In this document: positions 1 to 64,000 of the stretch, in pieces | Numbering within the stretch: position 1 is the first letter of the stretch | Layout: every line of letters begins with the position of its first letter | Virus record (IMG/VR): IMGVR_UViG_3300018891_000001 | Span: 151,871-215,870 of that record | DNA length: 64,000 nucleotides | Reading direction: 5' to 3' (one strand) | Notes under the pieces: generated by a model | What the model was told of the DNA's origin: nothing | The model's input: the letters and a program-made list of their open reading frames with translations, nothing else | The model's database searches: none | Translations under genes and position numbers: made by a program

Positions 1-2
1 TT

Positions 3-410
3 TTCTCTAAAGGAAATCATGATGAATCTATGGGGTGGGCCTTTGTTCAGTTATTAAAAGAACGATACCCACAAGTAAGTGTAGACGATAGCTTTATAGA
101 GCGAAAAGCCCATGTATTTGGAAAAGTGTTTATTGGAATCACTCACGGAGATAAAGCACGAAAAAACTTGCATAATTTGTTTCCTGTTGAGTTTCCGGAC
201 TTATGGAGTCAAGCTAAAACACGAGAGATTCATACCGGACACATCCATAAAGAAGATGGCCAAGATATATTCGGCATGATGGTTCGCACTTTATCTACTC
301 GAAATAAAACGGATAAATGGCACAAAGATAACGGATTTGTCGGTGCTCATAAACGGTTTATGTTATTTGAATACAATGAGGAAGAATTAAAAAGCATTCA
401 CTACGTCTAA
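3..410 (+). CDS. Calcineurin-like metallophosphoesterase, 5'-truncated by the window edge
   Basis: Frame is open upstream of ATG 30 and reads FSKGNHDES (GNHD motif), then ITHGD and HTGHIH. Confidence 0.75.
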   Translation, partial: FSKGNHDESMGWAFVQLLKERYPQVSVDDSFIERKAHVFGKVFIGITHGDKARKNLHNLFPVEFPDLWSQAKTREIHTGHIHKEDGQDIFGMMVRTLSTRNKTDKWHKDNGFVGAHKRFMLFEYNEEELKSIHYV

Positions 411-422
411 GGAGGAAGCTAT

Positions 423-542
423 ATGCAATGCCCTGACTGCTATGAATACTTTACTAAATGTCCATGCTGTGATACGTGGTTTTGTCCAAAATGTGAAATG
501 ACAGAAGAAGAATTAGAAGAGAGGGAATTAGATGAAATTTGA
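423..542 (+). CDS. 39-aa Cys-rich microprotein (MQCPDCYEYFTKCPCCDTWFCPKCEM...)
   Basis: AGGAGG SD upstream; three CxxC pairs; fills the gap between neighbouring genes; below ORF-track cutoff. Confidence 0.65.
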   Translation: MQCPDCYEYFTKCPCCDTWFCPKCEMTEEELEERELDEI

Positions 543-765
543 AATCAACATAGGTTGGTCATGGGTTCTTCACAAGGTTCGCCTGGCTTTCCTTGTGGGC
601 ATCTTTTATATCCTCTATGTCTATGTCGCACCGGTATGGGCGTTTATGTGGATTGCTTACTTTATTCTCAATGACTTATGGGAAATTGTACTAGACCTTG
701 AAACATTAAGAGAGGAGAAAACACAAATATGGAAAAATATCTCGCACAGACGCAAGGACTTTTAG
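532..765 (+). CDS. Small membrane protein
   Basis: Hydrophobic segments; overlaps both neighbours in operon fashion. Confidence 0.55.
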   Translation: MKFEINIGWSWVLHKVRLAFLVGIFYILYVYVAPVWAFMWIAYFILNDLWEIVLDLETLREEKTQIWKNISHRRKDF

Positions 766-968
766 GACTCTTTGAAGCAACCATGAGTGAAAGCGAACAT
801 AAACGAGCCAAAGAAGTAGCTGAAGAAATTTGGGATGCAATGCGCCCAGTTATTGAGAAGCATAAATTAAACTTGCATGAAACCATGACAGCTGTCCTTA
901 CTTGTCATTTAGCCATCATGCAAATAGCGTGGGAACAAATCAATGAATACAAAAAGGAGATGGAATAA
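729..968 (+). CDS. Hypothetical protein
   Basis: GAGGAG SD; operon context. Confidence 0.6.
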   Translation: MEKYLAQTQGLLGLFEATMSESEHKRAKEVAEEIWDAMRPVIEKHKLNLHETMTAVLTCHLAIMQIAWEQINEYKKEME

Positions 969-973
969 TCAAA

Positions 974-1564
974 ATGACATCAACTTTACTAACCCATTTG
1001 AATAAAATCTTTTGTTTAATGGGACCATCTGGAGCCGGAAAAGATACTATTGTTCACAGTCTTCCTCTTCCAAGAGTCATCTCTTACCGCACTCGCCCCA
1101 TTCGAAAAGGCGAAATCGATGGTGTGCATGGACATTTTATTGATCGTGAAACATTCTTATCCATGGATGAACAACATTTATGGATTGCAAAAACAAAGTA
1201 TGCCGATCATTTTTATGGCATTACTCAAGGGGAATTATTAGAGCTAGAAGAAAAGCCAATGATGTATGTCGTTGATTGGGAAGGGGTTGTAACCCTAAAA
1301 GAATCCTTTTCCAAAATGGAAGGATATGATCCTTCTCAAATTGTAAGCATCTTTATTCATACTCCAAGAGAAGAATTAGAGGCTCGCATGTATAAACAAG
1401 GAAGAGGCAAGCAAGAGATTCGTGCCCGACTAGATCGAGCAGATCGAGATTATGCTGTCAGCAAAAAATGTGATTATGTGGTAGAAAATCTGAATGGAGA
1501 ACTACATAAAACCCTATATGAAATTATGAAAATCATTTTAAAAGAAAGCTTTAAAACCACATAA
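974..1564 (+). CDS. gmk: Guanylate kinase-like nucleotide kinase
   Basis: P-loop GPSGAGKDT; SYRTRPIRKGEIDG..HF GMK signature. Confidence 0.8.
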   Translation: MTSTLLTHLNKIFCLMGPSGAGKDTIVHSLPLPRVISYRTRPIRKGEIDGVHGHFIDRETFLSMDEQHLWIAKTKYADHFYGITQGELLELEEKPMMYVVDWEGVVTLKESFSKMEGYDPSQIVSIFIHTPREELEARMYKQGRGKQEIRARLDRADRDYAVSKKCDYVVENLNGELHKTLYEIMKIILKESFKTT

Positions 1565-1577
1565 AGAGGAGTTTCTG

Positions 1578-1787
1578 ATGAAAATAATGAAGCATTTTAA
1601 ACAGCATCGTAAACATTACCTTATAATGGAATTGACCTTTTTTCTCTTCATGATTATTCTAGAGTGGTATCGGCAACAAGAGTACACACTGGTCGCATGG
1701 ATATGTAGCGTCATTGGAATATTATGCTTACTGGATTTGGCCTTACTATATTGGTTATATCCTTGCAAAGAAAATAAGGATAATTAA
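1578..1787 (+). CDS. Small two-TM membrane protein
   Basis: GAGGAG SD; two hydrophobic helices. Confidence 0.6.
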   Translation: MKIMKHFKQHRKHYLIMELTFFLFMIILEWYRQQEYTLVAWICSVIGILCLLDLALLYWLYPCKENKDN

Positions 1788-1824
1788 GAAACCCCCCACC
1801 TTAATTGGTAGGGGGTTTCTTTTT
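1786..1824. terminator. Intrinsic terminator between convergent genes
   Basis: AAGAAACCCCC...GGGGGTTTCTTTTT inverted repeat. Confidence 0.7.
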
Positions 1825-1847
1825 TAGTTTTAGGGTTGTCATTACTG

Positions 1848-2006
1848 TCACAATATATTATATTTATCTAATTTTTCCAATATGTCAATAACATCTTCTT
1901 TTTTTATCCCTATTTCTTCTAATTCTTCAAATAAAAGTGGGTCACAAGTCTCCAGTTTTTGTTTCCACTCAGGTTCTGGCGTAAACAGCCATGATGAGAA
2001 ACCCAT
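1848..2006 (-). CDS. Small hypothetical protein (MGFSSWLF...)
   Basis: GGAGGTG SD before the internal ATG. Confidence 0.5.
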   Translation of the reverse strand: MGFSSWLFTPEPEWKQKLETCDPLLFEELEEIGIKKEDVIDILEKLDKYNIL

Positions 2007-2107
2007 AAAAGTTTCACCTCCATTGTCATAAGACGGGCTACACCTCTCTATATATATAATACACAACTGTAATGCATTTCATACGACAAAAACGGAGGAA
2101 TACAAAA

Positions 2108-2257
2108 ATGGAAGGCATCGTTCTCTTGGTAGGTCAGATTGGTGTTGTTTTAGCTGGTTTTATAGGCACAGCTTCCGCCATCAGCTGGTATCACAACGTA
2201 GGAGGGAAGAAAAATGACAGATCTAGTAGTCCGTTGTCAAGCAAGAACGTACGATAA
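2108..2257 (+). CDS. Small membrane protein, first gene of FtsK module
   Basis: GGAGG SD before MEGIVLL; one TM helix. Confidence 0.55.
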   Translation: MEGIVLLVGQIGVVLAGFIGTASAISWYHNVGGKKNDRSSSPLSSKNVR

Positions 2258-2765
2258 TCGACTGATTCAAGTTGTTGTATCAGAATCAAAGAAATCTGCA
2301 ACCATCGATAAGGATGATTATTATACACCTTTTATTCAAGCAGCGGCAAAGGAGGTGAAACAGTACCCCCTCATTACGCAAAGAAAAATATTTCAACTAT
2401 TGACAGCCGCACAAATCGGACTCAGTTCTCTCGTTGTTACCACCGAAGCCCACGCCGAGGAGAGAATCCAATTTCCGATTCTCGAGAAGGCATACGAATT
2501 AGATATTCTTCCAAGCGAGATTGTGAATCTTCTTATTCAGATGATTATCGGGTGCGGGATTCTCGCAGTCGCTTTCGCCATGCTATGCTTCATGATCGCA
2601 GGAACGTATGCCATGATCGGACAAGTGGACAAAGCACGAACATGGTCTGTCAACATCATCAAAGGACTCGGGCAAGTATTAGTGGGTCCAGCCATTATTC
2701 TACTGTTAACAACTTTAGCCGGACTCATATTCCGCAATGTTCCCGGCTTAGACATCTTCTTTTAA
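2214..2765 (+). CDS. Membrane protein with VirB2/TrbC pilin-like C-terminal two-TM domain
   Basis: AHA signal-like site, two TM helices, KARTWSVNIIKGL pilin-like pattern. Confidence 0.5.
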   Translation: MTDLVVRCQARTYDNRLIQVVVSESKKSATIDKDDYYTPFIQAAAKEVKQYPLITQRKIFQLLTAAQIGLSSLVVTTEAHAEERIQFPILEKAYELDILPSEIVNLLIQMIIGCGILAVAFAMLCFMIAGTYAMIGQVDKARTWSVNIIKGLGQVLVGPAIILLLTTLAGLIFRNVPGLDIFF

Positions 2766-2767
2766 GA

Positions 2768-3802
2768 GTGGGAGTACCGTTTTCTGTCTTATCTCTAAAT
2801 GCCGTTCCACAAACTGCATCGGCACATACATGGTTCAATCCTATTCATTTTATTCCGGGAGCTGAAGAAACACTAAACAAATGGGACATCATCGCCAACC
2901 ATGTTGTGAATGTCATTGAATGGTTCAAACATTTCCGTGAAAATATCTTACAAGTTTCAGTGGATTTCATGACATGGAGTTTTGAAGCAATTACAAACGT
3001 GGTCTTGTTTACACCTGTTATCTTTTTTAAATCAGAGTGGTTTTCCAATAACATTCTTATGTTTACTGGACTGTCAGTGGCAATGTCATCTGTTCTTACC
3101 ATGTTTGAGGGCATAAAACGAATCCTAAACAAAAATCACACCAAAATGGATCGCATCTCATGGCGATTTCCACTTGTAATTTTAGGAGCCGGACTTGCAC
3201 CTTTAGGATTTCAAACCATCTTTTCGATCTTAAATGAATTGACAGAAATGATTATCAGCATCACCAGAGCCCAAATGAATGAGGGTTTAAAATCAATGGA
3301 ATTTAGTGAAGCTGCCTTTTATGAGTTTCTTGCTTTTATTGGTTTTGATATTGCTTTAATTGGTATGATGATTCCTATTTTTCTGCAAAACTTTCGACGG
3401 TGGTTTGATATTTTAGCATTAGGGGCTATAACTCCAATTGCACTATCTTGTTGGATGTTTAAATCTTATGAGCATTATTTTCGCATATGGTGGGAGCATT
3501 TAAAAAAATGTTCACTTGTTCAATTAGTGTATGCGGTTTTTCTTTTACTTATTGGAGGGTTAATGTTTGGAGCTAAGCCGCCCGATGATGAAGGAGAACT
3601 TTTGATTAAAATGGGAATTGTCATAGGAGGATTATGGCGCATGAGCCAACCACCTGCCATTTTACGCCGCTACTTGGATACAGGAACGGACATTAAAGGA
3701 ATGTGGAAAGGAGCTGGAGATGCTATCACACCACATCCACTTCTACGAAAAGGATTCCAATTATTTAAAAAATCATCTACTTCAAGAGGAGGCACAAAAT
3801 AG
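2768..3802 (+). CDS. Polytopic VirB6/TrbL-like membrane protein (start uncertain)
   Basis: Many TM segments; R.F.I..L...TPIAL..W......F..WW pattern; GTG just after the upstream stop chosen as start. Confidence 0.55.
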   Translation: MGVPFSVLSLNAVPQTASAHTWFNPIHFIPGAEETLNKWDIIANHVVNVIEWFKHFRENILQVSVDFMTWSFEAITNVVLFTPVIFFKSEWFSNNILMFTGLSVAMSSVLTMFEGIKRILNKNHTKMDRISWRFPLVILGAGLAPLGFQTIFSILNELTEMIISITRAQMNEGLKSMEFSEAAFYEFLAFIGFDIALIGMMIPIFLQNFRRWFDILALGAITPIALSCWMFKSYEHYFRIWWEHLKKCSLVQLVYAVFLLLIGGLMFGAKPPDDEGELLIKMGIVIGGLWRMSQPPAILRRYLDTGTDIKGMWKGAGDAITPHPLLRKGFQLFKKSSTSRGGTK

Positions 3803-3803
3803 A

Positions 3804-3920
3804 ATGGAAGTATTATTAGTGGCTGGAACCATTATGATTATGACCAACACTATGGTGCTGTTAATGTTAGCACCTACTATTTTAAAAGAGGTGAAGCATG
3901 GTGCCACTCGGAAATTTTAA
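3804..3920 (+). CDS. Small hydrophobic peptide
   Basis: GGAGG SD, MEVLLVAG...; coupled to the FtsK start. Confidence 0.45.
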   Translation: MEVLLVAGTIMIMTNTMVLLMLAPTILKEVKHGATRKF

Positions 3921-6204
3921 ACGACTCTTTCAACCTAGTTTAATTCAAAACGAAAAAGACGTATCTTATCATTTGCCTTCTTTATCACGAGCAGAAGCAA
4001 AAGCCCTTCTCTCCGCTCCCTTAGCGGGGGGAGGGGTCTTTGGCCTAGAAGCCCACCAAACAAAAGACCATGAAAGTCTTATTTTTTTTGCTCCGCCTTA
4101 CTATAAAGTGGAATGGAACCTCGCAGACCGAGACGCTGTTTTTGAAAATCTTGAAACCTATAAAAAACAAATCACCATCATGCAACTATATACGAGTAAA
4201 TCCTCATTGTTTCCTCTCTCCATTGAATATACTCAGTCTTTTTGGGAACAGGTTCGGCAATTTGCAGCTGATGATATCGGAATTATTTATCAAATTGTAC
4301 TTGCATACCGACAAGACCGATGGAAAGAACGAATCAAGGAGCAATATCAACTGTATCTAAGTGGAATCCAATCTCCCGCTGATCAAAAATGGGTACGCAG
4401 TATTCAAAATCGAATTAATCACTCCTTAGATCATCTCTTGCAATGGGAGTTCAAATATGCCCCTATTCCTGAAGTGGAACAGAAACTAAAAGAAAATGGA
4501 TTTCGATATAGTATTCGGCTCATTCTTTATGGCGGTAATCGAGCGAGGCGAAGAAAACTAATACATGAAATACAACAAATTTTACGAACCATGGAGTATA
4601 TCAATGAATGGAAAGTGAATACCTTTTTTGCGTTTGACGATATTATTCAGAATATCCAAAAACGCAAGCTCGATAATGTAGGAAAGCAACAAGTCTTATG
4701 TGTATCCGAATTGCTGCCATTTCTGATGTCCGAACATGTAGTGTACATTGAAAAACCGGCCATAAAAAAGGTAACAAAAACAAAGGTAAAAAATCCATTC
4801 GATCTCCTGCCGATAGGCAAGAAAATTCAACAAGTCGATGGGAGTCAAATAGCTCAAAAATTTGTTTACGCTCTCCAAGAGTTAAAGGTAATTAAAGAAG
4901 AAATTGTTGCTAAACGAGTTCAATGTGGGCCAATCATGATGAAAATCACCTTTGATTTACCGAAGGGGATGCGTCTTTCGGATATAACAAAGAAAAATAT
5001 GATTGAGGATATTCAGACTCATATGGGAGTCAAACATCTACAGATCTTACAAGGGGAGGATACGGGAGAATTCGATATTATGTTGCCACAAGAAAAAAGG
5101 CAAAAAATCTTTTTACGAGATTATGTGGATACCTCTGAATTTATGGAGTTTGCCGGACAACATCCACTTCCATTCTTTGTAGGGGTGGACGAAATAGGAC
5201 GCTCCATTTTTCGTTGTCTAAGTGAAATTCGTCATATTCTTGTAGCAGGAACAACCGGATCCGGCAAAAGCGTGTGGATGAATCAACTTATTCTTACCTT
5301 GTTATTAATTCGCAAACCCGATGAACTTCAATTTTATATGATTGATCTAAAACAAGTGGAACTCACCTGCTTTCAAGATTTCCCTCATGTGCGAGAAGTC
5401 ATCACAGATGCGAACAAAGCTATTCACCTACTTAGGAAAATCCAAAAAGAGATGGACAGACGTTATCAATTATTTAGTGAAACAGGAGTAAAAAACATTG
5501 CCTTGTATAATAGAAAACATCCTCATCAAAAGCTCCCTTATATTGTGTGCATTATTGATGAATATGCGGAATTAGCATTACGAACGGATAGTATACATGA
5601 ACTCGTTCAAAGTATGGCACAACTCGCAAGGGCTGCTGGCATCCACTTGATTATTGCAACCCAAGATCCACGAGTTGAAGTAATCCCAGGAATTATTAAG
5701 TCCAACATGCCGGGGAAAATCGGTTTCCGTTGCTCTAATGGAAACAGTTATCTAACATTTTTAAATACGAAACCACCTTTTAACCTATTAGGAAACGGGG
5801 ATGGGGTCATGAGCTTTGAGGGGCAAATAGAGGAGCATATTCGCTTTCAGGGATGTCTGATTATCGATGATCCCAAAAACGAAGGGCTTGAAAGTCAGTT
5901 GATTGCACAAATCGCAAGTCATATGGACGACTATGAAGGAGTAGATTTACCAGAATTAGAGGAAACAGAAGAAGTGCATATAGAAGAAACAGAGACAGAA
6001 ATAGACCGACTTAAACGCATTATTGCTCAAACAGGGGAAACAAGGGTATCACAACTAAGGGAAATGATGAAAATTAACATCAATCGATTGAATGATTTGA
6101 TGAGGGAACTCGCAGAAGAAGGGTGGCTGCAAAAGCCAGAATCCAAACAGCAAGGATACCAATTAATTGCACCAGAAGAGGAATTGGAAAAGTGGAGACA
6201 ATAA
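3898..6204 (+). CDS. FtsK/SpoIIIE-family DNA translocase
   Basis: HILVAGTTGSGKS, MIDLKQVEL, IIDEYAEL, ARAAGIHLIIATQ, LLGNGDG; C-terminal gamma-like winged helix. Confidence 0.92.
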   Translation: MVPLGNFKRLFQPSLIQNEKDVSYHLPSLSRAEAKALLSAPLAGGGVFGLEAHQTKDHESLIFFAPPYYKVEWNLADRDAVFENLETYKKQITIMQLYTSKSSLFPLSIEYTQSFWEQVRQFAADDIGIIYQIVLAYRQDRWKERIKEQYQLYLSGIQSPADQKWVRSIQNRINHSLDHLLQWEFKYAPIPEVEQKLKENGFRYSIRLILYGGNRARRRKLIHEIQQILRTMEYINEWKVNTFFAFDDIIQNIQKRKLDNVGKQQVLCVSELLPFLMSEHVVYIEKPAIKKVTKTKVKNPFDLLPIGKKIQQVDGSQIAQKFVYALQELKVIKEEIVAKRVQCGPIMMKITFDLPKGMRLSDITKKNMIEDIQTHMGVKHLQILQGEDTGEFDIMLPQEKRQKIFLRDYVDTSEFMEFAGQHPLPFFVGVDEIGRSIFRCLSEIRHILVAGTTGSGKSVWMNQLILTLLLIRKPDELQFYMIDLKQVELTCFQDFPHVREVITDANKAIHLLRKIQKEMDRRYQLFSETGVKNIALYNRKHPHQKLPYIVCIIDEYAELALRTDSIHELVQSMAQLARAAGIHLIIATQDPRVEVIPGIIKSNMPGKIGFRCSNGNSYLTFLNTKPPFNLLGNGDGVMSFEGQIEEHIRFQGCLIIDDPKNEGLESQLIAQIASHMDDYEGVDLPELEETEEVHIEETETEIDRLKRIIAQTGETRVSQLREMMKININRLNDLMRELAEEGWLQKPESKQQGYQLIAPEEELEKWRQ

Positions 6205-6224
6205 TCTCCACTTTTTTGTGGTAT

Positions 6225-6253
6225 TTTACAGAATAGCAAAACTATGATACTAT
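6225..6253 (+). promoter_or_regulatory. sigma-A promoter of rep
   Basis: TTTACA-N17-TACTAT with TG extension. Confidence 0.6.
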
Positions 6254-6295
6254 GAAAAGAGAGAGAAAAAACAAAATTCTACAAAAATAGACAGG

Positions 6296-6360
6296 AAAAA
6301 ACCCTTTACTTAGGGGGTAAAGGGTTCGAAAGGTAATATGCGCATATACAATATTCAACT
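6296..6360 (-). ncRNA. Predicted ~65-nt countertranscript (copy-control antisense RNA)
   Basis: Perfect - strand promoter at 6367-6395; ends in hairpin AACCCTTTAC/GTAAAGGGTT plus U tract; antisense to the rep leader. Confidence 0.7.
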
Positions 6361-6366
6361 ATCTTT

Positions 6367-6395
6367 ATTATAATGCGTATTCCTTTCCCTGTCAA
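6367..6395 (-). promoter_or_regulatory. Consensus sigma-A promoter driving the antisense RNA
   Basis: TTGACA-GGGAAAGGAATACGCAT(17)-TATAAT. Confidence 0.85.
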
Positions 6396-6415
6396 AAAGG
6401 AAAGGAGATTTTTTT
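6380..6415 (+). terminator. Conditional attenuator hairpin containing the rep SD
   Basis: TTCCTTTCC/GGAAAGGAG stem followed by T7, immediately before the rep ATG. Confidence 0.65.
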
Positions 6416-6418
6416 CGA

Positions 6419-6970
6419 ATGGAACACGAAAAACTGAATATCTTTGATCCGAATGTCATTTACTACGTGCAACTGCCAACAGGAAAGACTCGGAGATTGA
6501 GTGAAGAAGAACTAGAAAAAATAACACTCAATTCCCCCAACAACATTCCTGAGTTAAACGGTAAAAAGACATGGATCAGTAACTACGTTGCTACGTTCTG
6601 GATGCCGTTTATGAAGCCAGGGCCATTTGCGGTTTACGTTCAATTGCAGAAAATGGCATATGGGGATAAAGATCATGCATTTCCATCTGTTCCGTATTTA
6701 GCCATGATTCTGGGTATTAGTGAACGAACTGTACAAAATTACATTGATCATTTGGTGGATCTGGGATTCGTAATTGTATTAGAACGGTTTGAAGCACAAA
6801 GCAACCGGCAGCTAAGTAATTTATATTTGCTATCAACAACGACTCCGTTTCTTCCTAGGGAGAAGTATGAGAAGTTGCCGAAGAAGTTACAAAGAGAACA
6901 TGACCGATTTATGGATTACATAAAGTTTAAAAAGATTTTACACGAAGAACGAATTCCTGACTATGAGTGA
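6419..6970 (+). CDS. HTH replication initiator (HTH_36-like Rep)
   Basis: AFPSVPYLAMILGISERTVQNYIDHLVDLGFV...SNLYLL; adjacent iterons. Confidence 0.75.
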   Translation: MEHEKLNIFDPNVIYYVQLPTGKTRRLSEEELEKITLNSPNNIPELNGKKTWISNYVATFWMPFMKPGPFAVYVQLQKMAYGDKDHAFPSVPYLAMILGISERTVQNYIDHLVDLGFVIVLERFEAQSNRQLSNLYLLSTTTPFLPREKYEKLPKKLQREHDRFMDYIKFKKILHEERIPDYE

Positions 6971-6971
6971 T

Positions 6972-6998
6972 TAGCCCGCATTAGCGGGCTATTTTTTT
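6972..6998 (+). terminator. rep terminator
   Basis: TAGCCCGC-ATTA-GCGGGCTA-T7. Confidence 0.85.
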
Positions 6999-7008
6999 AT
7001 GCTATTTT

Positions 7009-7252
7009 CTATCCACAAAAATCTGTGGATATGTGTATAAAAGGGGATGAAAATTTTACAGGGGGGAAACCGGGTGAAAAAATTGCAGGGGGATATCTAG
7101 GGGGTGAAAATTTTACAGGGGGATATTTAGGGGGTGAAAAATTTGCAGGGGGATTTATACACAAGAGGGGAGGGTGAAAATTTTACGGGGGTGTAATTTT
7201 TTCAGGGAAAGGATGAAAAATCTGCGGGGAACGACTGAAAAATCTGCATCCG
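7009..7252. repeat. Replication origin: ~8 iterons and 4 DnaA boxes
   Basis: GG(G/A)TGAAAAWTTTRCAGGGG-like repeats, three at 30-bp period; DnaA boxes at 7009-17, 7024-32, 7032-40, 7155-63. Confidence 0.8.
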
Positions 7253-7457
7253 AATAAATACTAAGAAGAAGAAAGTCAATTTGAAGAAGTTTTTTAATGA
7301 ATATCCCTTGTCTACCTTTTCTCTGATAAAAGACATTGCAGTTAGAACTATGTTCTAAATGCACAGTCGAAATGAGAGTGCAAGGGAAATTCATAAGAAG
7401 AAGAAATGGAGACAAAAAAAGCAAATGCGACAATGCATCTGCTTCGTGATTGGATAC

Positions 7458-7682
7458 TTATTTTTTTAACATGAATCGTGGAATGGCATAGAAAAGAGCT
7501 GAAAGGGCTAAACCGACCAAAAAACTACCTAATGTAGCATTCGGATCAAAAAATGAACCAATGGCTGAGCACAAAAACATAGTGCCCAGAATATTTGGAA
7601 TCAAACCTTTCCACCCATGCATCATATGTAACTTCCAAAAAGCTATGACTAAGATAAAGAATAAAATTGTGCTGAGACTCAT
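7458..7682 (-). CDS. Small three-TM membrane protein
   Basis: GGAGG SD; hydrophobic. Confidence 0.6.
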   Translation of the reverse strand: MSLSTILFFILVIAFWKLHMMHGWKGLIPNILGTMFLCSAIGSFFDPNATLGSFLVGLALSALFYAIPRFMLKK

Positions 7683-7839
7683 CTTATTCCTCCTACTAAA
7701 TCAAGTAAAAAGAAGACCTATGCCTTAAAAGCAAAGGTCTCAAAGTTTGGTGAATACAAAGTTATAAAATAACTAGGTTGGAAGATAATAAAAGAGACAG
7801 CATCATTATATCCAATCCTAAGCGATTCGTCTAGAAAAA

Positions 7840-9132
7840 TTAGAACAGCGAAAATTCCATTTGCCCTTCAATTACTTTACGACTTTTGAATTCTGCCATT
7901 TTGAGTTCCACCTCATACACTGCTGTTTCGCATACATGATGAGACGAAATACGATAAGAGGCTAATCGCTGCTGTCGTTCTTCTAAAAATTTTTGATTGC
8001 TTTCTACAAGCTGACGAATGATTTCAGCTTCAGAGCGACTTAATTTCGCATTAAACGGTGGATTGGTTGTAATACATTCAAACTTGATCTCTCTAGCATG
8101 GGCTTTTATAATTTGAATTTTTCGATCATCCGAAAGAGAATTCCACGGTTGATGCAAATCCTCCTCATATTGAAAAATCTCACGTTTTCGCAAATCTACT
8201 GGATGAACAAAAATATCTATTTGTTTACTTTCTTCTTCGAAAATCCGGATAGGTGCTCGGTATTCTCCCAATAGTGAATTTCCCCAATAAATACGAGTAT
8301 CCGTATTAAACTCAAAATATCGGTGAATGGTTTTTGTTTCTGGGTTAATATGCAATCCCATAATCGGTTTTGGCACATATAAAAGAGAAGGCAAAAATAA
8401 AAAGGCTTGAATACAAGCCACTTTTACCATCGTTAAACTTAAATCAGCACCTACTAAATTTAAGCAATTGGATGGCAGCACCATAGCAGCACCACCAATA
8501 CAAGGTTCAAACTGACTATCCGTAGGAGAAGAATTTAGCATCATATTGATAGCTTCTGTTACTTGAATAGGAGTTGGAAAATAATCCAAATGTCCCTTTT
8601 GGCCATGTTCAGCCACAAAAGTAGACAATACATCCGTGGGCTCTAAAAATAATAAATCCAAACTGAATTCCCGATACAACTCTTCCCAAAGAGAATCTGG
8701 AATCGAAGGACGTTTGCAATAGCTAATGCCTAATGCATAACCAATCCATTCAATAAAATCCGTAATCCGATATCCCCGATGATATACTCGATCCATGCAT
8801 TTGGTTAACATTTTATAAGCAGGAGTATTCATGATGGGCGAAGACCGAACCGGATTTTTCGGCATATCTCCATCTTGGTAAGATCCTTTGGCCAAGATAG
8901 AAAGCCACGCATACCAACGACCATACAGCATGGTTTCAATCATCAAGCCCATTCCACGCATCCAGCCAAACCGGTACGAATCTTTCACATCTTGGGGTGG
9001 TTCTGTCCAAAGAGGAGAGTATTGAAGTTCTAATAATTTTCGTTGAATCTCCAGCCATTGTTCTGGGGAAAGGGAAGCACAGAACTCTTGGCCACGACGT
9101 TCCGATTCCAATCGACCATATGATTTTTTCAT
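7840..9132 (-). CDS. N6-adenine DNA methyltransferase (HsdM-like, orphan)
   Basis: YFPTP, FEPCIGG (motif I), GADL, GNSL, TNPPF (motif IV). Confidence 0.75.
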   Translation of the reverse strand: MKKSYGRLESERRGQEFCASLSPEQWLEIQRKLLELQYSPLWTEPPQDVKDSYRFGWMRGMGLMIETMLYGRWYAWLSILAKGSYQDGDMPKNPVRSSPIMNTPAYKMLTKCMDRVYHRGYRITDFIEWIGYALGISYCKRPSIPDSLWEELYREFSLDLLFLEPTDVLSTFVAEHGQKGHLDYFPTPIQVTEAINMMLNSSPTDSQFEPCIGGAAMVLPSNCLNLVGADLSLTMVKVACIQAFLFLPSLLYVPKPIMGLHINPETKTIHRYFEFNTDTRIYWGNSLLGEYRAPIRIFEEESKQIDIFVHPVDLRKREIFQYEEDLHQPWNSLSDDRKIQIIKAHAREIKFECITTNPPFNAKLSRSEAEIIRQLVESNQKFLEERQQRLASYRISSHHVCETAVYEVELKMAEFKSRKVIEGQMEFSLF

Positions 9133-9484
9133 GATTACACCTCAGATAGATGTTTGGTAATACAAATCTCTAAATCTGTTTCATTCATATCAGGGGAGGA
9201 GAGCCACGATTTTCGAACCCATTTATAGCTTTCCAATTCTTCCTTACGATAAACAGCTTTCCAATACTGACCATGAACACTATCTAGAAATATCGAACCG
9301 TGATGATCTAAATAAAAGACAAGGTGAGCTTTTCGTTTTGCCACAGTAAATCCTCCTGTATGCCGGATTTCATTGTTAGTTAACATAAGATAAATTATCG
9401 GAAGTTAATGATTAAAAAGATTTATTGTCTCATTTTATTAAGTATTCTTGTGTTTTTGAGACAGAAAAGAAAAAGTGAAAGCCA

Positions 9485-9688
9485 TTAATTAGCTTTCACC
9501 AATTCATACTCATCTTTATTTAATACTATGTCACCGCCAAATGATTCTTCATAAACCGTAACCGATTGATCTTCTTTATCATAGTATTTTACTTCATAGA
9601 TCTTTCCGATTAAATGTTCAATCGACAATTGTGCGACAGCAATACGTTGTGTGTCAGGTTTACTTGCGATGACTCTAACCTTCATCAT
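9485..9688 (-). CDS. Hypothetical protein
   Basis: GGAG SD; overlaps the upstream stop. Confidence 0.55.
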   Translation of the reverse strand: MMKVRVIASKPDTQRIAVAQLSIEHLIGKIYEVKYYDKEDQSVTVYEESFGGDIVLNKDEYELVKAN

Positions 9689-10275
9689 TTTACTCCTTTA
9701 TCCTTTTTGTATCCTTTTTGCATATCGTCCAATAATTTTTGGAGTTCTTTTCGTTCTTCCATTTCTTTTTCTGTTAAAATTTCCTGAATCTCTAATTCAT
9801 TTAACAAGTCTATGTATTCTTTATACAATGGTATCAAGGTTTCCTTGCTTGGTTCCATTCCTTCTATATATTGAGATTCAGGAACGCTGTTTCTTTCTAA
9901 CCAATCAGCCAATTTTTCCAGACTCCACTTTTTATTTGCAACCAATTTTGAAACAAAGTATAATTCCCAATCTGATATTACGACCACATATCCGTTAAAT
10001 TCCAAAAAAGTGGCTGCAGTAATATATGCTGTACGTTTGTTTCCATCCACAAAGTACTGACTTGTGGCTAGAGTATGCATATATACTGCAGCTTTGGTAA
10101 ATAAACCTGGATATGGTTCATACGTATGCCCACCAAAATCATAAGTTTGAAACGGTTTATATGCCAGACTATCAATAAGACCTGGTTCATACTCACCAGG
10201 CAACCCACCAAACTCTTGTAGAGCCATGTCATGAAACATTCGAATATGTTTGGGCTCTAAAGATTCAATGTTCAA
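9685..10275 (-). CDS. Doc/Fic-family protein (catalytic His replaced by Gln)
   Basis: H....FGG..G; KAA.Y..LA; QYFVDGNKRTA. Confidence 0.85.
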   Translation of the reverse strand: MNIESLEPKHIRMFHDMALQEFGGLPGEYEPGLIDSLAYKPFQTYDFGGHTYEPYPGLFTKAAVYMHTLATSQYFVDGNKRTAYITAATFLEFNGYVVVISDWELYFVSKLVANKKWSLEKLADWLERNSVPESQYIEGMEPSKETLIPLYKEYIDLLNELEIQEILTEKEMEERKELQKLLDDMQKGYKKDKGVK

Positions 10276-10478
10276 TTTTTACTCAACCTCTTTAACCCTT
10301 TGTAATTTCTGCGGATGACTTTGGCGGCAATTTTTTGGAGTTTCGCATCCTTTTCATTGGATTTGCTAGTTCCTTTTTTCATTTCATCCTCCAATATTAA
10401 AACTTGTTGGAACATATATATTCCCCCTTTATCCGCATTATTACTTATCATATTATATATTTTTTCTAAATTATACAA
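10272..10478 (-). CDS. Putative antitoxin for Doc (start uncertain)
   Basis: Small gene overlapping doc by 4 nt; C-terminal VIRRNYKGLKRLSK helix. Confidence 0.5.
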   Translation of the reverse strand: MYNLEKIYNMISNNADKGGIYMFQQVLILEDEMKKGTSKSNEKDAKLQKIAAKVIRRNYKGLKRLSKN

Positions 10479-10493
10479 GCCTTTTCCTGCTTG

Positions 10494-10772
10494 TTAGGTG
10501 ATATCACCAATGCCACCAAAGTAGCCCTTATTATTGGCTTCCTCATCATTGTATTCAATCATAATTCGTTCGATTGTCTTTTCTGTTACTCCTTTAGCTC
10601 GAAGATCATCAAAGGATATACCTATTAAATTGTAATGCTCTAGAATACCATCTGGGCCAACAAGCTCATAGTCTCCATCTAAAAGCTTATTGATGGCTTC
10701 ATCGACCGAATCAGCCTCTACTTCTGCTGAATCATATGAAATATAATATTTAGTGATGTAATATTTCCCCAT
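10494..10772 (-). CDS. Hypothetical protein (DpnD/PcfM-like N-terminus)
   Basis: EVEADSVDEAI pattern; GGAGG SD. Confidence 0.5.
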   Translation of the reverse strand: MGKYYITKYYISYDSAEVEADSVDEAINKLLDGDYELVGPDGILEHYNLIGISFDDLRAKGVTEKTIERIMIEYNDEEANNKGYFGGIGDIT

Positions 10773-10785
10773 AGTTAATCCTCCT

Positions 10786-11055
10786 TTATGGTTTTAAGTA
10801 ATTAGCAATATATTGACAGGCTTCCTGAAATTCTTTTTCTGTTTCAAATGCAGCAAATGCATGAATCTCGCCGCTTTCATGATAATACACACAATATGGC
10901 TTATCTTTAGGATTCAGCTCTAAAACAATATTGCCATATAAATGATAAGCTGATTTCGTTGTTGTACATTCTGTAAGCCACAAGTCCTCTTTCGGACAAC
11001 CATATTTCAAAAGCGTTTCCACTTTTCTTTCTTCAAACTCATGAATGGCAAGCAT
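10786..11055 (-). CDS. Hypothetical protein
   Basis: GGAG SD; operon packing. Confidence 0.55.
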   Translation of the reverse strand: MLAIHEFEERKVETLLKYGCPKEDLWLTECTTTKSAYHLYGNIVLELNPKDKPYCVYYHESGEIHAFAAFETEKEFQEACQYIANYLKP

Positions 11056-12085
11056 CCAAATTCACTCCTTTATGTTCGCTTGTTGTTTTTCTATACTTGT
11101 GTTCTAAATCCATCATCCAAGTATCTAGCCATTGTTGAAATTCACCTTGATAAACTTGTTGAAGTTGTTCATATTCTTTCTGATACACCTCTTTTAAAGG
11201 TCTTCTTGTGTAATGGAAATAAGGAACACTTTTCATAGACTTATTGCCGGAACGCTGTGCTTTCCGGAGTTCTTCATCAAAATAGCAAGCTTTTAAAAAC
11301 GACAAGGGTTCTTGTTCTATGATTTCTGTCCAACTCATTCCTTCTATATCACAATTAAACGGGCACAAGTAACATCGAGAACGTTTAGATGGCATGTTAT
11401 GTGCCAATAAAAAATCAATACTTTCTTGTGTAGAAACATGTTGCTCCACTAATGGATAGGATAGATACATATATTTATATTGTGGAGATCGGTACGTACT
11501 AATCCGATGAATTTCATCATAACTAAATCCAATATCGATAATAAAAGCAATATGAGATGGCATTCTTTGATGAGGAGATAATCCGTGTTTTTCCATCACC
11601 AATCGTCTTGCTGTTTGTTTTACAGGAATGATTTTAAAATCCACCGTACATTGTCTTGGCATTATGCCGGCTTTTTGTTCATGACCATATTCATCAATTC
11701 GATTAAAATACAAAGGCATTTGGAAACGCTGATAGTCGGTATGAATATACCGCATCAGCATTTCCTCTAATCCTTTTTCCATACTTTGATGGTGAGTAAT
11801 AATAAAAGGAGTCGTGTTTTGATATTGAGTTTGTCGGCGTTTCCACCATTCAATTTGATCATGAATAAATTGAGGTTCTGCTCCAGTATCTGAGAAAATA
11901 ATAAAATCATAGTGACGTTTTCCTTGCAAATGTTCTTCTAATAGATGAGCGGATTGTGTGCCGCCTCCAAAAGAAAGAACATAATAAATATGCTCAATGC
12001 CTTTTTGATGTAACTCTTGTTCGATTTCTTGCTTTGTTTTAAAAACGCCATCTTTGTATTTCTTGTGTGTTCGAAAATCCTTCAC
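11039..12085 (-). CDS. PAPS-reductase-like PP-loop protein
   Basis: LSFGGGTQS, FSDTGAE, RQCT..FKI.P, IGFSYDE, YPL, SRCYLCPF. Confidence 0.75.
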   Translation of the reverse strand: MKDFRTHKKYKDGVFKTKQEIEQELHQKGIEHIYYVLSFGGGTQSAHLLEEHLQGKRHYDFIIFSDTGAEPQFIHDQIEWWKRRQTQYQNTTPFIITHHQSMEKGLEEMLMRYIHTDYQRFQMPLYFNRIDEYGHEQKAGIMPRQCTVDFKIIPVKQTARRLVMEKHGLSPHQRMPSHIAFIIDIGFSYDEIHRISTYRSPQYKYMYLSYPLVEQHVSTQESIDFLLAHNMPSKRSRCYLCPFNCDIEGMSWTEIIEQEPLSFLKACYFDEELRKAQRSGNKSMKSVPYFHYTRRPLKEVYQKEYEQLQQVYQGEFQQWLDTWMMDLEHKYRKTTSEHKGVNLDACHS

Positions 12086-12387
12086 GCTTCTTCTCCTTTA
12101 GTATGGTGTTCTTGAGAATGATGCTCTTGTTTTAGAGCGTGAATCAATCCGGCCACAATCAATAAAGTCGCTACAACAGCAAATAATGTAGCCAATGTAA
12201 AATACGCCGCTGCATAGTTTGCATTGATAATGTAGTTATAGGCATCGCCACCTACATACGCATTCACAGGGTCAGCGAAAGTATCTTCTGGGTTTTCATA
12301 ATTATGAATCTTATCAAATCCAAAGAAGATAAAAATCACGGAAACAACATACAACAATGCACTTGATACTTTAAAACGAATATCCAT
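12082..12387 (-). CDS. Two-TM membrane protein (NAYVGGDAYNYIINA type)
   Basis: Two TM helices flanking a YVGGDAYNY motif. Confidence 0.65.
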   Translation of the reverse strand: MDIRFKVSSALLYVVSVIFIFFGFDKIHNYENPEDTFADPVNAYVGGDAYNYIINANYAAAYFTLATLFAVVATLLIVAGLIHALKQEHHSQEHHTKGEEA

Positions 12388-12405
12388 ATCAAAATCCCCT
12401 CTCCA

Positions 12406-14308
12406 TTAAGAATAAATAAAAGTTAATTGTCTTTCTTCAATTGAAGGTTCATACCCTTCTTGCTTCAAAACATCATATGCTTTTTCTACACGTTCAGTTA
12501 CTACCGAGCGGCAATAGCCTCGCTGCAATAATTCATAAAACAGTTCTTTGACGGATTGACCAAACTGATACTTATTGGACCATTGTTCCACTCGGTTAAT
12601 ACATGAATCCCATAATTGTGTATCTCCATTTAAAAAAGAAGGAGTTTGAAATTCCCAGCAAACCAGCGTCTTCACTATAATCACCTCATTTATCTCACTT
12701 TTTGATTAGAAATCAAACAAAGTCCCTTGATAGTTTTCCATAATTATATTATGTTCACTAGTTTCTGCCTCTGCAGCGGATTCTTTAGGCTGAGAAATTT
12801 CTTTTAAATTGATTCGAAAGATACAATGATCGTCTTTGAATTTTTTGTGTATACAATCTTCCGGCTGAATTTCTACTTGAATCGGATACATATGATGCAC
12901 ATAAAGCAACGGGTAATCAATATAAGTAACCGTGGCATATCCGGTATAGTAATCGGAAGAAACATACACCACATCTCCCGTTTGGGGTATATTATAAGAA
13001 TTCAATACTAACCGCTCCTTTAGAATTTGCAAACTCAAAAACAGACATCACGTTTTTAATATCGTCTGTTTCATCGGTAACAAATGCTAGGATCCGATGC
13101 AATTTCGGATCTTCTGCAAAAACCGGCTCAACAAATACAAAATAAAACGAATGTTGCACATATACCGATAAATTATATTGTGTCGTATCTATATCCCGAA
13201 ATAACGATACACTTCGAAACAAGTCATAGCTTTGTATAAGCTCCATAGACTCACCTATTCTTCAATCTCCGCATAATCTTCAATGCTTCGATCATACCAA
13301 GTATGTTCAGAAGGATCCATCTCTTGTAATTTGGCTTTTGCTTCTTCAAGATTAGAAGCTTCAATGACTTGTTCTGATACAGCTGTCAAAGAAAAAACAT
13401 AAAGCGGCATGAATCTCCCTCCTTTATCGTCTTTTCACAAAATTCATGCATGATCTTGTGTGTATGATTAATTCACTTCCCGCCATACAGGGGAATATCC
13501 ATCATCCGCTAATGCTTGCATTTTCGTGTTTCTCTCTGCTTCGGTTTCTGCATAATCCACTTGTTCTTCTCCCATTTCGTTTAACCAAATGATTTTGTAT
13601 TGGTATTCAGCCATTGTTTGCCCTCCTAACCATAGATAAATTTTTTATTTTTTATGAAAATCGTTTATAAAAAATCAGATTGACGCAAGCCATGATACCC
13701 CAATGGATTTCGTTCATAAGAGCGTCTGTCTTTGGCATGTTCGATAATTTCTTGAAACAAGTTTCGCCATTGTGAGGAAAACCAATTGACTCGATCATAC
13801 AATAAGCTAAACAATGCTTCATGTACATCGGTTCGTGTTCCATATTCTTGTGCTAAAATATCATAGTATTCAACTTCTTCTTGCGTCATATAGACTGCAT
13901 ATAACGTGTCTACCACTTTTCTCATCGTATCCATATCATCAATAGGATTCCATGGCTCTCCATGTTCATCAATATAACGGTCCAATTGATTGGATGCTTC
14001 TTCGTAGAACAATTCCTCAAACTGAGTTTGATATGTGTTTGCCAATTGTTCTAATAGTGAAGTCATGCTGTTGCATCCTCCAACCATTTTGAATAAATAA
14101 CAGCGTCACCTTTCCAATATTGATACCCTCGACCAAAAGAGCGTTCTTGGATTACATCCAGATCATCTGGATATTCATAAGTTTTAAAATTTTTCTTTTC
14201 ATGTTGCATATAGTAAGCAATTAAAGCCTGTTTCGGTTCTAATGTATATCGGGCCAATTCGTGAAATTCTCCATCTTCATCAAGCATCATAACCACAGAG
14301 ACTGCCAT
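12406..14308 (-). other. Run of short hypothetical genes (12406-12684, 12706-13038, 12992-13246, ~13256-13410, ~13468-13614, 13665-14087, 14063-14308)
   Basis: Tightly packed - strand ORFs, most with SD; two are below the ORF-track cutoff. Confidence 0.55.
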
Positions 14309-14329
14309 TCTTTTTCCTCCTTATACTCG

Positions 14330-14359
14330 GTATAATTTTGTTTTACTTAGGGAAAAGTA
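14330..14359 (+). promoter_or_regulatory. Forespore sigma-F/sigma-G-type promoter
   Basis: GTATA-N15-GGGAAAAGTA, close to the sigma-F consensus GYATA-N15-GGnrAnAhTw, upstream of SASP. Confidence 0.6.
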
Positions 14360-14393
14360 AAACCAATCCTTATATATAAAGGTGGTGAAAGAA

Positions 14394-14579
14394 ATGTCAC
14401 GCAATACAAATCAAATTCTCGTACCTACAGCTCAACAAGCATTAGAGCAAATGAAGTATGAAATTGCTCAAGAGTTTGGTGTTCAACTTGGAGCAGATGT
14501 CACTTCTCGCATCAATGGTTCTGTCGGCGGCGAAATCACTAAGCGTTTGGTGGCTTTAGCGCAAAGTCAATTGCGCTAA
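14394..14579 (+). CDS. ssp: Alpha/beta-type small acid-soluble spore protein (SASP)
   Basis: [12 protein letters not shown]...[16 protein letters not shown] signature. Confidence 0.95.
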
Positions 14580-14584
14580 CATAG

Positions 14585-14608
14585 CAAAAGCCACTTAGGT
14601 GGCTTTTG
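14585..14608 (+). terminator. Terminator after SASP
   Basis: CAAAAGCCAC-TTAG-GTGGCTTTTG. Confidence 0.7.
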
Positions 14609-14609
14609 G

Positions 14610-14972
14610 ATGGTGATTCCATTCAACAAGAAAGCACATCTTACTATTGGAATTAGTATCGGAATATTGCTTGCATTGGTGTTCGAACATATTTTTCTTC
14701 ATGATGTGTTTTACATCATCATAGGGTCTTTACTCCCTGATATTGATCATCCACGTTCAACATTTGGAAAATACAATCCATTTGTTCGTTTTATGAAACA
14801 TCGTGGAAAATCACATACCATTGTAGGTAGCCTTCTCCTGTCTTTGCCTATGGTTATTATAGGGGTAGACCCTTTTGTTTTTACCTTTTTAGGATGTTTG
14901 ATTCACATTTTGTCTGATAAATGCTACTCATTTCTACCAGGAAAGCGCAAGTTTTCTATTCGATTTTGGTAG
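14610..14972 (+). CDS. YdjM-like membrane metal-dependent hydrolase
   Basis: H; GSLLPDIDH; HRG.SH; H..SD motifs. Confidence 0.8.
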   Translation: MVIPFNKKAHLTIGISIGILLALVFEHIFLHDVFYIIIGSLLPDIDHPRSTFGKYNPFVRFMKHRGKSHTIVGSLLLSLPMVIIGVDPFVFTFLGCLIHILSDKCYSFLPGKRKFSIRFW

Positions 14973-15142
14973 AAGTTACTTATAGCAAATTTCCCGTAAA
15001 TCTTTTAAAGCTTCAACCAATCCCGGCAGTTTCTTAGCGTTACTGTCATCAGGATGTTTCGTTAAGTAATTGATTTTAGCTTGCAAAAGAGCGTGCAATT
15101 CTTCAATTTGCGAACGCTCTTTGCTTGTGTTTATTTCCATTT

Positions 15143-15828
15143 TCAAACACTTTTCTTGATAATATCTTCGCTAAGAAACTTTAAGACTACAGGATTCTTC
15201 TGTTTTTTCAGCCATCGAATATAAGCGACATTATCTGCTCCATAAGTCCCGCTTCGCTGACTAAATGGCACCTCTTGTTCAAATTGCTTCCACAAACGAA
15301 GATGTTCTTCCGGATATGCTGCTGCAAAAGTATTAGTAATAAAAATGGAACTTGCAATTGTATCAAGACTCATATTACGCACTCCTCAAATAAATTCATT
15401 TGGTTTTGATCAGAAATTCCCCAATAGTTCATAACAATCCCATCTTTTACGGCATATTCTTTCTCATCAACTACATATATACCGTCTGGAAATAAGACAA
15501 ATTCGTCATCCATATTTCTAAATTGAATCAAATCTCCAATTGCGGCACCCTTTAACATAGAGAGGCCTATCTGCCCATCTTCAGTTTGCATAAGCTGACC
15601 TAATGGTGTTAATTTTCGAAACGAAGTGACAACTGTTTTCTCCACAACGATTTCCAATTGAAACTGCATACGACAAGAAGGACATGCATACAGTTCTTCA
15701 TCCGATAACTCATGGTCATATGATTCCCATAACCGTTCTGCTAGTCGATCTTCTAATCCTACATAAAACGAATCTCCACAAGAGCAAAAAATATGACCAT
15801 TAGAATATTGAATGCTCACAATCTTCAT
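15143..15828 (-). other. Two hypothetical genes (15143-15382; 15370-15828 with a Zn-ribbon)
   Basis: ORFs with SD; CSCG and CPSC motifs. Confidence 0.55.
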
Positions 15829-15868
15829 CTCCTTTTTTAAAGGGTGTGTAATGCATTACACACTTGGT

Positions 15869-17197
15869 TTATTCGACTTCTTGAAAATCGGATTCAAACG
15901 GATTAAACTCAAATTCTGGAATGCCTTGGAAATCTTCAATTTCCACTGGCGCATTATAATTAATTTGAACGCTTCGTACTGGAACATAAAGCTGCACACA
16001 ATCTGGGTTTCCATTATTTAGTAAGCCTTTAAATGGTTGAATACCTGACGGTTTATTTGGCGCAGACGGCAAAAACTCAAAACGAATATAATCGTCATTG
16101 TTGTAGCGAGAAAGAGCTTCTTGTAAATAACGAACATTGACCGCTACAATCACATCAGCCCCTTTTCCTTCCGTAGTAGAAATATCTTGCTGGAATGAAC
16201 CAACTTCTTGTTCACGAGTATTGACTCGCATTTGATTAAGTTCTGGTTTGATACGAATAATAATCGGCTCATCCGTATTATAAACCGTAGAGTTATTGAG
16301 CAATTCCTTAAATGAACCAGCATGAATTACTACTGAACTTGCAGATTGTGATGAGTCAAAAATCAAACGATCTGTATCTGGATAATTTCCTTCTAATAAT
16401 CGAGCATATAATGTAACATCTTCAAACTCATAAACCACTTGAGTTGGATAAAAGTGAAGAATGACTTCTACTTCAGTTGCATCTAAGTGTTTTTTCACTT
16501 CTTGTAATACCGCTGCTGGCACAGTCATTTCCACATTTGTATGTTCTTCATCCAATTCGTAAACGTACTGACTTAATCGATGAGAGTCAGTGGCAACACA
16601 TTTAATAACACTGCCAGAAATCTTATGAAAGACTCCTGTTAAAATCGGGCGTGTTTCTTTAGTGGATACCGCATAAACCGTATGATCATAAATACGACTT
16701 AATACATCTGGATGAATAGAAACAGAAGTAATCTTTTCACCTAAATCCGGTGTACGTGGAAATTCATGTCCATCTAATCCGTGTAAATCAAAAGTTGGGC
16801 GACCCGATTTGATAACAGCCACTTTATCATGAATACGTATCTCAGTATTTTTGTGATTCAGTTTCTTGACAATTTGAATAAATTTATCGCCCGGAAAACA
16901 AATGGAACCCGGCTTTCCTTCTGTAATTTTAAAATTCGTTCCTTCTTTATTTTGAGTTGCTACAGCTTCTGTTAAGTAATCGTTATTAATGCCACGGAAA
17001 ATCAAACGATCTTCTTGAATTTCCATGTAAATGAATTTATAAATTTCCTGTACGGCCTTTTTCGCTACAGAACGTTCTACTTTGCTTACCAGTTTCTTGA
17101 GCAAATCTGTTTGAATTGCTAATGCCACATGAGTTTTTAATTCCTCTTCAATTTCTTGATCAATTTTTTCTACATCAATACCTTGTAATTCTAACAT
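15869..17197 (-). CDS. dnaN: DNA polymerase III beta sliding clamp
   Basis: ETRPILTGV, VATDSHRL, ARLLEGNYPD, NVRYLQEAL. Confidence 0.93.
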   Translation of the reverse strand: MLELQGIDVEKIDQEIEEELKTHVALAIQTDLLKKLVSKVERSVAKKAVQEIYKFIYMEIQEDRLIFRGINNDYLTEAVATQNKEGTNFKITEGKPGSICFPGDKFIQIVKKLNHKNTEIRIHDKVAVIKSGRPTFDLHGLDGHEFPRTPDLGEKITSVSIHPDVLSRIYDHTVYAVSTKETRPILTGVFHKISGSVIKCVATDSHRLSQYVYELDEEHTNVEMTVPAAVLQEVKKHLDATEVEVILHFYPTQVVYEFEDVTLYARLLEGNYPDTDRLIFDSSQSASSVVIHAGSFKELLNNSTVYNTDEPIIIRIKPELNQMRVNTREQEVGSFQQDISTTEGKGADVIVAVNVRYLQEALSRYNNDDYIRFEFLPSAPNKPSGIQPFKGLLNNGNPDCVQLYVPVRSVQINYNAPVEIEDFQGIPEFEFNPFESDFQEVE

Positions 17198-17265
17198 TCT
17201 AGTATCCTCCCTTTATATGTTTCTTTTTTTCACCCAATAACCCGGAGGGTTTGTAATACATTACA

Positions 17266-17294
17266 ATAATAACAGAATAAACATGATCTTACAA
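17266..17294 (-). promoter_or_regulatory. sigma-A promoter of dnaN, with the operator overlapping +1
   Basis: TTGTAA-N17-TATTAT (TG-extended), followed by the palindrome at 17252-17265. Confidence 0.6.
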
Positions 17295-17303
17295 CATCTG
17301 ATG

Positions 17304-19390
17304 CTATTTGCAAGAGATTTCTTGCTGTTTTCTCTTGCGTTCTTCTAACCACTCTTTTGCGCTTTGTAATCCTCGGAAATGACATCCTCTTTTTGTCCAT
17401 TCGTATATATACTCATGGGAAGTAATGTCATAAAGGAGAATCAAATTGTAACTGCAGTATAATGCTAAAATGTCATGTCCTTCACAATTCGTAGTAATAA
17501 TCCCCTTCCATTTTTTACTCGGAAGGGGAAGTTTACCTTCAAAAGCTCGAGTTAAACATTCATAAATTTGCTTCATAATAGCCATCTCACACCCTTCATG
17601 ATTTTCATATTTACGGTTTTAATGTATATTCCTATTCCCATGAATCTAAATCATCATCATCGTGTTGGATGGAGTGTGGCTTAGTTTGTTGTATGTAGAG
17701 ATATAAATCGAATAATTCTTCTGCTTCTGGTTCAGGTTTCTCCAACAACTGTTTTTTATGCTTTAAAAATTCCCGCAAAGGAACAAAAGGATACACTTTT
17801 AAATCTGTGTCTACATCACCTTCGGTTCCTTCTGGGGTGGAATATGTGTAACAACCTGTTTCAAATAAAAGATAGTAAATACCATTGGGGAGTTCTTCGA
17901 TTTGATCAAGATCATCACAAAGAACTACTTCCCGAAACACTTCCTCAGCATAATTTATATCCCTCCCGTAAGCTCTTGAATCCGGCTAGTTGCATAATAA
18001 TAAAGAGAACGAGCTTCATCAATATCTTTAGCCAACCACAATTTTTCTTCCATTTCTTCTTTTAGCTGTTTTAGTTCATTTTTTATCTCATCAATATTTA
18101 AAATTCGGGATTTAATGTATTCATCAGCCGGTGAACCTTCAGATATTCTCTGATATTGAAAAATTCGGGATTTAATGTATTCATCAGCCGGTGAACCTTC
18201 AGATATTCTCTGATATTGAAAAGTATCTTCACAGCCTCTAAAGAGTTTAGAAATAGCGATTTTATGAGGTTCTTTTTGATTTTCAAGATGTCTGATTTGT
18301 TTTTCTAATTCCCTGATTTGTTGGTCAATATCTTTAATGGCATTAAAATGAGGCTGCAAATTATTTTGAACAATAAACTCTTGTTTGAGCTCTTCCTTTC
18401 GCTGTGCTAATACATCTCGTCGGTCATAGAGAATATCATTGATTTTACCCTCAATCATATCAATCAGTTTCTCAATACGTTTTGCATCTAATCCTCGGTC
18501 ATGACGAATAATTTGTGTAGTCATGATTATCCCTCCCAATGTCCATGACGTTTTAATATTTCAATGACTTCATTGATATAAGGCTCATCCATGTTAATTA
18601 CAATATAGCTATTCAGTTTTTTTCCTTCTTCTATGCGACCTTTGTTGATTTCCTCGCATAAATCACGTAAATACATCTTCTGTGTTTCCCAACCGTATTT
18701 CTCTACATCTTCTGTTTTTAATACAATGTATTTTGGGTGTTGTTTGATTTCTTGAATGGTTGAATCAATCATACTTTCCTTCCTTTCGAATCACCAGTTG
18801 ATGGTACAGCTGCTATCACTCTCAAAATATGGCTGAATAACTTCTTCCACTCGATAAAATACATCATTGTAATAAAAAACATTGCGATTTTGGAAATCAC
18901 GTAGCTCTGGATACCCTTCGATTTTTTCCACTTTTAAAATGATGAGGTGTTCATCAATATTTTCTAGATTTTCATAGTCCCAATCACTTGAAATTTCGTC
19001 TAACTCTTGTTCCAATTCATGTTTGTCTGCATAAAACTCTATCTCATCACTATAATTATTGATGACAATATAGTGCATCGCTTCCTCTCGATCCATCTCA
19101 GCGTAAAAGGCATCTCGACAGGAACGGCATTCATAATAATTCCCTGTTTGAAAAGAACCATAATCATGTTTTTCATGATAACATAATTCCTCGGTAGAAC
19201 CGCATTTTCTGCATTTTTGTTCAATTTCAAAAGCTTCTAACGGCAGTGAATTAATGTAACGATGTGAGTCCAGGTAGGCATATTTATCACTGGCTCCGCA
19301 ATACAGACATTCTGTTCCTTCAAAGTTTTCTGGTAATACACGACCGCAACGGTATTTTGAACAGTATTTCATCATAATCCTCCTTACCAT
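17304..19390 (-). other. Five hypothetical genes (17304-17585, 17632-17940, 17955-18539 coiled coil, 18527-18772, 18791-19390 Cys-rich)
   Basis: Packed - strand ORFs with SD sequences. Confidence 0.55.
18101..18222. repeat. Exact 60-bp in-frame tandem duplication
   Basis: AAATTCGGGA...TGATATTGAA occurs twice; peptide FQYQRISEGSPADEYIKSRI x2. Confidence 0.95.
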
Positions 19391-19441
19391 TTATTCCATT
19401 TCTGTTTCCTATTGCCTACTTCAAATAGAAGGAGCGACCTC

Positions 19442-21883
19442 TTATAAAGCAAAGAGGTCTAGCTCCTGTTGCCCCTCAATAACTTGCTTCCGCTTTGGTA
19501 CACCCTTATTGTATTCTCTAACGTTTTCTACTTTCTTGATGACAGAATCAAACATGGATAAATAATCGTCAATGGCTTTACGAGTCCGACGAACATCTTC
19601 TTTTGTTGCACGACCGACCTTTGCTTCTTCTTCTACAAAGCGAATCAATCCTTGAGCAATCTTACGTACTGTATCAATACCGCCTTCAATTGGATTCATG
19701 ATATAACCTTCATAATCCTGAAACTCCACAGCTTGCATTTCCTCAAAGGACTGATTTTTGCGGGCAAAGATATCATGTACCGTTTCAATATCTTCAAAGA
19801 CATTATCATTAAGGAGCTGTTTGGCTAATGCATTCATGCCGTCAGAACTATCTGCCATGGCACGCAATCCTTCTTCAGAGAATTTTCCTTGCATAGCCAT
19901 AGCTGCATCAATTTTGCGAGCAATATGTTTGAGAGCTTTCTCTTGAATCGTATCACGATACACATAGGTGTATACTTTTACATCTTTCGTTTGTTTGAGT
20001 CGCCATGAACGACGAGAGGCCTGCATGTAATCATATGTGGAATAATCCAATTGGAAAAAGTGGATATTTGGAAAAGCAAGTAAATCTAATCCAACTTTCA
20101 CCAATCGTGGATTGGTAATAAGAATGTCCCAATCGTGTTTCTCCATCATTCCATGAAGCCATTGTTCCCGTTGTTGAGAATTCTTTGGCATTCGAATCCC
20201 GTCATAGCTTCCACCATTTCGAAGAATTCCTACATTATAACCTCGACGTTTGAATTCTTCATACAAGTAAATATCCACTTGATTCCATGCTTCTTTTCCG
20301 GTGTATTTGACATAAATCAGATTCTTGCGACCATGCTGATAAATTTCATCATCAATAATGCGGATCAATTGTTCTACTTTTCTTGGCACAAAATTTACTG
20401 GATCAAAAGTACGAGGAACTCCAAGAATATGACGATGTCCATCTTTATCATATGTGACAATTTCTTCTACATTAAATGGTGTATCCGCATACTGATACAT
20501 GGCATTGATAAAGGTAGAAATACTATTCATGCCACCTAACCCTTCTGTTGAACGCATGGTTACGGCGACATCATGTGCAATTTGTCGATAAGCATCATGG
20601 TGTTCAGAACTCATATCTACCACTACCGGGATTTCTCGATATGGCGGTAATGCATATCCCATGTCATTTAGTTCTAAGAAGGCACAATTATTCATCAGAT
20701 GCATCGGGAATAAATGTGGTGAAATACCTGGTTTTTGTGAAGTCGTACGACGAATGCGACCATCTCGTGCACGAGTACTTCGCTCATTAATTCCATATCG
20801 ACGATTAAAGAGTGATTCATCTTGATACGTAATGCCTTCCCGAAGAAGTCCTTTTGGATTTAAGCGAGCTAGTAAATAAAAAATATCTCGAGCCATTCCA
20901 CCCATTAATGTCCCCGTTAGCAAAATTTGTTTTTCAGTATGGTTCACTAATTGGCCAAATGCAGTACCTGTTGTAGAATCTCCACTTTTGTACTCATGAA
21001 CTTCATCAGCAATTAGGTATTTAAAGAATCCTCTTGGTAATTTCTTATTGATATACCAAGCTGGAGATACTTTTCGATATCCAGAATCCAGTGGAAGTTT
21101 TTCTGGCTGCCATAATACATATCCGCATTCTTGTTCCTCATCTGCCGGCACCCAACGATTACTATTGTAATCCAACTTCCATTCCTTAATTTCCTCTTTT
21201 GGTAAAAGAGAAGTTGGAACTTTGTTTCGGCAGCGATAATTTTCTTTGGTCATATTCTTTACCCAGTTCTTTGATGACTTGTTGTAAGTTTCAAAGAAAT
21301 GTTCTTCTGCATATTCACCGCCACGTTCGAATAATGGATTCCCACACTTTGGACAATAAAAACTGGTTTCGCCTACCGAATAAAACACATCAGGTCTTCC
21401 GCTCTCATAATTCCAGACTTCGTTTCGAATCATGCGAACACGATACTCAGGATGAACAACTTGATGCATGCCATCTCCTCGTCGAACATGTCGAATTTGT
21501 TCAGGTTCTACGTCCTCTACAGAACGGAATGTAATATCAGATTTATGAACACGCCAATCTTTGATAGGCTCCATCGGATAAGTAAACTTGGACAACTCAG
21601 AGCTCATGATGTAATATTCCCATTTCTCCGGTTTCTTGTATTTTATTTTTCCTTTTGCATCCATGTATTGGTTTTGTTCCTGGATTCGTTTTACGTCTAA
21701 CCAATGTTGAATAATATGTGTTTCTACATTCGGTATTCGTTCTTTAATTTCCCGTGCCCATTTTTCTACCATAATGGAAGGACACAGGACAATAACCCGC
21801 TGTGGTTGAGGATTGGTTTCTACGTTTTGCAGCATTGCTTCTGTGATGTATGGAACTACTTCACCCATTGTGGTTTTACCTGT
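19442..21883 (-). CDS. SF2 (SNF2-like) helicase, exon 2
   Basis: Begins TGKTT after the intron; DEVH, LLTGT, GLDL, QASRRSWR. Confidence 0.85.
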   Translation of the reverse strand, partial: TGKTTMGEVVPYITEAMLQNVETNPQPQRVIVLCPSIMVEKWAREIKERIPNVETHIIQHWLDVKRIQEQNQYMDAKGKIKYKKPEKWEYYIMSSELSKFTYPMEPIKDWRVHKSDITFRSVEDVEPEQIRHVRRGDGMHQVVHPEYRVRMIRNEVWNYESGRPDVFYSVGETSFYCPKCGNPLFERGGEYAEEHFFETYNKSSKNWVKNMTKENYRCRNKVPTSLLPKEEIKEWKLDYNSNRWVPADEEQECGYVLWQPEKLPLDSGYRKVSPAWYINKKLPRGFFKYLIADEVHEYKSGDSTTGTAFGQLVNHTEKQILLTGTLMGGMARDIFYLLARLNPKGLLREGITYQDESLFNRRYGINERSTRARDGRIRRTTSQKPGISPHLFPMHLMNNCAFLELNDMGYALPPYREIPVVVDMSSEHHDAYRQIAHDVAVTMRSTEGLGGMNSISTFINAMYQYADTPFNVEEIVTYDKDGHRHILGVPRTFDPVNFVPRKVEQLIRIIDDEIYQHGRKNLIYVKYTGKEAWNQVDIYLYEEFKRRGYNVGILRNGGSYDGIRMPKNSQQREQWLHGMMEKHDWDILITNPRLVKVGLDLLAFPNIHFFQLDYSTYDYMQASRRSWRLKQTKDVKVYTYVYRDTIQEKALKHIARKIDAAMAMQGKFSEEGLRAMADSSDGMNALAKQLLNDNVFEDIETVHDIFARKNQSFEEMQAVEFQDYEGYIMNPIEGGIDTVRKIAQGLIRFVEEEAKVGRATKEDVRRTRKAIDDYLSMFDSVIKKVENVREYNKGVPKRKQVIEGQQELDLFAL

Positions 21884-22979
21884 CGATACCTTCTAGGTCG
21901 GGAATTTAACCCAACCACTCCCCTTTCGGAGAGGACGAGACTATATCATCACTCAGGCTCGGAGACAGCCTTCATCGTGTCGGGCGCTCGTGTCGGGTTT
22001 ATTGGTCGGCATCCTCACCCGTTAGTCGTTGAACCTTCCTAGCTACTCAAGTGCCATTCGCTAGGCTTGGCTGCTGATTGCCATATCCTTTCGGACTTAG
22101 GTTTCCAGCAATTCACCCGATTTTACATGGGCTACAGGATAATGTTTTCGTTCCAGATAAATCGTTGCATTGTTGTAGAGGAAATTTACAAATTTCGCAT
22201 ACAATCCATTTCCACCGAATCGATAACCAAATGCTCTTCCATTCTCTTTGTATTTTTCTCTTAGTGGCAATCCGTGTTCATGTAGAACTTTGGAATAAGC
22301 ATCTAGGAATTCTTTTGTACCAATCACTTCTATATTCACTTGAGGTCTGGAATTATCTCTCGGATCATAGAAGTAATGAATGCTTCCATCTCCATCGAAA
22401 TATCCTCTCATAAAATGATGCAATAAATGATGTGGCACTTGCTCTTCTGTTGGGAATTGCAAGGTCAATGATTTGGCAGGCGTACAGCCTTTATCAATTA
22501 AATCCTGTACAATTTCCATCGATACGAGTTGTAATCGATAGCATAGATGACCATTCACGTTTCTTGGTTTGATGTCCATTTCAGGAGAGATAAAATCTCG
22601 AAATCGCTCAAGATGATTAACATCTTTTTCAGATAAGCTTAGTTCCAATGTTCCCCGTGGTTCATAAACTGAGCCATCGGCATATAAGAAGCCTAACCAA
22701 TATGCTTTTTCCTCGGTATCGATTACTTTAAACGCATCGGTGTTGTGATTGTATTTACTTCTTCCTGTTGTCATCCCTCTGGATTTTATCTGTATCCCAT
22801 CTGCTTTTAACATTTGGGATAATTTCTTGCGGTCAAAACCTGTGAGCTCTGAAATCTTTCTCAACGATTTACCTTCCAAAAACATTTGCTTTGCCATTTC
22901 ATACATGTTATCACTCCCATAGGTATATTTCCTATACCCATAATAACATGCTATGAAATGCATTACGACCTGTTTGTTA
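21884..22979 (-). ncRNA. Group I intron (1096 nt) in the helicase Walker A motif
   Basis: 5' exon ends in U, intron ends in G; P GAATTGCTGGAAAC, Q AATCAGCAG, R TTCAACGACTA, S ATGATATAGTC; IGS GCCCAU and P10 CCUGU. Confidence 0.92.
22097..22906 (-). CDS. Intron-encoded LAGLIDADG homing endonuclease with N-terminal HTH
   Basis: YWLGFLYADGS and FMRGYFDGDGS; GGGAG SD before ATG 22906. Confidence 0.9.
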   Translation of the reverse strand: MYEMAKQMFLEGKSLRKISELTGFDRKKLSQMLKADGIQIKSRGMTTGRSKYNHNTDAFKVIDTEEKAYWLGFLYADGSVYEPRGTLELSLSEKDVNHLERFRDFISPEMDIKPRNVNGHLCYRLQLVSMEIVQDLIDKGCTPAKSLTLQFPTEEQVPHHLLHHFMRGYFDGDGSIHYFYDPRDNSRPQVNIEVIGTKEFLDAYSKVLHEHGLPLREKYKENGRAFGYRFGGNGLYAKFVNFLYNNATIYLERKHYPVAHVKSGELLET

Positions 22980-23993
22980 ACCCATTTCTCCAACGATAAA
23001 ACAAAAATCATCTTCCACCAATGTTTTAGAAACACCCATAACAGTATTGGCTTGCGGTGGATATAGACCTGTAATTCCTTGCTGATTGGCACATAAATTC
23101 ACATCACGAAAAGCGGGATGATGTCGTTCTTTCTCCGGATCAAAACGAACAGCAATATTCTCTTGGATACGTTTTCCTAGCTCTGGTGCAAAGTGAGTTA
23201 AATAATCATCAATCGTCTGACAATGAGGTAATATGGATTGACTTTCATCTCGGCCATCTTCTTCAATTGCAAAGTTTAACTCATATCCTTGAACTCCTTC
23301 TGAGATAATGTTTTCTAGCTGTTCTTCTGTAATCATAAGAAGTCCTGCTTCTAGAGAATAATTGGAACCAAAACACTTCACGGTAAGAGGTGTATAATAA
23401 CCTTCCTCTTCTAGTCGTTCGACAATATAATCAGTCCATTCCTCTAGCATTGGTGTATTATATCGGTCATTCAGAACATGAAACACTTGTTTTTTGTAAT
23501 TACCATCCCATGCCAAAATGAGTTCAGCTAAATGGCTTGGAATAGATTCTGGATCTAGACCTTGATTGATTCGTTCTCTTTGTTCTGCTAACCATTGATT
23601 ACGTGCTTTTAAATCTGGTTTTGCATTTTTGGCCACCATCAAAATATGAGTTAAATCATCAACTTTTAATACCTCTTCATCATACGGCTTTTTAGACGTA
23701 GGAATAGCAAAAACACTATGACGAATAAATCCTGTTTCGTATCGATTTCCTTCAGCACGATAAATTTGTCCCGTTTTTCCATCTTGCATAAGCCATGCGG
23801 CTTGCTTTACTTTGGAATCCACACCAATCAAATTGGCTAAATAGATGACATTATCGCTATCTGTCACAAGTAGATCACAATAGGCTATGCCGCTTGAAGA
23901 ATGACGGTTATACATTTCTAATGTATATATTTCCGGCATATAAAGGCGTGGCATTTCTTTCACCTCTTTGTTTGTATTTTTTAGGCTTCCCAT
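22980..23993 (-). CDS. SF2 helicase, exon 1 (ends FIVGEMG)
   Basis: LYPPQ Q-motif-like sequence; joins TGKT in frame after splicing. Confidence 0.85.
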
Positions 23994-24165
23994 ATTTTGA
24001 TTTCATTTCTTATCCATCGTTTTTCAATATTTCGTTGATGTTTATTACGGCGACGCTTATCTTTCCCTTTTACTCGTGGTGTTGGGTATTGCCCATCTTT
24101 TGTCCAATCCCAGTTACCATATGTTTTATTGGTTTCAATTTTAATTTGACGGTACATGTAATCAC

Positions 24166-25551
24166 CTACATGATTTTTCGGAATTGTCCTTTGGCATCTA
24201 AGATTTTTACGCCAATATTGTAAAATTCTCGTTCTACAACTTTGGTTAAGCCATCATCATCGGTTTCTGTAAATTCACGAACATCTTTAATGGCACTTCC
24301 TTTTACAAGATGCTGATCGGGTCCAGTGCCAATATATCCATTCAAAAATCCGGATGTGAGTAATAACATGATATGTCCTTTATGAAGTGGAGATGGTGTC
24401 ACAGGATTATAGTTATTAAAAACTTGAGAATTCTTCTCTTGATATACTTGCAATAACTTGGATTTTTGAAGGGATAATAAAGCTTCGCTTCCCGTAACCG
24501 GACCTACTCGGAATGATTGAATTTCATCTGGATGACAAGCCGGAACCTCATAAATAGGCTCCAATTGTGGTTCAATTACTCCATACATAGCATCCACTTT
24601 AGCTCGGAAGACTTGCTTTTCATATTGTTCATGTCCTTCAGGAACTGTAATTTCACGAATCTTTCCAAAAGACTTATAAGGTCGTTCTTTGGTTCGAGCA
24701 ATGGCCTTTCCTAATTCATAATGTTCTCGAGTCGCTTTCTTTCGTTTTTTGGCTAAGATAATGCATTTTCGATATTCAAGATATTCATCATCATCCAAAC
24801 GGAGGATTCTAATATCTTCGTACTGATTCACCAATTTAAAAGCAATCGTATCGTCAATAAATTCTTTTGGAGTAATCATGATTAAAATACCACCTGGGCG
24901 CAGGTATGTAGTTGCTCGTTGCAGCAGAAACGCATCCCATCGCATGCTAGACATTTTCTTTTGTTGCTCTTTCATGGCCATGCGCCATGCTTTCACACGT
25001 TTTTCTAATTCGGCACGAATTTTTCTTTCAATCCGCTCTTGACGCTGCTCTTCTGTTTCTTGGTCTTTCCGTTCGGTGTTATCTTCATTTAGTGCGCCAA
25101 AATCAATTTGCTTAGAAATTTGAGCTTGCAGTCGCTTCTTTTCTTCTTCTTGACGCAAGACTTGTTCTCGAATTTCTTTTTCAAAATTTGGCATATTATA
25201 TGGATCAATCTGCTCAAACACTTCATGAATCAATCGATCATCAACATAAGGATGAACCACCATAAGAGAGAAAACATCATTGGTGATCTTAGCTTCAGAG
25301 CGATAATCGGATTGGGAAACACGATAATAGGAATAAGTGTTTCTCATAGAATCACAATCCGCTGGTAATTCATCTACTCCATATAAAAAACGTTGGTCAT
25401 GTTTTGAAGTTAACTGATGAAGAAAAGACCCATTGAAAGCTCTCCAGTCCATAGCAGTAATAGGTTGACCTTCCGGAAATTTTAAATACATTTGCAGCAA
25501 TTTGGTTGTATATTGACTAAGCGGATGATTAATTTTCCATGGTTGTGACAT
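24166..25551 (-). CDS. Degenerate class I methyltransferase-like (DUF6094-type) protein paired with the helicase
   Basis: LYGVD, VHPY in place of NPPY, LRPGGILIMITP, PLHKGH..LLLTSG.LNG...HLVKG. Confidence 0.6.
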   Translation of the reverse strand: MSQPWKINHPLSQYTTKLLQMYLKFPEGQPITAMDWRAFNGSFLHQLTSKHDQRFLYGVDELPADCDSMRNTYSYYRVSQSDYRSEAKITNDVFSLMVVHPYVDDRLIHEVFEQIDPYNMPNFEKEIREQVLRQEEEKKRLQAQISKQIDFGALNEDNTERKDQETEEQRQERIERKIRAELEKRVKAWRMAMKEQQKKMSSMRWDAFLLQRATTYLRPGGILIMITPKEFIDDTIAFKLVNQYEDIRILRLDDDEYLEYRKCIILAKKRKKATREHYELGKAIARTKERPYKSFGKIREITVPEGHEQYEKQVFRAKVDAMYGVIEPQLEPIYEVPACHPDEIQSFRVGPVTGSEALLSLQKSKLLQVYQEKNSQVFNNYNPVTPSPLHKGHIMLLLTSGFLNGYIGTGPDQHLVKGSAIKDVREFTETDDDGLTKVVEREFYNIGVKILDAKGQFRKIM

Positions 25552-25566
25552 ATTCTCATCTCCTTT

Positions 25567-25995
25567 TTAATGATGATAATCAACACATGTATACAAGTCT
25601 TCATAAACTTGATCAATGACTTCCATTGGTACACCTGCATTCAGTAAACCTGTCACATTTTTTAAAGTCGGACCATGATATGTTTTTACATCTTTCCAAG
25701 AATCTGTACCATCAAGGGTTTCGATGGCTTCGCATTCAGTCACTATAAATGGACAGGGCGAACTTAATGTATATACCATAGATTCATCTGCATTTACTCC
25801 CTTGTATTCAAATCGAATCAAAGCTCGATACCATTGACCCTCTACTTGAATACGTTTGTTTAGCATATAGAATTTCTGATTAGAACGACTATCCGTGTAC
25901 CATCCTTTTCGTTTTAAGAAATGAAAGGTTCGATTGCTAATATTATTGGTTTCAATGGAAATACGATTACAGAGGTAAAGACGAATTAATTCCAT
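25567..25995 (-). CDS. Hypothetical protein
   Basis: GGAG SD; first gene after the promoter. Confidence 0.6.
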   Translation of the reverse strand: MELIRLYLCNRISIETNNISNRTFHFLKRKGWYTDSRSNQKFYMLNKRIQVEGQWYRALIRFEYKGVNADESMVYTLSSPCPFIVTECEAIETLDGTDSWKDVKTYHGPTLKNVTGLLNAGVPMEVIDQVYEDLYTCVDYHH

Positions 25996-26010
25996 GATCT
26001 TCTCTCCTTA

Positions 26011-26055
26011 TTGTAATGCATTACAAATTATATCATAAAAGTTAGGGAAAAGCAA
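26011..26055 (-). promoter_or_regulatory. sigma-A promoter with a perfect palindromic operator at +1
   Basis: TTGCTT-N17-TATAAT (TG-extended), then TTGTAATGCATTACAA. Confidence 0.75.
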
Positions 26056-26073
26056 AAAAGTTGAGGAAAATCC

Positions 26074-26616
26074 TCAACTTTTCATTCCCTTGATTCGCAT
26101 TTGAATATCTTCTCGCAATGCTTGCTGTGACTCATATCCAATCGGGTTAATGCCCAAGTCATAGTATATAACATCTAACACGATTTCAATTAACTGAGAC
26201 TTGGTAATGGCACAGCCTCCATTAAACTGATTGTTCGAGGAAAAGGTTCGCAACCACTCGAAGAGTTCCTTGTTGTAGCAATTAAAATTGGTCGCAACAG
26301 GTTTCACTCCATATGATGTCACGGACACATCATCACGAGCGATTTGAAGGACTCCTGTTGGCAAGGAAGAATCCTTTTGAACTGCTACCATTGTATGTCG
26401 CACTTCTTTAACGGATTTTGCAACAGGTGTTTTTGGTTTTTCTGCCGTCATAACAGGTTCCACTGGTACATCTTCTACTATCATTTCCTCTTTTCTTGGC
26501 TCCTCTTCGATTTCTGGAATCGAAAATTTGACTTTCGCACTTGGTTGCACAAATGGTGCTGAAGATGGACCTGAATTAGCATGAACTTGCTTCATCAACG
26601 CTTTAATTTTGTTCAT
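26074..26616 (-). CDS. Hypothetical protein, possible C-terminal RHH-like DNA-binding domain
   Basis: Disordered N-terminus; ITKSQLIEIVLD. Confidence 0.45.
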   Translation of the reverse strand: MNKIKALMKQVHANSGPSSAPFVQPSAKVKFSIPEIEEEPRKEEMIVEDVPVEPVMTAEKPKTPVAKSVKEVRHTMVAVQKDSSLPTGVLQIARDDVSVTSYGVKPVATNFNCYNKELFEWLRTFSSNNQFNGGCAITKSQLIEIVLDVIYYDLGINPIGYESQQALREDIQMRIKGMKS

Positions 26617-26708
26617 AATGGTACCCCCTGCACATATTTCCATAGGTTTAGTATATCGCAGGAAATAATGAGGGGGCAATTATTTATTATTTATTTTTTA
26701 TGTTTTTA

Positions 26709-27476
26709 TTAACGTGGTGCAGGAGCACCAGGAACAGGAATGTTCACGGAACCATTTTGTTGCACTTGTTGTTGATACGCACTTTGGCCTCCTACAGCTT
26801 GTAATGCATTTAGAAGCTTTTCTAATTCATCTACAGAAAGCTCATGAAGATGATTGAAATGTTTTACCGTTTGTGAAATCACTTGTGATAAATATTGCGG
26901 ATTATGGCCTTGAGCCATGAGTTGCCCATACATAGCGTTAATTTGATTTTCAAGACGAACTCGGTCTTGTTGTACTTGTTGCATATGTTGCACCTTCTTC
27001 ATTTCTTCCTGAGAAGCCGATCCGGAATGATATCCCATGTTGTCTAATGCACGACCTACTGCCGATTCTTCTGCATTCTCGACCCAAGCATTTTTATCGG
27101 CTCCTTTACCGCCGGCCATCGATAACGAATAACCTGCTCCATCGGCTTTGGCTAAGACCGCTAAAGAAGCCAACGCAAGACCTGCATTTTGTGGAGTCAC
27201 TGTATTAGCAATATTCGCAATCTTTTCATGAATACTTGAGTCTAATTCATCAAATGTCTTTTTGTCTTTCCAAATCAATGCTCCCATTACAATATAATTG
27301 GCAGCATAGTTCAAATCAGACATAGGAAACGGTAAAATATGTGCATTTGGATGATCATTACGAAGACGCACTTTTCGAGATTTCACTGTTTCGTAGTTGT
27401 TTAAATCAAAGTTATTATAGTTTCCGTTATTGTAATTCCCTTTATTGTAAGACATAACTAATCGTTCCTTTCCCAT
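26709..27476 (-). CDS. Putative Rad52-like single-strand annealing protein
   Basis: ENAEESAVGRAL..MG...SAS.EEM motif; recombination context. Confidence 0.55.
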   Translation of the reverse strand: MGKERLVMSYNKGNYNNGNYNNFDLNNYETVKSRKVRLRNDHPNAHILPFPMSDLNYAANYIVMGALIWKDKKTFDELDSSIHEKIANIANTVTPQNAGLALASLAVLAKADGAGYSLSMAGGKGADKNAWVENAEESAVGRALDNMGYHSGSASQEEMKKVQHMQQVQQDRVRLENQINAMYGQLMAQGHNPQYLSQVISQTVKHFNHLHELSVDELEKLLNALQAVGGQSAYQQQVQQNGSVNIPVPGAPAPR

Positions 27477-27493
27477 TATATTGAGATTATTTT

Positions 27494-27688
27494 TTAAGTC
27501 AAAATCAATTTGTCACCTGAAATCCCTTTTTGGTGGCAAGATGGACAACAAAACCAATACTCATCCAATTTCTTGATTTCATGAGCTTCTTCAATCGTAA
27601 TAGAGCTATTACCATACTGGTAAGAAGTTTCCTTATTCCAGTTTTCAGAATCCGAAGTGTGTAAACATCGTGGACATTGAATGAGCAT
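27494..27688 (-). CDS. Small zinc-ribbon protein
   Basis: CPRC...CPSC. Confidence 0.55.
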   Translation of the reverse strand: MLIQCPRCLHTSDSENWNKETSYQYGNSSITIEEAHEIKKLDEYWFCCPSCHQKGISGDKLILT

Positions 27689-27858
27689 TCTTGATCACCT
27701 CTTATATATCTTGGGTATATCGTTCATGAATGTTAATAGAGATTCCATGGCGTTCTTCTAATTCGTTCAGAATTTCTTCTAAACGATCAATGGCTTCTTG
27801 TTCTTGGATTTTAGATGAATCAAACTCCATATACGCATGAAGATGTAGTACCGCTTCT

Positions 27859-29232
27859 TTAGACATGAGTATCCCCCTTTTGTTTGTAATAGGCTACTTT
27901 ATCTCTTAGAGATTCGTAAGACATTACAAAAAGCTCTGCATATTGTCTTGTTAAGATATCCAGTTGAATCGGATCTTGTTCTTCAGCCAATAATTTAACG
28001 ACTCTTTCTATGCGATCTCCTTGAATTTCTCCAATACGGGCATAATGATATAGGATTTCATCTTGCTGTTCTCGGTAAACTTTTTCTACTCGCCATTGAG
28101 TTAATGTGCGAGTTCTCTTTTGAATGCATTTGGAAAGAGCATCGTCTAATAAGCCATATGTGCGACAAAGTGTGTCTGGATCATGTCCATCAGGAAGCGG
28201 GCATACTTGAACAGATAATCCATGTTTCATTAAAATTAGGGCATCTTTTTCCATAGCCCGTAATCCAGCATCATCTCCATCTCTCATAAGTAATACATGC
28301 ATAGCTCCAGCTCGTTTTAAAAGTTGCACATGCTGTTCACTTAAATTGATTCCCATGGTAGAAACGGCATTACGAATACCATGTCGATGAAGCTGAATAA
28401 CATCGGTAAAGCCTTCAACAAGAGTAGCTCTTTTCCATTGAGAAATGTAGCTTTTGGCTTGGTAGATACCATACAAATAATAATTTCGATCGAACTCGGG
28501 ATAGGGATGATTTCGAAGATATTCTTTATTGACGTATTTTTCTGTTAATGGCCATCGATGATCATACTTAGGAGTGATTCGTTTTCCTTCTGCTTTTTGT
28601 TTTTCATTTAACTCCGCTAAGGCAGTAGCACCAAACGGCACACGTCCCGTAAATGAAATAATATCTCCATAATAGTCATGAATCGGAAACGTGATTTTCC
28701 CTTTGGTATTTAAAAATTCTTGGTCTTCTCCATCACCGAAACCTAATCCCCAAATGTGAATGTCTAAATCTTCAATGCCACGGTTTCGAAGATACTTATA
28801 GGCATCCGGGTGTTGAAGCAAATTCTGTTGAAATCGTTGTTGAGCACGAAGACATTTTTCTACCCACCATTGATGTTGATTTAAACGATATTGCTGCTGT
28901 GGGTCAAGAGCGGGAAGGGGTACATTGAGATATTTGGCCAACCATTCGATAGCTTGACCTAAATTGCAGTTAAAATACCCTTTAATAAAGCCGTACACAT
29001 CCGAAGATGTAGCACGGCTATGGGTTGCACTTCCCGCACCACACCCATTACATGACCACGTATTGGTTTCAGGTTTAATCATCAAACTAGGCCGATCATC
29101 ATCATGAAATGGACAATGAGCGACATAGTTAATGCCAGATGATTTTACCCCACCAATAATGGTATTGATGACTTCATGTACAGGTGCAATCGATTTAAGA
29201 TACTCCTTAAAGTCATCTGGGTACTTTGGCAC
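27859..29232 (-). CDS. dnaG: DNA primase
   Basis: CPFHDD.RPS..C.GCG Zn finger; VEGFTDV; DGDDAG; DPD; AAGGAGG SD before GTG 29232. Confidence 0.93.
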   Translation of the reverse strand: MPKYPDDFKEYLKSIAPVHEVINTIIGGVKSSGINYVAHCPFHDDDRPSLMIKPETNTWSCNGCGAGSATHSRATSSDVYGFIKGYFNCNLGQAIEWLAKYLNVPLPALDPQQQYRLNQHQWWVEKCLRAQQRFQQNLLQHPDAYKYLRNRGIEDLDIHIWGLGFGDGEDQEFLNTKGKITFPIHDYYGDIISFTGRVPFGATALAELNEKQKAEGKRITPKYDHRWPLTEKYVNKEYLRNHPYPEFDRNYYLYGIYQAKSYISQWKRATLVEGFTDVIQLHRHGIRNAVSTMGINLSEQHVQLLKRAGAMHVLLMRDGDDAGLRAMEKDALILMKHGLSVQVCPLPDGHDPDTLCRTYGLLDDALSKCIQKRTRTLTQWRVEKVYREQQDEILYHYARIGEIQGDRIERVVKLLAEEQDPIQLDILTRQYAELFVMSYESLRDKVAYYKQKGDTHV

Positions 29233-29314
29233 GGTGTTCTCCTCCTTATATTCAGTTTTCCCCAAATGCCCCGGAGGGGCCATCAAAGCATTCGTGTAAT
29301 AAAAATCTTTGTGC

Positions 29315-30300
29315 TTACTTTTCTAAATGCAATACATATTTCACTAAGTCGCTAATCTCTTTTGAAACCTTTTCACGAAATTCTGTTCGACCCAATGCTA
29401 ATGCATGGTTAGGACGATTAATATAATCATCAATGGTATCAATAATCAATTGATGCATAAACCGAATTCGATTCGGATCCAACTCATATTGTTTGACGGT
29501 TTGATTTAGTTGCATACGAGTTTCATCCAATTCTTGCTCCAAACGCTGAACCTTTTGTTGCATGCGATTTCGATCATCAATTAAATGTTGAATTAATTCT
29601 TTATTCTGTACAGTGGATAATTGTTCAGATAAATCTTTAAGATATACAACTGTTTGATGAATGGTTTCATTCATAACAGATAAAATTTCTCGATCTTCAT
29701 GTCGCAGCAATTCTTGAGCATCATGAACTTGGTTAGCCTGTTGCAAGAAACGTTCAATTTTTTCATCTAATGTTAGTTCTTTAACTTGAATTGGTTCTTC
29801 AATTTTGTTTTTTGTTAATGAAAATCCTGCATCTATAGAATGAATCTCTTTAGAAGAAATATCTTCGTTCTTATTCTCCTCTCTTGTTTCTATTTCTTCT
29901 GCCACCGTCTGATTTCCTTTTTCCTCTTTTTTGTCTTTCTTGATATGTTTTTCCAAAAACTCACGAAATCTTTCTGCACTTTCTGGTGTAAATGTATCAT
30001 GAAGTTCAATTTTTGGTTTTTCTTTCTTTTCTTTTATGTTTTCTGTTATATGTTCGTGCGCCTGATGTGGAAGACGATAAATTTTCCGTTTATATCTTCC
30101 TCGCTTTGGAGACAGTGAAAGATATCCTTCTTCGACTAATTTATTAAGATGATAATCCATTGTTGGTGCTTGTACGCCAAATTGATCTGCTAAATCTGAA
30201 GAAGAAATCTCTACTTCTCTTTCTGGGCTTTGTTCAATCATTTTGACAATTTCTCTATAAATTTGTTCTCGATTTACCTTTCGAAATGGCATGGCCACCA
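29315..30300 (-). CDS. Winged-helix plus coiled-coil protein
   Basis: SSDLADQFGVQAPTMDYHLNKLVEEGYL. Confidence 0.65.
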
Positions 30301-30399
30301 TGTAATATGCATCTCCTTTTTTCATTAGCTTCTCACATCTATAATACCATAATATCCAAGAAAAAAATAAAAAATGCAAGAAACTTAATGAATTTTTAT

Positions 30400-31596
30400 T
30401 TAAGAAAAAGAAATTACGGTAGATTCTACCACTTCAGAAGGCAATTCGTCTAAAAATCGAGAAGGTTTATAGATACGAGATTTTCCGTCTTGTTGTGATC
30501 TTTGTTCTGCCCATGTGATCAATAATTCTTTTTCTGCACGGGTAATACCAACATAAGCCAAACGACGTTCTTCTTCGATATCTTTTTCACTTTGACTTCT
30601 CCAAGAAGGAAATATGCCTTCATTCCAACCGATGAGAAATACTACTGGGAATTCTAATCCTTTTGAAGCATGCATCGTCATCAAACGAACAGAGTCTGTT
30701 TTCTTATTGTTTTCAGAATCTGTCACTAATGAAATGTCTTGTAAGAAATCTTCTAAGGTTTTATCTGGATTTTCTGTTTCATATTTATCGACAAGAATAA
30801 GAAACTCTTTTAGATTGTCAATTTTCTCATCTGCTTTCTTGTCGTTTTCATAATACGCCCAAAGACCTGATTGTTCTAATACATAACGAACATAAGTGGA
30901 CATTAGTAAGCCGCTTTCTAATTTCTTTTCAAAGTGATCGAGCAAATCGATAAATGCTGTAATTTTGCTAAGTGAACGTTTATTGATACTTGGAATGTCA
31001 CTAGCATTTTTTAAAGCTCGATACACACTGACTTTATGAATATGTGCGTATTCTTCAATTTTATCTTGAGAGGTCTTACCAATTCCACGAGATGGCTTAT
31101 TCAGAATACGCAAAATAGCTGTATCATCTTTTCGATTAAAAATCGATCTTAGATACGCAATGGCATCTTTAATCTCTTCCCGATCATAAAAACCGTGACC
31201 ACCAATGACTTGATATGGAATAAATTGATTACGGAAGAAGTCTTCAATGACTCGAGACTGGGCATTTCCACGATATAAAATGGCAAAATCCTCATATTTG
31301 TATCCATCTTGAAGAACCTTCTTTTTAATCATGGCTGCAATATAAGCGGCTTCTTGATATTCATTTCCACAACCAATGACTTTAATGGTTTCTCCTGGCT
31401 CTCTTGGTGTTCGTAATGTCTTTTCTTTTTGGTGTTTATTGTATTTTACTATTTCATTTCCTGCATGAACAATATTGCGAACAGAACGATAATTTTGTTC
31501 TAGTTTCACAACAGTAGCTTGTGGAAAATACCGCTCAAAATTCAGAATAATATTAATATCAGAACCACGGAAACCATAAATGGCTTGATAATCGTC
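30400..31596 (-). CDS. pcrA: PcrA/UvrD helicase, exon 2
   Basis: DDYQAIYGFRG, LEQNYRS, MTMHASKGLEF, EERRLAYVGITRA. Confidence 0.93.
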   Translation of the reverse strand, partial: DDYQAIYGFRGSDINIILNFERYFPQATVVKLEQNYRSVRNIVHAGNEIVKYNKHQKEKTLRTPREPGETIKVIGCGNEYQEAAYIAAMIKKKVLQDGYKYEDFAILYRGNAQSRVIEDFFRNQFIPYQVIGGHGFYDREEIKDAIAYLRSIFNRKDDTAILRILNKPSRGIGKTSQDKIEEYAHIHKVSVYRALKNASDIPSINKRSLSKITAFIDLLDHFEKKLESGLLMSTYVRYVLEQSGLWAYYENDKKADEKIDNLKEFLILVDKYETENPDKTLEDFLQDISLVTDSENNKKTDSVRLMTMHASKGLEFPVVFLIGWNEGIFPSWRSQSEKDIEEERRLAYVGITRAEKELLITWAEQRSQQDGKSRIYKPSRFLDELPSEVVESTVISFS

Positions 31597-32079
31597 CGTA
31601 AATCTTGGAATTTCATCGCATATACACTTTGACCATAATTACCAACTACATTGTAATAACCATAACAGGCTATTACAGGAAGGAAGTTGATAAATATGGG
31701 TTGGTTATCCACCAAACAAGAAGCAATGAAACGCCATTACATTGCGGTATGGCGGTAAACAACAGGTAAAGCGCATCTTTGAATACATATACAAGGATGT
31801 AACCATTTACCTTCAAAGGAAATACGAGAAATTCTCTCTGCTATTCTCATAGCAGACGAGACCATATCTTCACTCTCTTTCAAGAGGTCCGGCGCTTCGG
31901 TTGTAGGAGTTTCACCTGCACCCTACTCCCTTTCGGGATGGTCGTTACACCTTCCTCATATGAGGCTTGGCACGGGATTGTCTCTCGTTACCGAGTCACT
32001 TCCCCCGTTAGCAACGTGTCCTTCTCACGTCACACCCTGCAAGTACAGGTTCACCGGATTTAACGTGAGCTAACAATTA
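31597..32079 (-). ncRNA. Group I intron (483 nt) in PcrA motif III
   Basis: VVG|DDYQ restored on splicing; P1 GUGGGU/GCUCAC; AACGGGGGAA, AATCCCGTG, P7 GACCA/TGGTC; terminal G. Confidence 0.9.
31730..31852 (+). pseudogene. Relic C-terminus of a LAGLIDADG endonuclease, antisense within intron 2
   Basis: LRYGGKQQVKRIFEYIYKDVTIYLQRKYEKF resembles the intron-1 HEG end YRFGG...FLYNNATIYLERK. Confidence 0.7.
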
Positions 32080-32862
32080 ACCCACGACAAACAAATTGTA
32101 TTGCGGCGCAGCAAGTAATAATAATAATTGAAATTGTGCATAGTTGGCATCTTGATACTCATCACTCATGACATATTGAAATTTTCCTTGCCAATAATCA
32201 CGAGCTTCCGGATAATCACGAAGCAAAATCACTGTATTCATAATGAGATCGCCAAAATCCATTGCGTTCATTTGCTTCATTTGGAATTGATAATGCATAT
32301 ACACTTGTGCCATGACTTGCTCATCAGCTGTTTCAGCTACGTGGTATGTACAGTATTCTGGATCCCATAGATTGTTTTTGGCATTATCTATATAGCTGAG
32401 TGCATACCCAGGCTTGTATTTGTCTTGAATCCCCATTTGCTTATAAATACGCTCAATGACTTGCAAAACATCGCCTGTATCATAAATAACAAACTTGCAT
32501 CGTTTGTTTTTTTCATCTTGCTCATATCCTAATAAATGACCGTGTTTGCGTAAAATGCGTACACATAAGCTATGAAATGTACCCATCCAAATGTGCTTCA
32601 TCGGTTCTTCGCCCACTACTTTTTCTAAACGTTCTTTCATTTCCCGAGCAGCTTTATTGGTAAATGTAGCACAAAAGATATTTTTTGCTTGAATTCCTTG
32701 CGATAGCATATTAGCAATTCGAACTGTTAAGGTTTTTGTTTTACCGGACCCGGCTCCCGCTAAAACAAGAACCTGACCATTAATCGTCGTAGCCGCTTCT
32801 CGTTGTTCTGGATTAAGTTCATTAAGCATATTTGATACTTCCCATAAATTTAATGTAGACAT
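32080..32862 (-). CDS. pcrA: PcrA/UvrD helicase, exon 1
   Basis: LNPEQ, AGAGSGKT, TFTNKAAREM, GTFHS, DEYQD. Confidence 0.93.
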
Positions 32863-32882
32863 ATCCGATTTCTCCTCCCTTT

Positions 32883-33750
32883 TTATTGATCTTCTGGTGC
32901 TTCTCCATAAGGAATTTCAAGATCTTCAGTAATTTCTGTAATATTTTCTGGATAAGGGTAATCAGGAGTTTCATACACAGCACTACGAATATTTTCAATG
33001 GCTGCTTTAGATACTACATCAAAGGCCTCATCACTATCAGGCTCTACTCCTTCTGGAAGATCAACCACTACTCGGACCATGGTTTCAAGTGTAACCAACA
33101 CCGCTTTTTTAGGCATTTGGAGTCCCCCCTTTAGATTGAATTCCATAATACACAATATCTCTATTGCTCAACTGAACTATCTGCGCTTGATCAATAACCA
33201 ATAAGATTTGATGAATTTCTTGTATTTCTTCTTCCAAATGACGCTTTTTCAAATGATGAAAATCATAATCAGTGAAAAGGCCTTCCCCCGGATGTTGAGG
33301 TTTTGATTTAAACAATCTCAATAACCAATTAGTGTTTTGATACTGTTTTAATCGGTCTTCATAACGATTTATAATATTTTGGATTTGATTTTCATGATAT
33401 TCCAATTCTTCTTGTAGCTGACGCATTTTCTTCAATGCAAAAGGATAGAAATCCTTAGCAGGAATATCCACTTTCATCATAATCCCTCCTTTTTTGTGCA
33501 TAAAAAAGCAGACATGAGAAACATGTCTGCTTTTATCAGAGTGATCCTATGAATTTACTATTTCATTCATAGCATCTTCAAAACGCTTTTTAAAGCTCTT
33601 GATTTCTTGTTCACGAGCTTTCAGGTTTTCTGTTAAATTGACATGTCGAGCAGCATTGTTCCACTCTCGAACCATAGAAGCAGATTCATATTTCTTTAGA
33701 AGCTCATTAAATACTTTTTGCATTTTTGTTATATTAGCCATTTTTATCAC
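32883..33750 (-). other. Three hypothetical genes (32883-33116, 33109-33480, 33547-33741)
   Basis: ORFs with SD; terminator hairpin at 33502-33534. Confidence 0.55.
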
Positions 33751-33780
33751 CTCCCTTCAAGGAGGTGGTTTATTATCCGA

Positions 33781-35382
33781 TTACGATAAACGACGTTTCG
33801 CCTGACTAATTAATAATGGATGTACTTGGGATAATTGACGATACAACTCTTCAAACGTTTCCCGAATATCCCATTGTGCTTCTTCGGATGTGCGAAGATT
33901 GATCAAATGATAAGCTTCCCATAAATCAAAACTAGCAAATATATGACGACGATGTGCATTTAACACCACATATTCGGCTTCATTAGAAAAACCTGCTTCC
34001 ACTAGTAAATTATACAATTCTTTAGATTGTTCAGCAATGTCTTTCAAGAGATTCTCTAATCCAGCTTCTTTAATTCTTGGTGGAATGGTAATTCCGAAAT
34101 GTGGTGTTGGATTGGAAAAGACAAAATCTGTTTTCCGATTATGTCTTAATAACTGATGCCAGTTAGCTTCAGATACAAAAAATTCGACCTGATATTGGAC
34201 ATGTTTAAATTCTTCTGGTGCCATATCAAAGTGCTGCATTTCAAACAACAAATCTTTGATGATTTGTTCTTGTTTTTCTTTTCCTAAACACTTGGCTTTG
34301 TAATAAGCTGCCTTATACGGCAAATCTTCATGTTTCATCAACAATAAAGCAATAATATGCGCAATGATTTCACTTTCCATTTTGACACTGCTTAAAACCG
34401 CTGATTTAGATGAAGCGGTTATTGTGTTTCTTTCTGTAAAATGAGTTTCCATTCGTTTTTTGGAATTTCGCTGATATTGCGAAGGTGTAGCGTATTTCAA
34501 TAATACTGGTAACACCTTTGAAATCTCAGTTCGAATATCTTCAGCTAGTTTTTGAGATTCCTTGTGTTTTGAATTACCTAATACTGCGAGTGCATCTCGC
34601 CATGCTCGACCATTGGCCGTCATACCAAGTTGAGTATACATTGAAAGCGGCAAAACATAACGAGCATCTTCAAAAGCCAATTTTTCTAATACTGAATCCT
34701 TTTCTTCTGGATATGTTTTCTTGAGATACTCAAATACTCCCTTAATTAACTGCTCAAATGCATCAAACGCTTTATGAAAAAATTCTTCTACTGTTATACG
34801 AATATTTTCACTTTCTTTATCAATAGGATTATGCCATTGACCACGTTCAGGTTTTTGGTAACGCTGACTATATTCCGTAATAGATAAGAAAGAATTGGCG
34901 AGCTCTAGTTCTGCAGAAGCCAATCGAGAAATGCTTTCAATCCCCACATGAGCCACAGCATGTTCAGCAACAGAAGAATGACCATAGCCCACAGTCCACT
35001 TTTCGTGAAACTTTCTTGCCTTTTCATCGAGTTCTTTGAAGGATTCAATGCGTCCTCTAATGTCGTGGTCCTTGAGGGCGATTTGAAGATGTTGTTTAAA
35101 CGACTTGGGAGAACGTGATACCCAGGCAAATAGGGTTGCAATGAACTCTTCTGGCAATCCGACAATTGCATAAACAGGTCCATCCACGTTAGTGACATAG
35201 GGAGAAATATCAACTTCTTTTATTTGGTGTTCGTTCGGGGAAACCCCTTCACCACTTTGGCCAGTTTCGGATTCTTTTTCAGACCCTTCAAGGCGGTCTT
35301 GCTTCCGATTCCTATTCTTTTTGGAGTTTGTTTGATTTTCTTCATGGAAATCATCCTTTATTTCTTTTATTAGCTTAGACAT
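33781..35382 (-). CDS. thyX: Flavin-dependent thymidylate synthase (tandem-domain ThyX)
   Basis: YGHSSVAEH, EYSQRY, EDARYVLP, QLLRHN, LRT..AQWDIR. Confidence 0.88.
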   Translation of the reverse strand: MSKLIKEIKDDFHEENQTNSKKNRNRKQDRLEGSEKESETGQSGEGVSPNEHQIKEVDISPYVTNVDGPVYAIVGLPEEFIATLFAWVSRSPKSFKQHLQIALKDHDIRGRIESFKELDEKARKFHEKWTVGYGHSSVAEHAVAHVGIESISRLASAELELANSFLSITEYSQRYQKPERGQWHNPIDKESENIRITVEEFFHKAFDAFEQLIKGVFEYLKKTYPEEKDSVLEKLAFEDARYVLPLSMYTQLGMTANGRAWRDALAVLGNSKHKESQKLAEDIRTEISKVLPVLLKYATPSQYQRNSKKRMETHFTERNTITASSKSAVLSSVKMESEIIAHIIALLLMKHEDLPYKAAYYKAKCLGKEKQEQIIKDLLFEMQHFDMAPEEFKHVQYQVEFFVSEANWHQLLRHNRKTDFVFSNPTPHFGITIPPRIKEAGLENLLKDIAEQSKELYNLLVEAGFSNEAEYVVLNAHRRHIFASFDLWEAYHLINLRTSEEAQWDIRETFEELYRQLSQVHPLLISQAKRRLS

Positions 35383-35412
35383 ATTGCTTCCTCCTTGTTC
35401 TTAGAATGGCAA

Positions 35413-35515
35413 CGCCATCACCTGAAACCGAGAAAAGGTGGTCGAGGTGTGTCTACCCTCCTTTTTATAGATTTGTTGTATTACGCATATCAAACCTCGG
35501 TTTCACATGATGACG
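35413..35515 (-). ncRNA. Long RNA helix 1 (20 bp, 63-nt loop)
   Basis: CGUCAUCAUGUGAAACCGAG / CUCGGUUUCAGGUGAUGGCG; two G-U pairs, one mismatch. Confidence 0.6.
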
Positions 35516-35576
35516 GGCGAGCGACTCCCTCCTGCACTCGCCAGTGTTTTATGATATGAAAGCGATGAAAACAAAA

Positions 35577-36125
35577 TTACTGTACGGAAATTGCTTTCCC
35601 GTATACAAATTCTTCTACCGGAAGTTGCTCACCAGCTACAAACCAGTTTTTAAAACGATCTGGCTGAATACCTTGTGTTCCTGGTGTAGCTTTCTTTACA
35701 AGCATGGTAGTTTGACATTCATGGCAATCTACCATTTTTACTCCTTCTGGAATGTAATGGTTTCCTGTATTATTGCATTTAGGACAACGATAACGGCATC
35801 TGTAATGATTAATGCCATTTTTCACTTTAATGCCCGTGTTATAATAAGAAGGAATCTCTTGTTCTTTTTTCTCTATCTCCTCCAATGCTTCTTCCATTGA
35901 AGAAGGTTCCTTCGTAATAACAACATTGTTGGTTACATGAGTTACAGTTGGCGTTTTTTCTTCTGATATGGCATGTTCAATTTTCATTTCTTTCGGTGTT
36001 ACTGAAATTGAAAAGAAATGAAATAGGCCATCAATCATTCTGTCAATCTGTGGAGAGGTGGCTTGTTCTACTTCTAATAATGCTTGTTGATGCTTATTTT
36101 GAACTTGTAATAATACTTTAGGCAT
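35577..36125 (-). CDS. Protein with C-terminal zinc ribbon
   Basis: TGIK...YRCPKC...CHEC. Confidence 0.65.
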   Translation of the reverse strand: MPKVLLQVQNKHQQALLEVEQATSPQIDRMIDGLFHFFSISVTPKEMKIEHAISEEKTPTVTHVTNNVVITKEPSSMEEALEEIEKKEQEIPSYYNTGIKVKNGINHYRCRYRCPKCNNTGNHYIPEGVKMVDCHECQTTMLVKKATPGTQGIQPDRFKNWFVAGEQLPVEEFVYGKAISVQ

Positions 36126-36174
36126 ATCTTTTTTCTCCTCCCTTTACTTGTATTCTTCACTTGTATCGGGAATG

Positions 36175-36263
36175 GCTCCCTAGTAAGCGGAGGGAAAATG
36201 AGGTATATCTATATAAAAAGGGGCATAGGACATGAACAATGGATCCTCCGCTTACTAGGAAGC
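36175..36263 (-). ncRNA. Long RNA helix 2 (19 bp, 51-nt loop)
   Basis: GCUUCCUAGUAAGCGGAGG / CCUCCGCUUACUAGGGAGC; one G-U pair. Confidence 0.6.
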
Positions 36264-36293
36264 AGGAGAACATCTCCTACCTCCGACTGTATA

Positions 36294-36635
36294 TTACCAA
36301 GTGGTTTTCGTAGATTGAATCCGGTCTGTGACTTCATCAATATCCGTCATCATTTGTTTTAATCGTACTAACCCATCTTGCACTTGGTTTTGGCATGCAT
36401 CAATTCGATATGCAAATGCACGCAATGTTTCACGAGATGGTGGATTTGTAGATTGAGAGGCTTCCATAATTTCTTTTTCAATAGAATCAAAGCCTCTTAA
36501 TGCAGACTCAAGCATTTCAATAGCAAATTTCGCTTTATCTGCAATATGGTCAATTTTTAATGCGGTTTCTTTCGTTTTTGCATTTCCCCAATCAGAAGAC
36601 ATATAGTTTGGAGATGAATTGGATGTATAAGACAT
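36294..36635 (-). CDS. Helical hypothetical protein
   Basis: GAGGTG SD before MSYTS. Confidence 0.6.
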   Translation of the reverse strand: MSYTSNSSPNYMSSDWGNAKTKETALKIDHIADKAKFAIEMLESALRGFDSIEKEIMEASQSTNPPSRETLRAFAYRIDACQNQVQDGLVRLKQMMTDIDEVTDRIQSTKTTW

Positions 36636-36648
36636 TGCTTTCACCTCA

Positions 36649-37068
36649 TTACTTTTGATATTTGTCTGTAATTTCATCAATTTTATTAGTTAGTGCATCA
36701 ATTTCATCCGTTAAGCGGTCAATTTCATCTGTGTATTTGTCTACATCTTTAATATTTTTTTGCACTTCCTGTAGATTGCTCATGGCTCCTGTCACCTTGG
36801 ACATAATTTCTGTTGCAATCGAGCTAACCAATACTTGCACATGATCCGGCGCATTGGTTCCAATTTGTTGTACCAATCGGTCCACAAGCGGCTTGATCTG
36901 ACCTAATGTATTTTGAGCATTCGTTAATTCACGGCCACAAGAGTTCAACTCCGCATCAATTTTGTCAGATGTACGGTCAATCTTGGATTGCGTGATCTGG
37001 TCAATTTCACGAATCACTTTATCAATTTCATTACATAATTCTCGTACAGCACTTTTACCTACAATCAT
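36649..37068 (-). CDS. Helical-bundle hypothetical protein
   Basis: Heptad repeats (IDxxTxx); GGAGG SD. Confidence 0.6.
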   Translation of the reverse strand: MIVGKSAVRELCNEIDKVIREIDQITQSKIDRTSDKIDAELNSCGRELTNAQNTLGQIKPLVDRLVQQIGTNAPDHVQVLVSSIATEIMSKVTGAMSNLQEVQKNIKDVDKYTDEIDRLTDEIDALTNKIDEITDKYQK

Positions 37069-37106
37069 TTTCCGATTCCTCCTTAATGATATATGTAATA
37101 AGGGGA

Positions 37107-37205
37107 GTCACATCTCCCCCATCAACAGAAGAGGGAAAAATAAGCGGAAATCTAAGCACATGACATAAAGGGGGAATCCCTCCTCTGCTGATGGGGAAGG
37201 GTGAC
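37107..37205 (-). ncRNA. Long RNA helix 3 (~28 bp, 40-nt loop)
   Basis: GUCACCCUUCCCCAUCAGCAGAGGAGGGA / UCCCUCUUCUGUUGAUGGGGGAGAUGUGAC; three G-U pairs. Confidence 0.65.
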
Positions 37206-37412
37206 AACATCTCCTTCCCTTTTCTGTGCTACAATGTTTCTAATACATCACAAAACGTTTCTTCAATATATTGTTCTTGTTCTTGATCTGACATGTTATA
37301 GACTTCTTCAGAAACTTCCGTTGAAAAATGAACATGTCCTTGATCGTTATAAATGATTAAACGATAGCTGTCTCCAGCTTCTACTATTTCATACTGGTAG
37401 CGAACCATCAGT

Positions 37413-37628
37413 TTAATAGCCTCCTGTTAAATCACTAAAGACTGTTGTGTTGCCGCCATCATAATATTCTGGTTTCTTACCTTCATCAGTCTTCTTAGAC
37501 CCGGCATTGGCTAAAGATACCTCTAATTCTTGAGTAGCTACTACACAAGATTCACCCTGGCCATTTAATACATCAAGCTTAATTTCGCCACCTGGTTTAA
37601 TCGTGAATTTAACCTCTGTCTTTTGCAT
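37413..37628 (-). CDS. DUF2997-family protein
   Basis: F.I.P.G.I...V.NG.G.SC...T..LE..L......KKPEYY. Confidence 0.75.
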   Translation of the reverse strand: MQKTEVKFTIKPGGEIKLDVLNGQGESCVVATQELEVSLANAGSKKTDEGKKPEYYDGGNTTVFSDLTGGY

Positions 37629-37766
37629 TATAATTCCTCCCATTTAACATGTTCTCCAATTGGTAAGAAAAACTGAGTATGCGGAAATACTGTCGCATCG
37701 TTTCTGTGTTCTACCCAACCAATTTCATTGTTCCAATAGCCATCATTTGAAGAAATAATCCACATT

Positions 37767-38066
37767 TTATGAACGACGGACTCCATCTTGCGTTAACACT
37801 CCTTCATCAATGGCTTGTTGAATCACTTGAAGTATATATTCATCTTGTTCCTCATATGAAACATTTAAAAATATTTCATTATTCCATTGAGGTAAGTCTC
37901 TAACATCAAATGAATAATCTCCGTTATCAGAACATTTCACATGATATCCAAACCAGAAAGTACGATAACCTTCTTCCATGTAATCATTTTTGTAGATATG
38001 GTAAATGGTGACATCATTATGAACTAAGGCGATTTCAGGTTCTACCCATTGATATTGGTATGGCAT
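37767..38066 (-). CDS. Hypothetical protein
   Basis: GGAGG SD. Confidence 0.55.
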   Translation of the reverse strand: MPYQYQWVEPEIALVHNDVTIYHIYKNDYMEEGYRTFWFGYHVKCSDNGDYSFDVRDLPQWNNEIFLNVSYEEQDEYILQVIQQAIDEGVLTQDGVRRS

Positions 38067-38112
38067 TCATTCTACCTCCTTACAAGCGGGAGTTTTACTC
38101 CCGCTTTGATTT

Positions 38113-38496
38113 TTACGCAAATGAAGAAGCTAAAATTTCGATTTCGCCTTTTTCATTAATGCTGATATCATCAATGCTCCAACGATTTTCTTCACATGCA
38201 TCCATGACTTGATATTTGGAATGCAACTGAGAAATCTTGTTCGTAAATTCTTTTTCAGACCAAGGAAGCACATACCAATCGGCTTGCAATTGCAATTCAT
38301 TAGTTTCTGTATCACGAACCCAACCAAGAGGTAGTACTTTGCCATTTTTGACAACAGCCAGTTCCGCTTTTCTTGTTTGACCATACCAGTCGGTAATCGT
38401 TGCATTTTCTTTGTAATCAAGTCCCATTTCTTGGAGTCCTCGTTTTACATACTCCATATTAGATACATTACATGTGTAGACTGCAAAATGTGACAT
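38113..38496 (-). CDS. DUF1257 (Ycf35-like) protein
   Basis: MSHF start; L..MG; lG.....; ADWY; GEIEI. Confidence 0.75.
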   Translation of the reverse strand: MSHFAVYTCNVSNMEYVKRGLQEMGLDYKENATITDWYGQTRKAELAVVKNGKVLPLGWVRDTETNELQLQADWYVLPWSEKEFTNKISQLHSKYQVMDACEENRWSIDDISINEKGEIEILASSFA

Positions 38497-38551
38497 CTGT
38501 ACATCGTTCCTTTCTTTCTAAGATTGATTTATTTTAAAGAGCTTTGGCTCT

Positions 38552-38941
38552 TTAATCCTGTTTAGGGCGTGAAAGATATTTTTGAGCCACCTTTTTTAGC
38601 AATTCAATACGTCGCTCTTGAGAAGCTTTCACTTGTCGATAAACTTCTTCTGGCATTTTTTCTGTTTCTTCTTTGGTGTAATTTTTTTCAATCAAGTACT
38701 TCAGATTTTGAATCTTTTTTTGCATATCTTTCATAAAGGATTCTTTGATAAATTGAAAGACTTCTAAATGCTCAATTCGTTGAATAAATTGACGGAACTC
38801 ATTTTCTAACTCCTGAGTTTCGTCCAATGCCAACATAACAGCACGTTCAAAATTTTGTTGTTTATTGTATTGAACTTCATAATGAGAAAACTGTTGTAAT
38901 ATTTCCTGTACTTTTTTCCTTTGTTGATCTTTGTCATGCAT
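38552..38941 (-). CDS. Hypothetical coiled-coil protein
   Basis: ORF within the operon. Confidence 0.55.
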   Translation of the reverse strand: MHDKDQQRKKVQEILQQFSHYEVQYNKQQNFERAVMLALDETQELENEFRQFIQRIEHLEVFQFIKESFMKDMQKKIQNLKYLIEKNYTKEETEKMPEEVYRQVKASQERRIELLKKVAQKYLSRPKQD

Positions 38942-38952
38942 GATAGCACCCC

Positions 38953-40584
38953 TTATCCTAAATCAAGGTCCGGAAAATCTACCTCAACCAATTTTGCTTT
39001 GGTATCAGCAGCGGCATGCAACAATTTATGTTCTTCACTAGAAGCACATTTAGCAGAATGTTTTGCCCAATTACGAAGATTAGTTAACAATTCCGGATTT
39101 CGCTTAGATAATGGAACAATCTTCGAAATTTGTCCTAGTAAATCCTCTTGACGAATATAATGAGTAGCTCGATTGCCTTTTCGATAATCGGCATATGCTC
39201 GTCTACCTGCCTCCGATACAACTTGTTCGATTTCAGCACCAGTAAAATCCTCAGAGTTTTTAGCCAATTCTACAATTTGCGCCTCACTAAAGCAGTTTTC
39301 TTCTTGAGAGACATTACAAATTTTATATCCACGTTTTGTTAAATGAATTTTATAGATTTCTTCCCGTTCAGTCTGAGCAGGAAGTGAGACGAAGAAAATA
39401 TCATCAAAACGACCTGCACGAGTTAGTTCTGCAGGAAGCTTTGTAATATCGTTCGCTGTTGCAATAACGAATACTGGAGCCTCTTTATCAGAAAGCCATG
39501 TCAATAACGTCTGAATGACACGAGAAGTCGTGCCTCCATCCGATTTATCCGAAGAAGACATACCGGCTAATGCCTTTTCAAATTCATCTATCCATAACAC
39601 GCAAGGCGATACACTTTCCGCTAATTTCAATGCACGGTCAATATTCTTTTCTGATTGACCTACTTTAGAATCCATAATATCGCTCATGTTCATTTTCAAA
39701 AGCGGTAAATTCCACATATGAGCAACTGATTTGGCTGTTAAAGATTTTCCGACACCCGGAAATCCAGCTACAACAACTCCACGAACCGGATCAATGCCAT
39801 ATTCTTTTGCTTCATGTTCAAATGCATATTGAGCATCAGCAAACCAGTCTTTTAATATATCCATACCACCAACATGGTCCATGTTTCCTAATTTTGTAAC
39901 ATACTCTAATAGACCAGTCTTTTTAATGACTTGTTCTTTTTCAGCGACAATTTCGTCTAGTACAATCTTTTTATGTTTAGCAACGGACTTTTTTAGTACA
40001 TTGATAATTTCTGATTTCGTCATTCCAATTAATGCATTAATAATCGCTACACGATCACGGCCTTCTGGAACTGGTAAATCTTTTGAAAGAAGAAAGGTTT
40101 CCATGCCACGAAGCTGTTCTTCTACTTGCTCACGAGTTGGTAATTCATAAGTAACAACTGTAATAAGTTTTTCTAGTTCCATCGGAATATTAATTTGCGG
40201 AGATACCAAAAGAATCGGCTTATAGATATTATCCTGTTTTTCCAAAATATCACGAAGACGACGCTTTGCTTGGAAATTTGTCCAGATGTCATGAAAATCC
40301 TTGATAACAAATGCAGCTGGCTTATCGTAATTCTCAATAAAATCCAACAATTTTACAGGATCATATAGTTTTTGAAATAGATCATTTGTAATTAAATCTT
40401 TTAATCCAGATGTAATACTCCATGTATAAGATTCAATACCTTTTGCCTCAATAATGGTTTTTAAGTCCTCTTGAAACCGTTCTTCCTCGAATGTATGGAC
40501 TAAAATAGAACGACGACGGGAATTCATTAATGTTGAAATTTCCTCAATACCAGTCATTTTCTTAACAATTGCCTGCGACATCAT
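38953..40584 (-). CDS. Ycf46-like AAA+ ATPase
   Basis: T.EE.R, KDFH, VGGMD.LK.W, GFPGVGKS, IDEFEK, RAGRFD, FTGAEIEQ. Confidence 0.88.
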   Translation of the reverse strand: MMSQAIVKKMTGIEEISTLMNSRRRSILVHTFEEERFQEDLKTIIEAKGIESYTWSITSGLKDLITNDLFQKLYDPVKLLDFIENYDKPAAFVIKDFHDIWTNFQAKRRLRDILEKQDNIYKPILLVSPQINIPMELEKLITVVTYELPTREQVEEQLRGMETFLLSKDLPVPEGRDRVAIINALIGMTKSEIINVLKKSVAKHKKIVLDEIVAEKEQVIKKTGLLEYVTKLGNMDHVGGMDILKDWFADAQYAFEHEAKEYGIDPVRGVVVAGFPGVGKSLTAKSVAHMWNLPLLKMNMSDIMDSKVGQSEKNIDRALKLAESVSPCVLWIDEFEKALAGMSSSDKSDGGTTSRVIQTLLTWLSDKEAPVFVIATANDITKLPAELTRAGRFDDIFFVSLPAQTEREEIYKIHLTKRGYKICNVSQEENCFSEAQIVELAKNSEDFTGAEIEQVVSEAGRRAYADYRKGNRATHYIRQEDLLGQISKIVPLSKRNPELLTNLRNWAKHSAKCASSEEHKLLHAAADTKAKLVEVDFPDLDLG

Positions 40585-40639
40585 TAATTCCTCCTTAATA
40601 AGTGCTTTTTCCGATAAATGTCCCGGAGGGACGCTTTCC

Positions 40640-41782
40640 TTACAAATCTAAATCAATATCCGAGAATTGCTGCACCAATTTTTCTTCTTTCTGTTTGTTT
40701 TTGCTTTCTTCTAAAATAAGTAAACGACTAGAACGGTAACGTTCATTATTCGTTTCGTATAAAGGGCTTGACTTATCAAGGCCTTCTAATAATGATTTTG
40801 TTTCCTGAGCAGATACAACCATTGAATAAGAAGGATGTTGTTCATTAAAAATATCAATGGCTAATTGATACTTTTCGATATCTATTGATGCCTGTTCTGC
40901 ATTTAACGCCACAGTTGTTTTTTCTCCTGCAACTAATGAATAAATAGATTGTTGCTCTAAAGAATAATAACGAAATTCAAAACGATTACTGTCGGCTAAA
41001 TCCTCAAACATACGACCTACCAAAAGAATACCGTAAATGTGAACAATAGAACGATTTCTTTCGTAGGTGTACTCCAAAGATTCGAAAGTTCCTACATCTT
41101 GATTTGTTTTTGTATCCCGAATGATTCCAATTCCTTGGTTCCATTGATACGATTTGTTAATATGGGCGTAATACTTTCCTTCATTCCATGAACGATTAAT
41201 AAATTGTTCAAGAAGCATATAGACGGTATCCCGAAATTCCGGCACCTCTTCAAGACGTTGGCTTTTAATTTCATGAATCGCTTTAAAGAGCATTTCCTCA
41301 AATGATTGCAAAGAAAGAGTCGCTATCTCCTCCATATTTAATTTGTCATTTCGAGCCTTTACATAAATCTCATTTTTCTCAGCATCCCCATGCAGCGATA
41401 TATCTATCTTAAATTTTTCAGATCCAATCATATCTTCCAGGTACTCAGCATCCACTACAATTTTATTAACCAAATTAATATCAACATAATCGTTTTCGCC
41501 GGTTTTTGGATTATACACTGGCATTCGCAAACCCTCCCATACTTCTTTGATTATATTTTTAGACGATAATGCTGATGCTTTAGAAAGAATTTCATATACC
41601 CCTTGTGGTATAGCTGAATCGATGCATATAGCAGAATCATGTATTACAGAATTAAAAGGAATTTCTTCAATTTCAAGAGAATCGTTTTCATATTTATCTT
41701 GAATATACCTCTGAAAATATTCCTCCAAAGAATGATTTAAATTTCTTCCTAGTCTACCCCAAGAATCAGAAGAAAAATACAT
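40640..41782 (-). CDS. Hypothetical protein
   Basis: 380-aa ORF in the operon. Confidence 0.65.
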   Translation of the reverse strand: MYFSSDSWGRLGRNLNHSLEEYFQRYIQDKYENDSLEIEEIPFNSVIHDSAICIDSAIPQGVYEILSKASALSSKNIIKEVWEGLRMPVYNPKTGENDYVDINLVNKIVVDAEYLEDMIGSEKFKIDISLHGDAEKNEIYVKARNDKLNMEEIATLSLQSFEEMLFKAIHEIKSQRLEEVPEFRDTVYMLLEQFINRSWNEGKYYAHINKSYQWNQGIGIIRDTKTNQDVGTFESLEYTYERNRSIVHIYGILLVGRMFEDLADSNRFEFRYYSLEQQSIYSLVAGEKTTVALNAEQASIDIEKYQLAIDIFNEQHPSYSMVVSAQETKSLLEGLDKSSPLYETNNERYRSSRLLILEESKNKQKEEKLVQQFSDIDLDL

Positions 41783-41783
41783 G

Positions 41784-42617
41784 TTAGACTTCTCCTATTA
41801 AAGTCATCTCTTTTTGTCGCTGTTCATAGCGAATGGAGCAAGTCTTGTTGCAAAACGATAAATCTGAAGTAAGAATATGTCCACAACATTTGCAGGTACG
41901 AGCATTCTGCATCTGTTGATTGTATTCATCTGCATATAAAAATTTAAGTTCTCCCATACGGATACTTGCAGGACCGAAGATGACACGCTGATTGGAAGAA
42001 CCAATAAACCAACCTTCATGCATATATGCATTGGTTGTTAAACGCTTATCTTGCTGATAATCACCGTCTACAATCATATCTATATAAAGCATGAGCTCCT
42101 TTACATCTTCTGGTGTTAAAATGGTAAATTCTGCTTTCTTAGCAGTAAGTGTCCAATTTGTTGTTATTGCCCGATCAAAGCACTGATAGGAATGAGAATA
42201 CCTTAATAAAGCGTCAAACATGGCCTTTCCATGCTTTTCACGAATCCATGTGAATTTCAACCCATACTTCATCAGAGTATCTAATTTATAAGCAGTGTAC
42301 ATTACAAAATGAAACGTAGGATCGATGTCTTTTAACCGTTTCGCTACTTTTGCAATAGCTCTGGCTTGAAGTATCGGTTCACCTCCACAGAATGTGACTT
42401 GCCGATTCCAAGCCGTTTTTACACATATATCGACTACTTCATCAATAGTCATTTCTCGATATAATCCTTCAAAAGTCCATGTACTCTCATTAAAGCAACC
42501 TTGACAGGGAGAAATGACTCCACGAATACAGCCTTTCGTGAAAAACTCTAACCGTTTTCCCGGCCCAGCTGTCGTTGTATCACGATTTACACCAATAAAA
42601 CGTAAAATATCAGACAT
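41784..42617 (-). CDS. Radical SAM protein (NrdG/activase-like)
   Basis: GPG.R..F..GC..(x7)C..CFN; VTFCGGEP; DMIVDG.Y; GSSNQR. Confidence 0.8.
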   Translation of the reverse strand: MSDILRFIGVNRDTTTAGPGKRLEFFTKGCIRGVISPCQGCFNESTWTFEGLYREMTIDEVVDICVKTAWNRQVTFCGGEPILQARAIAKVAKRLKDIDPTFHFVMYTAYKLDTLMKYGLKFTWIREKHGKAMFDALLRYSHSYQCFDRAITTNWTLTAKKAEFTILTPEDVKELMLYIDMIVDGDYQQDKRLTTNAYMHEGWFIGSSNQRVIFGPASIRMGELKFLYADEYNQQMQNARTCKCCGHILTSDLSFCNKTCSIRYEQRQKEMTLIGEV

Positions 42618-42631
42618 ATTTATTCACCTCA

Positions 42632-42696
42632 TGTAAGGCATTACAATGTAACGCCTTTCATAATGTTAGTATAGTCAAAAACTTGGGGAAATACAA
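42632..42696 (-). promoter_or_regulatory. sigma-A promoter with two downstream operator copies
   Basis: TTGTAT-N17-TATACT; TGTAAGGCATTACA and TGTAACGCCTTTCA. Confidence 0.65.
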
Positions 42697-43289
42697 GGGA
42701 AAAGCCACGAATTTTTGAGAAAAATTTTATTCGTGGCAAAAAAACTTAGAGATTTATCATTCTTCTTCAAGTATTTCTTCTATTTGCTCTAAAATAAAAT
42801 CATACAATTGTGTATCACTCATATGATTAATGTGACGAAATTTAGTTTGGTACCCTGTTTTTTGATCAATTAAAATTAGTTCTACATTTTCTCCATATTC
42901 TTCAATGTCATCGTATGAGATTCCCTTGTGCGGAGGATGCTGCAGTAAAGAACAATTCACAGTGGTTTTGGCTACAATTTGAATAGAAAAGCGTTCATTG
43001 ATGACTTCCCATAATTCATTCATTGTAGCAATGTCACCTTACCTAAACGAAATGACAATTCTTTTTGAACTTCTTTCGCTTTTTCTATTTGAGATTGAAC
43101 ATAATCCCAATTTCGAAGTTTCACTCCATCTTTCGCTCGTGTTAAGCAATCATCTAAAAGAGTCAACAAGTGTTCATTATTAAGATTTTGAAATTTTTTA
43201 TGCATACAAACTCCCTCCTAGAATCTCTTTATATGACATCAATACAATGTATGAAAAGAAAAAGGCTCACATGACTGCGAGCCTTTTTA

Positions 43290-43577
43290 TTATATATGAT
43301 GATAAATCATCTCTTTTTCTTCTTCAGTAATTTCTATGGATTGAAACCCAAATTCGGTTGAAAAAGTCAGCGGCTTTGTTGTGACCATTGTGCCAAAATG
43401 ATTCACAAGTACCCCAGGCTCTACAGTAACTGGTTCACACCAATCTTCTTCATCATGACGAATATCATAGTAAAACAACCCTTCTTGTCGTTCATCTGAA
43501 GGAATCCGCAACGATGTTACATGCACAACCGGAACACCACGAAAATAAAATAATATTGTACGATCGGTGGCAATCAT
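43290..43577 (-). CDS. LPD28-like domain protein
   Basis: YYDIRHD..DW..P..VE..V.VNHFGT. Confidence 0.65.
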   Translation of the reverse strand: MIATDRTILFYFRGVPVVHVTSLRIPSDERQEGLFYYDIRHDEEDWCEPVTVEPGVLVNHFGTMVTTKPLTFSTEFGFQSIEITEEEKEMIYHHI

Positions 43578-43591
43578 GTTATACCTGCTGA

Positions 43592-44281
43592 TTATTTCAT
43601 GGTAATGGACAGCTTTTGTTCTTCCGGGATATATTCGAGGAAATCCGGAAGTCGATTAAAGTATGAATCCGCTAACTCTCGTTCGACTTCTAATCGAATT
43701 TCGCCTTCTCGCTTTTTAGTGATCTTTCCTTTTGGACTTGCGGCAATTTCTTCTTGAATCCGTTTTTGAGCTTCCTGTTCTACTCGATTATGAAAATCAT
43801 TGAGATAAGCATTTTGCAACAGTGTCGTATCTAATTCTGGTGCTTTAAGGAATTTTTCTAATTGACCGTGTTCTTGCAAGAAAGCACGAGCTTTATCTTT
43901 ATCAATGACTTTTACTCTTGGTGCAGAACGACGTAAAGCAGCTGTTCCAATATCCAATGACAATTTTTCACCGTTATTGACTTCCTTTAAATACTTTTCA
44001 ATAAAACGGTTGATATTCTCAATTTCCTTTTCCTTATTTTTAATTTTTGTATTCCAGTCATCAATGATTGCATCCCGAAGAATGATTAAACGTTCAGCTT
44101 CTTTTTCAAGATGTTTCCGGGCTAACATCATTTTTCGGATACGAATTTCATCCATTGGTGTTGGTGTATATCCTTTTTCTTGATTAAACGCCTCCATCAT
44201 CTGTTGCATCAGTTCTGCAACATTAATATCTTTTGCTTCTTCTGCAAAGGCTTCATATAACTTTGGATTGGCTGCTGTCAT
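43592..44281 (-). CDS. Gam-like host-nuclease inhibitor or Gp157-like protein
   Basis: Coiled coil, then KLSL..G....R, and PELD. Confidence 0.55.
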   Translation of the reverse strand: MTAANPKLYEAFAEEAKDINVAELMQQMMEAFNQEKGYTPTPMDEIRIRKMMLARKHLEKEAERLIILRDAIIDDWNTKIKNKEKEIENINRFIEKYLKEVNNGEKLSLDIGTAALRRSAPRVKVIDKDKARAFLQEHGQLEKFLKAPELDTTLLQNAYLNDFHNRVEQEAQKRIQEEIAASPKGKITKKREGEIRLEVERELADSYFNRLPDFLEYIPEEQKLSITMK

Positions 44282-44298
44282 TTTAAATTCCCCCTTGA

Positions 44299-45690
44299 TT
44301 AAGATTCAATGATTTCAGTAGAAACAATATAAGTATTGTCTTCATCAAAGAAAAATTCATCCGTGTGATCATAACCATTCACAATATCCCGGCTAATGAC
44401 CACACCGTCACAAACTATGTCACCATGAACTGTTAATTTATCCACTAAGTCTTCTGGTTGAACTTCTGCATCTTTTAAATTGTAGTACCGTAAAGCGATG
44501 TCTAACACGACACGAAGTTTTTTCTCAGCCATTTGATTCCACTCCTTCTTCTTCGTTTTCCTCTTGATTTTCCGCTAAATCCCCCGGAGGGGTAGAAGAA
44601 AAAGCTCCTTCTGATTTTAAAATACCAATAATGTCGTCAATGATTTCCCATCCTGTCTGAACAGAACTATCTTTAATCCAATCACTACGTTTTTTGACAG
44701 CATCAATATGAGATTCTGTTGGTTCAATTCCATTTTGCTGTAACATAGAGGCAATATCTTCACGATGCCATCTGATAACAGCCACTGTATCTGGATCATT
44801 AGAAATAATTTCATAAGAATGAGATTCTAAGATATTTTCCACTTTACGTAACATTTCACCCCATAATTCCTGATCATCTATTGGAATCCCATAAGAAGAT
44901 AGAGCACTTAAAACTTGAATAGCTACTTGTTGACTCATCATAAAACCTCCTTTAGAATTCACCATTAAAAATAAATTCAATCTGCCCAGAAGACTCATAT
45001 CTTTCTTCCATAAAGCGCACCATTGTATCAATCATTTCTAAAAAGTAAAAATCATGAGTTTGTTGAAATTCTCTTTGTGCTTCATCTAATGGTGAACCGA
45101 AACTTATGGCTTCGCCAATTACATTTCCTTCACTATCATGGTATAAAGTCTGACCTTCATACTGTTGTGGAAGTTCTATAAATTCTTTGAATAACTGATC
45201 AAAATTGCGGCTTTTCAAATATTCTTTTAACGCCGGTACATCATCCATAGTTAATGTCAATGAATCACCATAATCATCATAACTATAAGATCCTAATCCT
45301 AGCTCTTCATAAATTCGACCCTGTTCACTACTTTGACGTGCAAATACATACTTCCATACGTATTCACCATCGCAATAAATATAACGACCCATTTGATTTC
45401 CTCCTTAATTAAGTAATGCATTACTTTATTTCTCTTTCGTGTATTGTAAAATACACATACGTTCCGTAATATATTGATTTATCCTCATGGACTTTCACAT
45501 GAGGATATTGTTTTTGAAAGTGTTCTACATCTTGAATGCTCAATATACAAAGAGGTACGCCTGTTACAGACACACGAGTATTTCCAGACCATCCTTCTTT
45601 TTGTAGTTTTCGAATATTTTCATGCATTTCTTCCACATCATTGTGAAACACTTCAATGACTTCCTTATGACGTTTCTGAACAATCTGCAT
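44299..45690 (-). other. Four hypothetical genes (44299-44532, 44525-44941, 44952-45392, 45421-45690)
   Basis: Packed ORFs with SD. Confidence 0.55.
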
Positions 45691-45745
45691 ATTCCTTCTC
45701 CTTGTTTAACTGAATTATCCATTTTCCACTTCTTTTTGGGTATAT

Positions 45746-46219
45746 TTATCCTTTTTTCGCTCCCTTAACGACGGGTACAATATGTTTTTTATCTTTATCA
45801 ATGGTCATTTCAGTGCGTTCACTAGAAAGTTCTGGGAAATCTCCTTCTAGAAATTCCCGTACTTCTTCTAATGTCATGTTATCTTTTGGAACAGGAATTT
45901 TGTGTCCTGCATAATACACTGTAAATTCTGCGCCAACCGTTTCTATTGTTTTTGCTTTAGATGTTGTTTTTTTGATTTCTGCTTTTGTTTCTTTTTTCTC
46001 TTTTTTACTTGATGATGATTTTTCAGTCTTTTTTGTGGAAACTGGTTGTATATCCCCAAACAAGTCCAATTGTTGATCTTCTTCAGGAACTTCAATATCA
46101 TCATCAATGTCATCTAAATCAGGAGCTTTGGTTTCTTGTGATTCATCCTCCGGCTCTGTTTGATATACCTGGATGTTTTGGTTTTGTTGTTCTTGTTCTT
46201 TTTCAAATTCCATGTTCAT
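45746..46219 (-). CDS. Prokaryotic ubiquitin-like protein (PRTRC protein C-like) with acidic disordered N-terminus
   Basis: MTLEEVREFL...FPEL....; C-terminal GAKKG; adjacent to E2 and E1. Confidence 0.65.
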   Translation of the reverse strand: MNMEFEKEQEQQNQNIQVYQTEPEDESQETKAPDLDDIDDDIEVPEEDQQLDLFGDIQPVSTKKTEKSSSSKKEKKETKAEIKKTTSKAKTIETVGAEFTVYYAGHKIPVPKDNMTLEEVREFLEGDFPELSSERTEMTIDKDKKHIVPVVKGAKKG

Positions 46220-46241
46220 AGTAATACCTCCTAATGATTTA

Positions 46242-46925
46242 CTAATTTATAATTGACTCTGCCCATTCGTGAAAAGTCAAATTCTGAGGGGCAGGACGTA
46301 AAATACTGTAATCAAAAGGTTTTCCTTGTGATTCCTCAAGCAATTGTCGAAGTGGCTTACTGGTTAAATTTACTTGTCTCGGAAAATACAAGTGATCATT
46401 AAATGGCGTATGAAGCCATCGGTGTGGAAAGGTCTGTAGCTGAACTAAATCTTTAACAGTTTCATCACTGTAATAGCACATACGACCATTTTCGTATACG
46501 TTGGAATACGGATAGCGATAAAGCTTAGTATCATCTCGTAAAAAACGGTCTTTGTAAGCAAACACTTGGCGATTAGAAACTCGCTGATTTTTTACCGCAA
46601 AGAAAAACACCAAATTAGGAAACGGAACGTCTTGAAACACGCTTTGATGGTATTGAACAGTCGCTGTTGTTTCCGGATACGAAAGAAATACTAAATGGGA
46701 TTCATCGCTTTTCTTTGCATATTTGACAGTATTTAGAGGCAATGATGGACTAATTAAAATCGGTTTTGCCGGTTCCTCTTTTGGTTCATTGTAATCCTCT
46801 ACCAATGAAGATAATAAAAGTTCTGCTAATTGCTGCAAAGTAAGATGTAACGTTCTTTGTATTCCATTTTCCTCAAGCTCTACTTTAGCTAATTCCAGAT
46901 TATCAAGTGTAATCACTGCTTTCAT
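46242..46925 (-). CDS. Prokaryotic E2 (family D, PRTRC protein B-like)
   Basis: VPFPNLVF; LYRYPYSNVY.NGRMC (candidate catalytic Cys); PFNDHL. Confidence 0.75.
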   Translation of the reverse strand: MKAVITLDNLELAKVELEENGIQRTLHLTLQQLAELLLSSLVEDYNEPKEEPAKPILISPSLPLNTVKYAKKSDESHLVFLSYPETTATVQYHQSVFQDVPFPNLVFFFAVKNQRVSNRQVFAYKDRFLRDDTKLYRYPYSNVYENGRMCYYSDETVKDLVQLQTFPHRWLHTPFNDHLYFPRQVNLTSKPLRQLLEESQGKPFDYSILRPAPQNLTFHEWAESIIN

Positions 46926-47425
46926 AATAATCCCTCCTGCATAGAGGATGATAATGATTCTTGAGTGTTTTGTGTGGCTTTTTGAATATCCTGTTGAATT
47001 TGACTTAAAGCCATCCATAAATTTGACAACAAGCTCGAAAACATAGGGGTGCTATAATATTCAATCGTAAAATATCCGTCTTCTTGCCAATCCCCTTCAA
47101 AATCTTCGTAGTATAAACCTGAAGTTTGAACAGCATTTTTTATGGTTTCTTTTACTTGGGAAACCAGTATTTCTGGTATCATAGTCCAATCAAATAGAAA
47201 AGCAATTTCATAACAATGAGGGGTATCTGGTTCGTTTTTTGCTCGGAAAAAACGAAAACGATGTTCTAATCGTGTGATCGCCCGAAGAAAAAAGTCTTCA
47301 CCATTAATGCTTTGGTGTTTATCTGTTATATAATCTTCTCCAAGGTCATATAGAAATTTCATCATCATGACAACATCAATGGTTTCTGCAATTTCGTATC
47401 GTTCTTCTTCATAAAGAAGACTCAA
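46922..47425 (-). CDS. Hypothetical protein within the E1/E2 cassette
   Basis: Overlapping start and stop codons. Confidence 0.55.
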   Translation of the reverse strand: MSLLYEEERYEIAETIDVVMMMKFLYDLGEDYITDKHQSINGEDFFLRAITRLEHRFRFFRAKNEPDTPHCYEIAFLFDWTMIPEILVSQVKETIKNAVQTSGLYYEDFEGDWQEDGYFTIEYYSTPMFSSLLSNLWMALSQIQQDIQKATQNTQESLSSSMQEGLL

Positions 47426-47763
47426 AAGAATGCAACCTCCCTTCTTACGGTAGGCATCTGGCCTAAGTATTGAATAATATCTTCAATCTGAAACGATTGA
47501 ACCCCAATATGATCCCAATCCTCGTCATAAGCTCCTGCTTCATAGGAAGGCCAATACATCACCATATCTAATATCCATTCCAATTCTTCCTGGGTAACAG
47601 ATTGAAGAAATTCATCTGTAATGTTTTCCCTCCTCATGATTTCTCGGTACAATCGGAGTATGCGATAATTGATTTTACGCTCTTGATCTGAATAACGATT
47701 ATTAGCCGACTGTAAAGATTCCATAAATCTAGAAAAATCAAACCGCTTTTGCTTGTTTTTCAT
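47422..47763 (-). CDS. Hypothetical protein within the E1/E2 cassette
   Basis: Overlapping start and stop codons. Confidence 0.55.
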   Translation of the reverse strand: MKNKQKRFDFSRFMESLQSANNRYSDQERKINYRILRLYREIMRRENITDEFLQSVTQEELEWILDMVMYWPSYEAGAYDEDWDHIGVQSFQIEDIIQYLGQMPTVRREVAFF

Positions 47764-48601
47764 CTGAAGACCACCTCATCATTTGTTGCTCCTCAATATA
47801 CATAGGACGCATTAACATGGTTTGAGCATTGAAATTAACATAGTGTGACATAATCATGGATTCAGACAAAAGCATATTCAAATAACTCATCATTACAAGT
47901 GCAGCAGTTTCATTGGTTTGCATGCGCTGCGGATAATACAAAACTTGTTCTCCACATGCTTGCGTAGGCAAACGAGAATCGGTGTCTTCTAAAATATCCG
48001 GATATACCATTCCTACAGGTTCCAAAATTAATTGAGAATACCATTTGAATCCACATACAACTTGACCGGAGTATCCCATCTTCCGCTGAACCGAAGGAAT
48101 TTCCTCTGGGTTCACGGAGTCAATTCCACTATCGATATAAACAATGGTTGACATTTTTTCAAATAGTTGATGCATAATTTGACGGGTAGCATTATTATCC
48201 ACACACCCCAATAAAACAGGAATGTCCACATAAAAATGGGAACGATGATAAGAAAATAAATCCTGCAATTCCTTTACCTGTTCGATATAAGAAGCCCGAT
48301 AATGGATCGGGATTCCATATGCATTACTGTAACGATTGGCTAACACTTCTACTTTAGGAAGTCCTATATCTTGCTCAATAAAAGGCTGACGGTATACATT
48401 TTTCGGTTCTACCTGATCTCCGTCTACAATGACATAGCGATATGAAAATAATTCATTTTGCTGTGATAAGCTATACAATAATTTGGAAAGGCGTTGCAAT
48501 AAGTAACCTCCATTTCCACCTGTGCCAATTTGAATAATCTCAAAATGAAAATATTTATTTTGAGCAATGCGATCCCGCAATGAAATAACAGGTCGATGCA
48601 T
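47738..48601 (-). CDS. ThiF/E1-like adenylyltransferase (PRTRC type)
   Basis: IGTGGNGG, VDGD.VE.KN..RQ, K...LA, GCVDN..TR, QACG. Confidence 0.88.
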   Translation of the reverse strand: MHRPVISLRDRIAQNKYFHFEIIQIGTGGNGGYLLQRLSKLLYSLSQQNELFSYRYVIVDGDQVEPKNVYRQPFIEQDIGLPKVEVLANRYSNAYGIPIHYRASYIEQVKELQDLFSYHRSHFYVDIPVLLGCVDNNATRQIMHQLFEKMSTIVYIDSGIDSVNPEEIPSVQRKMGYSGQVVCGFKWYSQLILEPVGMVYPDILEDTDSRLPTQACGEQVLYYPQRMQTNETAALVMMSYLNMLLSESMIMSHYVNFNAQTMLMRPMYIEEQQMMRWSSDEKQAKAV

Positions 48602-48613
48602 CCCCTTACCTCC

Positions 48614-49261
48614 TCAGTTGGTTTTCCGATGTGTCTCCCCTTTTCTCTTTCGAATAACAGTTAAGCGTCGTTGAGTTCCTTTTTCTGGACGACCTAATCG
48701 ACGTGCAATCTCACGATAATTCATACCACTTTGCCACCAAAACCAAGCTGCTTCATCTTCCTCCTGTGTCCAATTCGTAGGACGTTTTACCTGTTTTGCT
48801 TTTGTGATTTCTTCATCTAGCCATTTTGGTTCTGGGAGAATGATTCCTCGTTTGATATGTGCAAAATTTACTCGTTCTTTATGTAATTCGATCCATTTCC
48901 ATAAATCATAGGGATCAATGAAATAACGATATCGCTTATCTGATTTTGTTACTTTATGTAATTGTTTGGCTTTTAGACCAAAATGGCAAATCCATTGAAT
49001 CACGGTGCGATGATTGACACCAAGAGCTTCTGCTACTTGTGGAGGAGATAAAAGACCACCTGCAAGATTCATATCTTGAAATCCCATTAATTCTTTATAC
49101 TTTTGATGGATGGCCTCTTTACTGCGTTTTAAATGTCTTATAAGATAGCTCATACTTTTTATTCCATATGATTCCAATAAAAACTCTTTATCCTTATCGC
49201 TCCATATCCTTTTCTGATTGAGATAAGAATGTTTCTTTGACTGCTGCAAGAGATTCACCAA
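48614..49261 (-). CDS. Multi-HTH (Myb-like repeat) DNA-binding protein
   Basis: WSDKDKEFL, VAEALGVNHRTV, WTQEED...YREIARRLGR. Confidence 0.7.
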   Translation of the reverse strand: MVNLLQQSKKHSYLNQKRIWSDKDKEFLLESYGIKSMSYLIRHLKRSKEAIHQKYKELMGFQDMNLAGGLLSPPQVAEALGVNHRTVIQWICHFGLKAKQLHKVTKSDKRYRYFIDPYDLWKWIELHKERVNFAHIKRGIILPEPKWLDEEITKAKQVKRPTNWTQEEDEAAWFWWQSGMNYREIARRLGRPEKGTQRRLTVIRKRKGETHRKTN

Positions 49262-50263
49262 TCCTTTTTTCTACATGCTTCATCATTTCCATTTGTTGAT
49301 ATTGTAATAATTTCTCCATGCTATGATAAATCGTCTTTTCTATATTAAGCATTTCTTGATGCTGCTGAACATGATCTTTTTGAAGTTGGAAAGATTCTAA
49401 TTGAATATCAATATTTTTCTTTGATAGCTCGATATACTCCCGCATCAGTTCATTGTTTTCTTCTTGTGCTTTTGCCATACGATGAATCGCTTTAATTAAG
49501 TCCGGCAATTGTTGATCAAAAAATCGACGACCATATCCTGTATTATGAAATGGAATACTCATCTATTGTCACTCCTTTTTTAATCTTCTAGTACAACTGC
49601 GAAATTAGACATAGATATATTATGTTCGGATGATTTCTCTAAAAGAGAAGGATCTTGAGGGCAAATAGCCTCCCATAAATAATAACGTATATCTATAGAA
49701 CATTGATATTGATCGGCTAAACGTTGAGAAAATTGACAGATATCAGAATGATGGTTTTTAAAAGTATCTAATTTTGAAAACTGTAATTCCCATATGAGTG
49801 TATTTTCCTCAAAATATAAATCAGTTACATGAACACCCGAGATCGCTTTAATAAATTTATTCAATTGCGGTCGAACTTTTCTTATTAAAGCCTTTCCTTC
49901 TAAATTATAGTGAGGAAATAAACCTATTGAAAGTTCTTTCACGCTTTCCTCCAAAGGTTTTTCACCCGATAAGGATTTAATAAGTATATCCATAACCTCA
50001 TAATCCTTCAACTTGGCATCATTAAGAGTCAATGGCATATATTTTCCTCCCTATCCTCGAAGCTTTCGCTGAAATTCATCACTTTCTAAATAATCATAAA
50101 ATTGTTCCTCTAAGTCTTCGATGTCTTGTACAAAGAAAGCAGTTTTGCACACATGCCATCCATCATTCGTGATAACTACCATACAATGTGTTCCTTCATC
50201 TGTCTCACAAACATTTACAACTTCTCCTTTAACAAATAACTTTCTCATTCGATGACCTAACAT
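49194..50263 (-). other. Three hypothetical genes (49194-49562, 49580-50038, 50051-50263)
   Basis: ORFs with SD. Confidence 0.55.
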
Positions 50264-50452
50264 TTTTATTCATCCCTTTCTTTTCTTTTAATGATCATTT
50301 GTTCACGTTCTTTAATAGTCAACAAACAAGCACTATAGGCAGCCAGATACACAATAAAACCTTCTGTCATAGAAGCATGAAAGGTCAACTGAATAAGTGT
50401 AGAAAAAAGAACACCAATTACCGTAGCAAAAACTACATTCATATCAAATCAC

Positions 50453-51016
50453 CTATTTCTTTCCATATGAATCGGAACGTAATGCTTTGAGTTGTTCAAC
50501 AAGGAGTCGATTTTGTTCAAGCAAAGATTGAATAGTTTGGACATAAGACAAAAGGATATTATAATCAAGAGCCACATAATCTTTAGGACAACCTTTAAAG
50601 CTAAAAGGAAGAAAATAATAATCTCTGCCCATTTGCCGAGCTTCTTCCTCCAATTTATCGAGCCATTCCTTCTTGATAGTAATTTGTTTAGAACCTCTTG
50701 CATCAACTGCACCACGCTCCTTATATTCGGCTAATGCAGCCGTTATTTCTTCTTCAGTAATCATATCGCCCAGAGCAAAGTGAAAAGCACCAGATGCCAA
50801 TTGCCGACGAGCCACATCCTTAGCTTTTCGCACTGCTTGGTTATAAGAGCGAGTTCCTCTATTTTCAAATTCCATTCCTTCTTTTGCTTCTTTTCGGCTT
50901 AACGATCTAGATTGTAAAGTTTTGCGTTCTTTTAAAGGCCGATACATATTATAATGAAAGCATTTAAAGCACGATTTTCCTGCATTGCCGCATTCTTGTT
51001 CATATACACAATCCAT
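50453..51016 (-). CDS. PD-(D/E)xK nuclease, Holliday-junction resolvase-like
   Basis: FE...ASGA...GD...EYK...ITIKKEWLDKL..EA. Confidence 0.65.
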   Translation of the reverse strand: MDCVYEQECGNAGKSCFKCFHYNMYRPLKERKTLQSRSLSRKEAKEGMEFENRGTRSYNQAVRKAKDVARRQLASGAFHFALGDMITEEEITAALAEYKERGAVDARGSKQITIKKEWLDKLEEEARQMGRDYYFLPFSFKGCPKDYVALDYNILLSYVQTIQSLLEQNRLLVEQLKALRSDSYGKK

Positions 51017-51107
51017 CAATGTTCCTACTCTCTTGTCAAATTATTGTTGTTGTAATGCCTTTCTAAAAGAAAGAAGGAGACACCAAATTCTCCTTCGTGC
51101 CTCCTTC

Positions 51108-51847
51108 TTAATAAGAAACAATACTCTTTTCAATATTTAGCAACGAATTGCTAGTAATTTTCGCTGATGCTTTTGCTTCCAAAGATTTCACCGTTGCTTC
51201 TAATGCATAGTAATATCCTAAAAATCGATCTTCTAAATCAAATAAGTTAACTGTAGGCGAATGATAAAAATCTGGTGCCGGATAATTTCGGGCATACTGA
51301 ATACCCGCTGCACGACGAGCTTGTTCATTAGGCCCTTTATAGTAATCTTCTAGAACGTTTTTAATCAACCGCTGAATTGCATCTTTGTTTCGTCGTGCCC
51401 GACCAAAGTCATACAACGCTTTGGTGTATTCTTCTTCAACACGAACATTGAAATGATGCAAAGCTGTCTTATCCACTGACGGCACTTTTAAAGATCGATT
51501 CATTTGCTCATACTCATCAATTAAGATATCCCAACGTGTAAAATCTTCTTGTAGCAAGCGTTCCAAAACATTCATACACATTCACGCTCGCAATAAAGAG
51601 ACAACGAAGTAGTATCATATTCATCACAAAGTCGCTGGATTTTGTTAGCATAAACATGCATAATTGAACGAGCTAATACTGGAGCTAGTTCTGGAAAAGC
51701 AGTAATGCGAAGAAGAAGCTCATCCCTGACCTCTTTCTTCGCTTCTTCATTCCAAAACTCTTCATGCTCTACAAATCGAATCAATCTCGCCGCCATATAG
51801 TCTGATTGTTTTGCAATGCCCGCATTGTATAGTGACAAGAATGACAA
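51108..51847 (-). other. Two hypothetical genes (51108-51575, 51572-51847)
   Basis: Coupled ORFs. Confidence 0.55.
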
Positions 51848-51858
51848 CCCCTTTTTTC

Positions 51859-52377
51859 TTATTTTGTTTTCACTATATAAGCAACTGTTCCATCATCGAG
51901 AGGTTGTGACACAACAATCTTTCTTGGATCCAAACCTGCTTGAGCGGCATGAGCTTTTCGAAGTTCTTCTTCTAATTGATCAATTTTTTGATAAAGTAAT
52001 TCCTTATCCCTCTTGAGTTGCTCAATTTGTGCCTCTTTGGTTTTTAATATCGTTTCAAAGCGATTTGCACTTGAACTCAATTCATCAATCATCTTAAAAA
52101 TCTCATGCACTTGCTTGTCCGGATCCGGAATCCCATAATATACGATTTCATTGGATTCCGATTTCTCTACAGATGGAACAATGCCTATGACCCCCTGTTT
52201 ACGTAATTTTTTCACAGCACGATGAACTGTGGCTTCACTGAGTCCCAATTTTTCACCGATTTGCTTCATAGGCTCCCGTATTGGGCCCTCTTTCCTTTCG
52301 GTTTGTTCTTTAATATACTGGTAAACCTGAATTTCACTTTGACTCAGAATTTCCAATACCTGTTCTTCTGTCAACAT
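51859..52377 (-). CDS. Winged-HTH regulator with coiled coil
   Basis: MKQIGEKLGLSEATVHRAVKKLRKQGVI. Confidence 0.8.
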   Translation of the reverse strand: MLTEEQVLEILSQSEIQVYQYIKEQTERKEGPIREPMKQIGEKLGLSEATVHRAVKKLRKQGVIGIVPSVEKSESNEIVYYGIPDPDKQVHEIFKMIDELSSSANRFETILKTKEAQIEQLKRDKELLYQKIDQLEEELRKAHAAQAGLDPRKIVVSQPLDDGTVAYIVKTK

Positions 52378-52399
52378 CCTTGATACAACCCCTTTTCTC

Positions 52400-52760
52400 T
52401 TTGTAATACATTACACATTATGAGTGATTATCTAGTAATATACCTCATTTAAAAATAATTTAAACATAATGCATTACAGTTTATCAAGGATTTTCGACAA
52501 TTAGGTATATTTTACTTTAAATTCCTTTAAAATCCTGCGATTTATAGGACTTTATTCCTGCCTACTTGTTTAAATATACCCTTTTCAGCAATAAGTGTCA
52601 ATATTTCAAGGATAAACTATATTTCGCAAATTTCGACGTTAATCGACAGAACGTATGTTCCCATCAACTGTTCTGGTATTAATATACTCTGTTCGGTAAT
52701 AAGTGTCAATAGTTTGATAGCCTATCATATTTCGCAAATTTCGACATTCACCGACAAAAT
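52400..52760 (-). promoter_or_regulatory. Complex control region: duplicated sigma-A promoters, LexA box, Spo0A boxes, two operators
   Basis: TTGACA-N17-TATATT at 52573-52601 and 52681-52709; GAACGTATGTTC at 52649-60; TGTCGAA at 52493-99 and 52740-46. Confidence 0.75.
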
Positions 52761-52790
52761 TTATGATAAATTTGGTATTAGAGGCATATT

Positions 52791-53072
52791 TTAGAAACAG
52801 GATAAATCGATTTCTTGTTGTTTCTTGCGACGACGCTCTGTGCGACGACGTTCTTTTTCACGCTCAACAGCATCTATATCCACTACACCAATGCCACGTA
52901 TACGAGCAATTTCCATAATCTCATCAATATTATAGACACGATAGTTATTTCTCGGATTGCGTCGAGCTGGGGGAATTAGATGATTTTCCTCCCAATACAT
53001 GATGGTATCTCGGTGAACAGCTAGCATGAGTGCTGCTTGATTTAGTGTGTAATCCTGTTTGTATTCCTTCAT
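52791..53072 (-). CDS. MerR-type HTH protein
   Basis: AA.ML.VH.DTI.YWE...LIP..R...NYRVY. Confidence 0.8.
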   Translation of the reverse strand: MKEYKQDYTLNQAALMLAVHRDTIMYWEENHLIPPARRNPRNNYRVYNIDEIMEIARIRGIGVVDIDAVEREKERRRTERRRKKQQEIDLSCF

Positions 53073-53087
53073 TTGTTACGAACTCCT

Positions 53088-53702
53088 TTACAGTTTACTC
53101 TCCACCTTCTGCTTTGCTCGTAACATATGATGACAATACTCTTGAAACCATTCTTGACTGCTCATAGTATACAACGTTCGATACGTCGTAATCATTTCAT
53201 ACCGATCGAGAAGGACAGATGTATAACCTGCACAATTGATAGAAGGATCAAAGTGTTTACCAACATCATAGCCTAATGCAATAATCATTTGTGGTTGCAC
53301 ACATAAAATTTCCGATAACAAATGATGTTGACAGCGTTCAGGAGTTGAACTTTCTTCACATTTGATTAAAGATGTAAAATACACATCATCTAATGAAAAC
53401 TTTGCCCATATCAATGTATCAGCCAGCAGCTTACCTTCTTTGGTTTGGAAATCGATATCACTGGGTGTTTCTCCAATAATCATGACAGACGCATCAAAGT
53501 TGCTTAATTCTAATGGTTTAACATATCGTCTATTATTGCAAGCAAAGCATTGGTGAATGCTTGTTTTAATATGATGTGGTGTTACAGTTTTGTACATATG
53601 TTCTTTATCAAGAATTTGATCATAAAATCCTGGCTCAAGAGCCGTTTTCCGAAATAGATCGGTTTCCAAATCAAAGGGCAGGTTTTTCTCGATTACTGAC
53701 AT
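53088..53702 (-). CDS. Uracil-DNA glycosylase family 4-like protein (degenerate)
   Basis: C..C, MIIGETP, YFTSLIKC, C...L..EI..VQP..IIALG. Confidence 0.7.
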   Translation of the reverse strand: MSVIEKNLPFDLETDLFRKTALEPGFYDQILDKEHMYKTVTPHHIKTSIHQCFACNNRRYVKPLELSNFDASVMIIGETPSDIDFQTKEGKLLADTLIWAKFSLDDVYFTSLIKCEESSTPERCQHHLLSEILCVQPQMIIALGYDVGKHFDPSINCAGYTSVLLDRYEMITTYRTLYTMSSQEWFQEYCHHMLRAKQKVESKL

Positions 53703-53740
53703 CTTGACCCCTCCTCACATAAGGGAGCAAAAAGCTCCCT

Positions 53741-54919
53741 TTAGACTAACGTATTTTCATGATATTCTGAGTCTAGTTCTTCTTGAGAATCATCTTGCTC
53801 AACCACGAATTGAGCATCTTTTGGAATACGACCCTGTACAATATCATTAATATAGTTAAATAGAGCCGGGGATTGTTTTAAAACCGCTTCAACGGTGTCT
53901 TTCCCCATCCATTTAAGTTCATTTCCTGAAGCATCTTTGTATGGATTTTTGACATCTTCTCCTAAGTAATACCATGCTCCTGCACGTTTAATAATATCCA
54001 TATCCATAGCTACATTCATAATATCTTTAATAACATCAATTCCTGTATCCCAATAATAATCAAATTCCGCTTGAGTGAACGGACGAGATACCTTATTCTT
54101 TTTCACACTAATTGTGATCGTTTGGCCAATAAAGGCATCTCCTTTTTTGATTTCTTTTCGACGCACATCCAAACGAACAGAAGAATAAAACTTCAATGCA
54201 CGGCCACCCGGTGTAGTCTCTGGATTCCCATACATTACGCCGACTTTTTCTCGAATCTGGTTAATCATAATGACTAAACAATTATGTTTGTAAGCCAATT
54301 GTGCTATCTTTGGCAAACACTTAGAATTTAAGCGAGCTTGTAATCCAATATGATTATCTTCTGCAGATCCATCAATAACAGCTTTAGGAATGAATGATGG
54401 TAAACTATCACCAACAATCAAGCCCACTTGATTAGAAAGAATCAGTGTTTCCATTAAGTCATAGCCTTCTTCGCCACAGTTTGGTTGTGCAATTAGCATA
54501 CCTGTTTCTTTTGAAATATCCACTCCAAGAGCTTTTGCATGGAATGGGTCTAAGGCATGTTCCGCATCAATGAAAACCGCTTTTTTGCCGTAAAATGGAT
54601 GACCCGGTTGTTTTGCATAATACTGAAATGTAGCAACCGTTTTTAAAGCTACCGTTGTTTTTCCAGAGGATTCTGGTCCATAGATTTCTACCAATCGTCC
54701 CCACGGAAGGCCGCCAATTCCTAAAGCGAAATCTAAGGAAGGGATTCCCGTAGATACAGGCTGGACCTTAACAGTCTCTTCTCCTTCAAATGTATAAATA
54801 GAACCTTCTCCCATTCGCTTATTAATCATGGCAATTAAATCGGCATTACTAGCCATTCCTGTTGATGAAGTTTCAGTTGTGCTTGTTGCTTGTTTATCAT
54901 CTTTCTTCTTTCTGGTCAT
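53741..54919 (-). CDS. recA: Recombinase RecA
   Basis: GPESSGKTT, FIDAEHALD, INQIREKVGVMYGNPETTPGGRALKFYSSVR. Confidence 0.97.
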   Translation of the reverse strand: MTRKKKDDKQATSTTETSSTGMASNADLIAMINKRMGEGSIYTFEGEETVKVQPVSTGIPSLDFALGIGGLPWGRLVEIYGPESSGKTTVALKTVATFQYYAKQPGHPFYGKKAVFIDAEHALDPFHAKALGVDISKETGMLIAQPNCGEEGYDLMETLILSNQVGLIVGDSLPSFIPKAVIDGSAEDNHIGLQARLNSKCLPKIAQLAYKHNCLVIMINQIREKVGVMYGNPETTPGGRALKFYSSVRLDVRRKEIKKGDAFIGQTITISVKKNKVSRPFTQAEFDYYWDTGIDVIKDIMNVAMDMDIIKRAGAWYYLGEDVKNPYKDASGNELKWMGKDTVEAVLKQSPALFNYINDIVQGRIPKDAQFVVEQDDSQEELDSEYHENTLV

Positions 54920-55316
54920 TTATGTCACTCCATCCTTTATAAGTCTCAATAAATTGGTCAATAGCATCTTTTGCCGCTTTTAAATCCCGAAGCGGCTGTA
55001 AATACGCTTCATCAATTTCTATAGGTTGCTGTGTGGCATTTGCCTTTTGCTGCATTGTTCGAATTTGTTTAGTCATATGAGCTCCACGGTATTGAAGAAT
55101 TCGTGACATCCATTGAGCCATGACAATAAGCATGTGATCAGGAACTTCTTCTTCTTGTTTCATGATTTTGACACACTCTTCAAGTGTATTATCAATCATA
55201 CGTACCTTGGCTGTCTTTTTTGGCATACCTCGGTCATGATAATAATCAAAAATTCCATACATAAATCGAGCCAAAGAATTGGCAGGATTAGGCTTTTTGC
55301 GTGCCAAGTGATTCAC
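54897..55316 (-). CDS. Hypothetical protein
   Basis: ORF overlapping the recA start. Confidence 0.55.
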   Translation of the reverse strand: MNHLARKKPNPANSLARFMYGIFDYYHDRGMPKKTAKVRMIDNTLEECVKIMKQEEEVPDHMLIVMAQWMSRILQYRGAHMTKQIRTMQQKANATQQPIEIDEAYLQPLRDLKAAKDAIDQFIETYKGWSDINDQKEER

Positions 55317-55390
55317 TCCATTCTATATACGGCAAAATATGACGAGGTATTATAGGAAATACATCAAAGGGGGAACATCCCCCCTTTGTT

Positions 55391-56143
55391 TTAAGCTCCT
55401 TGTGGTGGGGCTGGCGGAAATCCGCCATTTGGTGCACCTACTGGAGCTCCATAACCGCCACCTGGTGGGTTAGGTGGAAATCCTCCTTGCGGAGCAGGAG
55501 GTGTATTTGATTGCGCCGGATTTGGCGGGAATCCTCCTCCTTGTGGTGGAGCCGGAGGTGGTGTAAATCCTCCCTGTTGCTGTTGTGGAGATGGATTGAA
55601 ATTACCTTGTGGCGGTGCTTGGAATCCACCTTGATACTGTCCTGTTGGTTGTTGTTGTGCTCCTTCACTGCCTTTTGGCATTTCTAATCCTACAAGCTCA
55701 GTAACTTTAATAGTTGGATAATAACTATAAGAACCATCTTGATTCTTTTGTTGGCGAAGTTCAGGGATTCCTTCTACGAACACTCGACGACCTTTCGGAC
55801 AATGATTAATCAAGAAATTATATTTACTATCGGCTCCTTCGTTGCCCCATACTTCAATAAACCAAAAATCAGTTCCTGCTTTTTCGCTACGATGATTAAT
55901 TGCGATCTTAGATGTACCCACTTTTGAATTGTTTACTATTTTTGAAGTTGGATCCTGGGTTAAACGTCCAATGACTTTGATTTTGGCATAATTATCAAAT
56001 CCAGAGCCATTACGTTGACCATTAGATTGCTGATCCATCGGATAGCCGCCTTGATTTGGATACCCTTGATTTGAGTACCCTTGATTTCCATAAGACTGAT
56101 TTCCATAAGACTGATTTCCATAAGGTTGACCGTAGTTATTCAT
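55391..56143 (-). CDS. ssb: Single-stranded DNA-binding protein with low-complexity tails
   Basis: IGRLTQDP, TDFW.IEVWG, KG..V.VEG OB-fold. Confidence 0.85.
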   Translation of the reverse strand: MNNYGQPYGNQSYGNQSYGNQGYSNQGYPNQGGYPMDQQSNGQRNGSGFDNYAKIKVIGRLTQDPTSKIVNNSKVGTSKIAINHRSEKAGTDFWFIEVWGNEGADSKYNFLINHCPKGRRVFVEGIPELRQQKNQDGSYSYYPTIKVTELVGLEMPKGSEGAQQQPTGQYQGGFQAPPQGNFNPSPQQQQGGFTPPPAPPQGGGFPPNPAQSNTPPAPQGGFPPNPPGGGYGAPVGAPNGGFPPAPPQGA

Positions 56144-56179
56144 GTCATATACCTCCTAAAATAAAAAATTATTTTTCAC

Positions 56180-57013
56180 TTAATGTCCCGGAGGGGCTGA
56201 AAAAGATAAATAATAATAAATCACTTTGTCAGTTTTCTTGATATCTGTGACTACCAAAACATGAACAGTATGATCTTGAAACTGTACCTGCAACCTTTCT
56301 CCTATATGAATATCTCGGTTGACAGGATACATAAAATCATGCTCACTTTTATCTGGGAAAACTAACACATTTCTCATGAAATGTTGTCTCCATTCTTCCT
56401 AAAATCTTTTACATCATATGCAAAAACCGACACATCTCTTTTCTCTTTTCCTTGAATACGTCGGCTAATAATATTAACAAACCCTTCGATAAATACATCC
56501 TGACCAATTTGAAATTGATCCATAAAGGTGTTCATGATTTCTTCTGTCACAAACACATGAGTTTGACCCACTAAGTCATCTAAAATGACAATATACATAG
56601 GAAATTCTTCGTCAACCGGAGGAACTATGTTCAGAATTGTACCTCCTACGATCACTTCCTGTTCTTGCACAACTTGATACTTTAGTTGTTCTGAAAAATG
56701 TGTAACATGTTTCTTAAATTTACTCAGCTTTTGTTGAATGTTTAATTTACTCATGGGTTTTCCCTCGCTTTTTTATATATTCTGCATGCAATTCTGCAAC
56801 GAGGGCTTTTACTTCATGAGGATAAATAATACCTTTTCGAATCAATAAATTTAATAAGGCATTAACCAAGATATAAGAAGTGTGAATTTCGCTATCTCGA
56901 TTTAAAACCGCCTCTTCTTGGGGCGAAAATGGAATACTATCTCTGGCCGATTCACCAAACACTTGATCACGAAAATCAAAAAAATCATCATCTCTTTCCC
57001 CTAAAACAACCAT
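56180..57013 (-). other. Three small genes (56180-56377; 56374-56754 OB-fold-like; 56747-57013)
   Basis: Coupled ORFs; 56374 shows VGG.I...LDD.VG...V.IEG. Confidence 0.55.
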
Positions 57014-57027
57014 GTCTCCAACTCCTT

Positions 57028-57713
57028 TTATTTCTTATCCAGAATTTTGACTTGCACCATTACATCCCCCATTGAAACATGAGCATGAGGTACGTAATAG
57101 TCGATATCATACCCTTTGATCAAGCGACCTGTATCATCTGCTCGACGCTTTTCAGTGCGTCCATCCGGCCATTTAATAAGCACCCACGTACCAAGCGGAA
57201 TAATATTAGGATCTACAGCAATTGTAACTCCTTCTTCAGTAGGTCGCCCACTCGCAGTAATGCCATAGCCCGGATCGCCTGGACGTTTTCCAGTAGACTG
57301 ATAGTTATTATCATAAAAGGTTAAACGAAAATAAATCCATTCCCCTTCTCGTTGACCACGGAAAACTACGGGGTGCTTTTGAACTTTTTTTCTAATTCAG
57401 CTACCTTTTGCCTATAAACCTCTAATCTTCTCCGGAGGTCTTCAGTCTCCTTAGTTAGTCGATCGATTTCCATTTCAGACTGCTCTAATAAACCATTCAC
57501 CTTTTTCATTTCCTGATGTAATTGTTGATTTTCTTGAAAAAGGTCTTCATTTTTTTCAAGCACTTCTGTGTACTTTTCGCTCAACTTTTCGTGAGACTTA
57601 CGAACCTGTTTTAAGTCACTTTTGAACGAATAAAAATGAAGGGCTAGAGCAATAGAAGAAACCGTCGTTCCTGCTAGAATTAAGCGAGTTATCGTACGTG
57701 TCTTCTTCTTCAT
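57028..57713 (-). CDS. Membrane-anchored coiled-coil plus 3D-domain (lytic transglycosylase-like) protein via predicted -1 frameshift (~228 aa)
   Basis: A_AAA_AAG at 57390-57384; -1 frame encodes GITASG..IAVDP.IIPLG..ADDTG.LIKG..ID and has no start codon of its own upstream of the domain. Confidence 0.8.
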
Positions 57714-57819
57714 GCTTCGACTCCTTTATTTTATTCCCCTGTATCACTTCTCCCCAAGTTTATCATAAAACTTGGGGTAAATGCAAGGCATTACATCAAT
57801 ATATTACTTGTAATGCCTA

Positions 57820-59382
57820 TCAATAAAATATTTTCTTTAATAAAGAAAAAGTTTTCCCTAACTCTTGAAAGCATTGATAATCAATACAATAAATAATGTA
57901 AGCTAAAATTAGTTTGCATGCTTCTTCATTATTGTCTTTAGGAAATAAATATCCGCTTTGATAGATCTGTTGCTTAAATACATCACGTGTGATTCCACAT
58001 TCTTTTTCGATAAAAGAAGCAATTTCAGGGGTAGCTTTGATTCCTTGTTCGTTCCATAATTGAATAACATAGCAGCATTGAAAAAACAAAGAGGTGCTCA
58101 TGTATTGGTGCACTAATTCCATGTATTCACCTATACAAGTTGTTCTATTAGATCATGGTATTCCTCGCTTAATTCACCTTTCAATTCAGATAATATGTGA
58201 TCAAGCCCATAAAATCCCCAGCAACTATCAATGTGTTCTCCTTCATGTGTTTCAAGAATGTACCCGTAAATGTCTCCAGTTAAGTACTGATCATAAGTTT
58301 TGACTTCGGCTTCCAAAATATCTTCAGCTTGTTGAAGAGTCAAACCCTCTTTTTCTAAATCTTTTACAGGCACATAAATATATCCTACTTGTCCACTATC
58401 CCATGGACATGAAAAAGGAGAAGTTCTCATAGTAATCCCGCTGTGATCATATAAATAAAGCGGCAACATAACTACATGCTCCTCAATGGTATCCATTAAT
58501 TCGTCCATGCTCATTTCTTCCAATACTTCTTCTTCAAGTTCAGCTAATTCCATAGCTAGACTCTCTAAGAAATGACGAGGATCCGAATACGAATGAGAAT
58601 CACCTAAGTTATATCGATGATGAAAACAAACCATGGTACCTAAATTATCAAAATCTTGTCGTGGACTCCGAGCATCATCATCTTGTACAATCTTTAAAAT
58701 AAAATGTTCATTTTCAGCTTGTCGAACCACATAGCTCATCATTATGGCCTCCTTTTTATTGGTTTATTTTTTAATTGAGCATAGGCTCAAAATACAAACC
58801 TTGTTTGTCTTTGTTAATCATTATTCTTTTGTCTTTTTGCTTTCTTAAACTGTTGTTTTCCATAATAATAAGCAGCTTTTCCGACATCTCGACTTAATTG
58901 ACGTAAAAGAGCTGCTCCAGCCATTAGAGCAGCTTTTATCAGTACTTGCTTCATTCCTGATTCTCCTTCTCATGAGTTTCTGCAACACCCATTATTTCTT
59001 TTAAATCAGATAGCGGAAGAGCTTCATCATACAGATCAAAATATTCAAATTCCTCATAATACGGTGCCACAAAATCATGTACAACTTTATGAAAATCCGG
59101 CACTAGATCATAAGAAATGCGACCATCCTCATCCAGATACATAGGTTTATAATTCTTTGGATCGCATTCGTTAATCAGATTAAGATGTTCATCAAAAATC
59201 ATAAAATCGACATGATCACCAGGAATCATAAAATAGCAAATTTCCGGCAAAAAATAAGGCTGATATTGTTCTTGAATCAGCTTAGGAAAATGATTAGCAA
59301 AATCCTCTCGCAAATTATCGATATATTGCTGTTTTATTTTAAGATATTCTTGATGCAAGCGTTGAGTTACTTCTGAGTACAC
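57820..59382 (-). other. Hypothetical genes (57820-58122, 58131-58742, 58951-59382)
   Basis: ORFs with SD; 58131 carries a LYLYDHSG...WDSGQVG motif. Confidence 0.55.
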
Positions 59383-59397
59383 GAAGAAACCCTCCTT

Positions 59398-60570
59398 TTA
59401 TAAAACTAATACCAATTTATCACTAGAGCGAGTAATGGCTGTATATAACCAGCGATGATGTTCCTCGACACTTAGTACTTCATTAATAACCACTACTTTT
59501 TCCCACTGGGAGCCTTGCGATTTATGGCAAGTAATCACATATCCAAAATCAAATTCACAATAAACATTGTACTCATACGGAAGCAATTGATACTTATTTC
59601 CTTTGAAATGATCTTCAAGTAAATACAATTGTTCAAAACATTCATCTGTAAAATCAGGTTGGAATTTGATTTCAAATGCATCACGGGTAATTTCATAATT
59701 CTTTTCAAGTTCTTTCACTTCTTTTACAAATCCCGTCATACCATTGACTAAGCTGATCTCATGTATGTTTTTGCCCCAATTGTTTCGGGTGCAAATCAAT
59801 TTATCTCCCACTTGTGGAAGATCATCCGTAAAACCCAAATATCGACGAATGTCCTGATTTAAAGACTGACGTGTGCGATTATAACCACAAATAATTTGAT
59901 CGGCCGTCGTATACACCTTTTCTCGAATTGCCAGCCAGTCTCGCTGATTAATGACCAACACTTCCTTGCCGTACCATCCATAATCAATCTTTTTCTTGGT
60001 GCGAGCCAGCATGGATAAATGAATAATGGGGTTCCCTTCAGCTTGTCGGTGAATCTCCGTTAATGCAAAATCGGGATTATGAAACATTTGAACAAATTCT
60101 TCATTGCCCGCTTGAGAAACCGGTGGGAGTTGCCCCTGATCTCCGATAAACAAAATCTTTTTACCAAATGAACGCAAATCTTCCATAATCTGTCCATCCA
60201 CCATCGAAGCCTCATCGATCACAATGAGCTTGATATGAGCAAGTTCTTCTTTTTCTTTTTTAACAAATTGTGGCTTCCCTTTTGTATCGACATCCAATTT
60301 GTAAATTAATCGGTGAATGGTTTGGGCACGATAGCGGCCATCGGCTTTTTGTGTAAGCACCAGAGCTGCCTTTCCGGTATAGCAAGCAAATGCTACTCGA
60401 TTCAATCGTAAACCTAATTGTTCAATCACATAATTGACTAATGTAGACTTCCCGGTTCCGGCATATCCTGCGAGAAAAAATGTATCTTTTGAACTATGTT
60501 TATACCAATGTACAATCCGATTAACAGCTTCTTGTTGCATCGGAGTTAATATAATTGAAGATACTGTCAT
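59398..60570 (-). CDS. RecD/Dda-like SF1B helicase
   Basis: GYAGTGKS, IDEASM, GD.GQLPPV, LTEIHRQ, TCHKSQGSQW, LYTAITR. Confidence 0.9.
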   Translation of the reverse strand: MTVSSIILTPMQQEAVNRIVHWYKHSSKDTFFLAGYAGTGKSTLVNYVIEQLGLRLNRVAFACYTGKAALVLTQKADGRYRAQTIHRLIYKLDVDTKGKPQFVKKEKEELAHIKLIVIDEASMVDGQIMEDLRSFGKKILFIGDQGQLPPVSQAGNEEFVQMFHNPDFALTEIHRQAEGNPIIHLSMLARTKKKIDYGWYGKEVLVINQRDWLAIREKVYTTADQIICGYNRTRQSLNQDIRRYLGFTDDLPQVGDKLICTRNNWGKNIHEISLVNGMTGFVKEVKELEKNYEITRDAFEIKFQPDFTDECFEQLYLLEDHFKGNKYQLLPYEYNVYCEFDFGYVITCHKSQGSQWEKVVVINEVLSVEEHHRWLYTAITRSSDKLVLVL

Positions 60571-60634
60571 TTTAAATCCTCCTTACATGAGATCACCACC
60601 TATATTTCCACGAAATTCCCCGGAGGGGGGAAGG

Positions 60635-61051
60635 TTATTCTAAAACATAAAATGTGCCTTCAATTAATTCTTTCATGGTCATCACATTATCAGGGGACAT
60701 CAGAATCGCCATAAATGGATTGTCTTGCGATACAAATGAAATATCCTCGTTTTTTTGTAAAATGCGGTAAAACTCGCCAACTTGCACTTTGACTTTTTTA
60801 CCTTCTTTATAAGCAGTTAAAAACTCCTGAAGTGATACTTCTTTTTGCGCTTCAATGAGTTGAACTCTAGTGTTTAATAAATCTTTTATAAGCACAATCG
60901 GCTCTCCAGTACGACAATTCACAATCATGTCATCAACTTTTGCAACCGTCATGCCATACAAACTGTTATCTGTTGTGACCCGTGCTTTTTGTCCGTTTGG
61001 AAAATGATCTGAAAGTAAATCAAAAAGTGTAATAGATTTTGTTGATGTCAT
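60635..61051 (-). CDS. Hypothetical protein
   Basis: AAGGAG SD. Confidence 0.6.
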   Translation of the reverse strand: MTSTKSITLFDLLSDHFPNGQKARVTTDNSLYGMTVAKVDDMIVNCRTGEPIVLIKDLLNTRVQLIEAQKEVSLQEFLTAYKEGKKVKVQVGEFYRILQKNEDISFVSQDNPFMAILMSPDNVMTMKELIEGTFYVLE

Positions 61052-61209
61052 TCTTACTGCTCCTTTACTATATTTTCACCAAACACCCCGGAGGGGGACT
61101 ATGATGGTTTATTTTCTTTTCCTTCTCCTAAGCTATTATAAAAATCTCTAAATTCTGATGAAACATTTACTGCCTTATAAATGCGTATATTAATAGCACC
61201 CTCTCCCGA

Positions 61210-61392
61210 TTACTTGTAGAATAATACCGGAGAACCTGAACCATGTTTGTATAACTCATCTCTAACTTCATCTTTTGACCACCCTCTTCGCAGTAGTTCA
61301 CGAACCGCATCATCTCTAATACTATCCGGCGTACGATTACTCAAATGGTTCAAAATTGTATGAACGTCATCTTTTTCATCAAACCAACTCAT
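61210..61392 (-). CDS. Hypothetical protein
   Basis: AAAGGA SD. Confidence 0.5.
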   Translation of the reverse strand: MSWFDEKDDVHTILNHLSNRTPDSIRDDAVRELLRRGWSKDEVRDELYKHGSGSPVLFYK

Positions 61393-61412
61393 TGGTATAA
61401 TTTCCTTTCTGT

Positions 61413-61778
61413 TTAGTTTGTTTCTTTTTGTTCCATCATCTGAGCTAATTCTACAAGAGGATGAATATATGTATGAATACCCTCTTGTAGCGGCTGAACA
61501 GAAAAATATTCACCAAACTGTTTGACTTGACGATCCAGCCATTCTTGATAATTAGAAGGATTTACTTATTCTCCTGTAACCTCTTTCAAGAAAGGAAATT
61601 GTTCAAGTAAGAAAGGAGCACACTCTTTTGTTGCCCTTTGTAACTGATGTGTAAACAGATTATCATTGGTCATATAATTGAGAATACCATATACTCCTTC
61701 CATTCCTCGTGGAGATACCAATTTTCGTGTAGTAATGGTTAATATATCACCCAAATGAAATTCTCTCATTATTGGCAT
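61413..61778 (-). pseudogene. Hypothetical gene interrupted by one in-frame TAA (61566-61568)
   Basis: The same frame continues for 50 protein-like codons after the stop. Confidence 0.6.
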
Positions 61779-62065
61779 CCTTTCTTTTAATTAAAAGATG
61801 AAAGAGCCTAGAATAAATCCAACTAAGAAAGCAATAAAAATATGTACAACTTCTTTTAATATAGCTCCAAGAATCTTTGCATAAAAAACAGGCCCAAACA
61901 TGAAATAGCCTCCTTTAATTCCAAAAAACGTGTTCACGAATATGCTTACCGTTCCGATTGCCGCCGATCGAATAACGGGGCTGTTTATACATAAAACCCC
62001 ACTTACTGCGATCTTGTCTCAAACGGCGTTCAACAGAACGTCGCAAATGAAAATAGTGAGCATTT

Positions 62066-64000
62066 CTAACCTTCTTTCCTTTCCAGGTTGGCATTTGTAT
62101 CACCTCCAGCATTTAACCAATCATCTTTATTGCTAATTGCTAGACAAAATGTACACTTAAACCATTTAGCATCAAGCTCCTCAATCGAAGATTCAACATT
62201 AAAACAATTGTTCTCTCCGCATTTTGGACATGGTTTGCTCACGGTTTTTATTCTCCCTCCAAACATTGCAGCAACCTCAAGCCATTGGTTGAAATGTCTT
62301 ATATCTTTGGAGGATAATTCTATAAACACTTCTCTATCCTCAAGAATACAACGAATTTCCACATTTCCTCTTTCATTTAAAGTATGTGTCCAATATTTGA
62401 CATACTCTTTTGTCTTTTTCAAGACCTCACTTCCTTTATCATCTATATTCAATTCGAGGATAGTCCTCTGATGATTGTTCCATATGACCACAATTATTGC
62501 ACACATAGGTGTAAATGGTCGGATTTGCAGAATGAATTTTTGCTGATTTGATCATGGGATAATGAATATTGCATCGATCACAAACCGCATACACCTCTAC
62601 CGGTTTTACTTTTCTAGTGCACACTTTCATTTTAGTTGAGCCTCACTTTTTATAGGTCAATATTAAATAATTTACGAATCTTAAAAACCTTTACACTATT
62701 AGGACAATCATCTTTGATGATTTCTTCAACTTGCTTAGCCCAATATTTTGAGCAATCATCAAAAGCTTCTCTTCGGGCATTGCTGGCTACTTTATTTTTA
62801 AGCTCTGCAATAGCTTGATATATTACTTCTTCGGCATTATCATAATTCAAAACAATTTGCTTACCCATAAAAATCTCCCCTTTTATTAAAAAATCATTAA
62901 AATCGCATGATGCCTGCGTATGGTCTGCCTACTACGCATTATTTTTTGCACTACGCATTAGCACTTTCTTCATCTGCATTAACTAGTTCCATTATTTTGT
63001 GAGCTTTTTTCCACTTCTTTTGTTTGAACAACTTTTTTACCGTGATAAATTTTTCTAATCACTAAACCTAAACAAACACTACCAATAAAGACGATTCCTA
63101 GCCATACAAAATCTATGGTTTCTAGCAAGCATATCCCCTCTTCGCTACACATTTCGTGTCGTATCTGAAACGTACTGTTCAACAAATCTATCTAATCTTC
63201 TTGATGGATATAATCCGAAGAAATTTCAACAAACGTAATTTCATCAAGTTGGATAGTCGCTCTGTCCTCAACGCTGTCGAACCCTACAACCAATCCTTCT
63301 TTTCCTTTAAGAATTCCTTCTGTTATTACACCTTTTTGATTAACGCATAAAGGTTTCATATTTTTTCGCCCCCTGCACAATATGTGTCTGACGCTTAGTA
63401 TCTTCGGAATGTGTATTAACTTCTTTTTCTGTAAAATCTAAATCCACCTAAATGGTCGTGTATACCCATAGGCTGTCCATCGTCGTCGATTATTCCTTTA
63501 AACCCTCTTGGAGGGTAACACTCAACCACAAGATAATATTTACCTTTGGTTGTCCATGGTGTATCTTCTAAACACAATGCTATATCCCCGACCTGCGATT
63601 CTTTGTTTGTTTTCACATACAATTCACCTTTGTAGCTTATTACAAAAGGGAATATCTTTTTTACTTCCATAACCTCACCTCGTTATGTCGCATTATGTGT
63701 CGTATCTCGAAACGAACTATTCACTTTATACAAAAGTGAAATTTTATCCAACCCACAGGAATTTTTCACGATTCCAAAAATCATCATGATTACTTGTTAC
63801 CATATCGCCCATATCATATAATTGCTCTAAATAATTGTTAAGCGCTTCGCACCAATTACTATATTCAAATTCAGATGAATCAATATTCTTTTCAATCATA
63901 TCTTTAACCCACTCAAAATCTTCAATTAGATTTTCAAACTCTTGTAAATCATAATCATCTAACTTATTATATCTTCTTCGCTGTTCCTTTTCTAAAACCC
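62066..64000 (-). other. Array of short hypothetical genes, several with Zn ribbons; the last is truncated by the window edge
   Basis: ORFs 62066-~62430, 62439-62630, 62650-62868, 63192-63359, 63416-63670, 63744->64000. Confidence 0.5.

What the first reader, a model, noticed from the sequence alone, without database searches (positions are those of the whole stretch)
35413..37205. Three long intergenic RNA helices clamping variable anti-SD loops: candidate processed small-RNA cassettes
Seen: three nearby intergenic gaps each hold a 19-29 bp inverted repeat (35413-35515, 36175-36263, 37107-37205) around an unrelated 63-, 51- or 40-nt loop. Six of about eight imperfections are G-U pairs only when read on the transcribed - strand, which points to selection on RNA. 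None is followed by a U tract, so they are not terminators. All share an inner edge GAGG...UUUUC(C)(C)UC, and two are preceded by AGGAGAUGUU. The loops carry anti-SD tracts (CCCCUUUUUAU, CCCCCUUUAU, CACCUC, CCACCUUUU). Loop 2 contains the exact reverse complement of a plausible initiation region, AAAAAGGGGCATAGGAC-ATG-AAC-AAT-GGA. Established: such helices are RNase III-sized. Inference: an operon-embedded array from which antisense RNAs with exchangeable guide loops are excised to silence host or competitor mRNAs.
Basis: partly seen in the sequence, partly recalled or inferred. Interest (0 to 1): 0.82.

Follow-up and report, generated by a model that had tools for sequence, protein, structure and literature searches.

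The report
Conserved intergenic RNA hairpins in jumbo phage
Three long RNA hairpins between genes of a large Bacillus-type phage are real, conserved through compensating mutations in related phages, and most likely mark where a long phage messenger RNA is cut and stabilised, not a set of swappable antisense guide RNAs.

Summary
The three inverted repeats exist as described. They are the only long, low-G-U helices in the 64 kb (3 found; 0.2 expected from shuffles). They sit in three consecutive gaps of a terminator-free minus-strand operon of a 216-kb phage.

Related phage contigs hold the same elements. el2 and el3 belong to one family ("type A", 13 members in 9 contigs): a 19-25 bp helix in which 14 of 19 pairs show compensatory changes. 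G-U outnumbers A-C 25 to 2. The box AGCAG/CUGYU is almost invariant, a U-G wobble is common (7 of 12) and the base is CUUCC/GGGAG. el1 is a second type, with three orthologues. No Rfam family matches.

The loops are not unrelated or exchangeable. All close type A loops share UGUCAUGUCC. In relatives this is followed by CCUCCUUUC, identical to the 16S rRNA tail as I recall it; that tract is decayed in this window. AGGAGAUGUU is not conserved; different small hairpins take its place.

Best reading (about 0.4): cis-acting double-strand processing and stability elements, cut by RNase III, like the T7 and SP82 sites. Rivals: a protein-bound leader of the adjacent zinc-ribbon gene, an excised anti-SD small RNA, or antitermination. 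Cleavage itself is untested.

The parts
35405..35542 (-). el1, type B element. It has a 5' flank hairpin (35542-35516, with GGAGGGAGUC in its loop) and a main helix 35515-35495 / 35433-35413. The loop has an inner hairpin AAAAGG../..CCUUUU and a CACCUC tract. A small 3' hairpin lies at 35419-35405. It sits upstream of the ThyX-like gene.
   Evidence: Orthologues in L045 and L065 show 3 compensatory pair changes and repair of the G.G mismatch. The whole gap is about 85% identical to L045.
36168..36284 (-). el2, type A element. It has a 5' flank hairpin (36284-36258, overlapping the helix base) and a main helix 36263-36245 / 36193-36175. The loop carries the conserved motif UCAUGUCCU at 36235-36227. 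A 3' flank GGGAGCCAUUCCC can refold on the base of the 3' arm. It sits upstream of the 182-aa zinc-ribbon gene.
   Evidence: Covariance model R1 scores 61.4 bits on the sense strand and 32.4 on the antisense strand.
37102..37219 (-). el3, type A element. The main helix is 37199-37177 / 37136-37114, with an outer 5 bp at 37205-37201 / 37111-37107 and GGGA.../...UCCC beyond. The loop motif UCAUGUGCU is at 37163-37155. It sits upstream of the 139-aa coiled-coil gene. It lacks the ~80-nt module that follows its orthologue in L045.
   Evidence: R1 scores 61.4 bits on the sense strand and 27.5 on the antisense strand.
35577..36125 (-). 182-aa zinc-ribbon protein gene (CxxC...CxxC, PHROG 19181, function unknown). 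In every related contig where covariance model R1 found a hairpin, a type A hairpin lies directly upstream of its homologue, whatever the upstream neighbour. 0305phi8-36 and SP-15 also carry a homologue but gave no R1 hit.
   Evidence: The structure model is of low confidence and has no significant PDB match.
26055..43288 (-). Context: a stretch of the - strand between two strong intrinsic terminators (43288-43259 and 26083-26055). No strong terminator lies between them, so it is a candidate ~17-kb transcription unit that contains the three elements.
   Evidence: Gene content is: AAA ATPase, DUF1257, DUF2997, ThyX, UvrD helicase, primase.

Best explanation
The three elements are cis-acting structured RNA signals inside a long phage polycistronic mRNA. 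Each presents about two turns of near-perfect double-stranded RNA.

Proposed mechanism (inferred, not shown):
1. The host double-strand-specific endonuclease RNase III cuts within the conserved AGCAG/CUGYU part of the helix and separates the neighbouring cistrons.
2. The small GC-rich hairpin just 5' of the helix then caps the 3' end of the upstream fragment.
3. The downstream fragment starts a few bases before the conserved polypurine GGGAG. That tract can refold with the 3' flank or bind a 30S subunit, which would protect against 5'-to-3' decay by RNase J1.
4. The net effect is that stability and translation of adjacent genes are set independently.

Shown here: the helices exist, are under selection as RNA on the sense strand, and are conserved in position and length across related phages. 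Inferred: the nuclease, the cut site and the consequences.
For: (1) Statistics and strand bias.
(2) Covariation. Type A: 12 sequences, 14 of 19 pairs with compensatory changes. In the 7 close sequences 96% of cells are paired and 0 of 500 shuffles reach this. Type B: 3 compensatory pairs.
(3) Helix length stays at 19-25 bp in all 16 elements, while loops range from about 4 to 63 nt. This suits a reader of double-stranded RNA, not of a loop.
(4) Invariant helix positions and a U-G wobble near the base in 7 of 12 members. PMC11780869 reports that B. subtilis RNase III cuts long-range helices with up to 505 nt between the cuts, and that U-G wobbles are enriched in the distal box.
(5) The elements are operon-internal, with no promoter and no U tract.
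(6) Precedent in a Bacillus phage: SP82 early RNA carries Bs-RNase III sites with internal loops, cut on the downstream side (PMC1935012, PMC4838370). A 5' polypurine stabiliser from that RNA was described by Hue et al. 1995; the title is cited in PMC3997798 and its content is from my memory.
(7) Stems are 83-95% identical to the L045 orthologues, against 53% at third codon positions.
Against: - No cleavage data exist.
- The conserved single-stranded loop motif UGUCAUGUCC(UCCUUUC) and the conserved downstream module in relatives are not needed for a plain RNase III site.
- The strict association of type A hairpins with one gene (the zinc-ribbon protein) suggests a gene-specific leader.
- The invariance of AGCAG/CUGYU is stronger than the weak sequence preferences known for RNase III.
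- I could not compare with the actual SP82/SPO1 site sequences.
- SD occlusion by the elements is not consistently predicted.
Confidence: 0.4

Rival explanations
1. Gene-specific cis-regulatory leader or operator. A phage protein, possibly the adjacent 182-aa zinc-ribbon protein itself, binds the helix and the loop motif and controls translation or decay of the downstream gene.
For: A type A hairpin lies directly upstream of the zinc-ribbon gene homologue in every contig where model R1 found one, although the upstream neighbour differs. Helix bases are invariant and the loop motif is conserved. In relatives a conserved ~60-nt module follows the hairpin.
Against: Copies also precede unrelated genes: the 139-aa gene, a 341-aa gene in L048, and ThyX via L065_b. 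The helix is far longer than typical protein operators. The zinc-ribbon model shows no significant similarity to RNA-binding proteins. 0305phi8-36 and SP-15 carry the gene without a model hit.
Confidence: 0.22
2. RNase III releases the upper hairpin as a small RNA. Its loop, an anti-SD tract that mimics the 16S rRNA tail together with UGUCAUGU, pairs with ribosome-binding sites in trans or with the downstream SD in cis.
For: The loops of L045_el3, L065_a, L065_b and L066 carry CCUCCUUUC or CUCCUUUC. This is identical to the 16S tail as I recall it, and shuffle p is <=0.01 for three of them and 0.047 for L066. The motif is single-stranded in the predicted folds. C-rich loop seeds are typical of Firmicute sRNAs, and DicF is an sRNA cut out of a prophage operon (both from my own knowledge).
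Against: In this window the anti-SD tract is decayed. The loops are not exchangeable. Some family members have loops of only about 4-10 nt. There is no enrichment of targets in the window. The host genome is not known, so host targets could not be searched.
Confidence: 0.12
3. Processive antitermination or polymerase-modifying RNA, like HK022 put or the Bacillus EAR element. It would let transcription run through the 17-kb unit.
For: The elements are intergenic and operon-embedded, structured, read on the sense strand, and lie in a long unit without terminators.
Against: There is no Rfam hit to EAR or any other family. Three copies sit within 1.8 kb. The architecture is unlike the put stem-loops (my own knowledge).
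Confidence: 0.07
4. A DNA-level feature: a cruciform or single-strand hairpin that serves as a recombination or cassette boundary, replication site or mobile palindromic element (MITE-like).
For: Gene content differs on either side of the elements between relatives. The 139/128-aa pair lies between two type A copies here and in quite different contexts elsewhere. G-T wobbles also form in single-stranded DNA.
Against: There are no target-site duplications or near-identical copies. A strict pattern scan found only el2 and el3 on the 216-kb source contig, plus one chance hit elsewhere in IMG/VR. Model R1 finds no more in the window. Positions are orthologous. Unpaired motifs are conserved. Orientation always matches transcription.
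Confidence: 0.05
5. The elements encode small proteins: a 38-aa and a 51-aa ORF starting at the ATG of AGGAGATGTT, or mini-ORFs starting at the conserved loop AUG.
For: ORF 37055-37210 (51 aa) is listed. A conserved AUG lies 9-15 nt after an SD-like tract in all seven close type A loops.
Against: The AGGAGATGTT start is absent in L045. ORFs from the loop AUG run from 3 to more than 60 codons, and in different frames in el3 and its orthologue (read). There is no Pfam hit. The SD-like tract is buried in the helix.
Confidence: 0.03

Closest known systems
Bs-RNase III processing sites in Bacillus phage SP82 early mRNA (Panganiban & Whiteley 1983; Mitra & Bechhofer 1994), with the associated polypurine 5' stabiliser (Hue et al. 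1995)
   Same: A Bacillus-type phage; several related hairpins between genes of one transcript; no terminator function; a polypurine SD-like tract just 3' of the presumed cut.
   Different: No sequence comparison was possible, because the SP82 sites were not available and the SPO1 record carries no such annotation. The present elements have large apical loops with a conserved motif. Relatives also have an extra conserved module. Cleavage is unproven.
Phage T7 RNase III sites (R0.3 to R18.5)
   Same: A family of sequence-related intercistronic hairpins in long phage transcripts. They separate cistrons and leave protective 3' hairpins.
   Different: In T7 the helix is broken by an internal loop, and the host is E. 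coli (my own knowledge). Here the ~20-bp helices are uninterrupted and carry 25-63-nt apical loops.
Long-range RNase III substrates in B. subtilis mRNAs (PMC11780869)
   Same: Helices that clamp tens to hundreds of nucleotides; a U-G wobble in the distal part of the helix.
   Different: Those are host mRNAs without a shared sequence family.
STAB-SD / 5' stabiliser elements of Bacillus mRNAs (cryIIIA, ermC, hbs; reviewed in PMC3997798)
   Same: SD-like purine tracts without a usable start codon: GGAGGGAGUC in the el1 5' hairpin loop, AAAAAGGAGGG in the el1 loop, and GGGAG at the 3' arm base.
   Different: Those act at primary 5' ends. Here they would act only after processing.
Processed prophage sRNA DicF; Firmicute sRNAs with C-rich seeds (RoxS/RsaE)
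   Same: An RNA cut out of an operon transcript; a pyrimidine-rich loop able to pair with SD sequences.
   Different: There is no evidence for a discrete RNA, the seed is decayed in this window, and there is no Rfam match.

Membership tests
Intercistronic RNase III processing sites of phages (T7, SP82 type) | Lies between cistrons of one transcript, without its own promoter or terminator | tested here: met
   No promoter-like or terminator-like site lies in the three gaps. Strong terminators are found only at 43288-43259 and 26083-26055. These are consensus scans only.
Intercistronic RNase III processing sites of phages (T7, SP82 type) | About two turns (>=~20 bp) of quasi-continuous double-stranded RNA on the sense strand | tested here: met
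   The helices are 19-25 bp with 0-1 mismatch in all 16 elements, supported by covariation and a G-U:A-C count of 25:2.
Intercistronic RNase III processing sites of phages (T7, SP82 type) | Cleaved by RNase III in vivo or in vitro | not testable with these tools
   Needs end mapping in wild-type and rnc-mutant hosts, or an enzyme assay.
Intercistronic RNase III processing sites of phages (T7, SP82 type) | Sequence relationship to described SP82/SPO1 or T7 sites | not tested
blastn of the region against GenBank phages matched only coding DNA of phage Eldridge.
Intrinsic (Rho-independent) terminator | GC-rich hairpin with a short loop, followed by a U tract | tested here: not met
   There is no U tract after any 3' arm, the loops are 40-63 nt, and the scan does not call them.
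Any Rfam 15 family (sRNAs, riboswitches, ribozymes, EAR, c4 and others) | Covariance-model match | tested here: not met
   Only generic weak miRNA-precursor hits (E 0.7-5) in the window region. Nothing matched at the homologous elements of 7 related loci.
MITE / dispersed palindromic repeat | Many near-identical copies with terminal inverted repeats and target-site duplications | tested here: not met
   The window has only el2 and el3. The 216-kb source contig has only these two by a strict pattern. The stems differ in sequence, no duplications flank them, and the positions are orthologous in L045.
Integron attC sites | RYYYAAC / GTTRRRY core sites at the ends of an imperfect palindrome, with an integron integrase nearby | tested here: not met
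   The core sites are absent on reading the sequence. No integrase was found among the neighbouring genes scanned.
Trans-acting anti-SD sRNA | Conserved single-stranded seed complementary to ribosome-binding sites | tested here: inconclusive
   The seed is strong in relatives (an 8-9-mer of the recalled 16S tail, p<=0.01) but not above composition in this window.
Trans-acting anti-SD sRNA | A discrete small RNA species and identified targets | not testable with these tools
   There are no expression data and the host genome is unknown. A motif-complement search in the window showed no enrichment.

The most novel reading that the evidence does not exclude
The hairpins are the visible part of an undescribed RNA system of 0305phi8-36-like jumbo phages. 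A double-stranded clamp presents a loop that mimics the 3' tail of 16S rRNA (UGUCAUGUCCUCCUUUC), often with a conserved downstream module. After excision this acts as a decoy or competitor for Shine-Dalgarno sequences, or as the RNA partner of the adjacent zinc-ribbon protein. Either way it would reprogramme translation during infection.
Probability: 0.12. Interest if true: 0.8.

Novelty: new variant of a known kind. Interest (0 to 1): 0.5.

Why it matters
The elements define two RNA structure families, each well supported by covariation and absent from Rfam, in a poorly studied group of jumbo phages of Bacillales. If they are RNase III sites, they extend the T7/SP82 way of organising phage operons to this group. 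They would also give clean natural substrates, with an invariant box and a recurrent wobble pair, for studying what Gram-positive RNase III recognises. If the loop motif that mimics the 16S tail is functional, it would be an unusual way for a phage to act on translation.

Tried and rejected
- A first collection pattern was mis-spaced and returned only chance hits. The corrected pattern found only the source contig plus one chance hit.
- The el1 stem pattern in metagenomes gave six unrelated matches. The module pattern in genome and viral collections gave only chance hits or none. The protein-profile scan of IMG/VR found only the source contig.
- Relatives found through the 139-aa protein, and phage Eldridge, have ordinary promoters and terminators in the gaps and no such hairpins.
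- 0305phi8-36 and SP-15 are not syntenic here and gave no model hits.
- The SPO1 host-takeover region carries no RNase III annotation, and my hairpin scan there was uninformative.
- A promoter inside the loops: rejected by the scan.
- Consistent occlusion of the downstream SD: not seen in the folds.
- Small-ORF reading: the start is not conserved.
- The structure of the zinc-ribbon protein was of low confidence (mean pLDDT 66) with no significant PDB match.
- Hue et al. 1995 could not be retrieved. The RNase III consensus letters are only in figures, so the box positions could not be mapped onto the helix.
Full report
WHAT THE WINDOW IS

The window is part of IMG/VR contig IMGVR_UViG_3300018891_000001 (215,870 bp). 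The same sequence, without a single difference over 32.6-39.1 kb, occurs in independent assemblies.

Only phage Eldridge shows DNA similarity among GenBank phages, and only over two genes. The 182-aa protein has relatives on contigs of 216-239 kb and in Bacillus phage 0305phi8-36. So this is a jumbo phage of Bacillales.

Genes around the finding lie on the - strand, in this order:
- DUF2997 protein, then a 59-aa ORF
- el3
- 139-aa coiled-coil protein, then a 128-aa protein
- el2
- 182-aa zinc-ribbon protein
- el1
- a 533-aa ThyX-like protein, then a UvrD helicase, a primase and others

On the - strand, strong intrinsic terminators are seen only at 43288-43259 and 26083-26055. The three gaps contain no promoter-like or terminator-like site.

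THE OBSERVATION

With a filter of >=19 bp, <=1 mismatch and <=4 G-U pairs, exactly these three pass on the - strand in 64 kb. Twenty dinucleotide shuffles give 0.2 on average.

They fold better on the - strand (z = -3.95, -5.95, -4.94) than on the + strand (z = -1.99, -3.64, -3.06). Apart from one G.G mismatch, every imperfection is a G-U on the - strand. None is followed by a U tract.

COMPARATIVE EVIDENCE

Relatives found through the highly conserved 139-aa protein were not syntenic and had no such hairpins.

Relatives found through the 182-aa protein were decisive. L045 is a JGI contig of 216,067 bp whose 182-aa homologue is 63% identical at the protein level. It has the same gene order and an orthologous hairpin in each of the three gaps.

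L065 and L066 are also syntenic and carry the elements in a partly different order. A more distant group carries a related hairpin directly upstream of the zinc-ribbon gene: L048 (Heyndrickxia assembly), L050/L051 (B. spizizenii assembly), L052, L067 and L069.

el2 and el3 belong to one family, which I call type A. In the 12-sequence alignment A6, RNAalifold finds a 19-bp helix in which 14 pairs show compensatory double changes. In the 7 closer sequences (A5):
- 96.1% of cells are paired.
- 12 of 22 pairs have double changes.
- None of 500 column shuffles reaches these values.
- Sliding the partner by 1-3 columns drops pairing to 47-63%.

G-U cells outnumber A-C cells 25 to 2.

A covariance model built from A6 scores 55-76 bits on the sense strand and 27-39 on the antisense strand. 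It finds no further copy in the window. It does find a new member, not used in training, in L069 (35.8 bits).

The helix has the following conserved features:
- a base CUUCC/GGGAG, in which the second U pairs with G in 7 of 12 members
- an A-U pair that is invariant, flanked by four pairs (consensus GCAG/CUGY) kept in 9-12 of the 12 members
- variable segments between these, which covary perfectly (for example TAGTA/TACTA, CCATC/GATGG, TGGTC/GACCA, TGACA/TGTCA)

el1 is a second family, type B, with orthologues in L045 and L065. These show three compensatory pair changes, repair of the G.G mismatch, and a conserved 5' hairpin whose loop reads GGAGGGA(G/A)UC.

Between the window and L045, third codon positions are 53% identical. 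Against that, the stems are 83-95% identical, the el1 loop 78%, the el2 loop 74% and the el3 loop 47%. The elements are therefore under purifying selection as sense-strand RNA.

The loops are not unrelated. All seven close type A loops carry UGUCAUGUCC (UCAUGUGCU in el3) a few bases after the 5' arm.

In L045_el3, L065_a, L065_b and L066 the motif runs on into CCUCCUUUC, CUCCUUUC or CCUCCU. That tract is identical to the 3' tail of Bacillus 16S rRNA as I remember it. Shuffle p is <=0.01 for the first three and 0.047 for L066.

In this window the tract is decayed, and the anti-SD content of the three loops is no more than their composition gives (p = 0.06, 0.25, 0.71).

AGGAGAUGUU and the UUUUC edge are not conserved. 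In the orthologues the first is replaced by other small GC-rich hairpins that abut or overlap the base of the helix:
- CAGGUG-GGCAA-CACCUG
- GAAGGGCGAUUC-UAUG-GAAUCGCCCUUC
- GGUGAUG-CGGAAA-CAUCACC
- CAGGAGG-AUUUG-CCUCCUG

So a structure is kept there, not a sequence.

The 3' flank can refold on the base of the 3' arm: GGGAG(U/C)CAU(U)CCC in the el2 type, GAUGGCGUUGCCAUU in el1, and GGGGAGAUGUGACUCCCC in el3.

Family members L048_b, L050 and L069 have loops of only about 4-10 nt. The loop is therefore dispensable for whatever the helix does.

A CONSERVED MODULE IN THE RELATIVES

In L045_el3, L065_a, L066 and the whole distant group, the hairpin is followed by a conserved ~60-nt module: GACUUUCGCCCUUUCAAACGAACCCUAUAAAUCG...AAAGGGUAGGU. 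It has a GCCCUUU/AAAGGGU stem. This window lacks the module. No Rfam family matches any of this.

MECHANISM

What is constant across 16 elements is two turns of nearly perfect double-stranded RNA. It carries fixed base pairs in the middle and, in type A, a recurrent wobble pair near the base. It is read on the sense strand and sits between cistrons of a unit without terminators. That is the substrate of a double-strand-specific reader.

In Bacillus the obvious candidate is RNase III. It cuts long-range helices that enclose up to 505 nt and shows enrichment of U-G in the distal box (PMC11780869). SP82, a Bacillus phage, has several such sites in its early RNA, cut on the downstream side (PMC1935012, PMC4838370). 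A polypurine, SD-like tract downstream acts there as a 5' stabiliser (Hue et al. 1995; the title is cited in PMC3997798, and the content is from my memory).

The conserved 5' flank hairpin and the conserved GGGAG with its refolding partner fit a model in which the two new ends are capped after the cut. I hold this reading at about 0.4.

It does not explain three things: the conserved loop motif, the module in the relatives, and the tight link with the zinc-ribbon gene. These keep alive a protein-bound leader (0.22) and an excised anti-SD RNA (0.12). Antitermination, a DNA-level role and small ORFs are less likely, for the reasons given in the rivals.

GENE ORDER AROUND THE ELEMENTS

Gene order next to the elements differs between relatives:
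- L066: hairpin plus module, then the zinc-ribbon gene.
- L065: type A copies flank that gene, and a type B copy follows.
- This window and L045: the 139/128-aa pair sits between two type A copies. Elsewhere that pair is found in replication modules, and in Eldridge it has its own promoter and terminator.

el2 may therefore be a duplicate of the ancestral leader hairpin (el3) that arose when that gene pair was inserted. This is inference.

VERDICT

The interpretation as exchangeable guide-RNA cassettes is not supported. The elements are an undescribed variant of a known kind of phage RNA signal, and their function is still to be shown by experiment.

Noticed in passing
window 21917-22212 (-): A group I intron (Rfam RF00028, 97.5 bits). 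It overlaps the 3' end of an ORF with a LAGLIDADG domain (22097-23092) and lies just upstream of the SNF2-like 808-aa gene.
   Followed up: partly
window 31838-32089 (-): A second, sub-threshold group I intron match (37.1 bits, E 9e-8). It lies between the N-terminal (32077-32862) and C-terminal (30400-31509) halves of a UvrD-type helicase. That helicase is a single 661-667-aa gene in L045, L065 and L066.
   Followed up: partly
L045 3966-4050; L065 4640-4720; L066 4693-4775; L048 4866-4945; L050, L052, L067, L069 at homologous places: A conserved ~60-nt RNA module (GACUUUCGCCCUUUCAAACGAACCCUAUAAAUCG...AAAGGGUAGGU) directly follows the type A hairpin in the relatives. It is absent from this window and has no Rfam match. 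In L065 and L066 it heads a 450-490-nt non-coding leader whose first ~180 nt are conserved.
   Followed up: partly
window 37091-37086 (UACAUA after el3); L045 4973-4985 and 4055-4068; L048 3690-3700; L050 about 4970: The hexamer UACAUA recurs between the hairpin and the next SD in several family members. It is the cleavage motif of the EndoA/MazF toxin according to PMC11780869.
   Followed up: no
window 17471-17481 (-): The only perfect 11-nt complement (AGGACAUGACA) of the type A loop motif in the window. It lies inside a 93-aa ORF (17304-17585), not at a start site. It is probably chance.
   Followed up: partly
window 38084-38106 and 33746-33769: GC-rich 9-10-bp hairpins just upstream of, or overlapping, the SD of the next - strand gene. 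They have no U tract on the - strand; the scan calls them only as + strand terminators.
   Followed up: no
window 44284-44359 (-): A 20-bp AU-rich hairpin (5 G-U, loop 34) in the gap between the ORFs 43592-44281 and 44525-45031. Model R1 does not match it.
   Followed up: no
window 36294-37068 (-); L001, L003-L009: The 139-aa coiled-coil protein is 60-86% identical across more than 100 database clusters, from phage contigs and from Paenibacillus, Priestia and Clostridium assemblies. In the six or so contigs examined, together with its ~115-aa partner, it sits in quite different neighbourhoods.
   Followed up: partly
L046 (0305phi8-36) 4359-4433 and 4879-4992: The GenBank record notes tRNA-like pseudo-elements in a 1.1-kb non-coding stretch just downstream of the zinc-ribbon gene homologue ORF061.
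   Followed up: no

What the first reader, a model, noticed from the sequence alone, without database searches (positions are those of the whole stretch)
52400..52760. Regulator promoter that may integrate SOS and sporulation signals
Seen: a duplicated block (108-bp offset), each copy with TTGACA-N17-TATATT and upstream TGTCGAA/CGTCGAA plus TTGCGAA. A canonical Bacillus LexA box GAAC-GTAT-GTTC lies between the promoters, and another TGTCGAA at 52493. Established: TGNCGAA is the Spo0A box and GAAC-N4-GTTC the Cheo box. Inference: the element's lifestyle switch reads both DNA damage and Spo0A~P.
Basis: partly seen in the sequence, partly recalled or inferred. Interest (0 to 1): 0.62.

Follow-up and report, generated by a model that had tools for sequence, protein, structure and literature searches.

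The report
Spo0A-box promoters of a jumbo-phage regulator
A 216-kb Bacillus-type jumbo phage drives the gene of its likely genome-wide regulator from two duplicated strong host-type promoters, each preceded by a conserved array of sites that look exactly like binding sites for the host sporulation master regulator Spo0A, so the phage probably reads the host's decision to sporulate; the DNA-damage (LexA) site is real in the sequence but is found only in this one phage.

Summary
The window is the right end of a complete 215,870-bp phage genome from a biocrust metagenome.

**Spo0A boxes: supported.**
- Twelve related phage lineages share a perfect TGTCGAA, a free 3-bp spacer and a second TGTCGnn.
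- The first box starts exactly 27 or 47 bp before a consensus sigma-A promoter.
- The boxes are as conserved as the -35 hexamer, while the flanks are near random.
- Only this phage carries the module twice.

**LexA box: weak.** It is the only GAAC-N4-GTTC in the genome. It is absent from all relatives, lacks the outer C/G, and lies in a diverged segment between the two modules.

**New findings.**
- The gene's proximal promoter sits between two copies of GTAATGCATTAC. This palindrome occurs 23 times in the genome, mostly just after -10 boxes of unrelated operons, and is enriched in every relative checked.
- The long leader is predicted to hide the start codon.
- The phage has no integrase, S24 repressor or partition genes, yet relatives are deposited as roughly 200-kb Bacillus plasmids.

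Verdict: a phi29-like Spo0A-gated early promoter in a new architecture. Dual SOS and sporulation sensing is not shown.

The parts
52791..53072 (-). MerR-like small HTH gene directly upstream; no terminator-like site found after it
   Evidence: Pfam MerR_1 at E 3.4e-8. It sits next to the wHTH gene in close relatives and nearby in distant ones. No minus-strand terminator was found.
52661..52768 (-). Promoter module A, the upstream copy of the 108-bp duplication
   Evidence: Repeat families D1 and D2, offset 108 bp.
52730..52756 (-). Box array A: TGTCGGT, 3 bp, TGTCGAA, 3 bp, TGCGAAA. The first box starts 47 bp before the -35.
   Evidence: Relatives L039, L005, L008 and L021 have the same 47-bp geometry.
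52681..52709 (-). Distal promoter P_A: TTGACA-N17-TATATT. The transcription start is inferred near 52674.
52649..52660 (.). Cheo-type palindrome GAACGTATGTTC. It lies about +15 to +26 from the inferred P_A start and directly abuts box array B.
   Evidence: Unique in the window and in the genome. Absent from relatives.
52553..52660 (-). Promoter module B, the downstream copy of the duplication
52622..52648 (-). Box array B: TGTCGAT, 3 bp, CGTCGAA, 3 bp, TGCGAAA. The first box starts 47 bp before the -35.
52573..52601 (-). Distal promoter P_B: TTGACA-N17-TATATT. The transcription start is inferred near 52566.
52493..52499 (-). Single perfect TGTCGAA in the leader
   Evidence: A TGNCGAA box occurs in the leader of 4 of the 11 relatives (L002, L005, L008, L021), at variable distance.
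52482..52491 (-). Leader segment ATCCTTGATA, complementary to the start-codon region 52376-52385
   Evidence: Inverted repeat I3. Duplex energy -17.6 kcal/mol against -5.5 for shuffles. Structure predictions.
52466..52477 (.). Operator O1, one mismatch from GTAATGCATTAC, just upstream of the -35 of the proximal promoter and ending 2 bp before it
52437..52464 (-). Proximal promoter P3: TTTAAA-N16-TATATT
   Evidence: The -10 columns are invariant across 12 lineages.
52403..52414 (.). Operator O2, GTAATACATTAC, downstream of the P3 -10
51859..52377 (-). 172-aa protein: winged helix, long coiled coil and a small C-terminal beta domain. It is a candidate phage-wide regulator.
   Evidence: Pfam HTH_24. 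AlphaFold2 pLDDT 82.6. Homologues. PHROG 8102 at E 5.5e-25.

Best explanation
The 413-bp spacer between the MerR-like gene and the 172-aa winged-helix gene is a composite control region of a jumbo phage that infects endospore formers.

**Shown by sequence and comparison**
- There are two tandem copies of a strong host sigma-A promoter module, P_A and P_B.
- Each module carries an upstream array of direct repeats that follow the rule for a Spo0A~P dimer site: 7-bp boxes with a 3-bp spacer. The arrays keep a fixed helical phase to the -35.
- A leader of about 190 nt follows.
- A weak proximal promoter, P3, sits between two copies of a palindrome that marks about 20 other promoters of the phage.

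**Inferred**
- Host Spo0A~P binds the arrays and gates the distal promoters when the host commits to sporulation. Repression is the more likely direction, because the promoters already match consensus and the geometry resembles the Spo0A-repressed A2b promoter of phi29.
- This would couple the regulator gene and the co-directional downstream genes (the first with a recognisable family is a Holliday junction resolvase) to the host's sporulation state, and so favour arrest of the phage and its carriage in the spore.
- P3 is feedback-controlled through the palindromes, either by the winged-helix protein itself or by the adjacent MerR-like protein.
- The LexA box is a feature of this lineage only. 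It could let LexA block P_A transcripts or compete with Spo0A at array B. It is equally well explained as a chance palindrome.
For: **Synteny and shared layout**
- SSB, RecA, UDG, MerR, spacer and winged-helix gene keep the same order in relatives.
- All 12 lineages have TGTCGAA, 3 bp, then TGTCGnn upstream of TTGACA-N17-TATACT or TATATT.

**Phase and conservation**
- The first box starts 27 bp (26 bp in L043) or 47 bp before the -35, a step of exactly two helical turns.
- Mean pairwise identity in the 27-bp class: box 1 100%, spacer 36%, box 2 82%, -35 94%, flanks 28-47%. The 47-bp class gives the same picture.
- Within this phage the two module copies keep the boxes (27 of 30 positions) and both hexamers perfectly, while the spacers have diverged.
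- The tandem arrangement occurs nowhere else in an intergenic spacer in the 216-kb genome.

**Fit to Spo0A**
- Spo0A~P dimers bind two 0A boxes 3 bp apart. In phi29 a consensus box 26 bp upstream of the A2b -35 represses that early promoter (PMC2731898).
- Hosts of named relatives are Bacillus, Priestia, Paenibacillus and Alicyclobacillus, all endospore formers.
- The phage encodes no Spo0A_C domain of its own.

**The palindrome network**
- 23 sites with at most one mismatch, 11 of them perfect, 18 intergenic.
- Most lie just after a -10 box and 10-40 nt before the ribosome-binding site.
- They precede the genes for portal, virion protein, ribonucleotide reductase, dUTPase, clamp and nucleases.
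- The palindrome is enriched in every relative genome checked, with 3 to 11 perfect sites against 0 to 2 for the reversed control.
Against: - No binding or expression data exist. The only sequencing runs that hold this phage are DNA runs from biocrust metagenomes.
- The host of this particular phage is unknown.
- TGTCGAA is not enriched genome-wide, so Spo0A would act only at this locus.
- The box position, about -46 to -83, does not match the best-studied activated or repressed host promoters, so the direction of control is a guess.
- A phage-encoded protein, or another host protein, that reads direct repeats could bind the same array.
- PHROGs labels the 172-aa protein a replication initiation protein.
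- The third box in this phage, TGCGAAA, is a poor 0A box.
Confidence: 0.6

Rival explanations
1. One reading: the region integrates both LexA (DNA damage) and Spo0A~P (sporulation) inputs. LexA sits on the box between the promoters and is removed during the SOS response.
For: - The box is the only GAAC-N4-GTTC in 216 kb and falls inside the one spacer that holds two of the genome's three consensus promoters. The chance of an exact site in this 413-bp spacer is about 0.005 (0.74 per 64 kb).
- It lies about +15 to +26 from the inferred P_A start and directly abuts box array B.
- Precedents: a single LexA site verified by surface plasmon resonance controls an operon in the 235-kb Bacillus phage-plasmid pBtic235 (PMC9700832). 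GIL01 uses host LexA as its repressor.
- A phage RecA gene lies two genes upstream.
Against: - The box is not conserved. None of the 11 relatives has an exact box in the spacer. The single 1-mismatch site, in L043, matches the chance expectation of about one.
- Cheo boxes in relatives lie inside a small ORF about 9 kb away.
- The outer bases are A and C instead of C and G, so 8 of 10 consensus positions match.
- The equivalent segment of copy A is 7 of 12 identical and is not a Cheo box, so the box lies in the fast-diverging part of the module.
- P_B and P3 would escape LexA.
- The site was selected after the fact, because it caught the eye.
Confidence: 0.22
2. The direct-repeat arrays are functional, but a protein other than Spo0A binds them. 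Candidates are a phage-encoded HTH protein, such as the 215-aa HTH_23 protein at 48614-49261, or another host regulator.
For: - Conservation shows that a protein binds, not which one.
- The arrays occur only at this locus, as expected for a dedicated phage factor.
- Box 2 drifts to AGTCGAA and box 3 to AGTCTAA in the subtilis-group phages.
Against: - Box 1 is the exact published 0A consensus in 9 of 13 modules, and the 7+3+7 head-to-tail rule is the one described for Spo0A dimers.
- The motif stays the same across phages of different Bacillus species, as expected for a conserved host factor.
- No response-regulator-like Spo0A_C domain is encoded by the phage.
Confidence: 0.15
3. The spacer is a replication origin and the 172-aa protein is its initiator. 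The palindromes act as initiator sites flanking an AT-rich unwinding region, the strong promoters provide transcriptional activation, and the 0A boxes block replication as at phi29 origins.
For: - PHROG 8102 'replication initiation protein' at E 5.5e-25, and O-like phrog_678.
- Protein-atlas leads to DnaD_N/HTH_36 phage proteins, scores 0.81-0.85.
- The neighbours are SSB, RecA, UDG and a Holliday junction resolvase.
- The stretch between O1 and O2 is AT-rich.
- Spo0A is known to block replication initiation at origins.
Against: - The palindrome is scattered over 23 sites, mostly just downstream of -10 boxes of unrelated operons. That is the pattern of a transcription factor, not of an origin.
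- The protein covers only positions 28-209 of the 337-position PHROG profile.
- The Foldseek search of solved structures returns only generic winged-helix regulators.
- The atlas scores are below the level its own guidance calls more than a lead.
Confidence: 0.1

Closest known systems
Spo0A control of the early promoters A2c and A2b of Bacillus phages phi29 and Nf (PMC2731898)
   Same: Strong sigma-A early phage promoters carry a consensus TGTCGAA plus a second, imperfect box 3 bp away. In phi29 the consensus box lies 26 bp upstream of the A2b -35. The phage has no lysogeny genes, and its host forms spores.
   Different: - 216-kb jumbo phage against a 19-kb phage.
- The boxes occur at one locus only, not at several promoters and the genome ends.
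- The arrays are phase-locked at 27 or 47 bp and lie wholly upstream of the core promoter.
- No good parS-like sites were found: the best has 2 mismatches.
- Binding has not been tested.
LexA-controlled switches of Bacillus thuringiensis phages GIL01 and pBtic235 (PMC4551915, PMC9700832)
   Same: A host LexA box lies in a promoter region of an extrachromosomal Bacillus phage. pBtic235 is a jumbo element with a single verified LexA site.
   Different: - The box here lies downstream of one of three promoters.
- It lacks the outer C/G and is not conserved in relatives.
- No gp7-like corepressor was looked for.
Dispersed C1 operators of the plasmid prophage P1 (own knowledge, not tested here)
   Same: One phage regulator motif is scattered over about 20 promoters of a large phage whose relatives live as plasmids. 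The regulator gene carries the motif at its own promoter.
   Different: - The motif here is a perfect 12-bp palindrome, whereas P1 operators are asymmetric.
- The binding protein is not identified and there is no sequence similarity.
- Repression has not been shown.
Tandem Pv/Ps promoters of the host spo0A gene, with 0A boxes between them (PMC12090719)
   Same: Two tandem promoters of a master-regulator gene carry 0A boxes that can repress the upstream promoter and modulate the downstream one.
   Different: Both distal promoters here are sigma-A type and are duplicates. Each has its own array upstream of it rather than between the promoters.

Membership tests
Spo0A-binding site (tandem 0A boxes) | A 7-bp box matching TGTCGAA | tested here: met
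   Perfect at 52746-52740 and 52499-52493, and 6 of 7 at 52648-52642 and 52638-52632. Box 1 is perfect in 9 of 13 modules across lineages.
Spo0A-binding site (tandem 0A boxes) | Two boxes in direct repeat separated by 3 bp, forming a dimer site | tested here: met
   The 7+3+7 arrangement is present in all 13 modules. The spacer sequence is free at 31-36% identity. The rule is taken from PMC2731898.
Spo0A-binding site (tandem 0A boxes) | A fixed position relative to a promoter | tested here: met
   The first box starts 27 bp (26 bp in L043) or 47 bp before the -35 in all modules.
Spo0A-binding site (tandem 0A boxes) | The host encodes Spo0A | tested here: inconclusive
   The host of this metagenomic phage is unknown. 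All named hosts of relatives are endospore-forming Bacillales.
Spo0A-binding site (tandem 0A boxes) | Binding by Spo0A~P and a response to spo0A alleles | not testable with these tools
   This needs footprinting and reporter assays. No RNA runs hold the phage.
LexA operator (Cheo box) | GAAC-N4-GTTC palindrome | tested here: met
   52649-52660, unique in the genome.
LexA operator (Cheo box) | Full consensus CGAAC-N4-GTTCG | tested here: not met
   The flanking bases are A and C, so 8 of 10 defined positions match. The consensus is as quoted in PMC9700832.
LexA operator (Cheo box) | Overlap with the core promoter or transcription start of the controlled gene | tested here: inconclusive
   The box lies about +15 to +26 from the inferred P_A start and about 48 bp upstream of the P_B -35. 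The starts are inferred, not mapped.
LexA operator (Cheo box) | Conservation at the orthologous promoter | tested here: not met
   There is no exact box in the 11 relatives, and one 1-mismatch site where about one is expected by chance. Cheo boxes of relatives lie inside an ORF elsewhere.
Sigma-A promoter | -35 and -10 hexamers with a 17-bp spacer, conserved in relatives | tested here: met
   11 of 12 consensus positions in both copies. The -35 is 94-100% conserved across lineages. The transcription start is not mapped.
Temperate lifestyle switch (CI/Cro-like module) | Integrase, an autocleavable repressor or partition genes in the genome | tested here: not met
   No PF00589, PF00239, PF00717, PF02195 or PF13614 in the complete genome. 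Relatives nevertheless occur as plasmids.
Phage replication initiator (PHROG 8102 / O-like) | Clustered initiator sites at one origin | tested here: not met
   The candidate sites are dispersed at 23 places, mostly next to promoters.

The most novel reading that the evidence does not exclude
The region is the decision point of an episomal jumbo phage and is built from promoter interference plus a translational lock.

- The winged-helix protein is a P1-C1-like global repressor, made only from the short P3 transcript.
- The strong distal promoters produce long transcripts in which the leader hides the regulator's start codon.
- Those long transcripts run over O1, P3 and O2, silence repressor synthesis and express downstream lytic genes.
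- Spo0A~P, and LexA in this lineage, hold the distal promoters down. Sporulation therefore locks the phage into dormancy inside the spore, and DNA damage releases it.
Probability: 0.15. Interest if true: 0.8.

Novelty: new variant of a known kind. Interest (0 to 1): 0.58.

Why it matters
**Breadth of Spo0A sensing by phages.** Direct reading of host Spo0A by a phage has been shown only for the small phi29 family. A conserved, phase-locked 0A-box array at the strongest host-type promoter of a whole clade of roughly 200-kb Bacillus phages would show that sensing sporulation is a general strategy. Relatives in this clade sit as 'plasmids' in food and soil strains of B. licheniformis, B. halotolerans and B. 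thuringiensis.

**A testable entry point.** Nothing is known about gene regulation in these jumbo elements. The region offers a handful of short motifs, a candidate regulator and about 20 candidate target promoters to test.

**Practical relevance.** It bears on how large phages persist in spores of industrial and biocontrol Bacillus strains.

Tried and rejected
**Searches for close relatives**
- Near-identity DNA search in the phage collection: no match.
- Protein search in that collection: only a weak hit to ORF230 of phage 0305phi8-36, whose upstream spacer is only about 80 bp, too short for this promoter region.
- Exact 19-mer and single-protein scans of viral contigs: nothing.
- The look-up of P0025 (Priestia megaterium) failed.

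**Enrichment and RNA evidence**
- Genome-wide enrichment of 0A boxes or Cheo boxes is rejected.
- parS-like Spo0J sites, as in phi29: the best match has 2 mismatches, so they are not supported.
- Known RNA families in the spacer: none.
- RNAalifold gave a CCTT:AAGG pairing (leader to ribosome-binding site) plus O1:O2 pairing, with no compensatory pairs. Formal covariation for the leader helix is therefore not established. Only cognate-versus-shuffled duplex energies and accessibility differences support it.
- No RNA run holds the phage, so transcription starts could not be mapped and read laying was not used.

**Identity of the 172-aa protein**
- The Foldseek search of solved structures gave only generic winged-helix hits, such as the CodY C-terminal domain and MarR.
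- The search of solved structures by sequence profile gave nothing specific.
- NCBIfam hits were all far below the family cut-offs.

**Ideas considered and set aside**
- The palindrome as a CcpA cre site: it resembles cre except for a central GC instead of CG. It is also enriched on the phage and its relatives far beyond the reversed control. The first point rests on my own knowledge of cre.
- Separating the winged-helix protein from the MerR-like protein as binder of the palindrome, by their co-occurrence: this failed, because both genes stay near each other even in distant relatives.

Full report
**Context**

The window is the last 64 kb of a complete 215,870-bp virus record with direct terminal repeats and 37% G+C. 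The only sequencing runs that hold it are DNA runs from biocrust metagenomes.

From about 7.8 kb to the window's end, all large ORFs lie on the minus strand. The finding lies in the 413-bp spacer at 52378-52790. Upstream is a MerR-like gene (52791-53072). Downstream is a 172-aa winged-helix gene (51859-52377). The wider neighbourhood holds SSB, RecA, a UDG-family protein and a Holliday junction resolvase.

On the minus strand there are two copies of a block of about 100 bp, 108 bp apart.
- Each copy carries TTGACA-N17-TATATT.
- Each copy carries an identical 19-mer that holds the GTCGAA and GCGAA motifs.
- GAACGTATGTTC lies at 52649-52660, and a further TGTCGAA at 52499-52493.

Simple counts are not significant.
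- TGNCGAA: 30 found, 31 expected in the window.
- TGTCGAA: 19 found, 29.6 expected in the genome.
- GAAC-N4-GTTC: 1 found, about 2.5 expected in the genome.

Two facts do stand out. The Cheo core is the only one in 216 kb. Two of the genome's three perfect sigma-A promoters are in this spacer.

**Relatives**

The 172-aa protein has 36 homologues at 49-72% identity. Some lie on contigs of 140-225 kb from Bacillus subtilis-group, B. velezensis and Priestia assemblies.

Protein search of the plasmid collection finds it on records of 200-212 kb. These are deposited as plasmids of B. licheniformis, B. paralicheniformis and B. halotolerans. It also occurs on 140-260 kb plasmids of B. cereus and B. 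thuringiensis, and in Paenibacillus.

Gene order is conserved: SSB, an unknown gene, RecA, UDG, MerR, spacer, winged-helix gene. I collected the spacer from 12 distinct lineages.

**The Spo0A-type arrays**

Every lineage has a perfect or near-perfect TGTCGAA, three free bases, then TGTCGnn, upstream of TTGACA-N17-TATACT or TATATT. Some lineages have a third box after three more bases.

The first box starts 27 bp before the -35 in seven lineages (26 bp in L043). It starts 47 bp before the -35 in four further lineages and in both copies here. The two classes differ by exactly two helical turns.

| Segment (27-bp class) | Mean pairwise identity |
|---|---|
| Box 1 | 100% |
| 3-bp spacer | 36% |
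| Box 2 | 82% |
| -35 hexamer | 94% |
| Neighbouring segments | 28-47% |

The 47-bp class gives the same picture: 87% for box 1, 31% for the spacer, 80% for box 2 and 100% for the -35.

Within this phage the two copies keep the array (27 of 30 positions), the -35 plus six further bases, and the -10 unchanged. The linkers have drifted to near-random. Both copies therefore appear to be under selection.

The 7+3+7 head-to-tail arrangement is the one described for Spo0A~P dimers. In phi29 a consensus box 26 bp upstream of the A2b -35 represses that early promoter (PMC2731898). The phage encodes no Spo0A_C domain of its own. All named hosts of relatives form endospores.

I conclude that the arrays are real protein-binding sites (about 0.85) and that Spo0A~P is the most likely binder (about 0.65). 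The direction of control is an inference. I favour repression, because the promoters already match consensus and the geometry resembles phi29 A2b.

**The LexA box**

No relative has an exact box in the spacer. One 1-mismatch site overlaps the -35 in L043. About one such site is expected by chance in the 12 spacers, given 124 strand hits with at most one mismatch in 216 kb.

Exact CGAAC-N4-GTTC sites in pSCDB14, the B. halotolerans plasmid and one IMG/VR relative lie about 9 kb away. They fall in the reading frame of a small ORF.

The site here matches 8 of the 10 defined consensus positions. It occupies the first 12 bases of module B, where module A is only 7 of 12 identical. It lies about +15 to +26 from the inferred P_A start and directly abuts the first box of array B.

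A functional single LexA site in a jumbo Bacillus phage-plasmid has a precedent in pBtic235 (PMC9700832). The chance of an exact site in this spacer is about 0.005. The site was, however, picked after the fact. I put its function at about 0.25.

**What else is in the spacer**

*Proximal promoter and operators.* The most conserved part is a proximal promoter, TTTAAA-N16-TATATT at 52464-52437. It is flanked by two near-copies of GTAATGCATTAC: O1 at 52466-52477 and O2 at 52403-52414.

*A genome-wide palindrome.*
- It occurs 23 times in the genome with at most one mismatch, 11 times perfectly, and 18 sites are intergenic.
- Most sites lie immediately after a -10 box, often TGTTATAAT, and 10-40 nt before a ribosome-binding site.
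- The genes that follow include portal, a virion protein, ribonucleotide reductase, dUTPase, a polymerase processivity factor and nucleases.
- It is enriched in every relative checked, with 3 to 11 perfect sites against 0 to 2 for the reversed control. This holds even in elements whose regulator is only 40-49% identical and in an Alicyclobacillus element.
- Distant relatives also keep it upstream of the regulator gene.

The winged-helix protein is therefore best read as a phage-wide transcription factor that also controls its own proximal promoter. The adjacent MerR-like protein is co-conserved as well and remains an alternative binder.

*The protein itself.* The AlphaFold2 model shows a winged helix, a 60-residue coiled coil and a small beta domain, with pLDDT 82.6. 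The Foldseek search of solved structures finds only generic winged-helix regulators. PHROGs calls it a replication initiation protein. The dispersed, promoter-proximal sites argue against an origin-binding role.

*A possible translational lock.* A leader segment just upstream of O1 (52482-52491) is complementary to the start-codon region.
- Three or four different sequence versions of this complementarity occur among the lineages.
- Cognate duplexes beat shuffles at p of 0.01 or less in 9 of 12 lineages.
- The start codon is predicted to be less accessible in the long transcript than in the P3 transcript: mean unpaired probability 0.23 against 0.49, Wilcoxon p 0.006, lineages not independent.
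- The leader of this phage folds with z = -3.2.
- RNAalifold finds no compensatory pairs, so this remains suggestive only.

**Lifestyle**

The complete genome has no tyrosine or serine recombinase, S24 peptidase, ParA, ParB or sigma region-2 domain. A classical lysogeny switch is therefore not supported.

Relatives nevertheless persist as roughly 200-kb extrachromosomal records in cultured Bacillus strains, and two IMG/VR relatives are classed as proviruses. Some carrier or episomal state is likely in the family.

**Verdict**

- The Spo0A reading is supported by comparative evidence and resembles the phi29 paradigm in a new, larger architecture.
- The LexA reading is specific to this lineage and unproven.
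- 'Integration of both signals' is possible but has low probability.

Noticed in passing
G000 genome-wide. In the window: 2069, 15848, 17253, 22955, 26013, 42633, 45413, 52403, 52466: The 12-bp palindrome GTAATGCATTAC occurs 23 times with at most one mismatch. Most sites lie right after -10 boxes of unrelated operons. It is enriched in all relatives checked, which points to a clade-wide regulon.
   Followed up: yes
window 52482-52491 and 52376-52385: A leader segment is complementary to the start-codon region of the regulator gene. Other lineages keep the complementarity with different sequences. The predicted effect is that only long transcripts hide the start codon.
   Followed up: partly
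window 45746-48601 (minus strand): A ThiF/E1-like gene, a Prok-E2_D gene and a weak Prok_Ub-like gene form a ubiquitin-like conjugation cluster in the phage. It is conserved in relatives (ThiF and Prok-E2_D in L005 and L008).
   Followed up: no
L043:1-790: The RecA gene of one relative is 750 aa long and carries an intein with a LAGLIDADG endonuclease domain.
   Followed up: no
window 6367-6395 (minus strand): This is the third consensus sigma-A promoter of the genome, TTGACA-N17-TATAAT. It lies in a spacer between plus-strand ORFs, about 1 kb from the strand-switch region, and points towards the plus-strand ORF at 3898-6204.
   Followed up: no
L005:2830-2885, L008, L021 and L058 (leader of the subtilis-group relatives): Five tandem 7+3 repeats (TGAAGAA, TGAAGAA, TGAAGAT, TGACTAA, TGACGAA) lie downstream of the distal promoter. 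They may be a degenerate 0A-box array acting as a roadblock.
   Followed up: no
window 52510-52545 (minus strand): Three 10-bp-phased A/T-tract repeats (AGGATTTTAA, AGGAATTTAA, AGTAAAATAT) lie in the leader and may give intrinsic DNA curvature.
   Followed up: no
window 55391-56143 (minus strand): The SSB gene has long low-complexity N- and C-terminal tails rich in Q, G, N and P around the OB fold.
   Followed up: no
PLSDB records NZ_CP014843.1, NZ_CP114067.1 and others: Relatives of this phage are deposited as non-mobilizable 'plasmids' of 200-212 kb, typed rep_cluster_1042, in B. licheniformis, B. paralicheniformis and B. halotolerans. No paper on them was found.
   Followed up: partly
L040, L041, L043, L044, just upstream of box 1: TGTAAT-like half-sites (TGTAATC, about 7 nt, then TGTAAATG) precede the box array in the 27-bp class. 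They may be a weak third operator.
   Followed up: no

What the first reader, a model, noticed from the sequence alone, without database searches (positions are those of the whole stretch)
57028..57713. Predicted programmed -1 frameshift appends a 3D cell-wall domain
Seen: the TM plus coiled-coil ORF ends GAA AAA AAG TTC AAA AGC ACC CCG TAG. The -1 frame runs 118 codons encoding a 3D domain missed by the ORF track. A possible stimulatory structure (CCCCGTAG...CAACGAGAAGGGG) follows. Established: A_AAA_AAG is the dnaX/IS3 slippery heptamer. Inference: short anchor-only and long enzymatic isoforms are made in a fixed ratio.
Basis: partly seen in the sequence, partly recalled or inferred. Interest (0 to 1): 0.6.

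Follow-up and report, generated by a model that had tools for sequence, protein, structure and literature searches.

The report
Conserved frameshift in phage cell-wall enzyme
A jumbo Bacillus phage gene for a membrane-anchored cell-wall-cutting enzyme is split into two reading frames at a slippery A_AAA_AAG site. The same split is kept in 13 diverged relatives, so the enzyme is almost certainly made by a programmed -1 frameshift that also leaves a short anchor-only protein.

Summary
On the minus strand, a 115-aa ORF (57713..57366: TM anchor plus coiled coil) ends GAA AAA AAG TTC AAA AGC ACC CCG TAG. The -1 frame runs 118 codons (57384..57031; stop 57030..57028) and encodes a 3D/YuiC-type lytic transglycosylase domain.

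It is not a private indel or a sequencing error. Thirteen distinct homologous loci keep the frame break with an in-phase A_AAA_AAG inside the short frame overlap. They include four finished Bacillus licheniformis/paralicheniformis 200-212 kb "plasmids". The downstream frame is under strong purifying selection (dN/dS 0.05-0.17, dS>1) and has no conserved start codon. More distant relatives carry the same architecture as one continuous ORF.

A divergent subgroup has only A6G. That favours ribosomal slippage over transcriptional slippage.

An upstream SD-like element is enriched instead.

Two isoforms are expected: a 115-aa anchor plus coiled coil, and a 228-aa anchor plus coiled coil plus enzyme. 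Their ratio and their co-assembly are inferred, although a model supports a parallel coiled-coil dimer.

Verdict: a new, unannotated member of a known kind of recoding. Direct proof (protein or RNA) is missing.

The parts
57752..57800 (-). Conserved 5' region of the gene. It holds the TGTAATGCCTTGC motif (from 57795), the inverted repeat CCCCAAGTTT/AAACTTGGGG (57777..57752) and, just downstream, GTGATACAGGGG. It is probably a promoter/operator or 5'-UTR element.
   Evidence: Alignment of six relatives: the core is nearly invariant while the ORF diverges. The motif family recurs across the genome. Its function was not tested.
57721..57727 (-). Ribosome-binding site AAAGGAG, 7 nt before the ATG at 57713.
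   Evidence: Read directly. Invariant in six relatives.
57366..57713 (-). 0-frame ORF of 115 aa, the short isoform. It has a basic N-terminus, one hydrophobic anchor (about residues 10-29, 57686..57627), a coiled coil (about residues 30-110, 57626..57384) and a tail FKSTP followed by TAG.
   Evidence: Only sub-threshold coiled-coil Pfam hits. Homologues P0003-P0007 end in ...LEKKxxSTP. A parallel in-register dimer model scored 0.42 against a best control of 0.00.
57403..57407 (-). SD-like AAGGT, 12 nt upstream of the heptamer. It is a possible upstream stimulator.
   Evidence: Anti-SD duplex energy of the upstream 16-mers has a median of -5.85 kcal/mol in 14 loci, against -2.4 elsewhere in the same genes. 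The value is not corrected for relatedness, so this is suggestive only.
57397..57399 (-). TGA that closes the -1 frame just upstream of the shift site. It sets the 5' limit of the shift window.
   Evidence: In 6 of the 7 close relatives analysed there, the TGA abuts the heptamer (CTTGAAAAAAAG).
57384..57390 (-). Slippery heptamer A_AAA_AAG, in phase for tandem -1 slippage of two tRNA-Lys.
   Evidence: Conserved in phase in 13 of 13 split loci, including the subgroup in which the run is only A6.
57366..57368 (-). 0-frame stop TAG, 5 codons after the heptamer. It sets the 3' limit of the shift window.
   Evidence: The position is conserved: 25 nt from the heptamer start in 6 of 7. In L008 and L023 the stop follows the heptamer directly.
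57028..57384 (-). The -1-frame segment: 118 codons plus TAA. It encodes a linker (VQKHPVVFRGQREGEW) and the 3D/Sps lytic-transglycosylase domain (about 57339..57040). The active-site residues are T22, Y24, D58 (57213..57211), D84 (57135..57133) and D95 (57102..57100).
   Evidence: Pfam 3D. YuiC hit at E 4e-9 with the aligned motifs. Model pLDDT 91.4. Foldseek top hit YuiC 4wlk at E 6e-7. dN/dS 0.05-0.17. Catalytic residues mapped from PMC4499186.

Best explanation
One gene makes two proteins by programmed -1 ribosomal frameshifting.

Ribosomes start at ATG 57713 and translate a basic N-terminus, a single membrane anchor and an ~80-residue coiled coil. Most then terminate at TAG 57368..57366. 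This gives a 115-aa anchor-only protein.

A fraction of ribosomes slips back one base at A_AAA_AAG (57390..57384), with the tRNA-Lys in the P and A sites re-pairing. These ribosomes read on into the -1 frame and make a 228-aa protein. It has the same anchor and coiled coil, followed by a YuiC/Sps-type (MltA-like, '3D') peptidoglycan lytic transglycosylase.

The positive-inside N-terminus should place the coiled coil and the enzyme outside the membrane, next to the cell wall. Both isoforms share the coiled coil, so they probably pair. The slip frequency would then set how many anchored stalks carry an enzyme head.

Shown here:
- the sequence anatomy;
- conservation of the break and the heptamer;
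- selection on the -1 frame;
- the fold and the catalytic residues.

Inferred:
- that the slip is ribosomal;
- its efficiency and its stimulators (most likely an upstream SD-like element in this subgroup);
- the membrane topology;
- hetero-pairing of the two isoforms;
- the role in infection.
For: (1). Thirteen distinct split loci were found. Group A comprises the window, L001 (same sequence as L024), L023, L004-L008, L017 and L020. Group B comprises L015, L016 and L021. All have an in-phase A_AAA_AAG inside a short overlap, bounded by a -1-frame stop just upstream and a 0-frame stop 0-6 codons downstream.

(2). The L001-type locus is 99.9-100% identical in four finished B. licheniformis/paralicheniformis replicons. 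An 89.6% identical variant in B. halotolerans keeps the split. This rules out sequencing error.

(3). The -1 frame has dN/dS 0.05-0.17 while dS is 1.1 to above 3. It has therefore been translated and selected over long divergence.

(4). Four of the seven closest loci have no ATG/GTG/TTG before codon 68 of the -1 frame.

(5). Both halves hit phrog_6631 (251 positions) collinearly.

(6). Continuous homologues have the same architecture of anchor, coil and 3D domain: LC76P1 (232 aa) and P0018-P0025 (186-201 aa).

(7). Group B has a run of only A6, preceded by T and followed by G. That is exactly the ribosomal heptamer and is too short for efficient RNA-polymerase slippage.

(8). Group B has a stem (GGACGC/GCGTCC) starting 7 nt after the heptamer, with one G-C to A-U compensatory pair.

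(9). An SD-like element lies 8-14 nt upstream in most loci.

(10). The enzyme domain is intact: the three Asp plus Thr/Tyr are kept and the top fold match is YuiC.

(11). The shared coiled coil scored 0.42 as a parallel dimer, against a best control of 0.00. That mark was reached by 21 of 30 proteins solved as pairs and 0 of 23 solved as single chains. The runs agreed in 100% of contacts and the partner pLDDT was at least 87.

(12) PMC4066793 and PMC3711429. A_AAA_AAG is among the most shift-prone bacterial heptamers and is the dnaX site.
Against:
- In the window's subgroup no conserved downstream structure was found.
- In E. coli the bare heptamer shifts only about 0.3% (PMC4066793). The long form could therefore be very minor unless the SD-like element or an unseen stimulator acts.
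- The heptamer is not avoided in this genome: 19 in-phase copies in ORFs. It is probably not highly slippery on its own.
- Nucleotide invariance at the site (runs of 9-10 nt) is not exceptional. Runs of 11-12 nt occur elsewhere in the gene.
- Group A has A7, so a contribution from transcriptional slippage cannot be excluded.
- Some relatives (L007 and group B) have an in-frame ATG ('MPSRG') that gene callers use as a start.
- That Bacillus decodes AAA and AAG with a single tRNA-Lys(UUU) is from my own knowledge. It was not tested here.
Confidence: 0.72

Rival explanations
1. Transcriptional slippage. RNA polymerase adds one A in the A7 run, and a fraction of mRNAs then carries a continuous frame. 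The protein product would be identical (…LEKKVQKH…).
For: All group A loci have a run of seven A. Poly-A runs are known realignment sites (PMC3711429; PMC5009743).
Against: The three group B loci keep only A6, flanked by T and G, yet keep the split. The motif is in the X_XXY_YYZ phase in 13 of 13 loci and always ends in G. Both features matter for ribosomes and not for RNA polymerase. Programmed realignment is described for runs longer than 7 A (PMC3711429).
Confidence: 0.12
2. Two separate genes. The 3D domain would be translated on its own, either from an internal start or by termination-reinitiation after the upstream ORF.
For: Gene callers and RefSeq annotate two CDS. L007 and group B have an ATG ('MPSRG') 2 to about 47 nt after the upstream stop.
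Against: In the window, L004, L006 and L008 the first possible start is at codon 68-69, inside the fold and without an SD. A 3D domain made alone would lack any export signal. The -1 frame stays open and conserved from the heptamer to the ATG in group B. Both halves map collinearly onto one family and onto continuous homologues.
Confidence: 0.06
3. A broken gene or an artefact: a homopolymer sequencing error (true A8), or a recent inactivating indel that leaves a pseudogene.
For: The break lies at a homopolymer. One close relative (L014, a 902-nt metagenome contig) is continuous.
Against: Thirteen independent assemblies from isolates and metagenomes share the break. Synonymous sites are saturated while the -1 frame stays under selection. 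L014 differs by an insertion outside the A run and is nested within the split clade. The position of the 0-frame stop varies (L008, L023) while the heptamer stays.
Confidence: 0.03

Closest known systems
IS3-family transposase OrfA/OrfAB (IS911, IS3): -1 frameshift at A_AAA_AAG
   Same: The heptamer is the same. A short upstream ORF product and a trans-frame fusion carrying the enzyme share an N-terminal part, through which they could oligomerise. The fusion is the minority product (heptamer usage in IS elements: PMC4066793). That OrfA and OrfAB pair through a leucine zipper is from my own knowledge.
   Different: The gene family differs: a cell-wall enzyme, not a transposase. No IS3-type pseudoknot or stem was found in the window's subgroup. 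The products are membrane proteins.
E. coli dnaX tau/gamma
   Same: A_AAA_AAG is flanked by an upstream SD-like element, and the site produces two isoforms with a common N-terminus at a set ratio (PMC3711429).
   Different: In dnaX the shift gives the SHORT product and a strong downstream hairpin is required. Here the shift gives the LONG product and no such hairpin is conserved in group A. The continuous variant L014 would resemble dnaX: a slip there would terminate after 2 codons.
Tail assembly chaperone G/GT frameshift of tailed phages
   Same: It is a phage gene pair in which a -1 slip near the end of the first ORF extends a minority of chains with a second domain.
   Different: The genomic place and the function differ. 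This gene lies in the replication/recombination block, between a RecD/Dda-like helicase and SSB/RecA. It is not between the tail tube and tape-measure genes, and its product is an enzyme with a membrane anchor.
B. subtilis cdd -1 frameshift at CGA_AAG
   Same: It shows that Bacillus ribosomes slip -1 on A_AAG (cited in PMC5009743). That the cdd shift depends on an upstream SD-like sequence is from my own knowledge. It would match the SD-like enrichment seen here.
   Different: The review calls the cdd shift incidental. Here the arrangement is conserved and is needed to make the enzyme.
B. subtilis YuiC and other Sps ('3D') proteins, including the SpsD group (coiled-coil COG3883 + 3D) and YorM of prophage SPbeta
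   Same: The catalytic domain matches: Pfam 3D, 35-38% identity to YuiC, and the same five active-site residues and fold. The architecture of a coiled coil plus a 3D domain is known (PMC4499186).
   Different: Those proteins are made from a single ORF. Here the domain can only be reached by recoding, and the gene belongs to a ~216-kb phage.

Membership tests
-1 programmed ribosomal frameshift site, dnaX/IS3 type | A slippery heptamer X_XXY_YYZ in the 0-frame phase that allows both tRNAs to re-pair | tested here: met
   A_AAA_AAG at 57390..57384 is in phase. The same holds in 13 of 13 split loci.
-1 programmed ribosomal frameshift site, dnaX/IS3 type | Two ORFs in a -1 relation, with the heptamer inside their overlap | tested here: met
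   The overlap runs from the TGA at 57399..57397 to the TAG at 57368..57366. In most relatives the -1 frame opens exactly at the heptamer.
-1 programmed ribosomal frameshift site, dnaX/IS3 type | The arrangement is conserved among diverged homologues and the downstream frame is under purifying selection | tested here: met
   There are two subgroups. The 3D domains are down to 55% identical to the window's, dS is above 1 and dN/dS is 0.05-0.17.
-1 programmed ribosomal frameshift site, dnaX/IS3 type | Stimulatory elements: a structure 5-9 nt downstream and/or an SD-like sequence 8-14 nt upstream | tested here: inconclusive
   Group A has no conserved structure: the consensus fold is -3.3 kcal/mol and z-scores are unremarkable. 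Group B has a 6-7 bp stem 7 nt downstream with one compensatory pair, but only three sequences were available. An SD-like element is enriched upstream, with p not corrected for relatedness.
-1 programmed ribosomal frameshift site, dnaX/IS3 type | The trans-frame protein is observed and the mRNA is unedited | not testable with these tools
No proteomic data are available.
3D / Sps (YuiC, MltA-like) lytic transglycosylases | A match to Pfam PF06725 above the gathering score | tested here: met
   38.3 bits against a cut-off of 23.8, E 1.5e-9.
3D / Sps (YuiC, MltA-like) lytic transglycosylases | The three aspartates (YuiC D129, D151 and the catalytic D162) plus T91 and Y93 | tested here: met
   They align to D58, D84, D95, T22 and Y24 of the -1 product (residues from PMC4499186). 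All five are invariant in 7 close relatives. Y24, D84 and D95 are invariant, and T22 and D58 at least 90% conserved, in 73 homologues.
3D / Sps (YuiC, MltA-like) lytic transglycosylases | A double-psi beta-barrel fold like YuiC/MltA | tested here: met
   The model has pLDDT 91.4. Foldseek's best matches are YuiC 4wlk/4wjt/4wli (E 6e-7, rmsd 2.2 A over 82-84 columns), followed by MltA and expansins.
3D / Sps (YuiC, MltA-like) lytic transglycosylases | Export to the cell wall (a signal peptide or a membrane anchor) | tested here: inconclusive
   The -1 segment has none of its own. The anchor is read directly from ORF0: a basic N-terminus followed by about 20 uncharged residues. It reaches the domain only through the frameshift. 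No topology predictor was run.
3D / Sps (YuiC, MltA-like) lytic transglycosylases | Cleavage of glycan strands to 1,6-anhydro products | not testable with these tools
   This needs an enzyme assay or a zymogram.
Phage tail assembly chaperone G/GT frameshift | The gene pair lies between the major tail/tube gene and the tape-measure gene | tested here: not met
   The neighbours are a RecD/Dda-like helicase, small ORFs, SSB and RecA.

The most novel reading that the evidence does not exclude
The frameshift would act as a stoichiometry device for a phage-built complex at the cell wall. Anchor-only and anchor-plus-enzyme chains would pair through the shared coiled coil, so the slip frequency would fix how few stalks carry a lytic transglycosylase head. 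This would keep wall cutting sub-lethal during replication. Evolution could toggle the arrangement: in L014 a 1-nt insertion makes the long form the default, and a slip would then give the short form, as in dnaX. This would be the first conserved -1 frameshift known to govern a peptidoglycan enzyme.
Probability: 0.3. Interest if true: 0.7.

Novelty: new member of a known kind. Interest (0 to 1): 0.6.

Why it matters
Conserved -1 frameshifts in bacteria and phages are known mainly from dnaX, IS transposases and tail chaperones. This would add a new gene class: a membrane-anchored cell-wall enzyme of ~200-220 kb Bacillus phages and phage-plasmids.

The case is cleanly testable because relatives reside in culturable B. 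licheniformis and B. halotolerans strains.

It also corrects annotation. RefSeq and the gene callers list a 'hypothetical protein' plus a truncated '3D domain-containing protein' that starts at an internal TTG/ATG. The real products are most likely a 115-aa and a 228-aa protein with a common N-terminus.

The family offers natural variants for dissecting stimulators in a Gram-positive host: A7 or A6, the stop adjacent or 5-6 codons away, a stem or no stem, and a reverted continuous frame.

No paper in the searched library links frameshifting with 3D-domain or lytic-transglycosylase genes of phages.

Tried and rejected
- DNA search of the phage collection with the locus and with L017: no match. 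The nearest isolated phages are distant: the helicase is 41-43% identical to those of BpSp, AR9 and PBS1.
- Protein-pattern scans of genome contigs (twice) and metagenome contigs: nothing found. Two of the three viral contigs protein-pattern scans returned only the L001 contig and one returned nothing.
- DNA pattern GAAAAAAAG-N6-AGCACCCCGT in the metagenome and viral collections: only unrelated chance hits (L009-L012; three high-GC, one lower-GC) plus L001's contig.
- Alternative small hairpin ACC.CG/CG.GGT: 83% of cells paired, but its 3' arm is the Arg-Gly codons and it is absent in L001.
- Folding of 70 nt downstream in each sequence: z-scores from -2.9 to +1.4, with no common structure in group A.
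- Nucleotide invariance or synonymous conservation as a mark of an RNA element: not exceptional.
- A second candidate site in the genome (58906): spurious, because it lies inside a real 290-aa ORF.
- First structure model from a 7-sequence alignment: pLDDT 56, discarded. It was repeated with 73 sequences.
- A full-length fused query could not be sent to the remote searches, because a -1 join has no reference. The two halves were searched apart instead.
- The search of protein representatives was not used, because the claim does not rest on an absence of relatives.
P0008, P0011, P0013-P0015, P0024 and P0027 are short 3D ORFs that probably belong to split loci, but this was not checked at the DNA level.

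Full report
**1. What is there**

The feature lies on the minus strand.
- A strong RBS (AAAGGAG, 57727..57721) precedes ATG 57713.
- The 0-frame ORF (57713..57366, 115 aa, P0001) has three parts: a basic N-terminus, about 20 uncharged residues (a single membrane anchor), and about 80 residues rich in Glu, Lys, Leu and Gln.
- Those 80 residues give only sub-threshold matches to coiled-coil families.
- The heptamer A_AAA_AAG (57390..57384) is in X_XXY_YYZ phase.
- The -1 frame is closed by a TGA at 57399..57397. From G57384 it stays open for 118 codons, to TAA at 57030..57028.
- A slip would give a 228-aa protein with the junction ...LEKK|VQKHPVVF...

**2. The downstream frame encodes a real, intact enzyme domain**

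- It matches Pfam 3D above the gathering score.
- It matches B. subtilis YuiC in the PDB at E 4e-9.
- The YuiC paper (PMC4499186) names D129, D151 and the catalytic D162, with T91 and Y93. They align to D58, D84, D95, T22 and Y24 here.
- All five are invariant in the seven closest relatives. In 73 homologues, Y24, D84 and D95 are invariant and T22 and D58 are at least 90% conserved.
- A model built on 73 sequences has pLDDT 91.4. Its best structural matches are the YuiC entries (E 6e-7, rmsd 2.2 A), followed by MltA and expansins.

**3. It is not an error or a private indel**

The window comes from a virus record. The genome is 215,870 bp, has 37.4% GC and carries one tRNA.

Searching the N-terminal ORF found five homologues of 105-122 aa. 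Four of them end ...LEKKxxSTP. Searching the C-terminal part found many short '3D' ORFs on contigs of ~200-220 kb.

I fetched the DNA for thirteen distinct split loci.
- Group A: the window, L001 (same sequence as L024), L023, L004, L005, L006, L007, L008, L017-19 and L020.
- Group B: L015, L016 and L021, whose 3D domains are 55-58% identical to the window's.

In every locus an in-phase A_AAA_AAG lies inside the overlap of the two frames. In most loci the -1 frame opens exactly at the heptamer, as in CTTGAAAAAAAG. The 0-frame stop follows 0-6 codons later.

The L001-type locus is 99.9-100% identical in four finished B. licheniformis/paralicheniformis replicons of 200-212 kb. A B. halotolerans replicon is 89.6% identical and has the stop directly after the heptamer.

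RefSeq annotates two CDS there. The second starts at an internal TTG.

**4. The -1 frame is translated, and not from its own start**

- Pairwise dN/dS of the -1 segment is 0.05-0.17, while dS is 1.1 to above 3.
- In the window, L004, L006 and L008 the first ATG/GTG/TTG in that frame is at codon 68-69. That is inside the barrel and has no SD.
- Made alone, the domain would also lack any export signal.
- Both halves hit the same PHROG (phrog_6631, 251 positions) in collinear order.
- More distant relatives have the same architecture in one ORF: Lysinibacillus phage LC76P1 (232 aa) and P0018-P0025 (186-201 aa).

**5. A continuous close relative, and what it means**

L014 (P0009) reads straight through the site...ELEKKANEHPV... 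Its DNA keeps the A7 run but has one extra base in the spacer after it.

In a tree of the 3D domains, L014 is nested inside split group A, which has 99/94 support. The continuous P0018-P0025 lie outside both split groups. The order of the groups is unresolved.

L014 is therefore best read as a secondary re-fusion. This confirms that the fused protein is the functional long product. In L014 a -1 slip would terminate after two codons, like dnaX gamma. L014 is a single 902-nt metagenome contig, so an assembly error there cannot be excluded.

**6. Ribosomal or transcriptional slippage?**

Group A has A7. Group B has exactly A6, preceded by T and followed by G.

The phase and the terminal G are kept in 13 of 13 loci. 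These features matter to tRNA re-pairing, not to RNA polymerase. Programmed realignment is described for runs longer than 7 A (PMC3711429).

I therefore favour ribosomal slippage, with a possible minor transcriptional contribution in group A. Only cDNA can settle this.

**7. Stimulators**

Its 5' arm is invariant, so covariation cannot be judged.

A smaller hairpin pairs in 83% of cells, but its 3' arm is made of Arg-Gly codons and it fails in L001.

The consensus fold of group A is -3.3 kcal/mol. Single-sequence z-scores are unremarkable. The invariant blocks at the site (9-10 nt) are not longer than others in the gene.

Group B is different. A 6-7 bp stem begins 7 nt after the heptamer, has one G-C to A-U compensatory pair and a consensus energy of -10 kcal/mol. 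Only three sequences support it.

Upstream, most loci have an SD-like element (AAGGT, GAGGT or GGAG) 8-14 nt before the heptamer.
- The anti-SD duplex energy has a median of -5.85 kcal/mol, against -2.4 elsewhere in the same genes.
- Mann-Whitney p is 1.6e-6. It is not corrected for relatedness or for overlapping windows.
- The anti-SD string used was typed from general knowledge.

In E. coli the bare heptamer shifts about 0.3%, and up to tens of percent with stimulators (PMC4066793). The review PMC5009743 records a -1 shift at CGA_AAG in B. subtilis cdd. That the cdd shift relies on an upstream SD-like sequence is from my own knowledge.

The efficiency here is unknown. The long form is probably the minor product.

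**8. Two isoforms**

The short product's tail (xxSTP) is kept in most group A loci. In L017 the change ACC to ACT is synonymous in the 0 frame and non-synonymous in the -1 frame. This hints that the short product is itself selected.

Residues 30-110 are common to both isoforms. They were modelled as a parallel, in-register dimer with heptad-spaced contacts.
- Score 0.42, best of three controls 0.00.
- The mark was reached by 21 of 30 proteins solved as pairs and by 0 of 23 solved as single chains.
- The runs agreed in 100% of contacts, and the partner pLDDT was at least 87.

This supports pairing but does not show it. Hetero-pairing of the short and long chains, and a fixed ratio between them, remain inference.

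**9. Context and role**

The gene sits in a conserved block: RecD/Dda-like helicase, small ORFs, this gene, three small ORFs, SSB, RecA. It is not in a tail or lysis module.

The likely role is limited remodelling of the host wall from the outer face of the membrane during infection or carriage. This is inference from the YuiC/Sps family.

**10. Novelty**

The mechanism is classical. Its use for a peptidoglycan enzyme appears undescribed.
- Full-text searches combining frameshifting with the 3D domain, lytic transglycosylase or phage returned nothing relevant.
- The main recoding review does not mention such a case in the 300,000 of its 449,034 characters that are held.
- Public annotation treats the locus as two genes.

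I file it as a new member of a known kind.

**11. Limits**

- No reads, RNA or protein evidence was obtained.
- The joined 228-aa sequence could not be submitted to the remote tools, so the halves were analysed apart.
- Seven further short 3D ORFs were not checked at the DNA level.

Noticed in passing
window ~15847-15860, ~26012-26025; variants at ~2068, ~42645, ~51051, 57783-57809; more copies elsewhere in the genome: The palindrome TGTAATGCATTAC(A) recurs at a dozen or more places across the 216-kb genome. A variant, TGTAATGCCTTGC, lies just upstream of the frameshift gene. It looks like a phage-wide operator or promoter motif.
   Followed up: partly
window 57714-57800 (minus strand): The 5' region of the gene is more conserved than its coding sequence across six relatives. 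It includes a 10-bp inverted repeat (57777..57752) and GTGATACAGGGG. No sigma-70-like promoter was called there.
   Followed up: partly
window 55391-56143 (minus strand): The SSB-family gene encodes YGNQ-type repeats at its N-terminus and a long Pro/Gln/Gly-rich C-terminal tail. Both are unusual low-complexity extensions for an SSB.
   Followed up: no
L024 (NZ_CP035189), L023 (NZ_CP114067) and hits H46-H50: Relatives of this virus record are deposited as circular, non-mobilizable 200-212 kb 'plasmids' of B. licheniformis, B. paralicheniformis and B. halotolerans. They share synteny around the gene. This suggests jumbo phage-plasmids and points to Bacillus as the host.
   Followed up: partly
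L014:230-270: One close relative has a continuous frame through a 1-nt insertion after the A7 run. There a -1 slip would give the short form instead, which is the dnaX-like polarity.
   Followed up: yes
L017:2405-2520: This relative was recovered on 15 contigs (the three shown are 92, 215 and 217 kb). It carries a ~25-residue Gln/Glu/Lys-rich insertion in the -1-frame linker between the shift site and the 3D domain. Its HP is changed to HS while the 0-frame STP is kept.
   Followed up: partly
genome C1:58906-58912 (outside the window; L025:1407): This is the only other A_AAA_AAG with a long open -1 frame downstream. It lies inside a real 290-aa ORF, and its '0 frame' is a spurious 53-aa ORF. 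It is not a frameshift site.
   Followed up: yes
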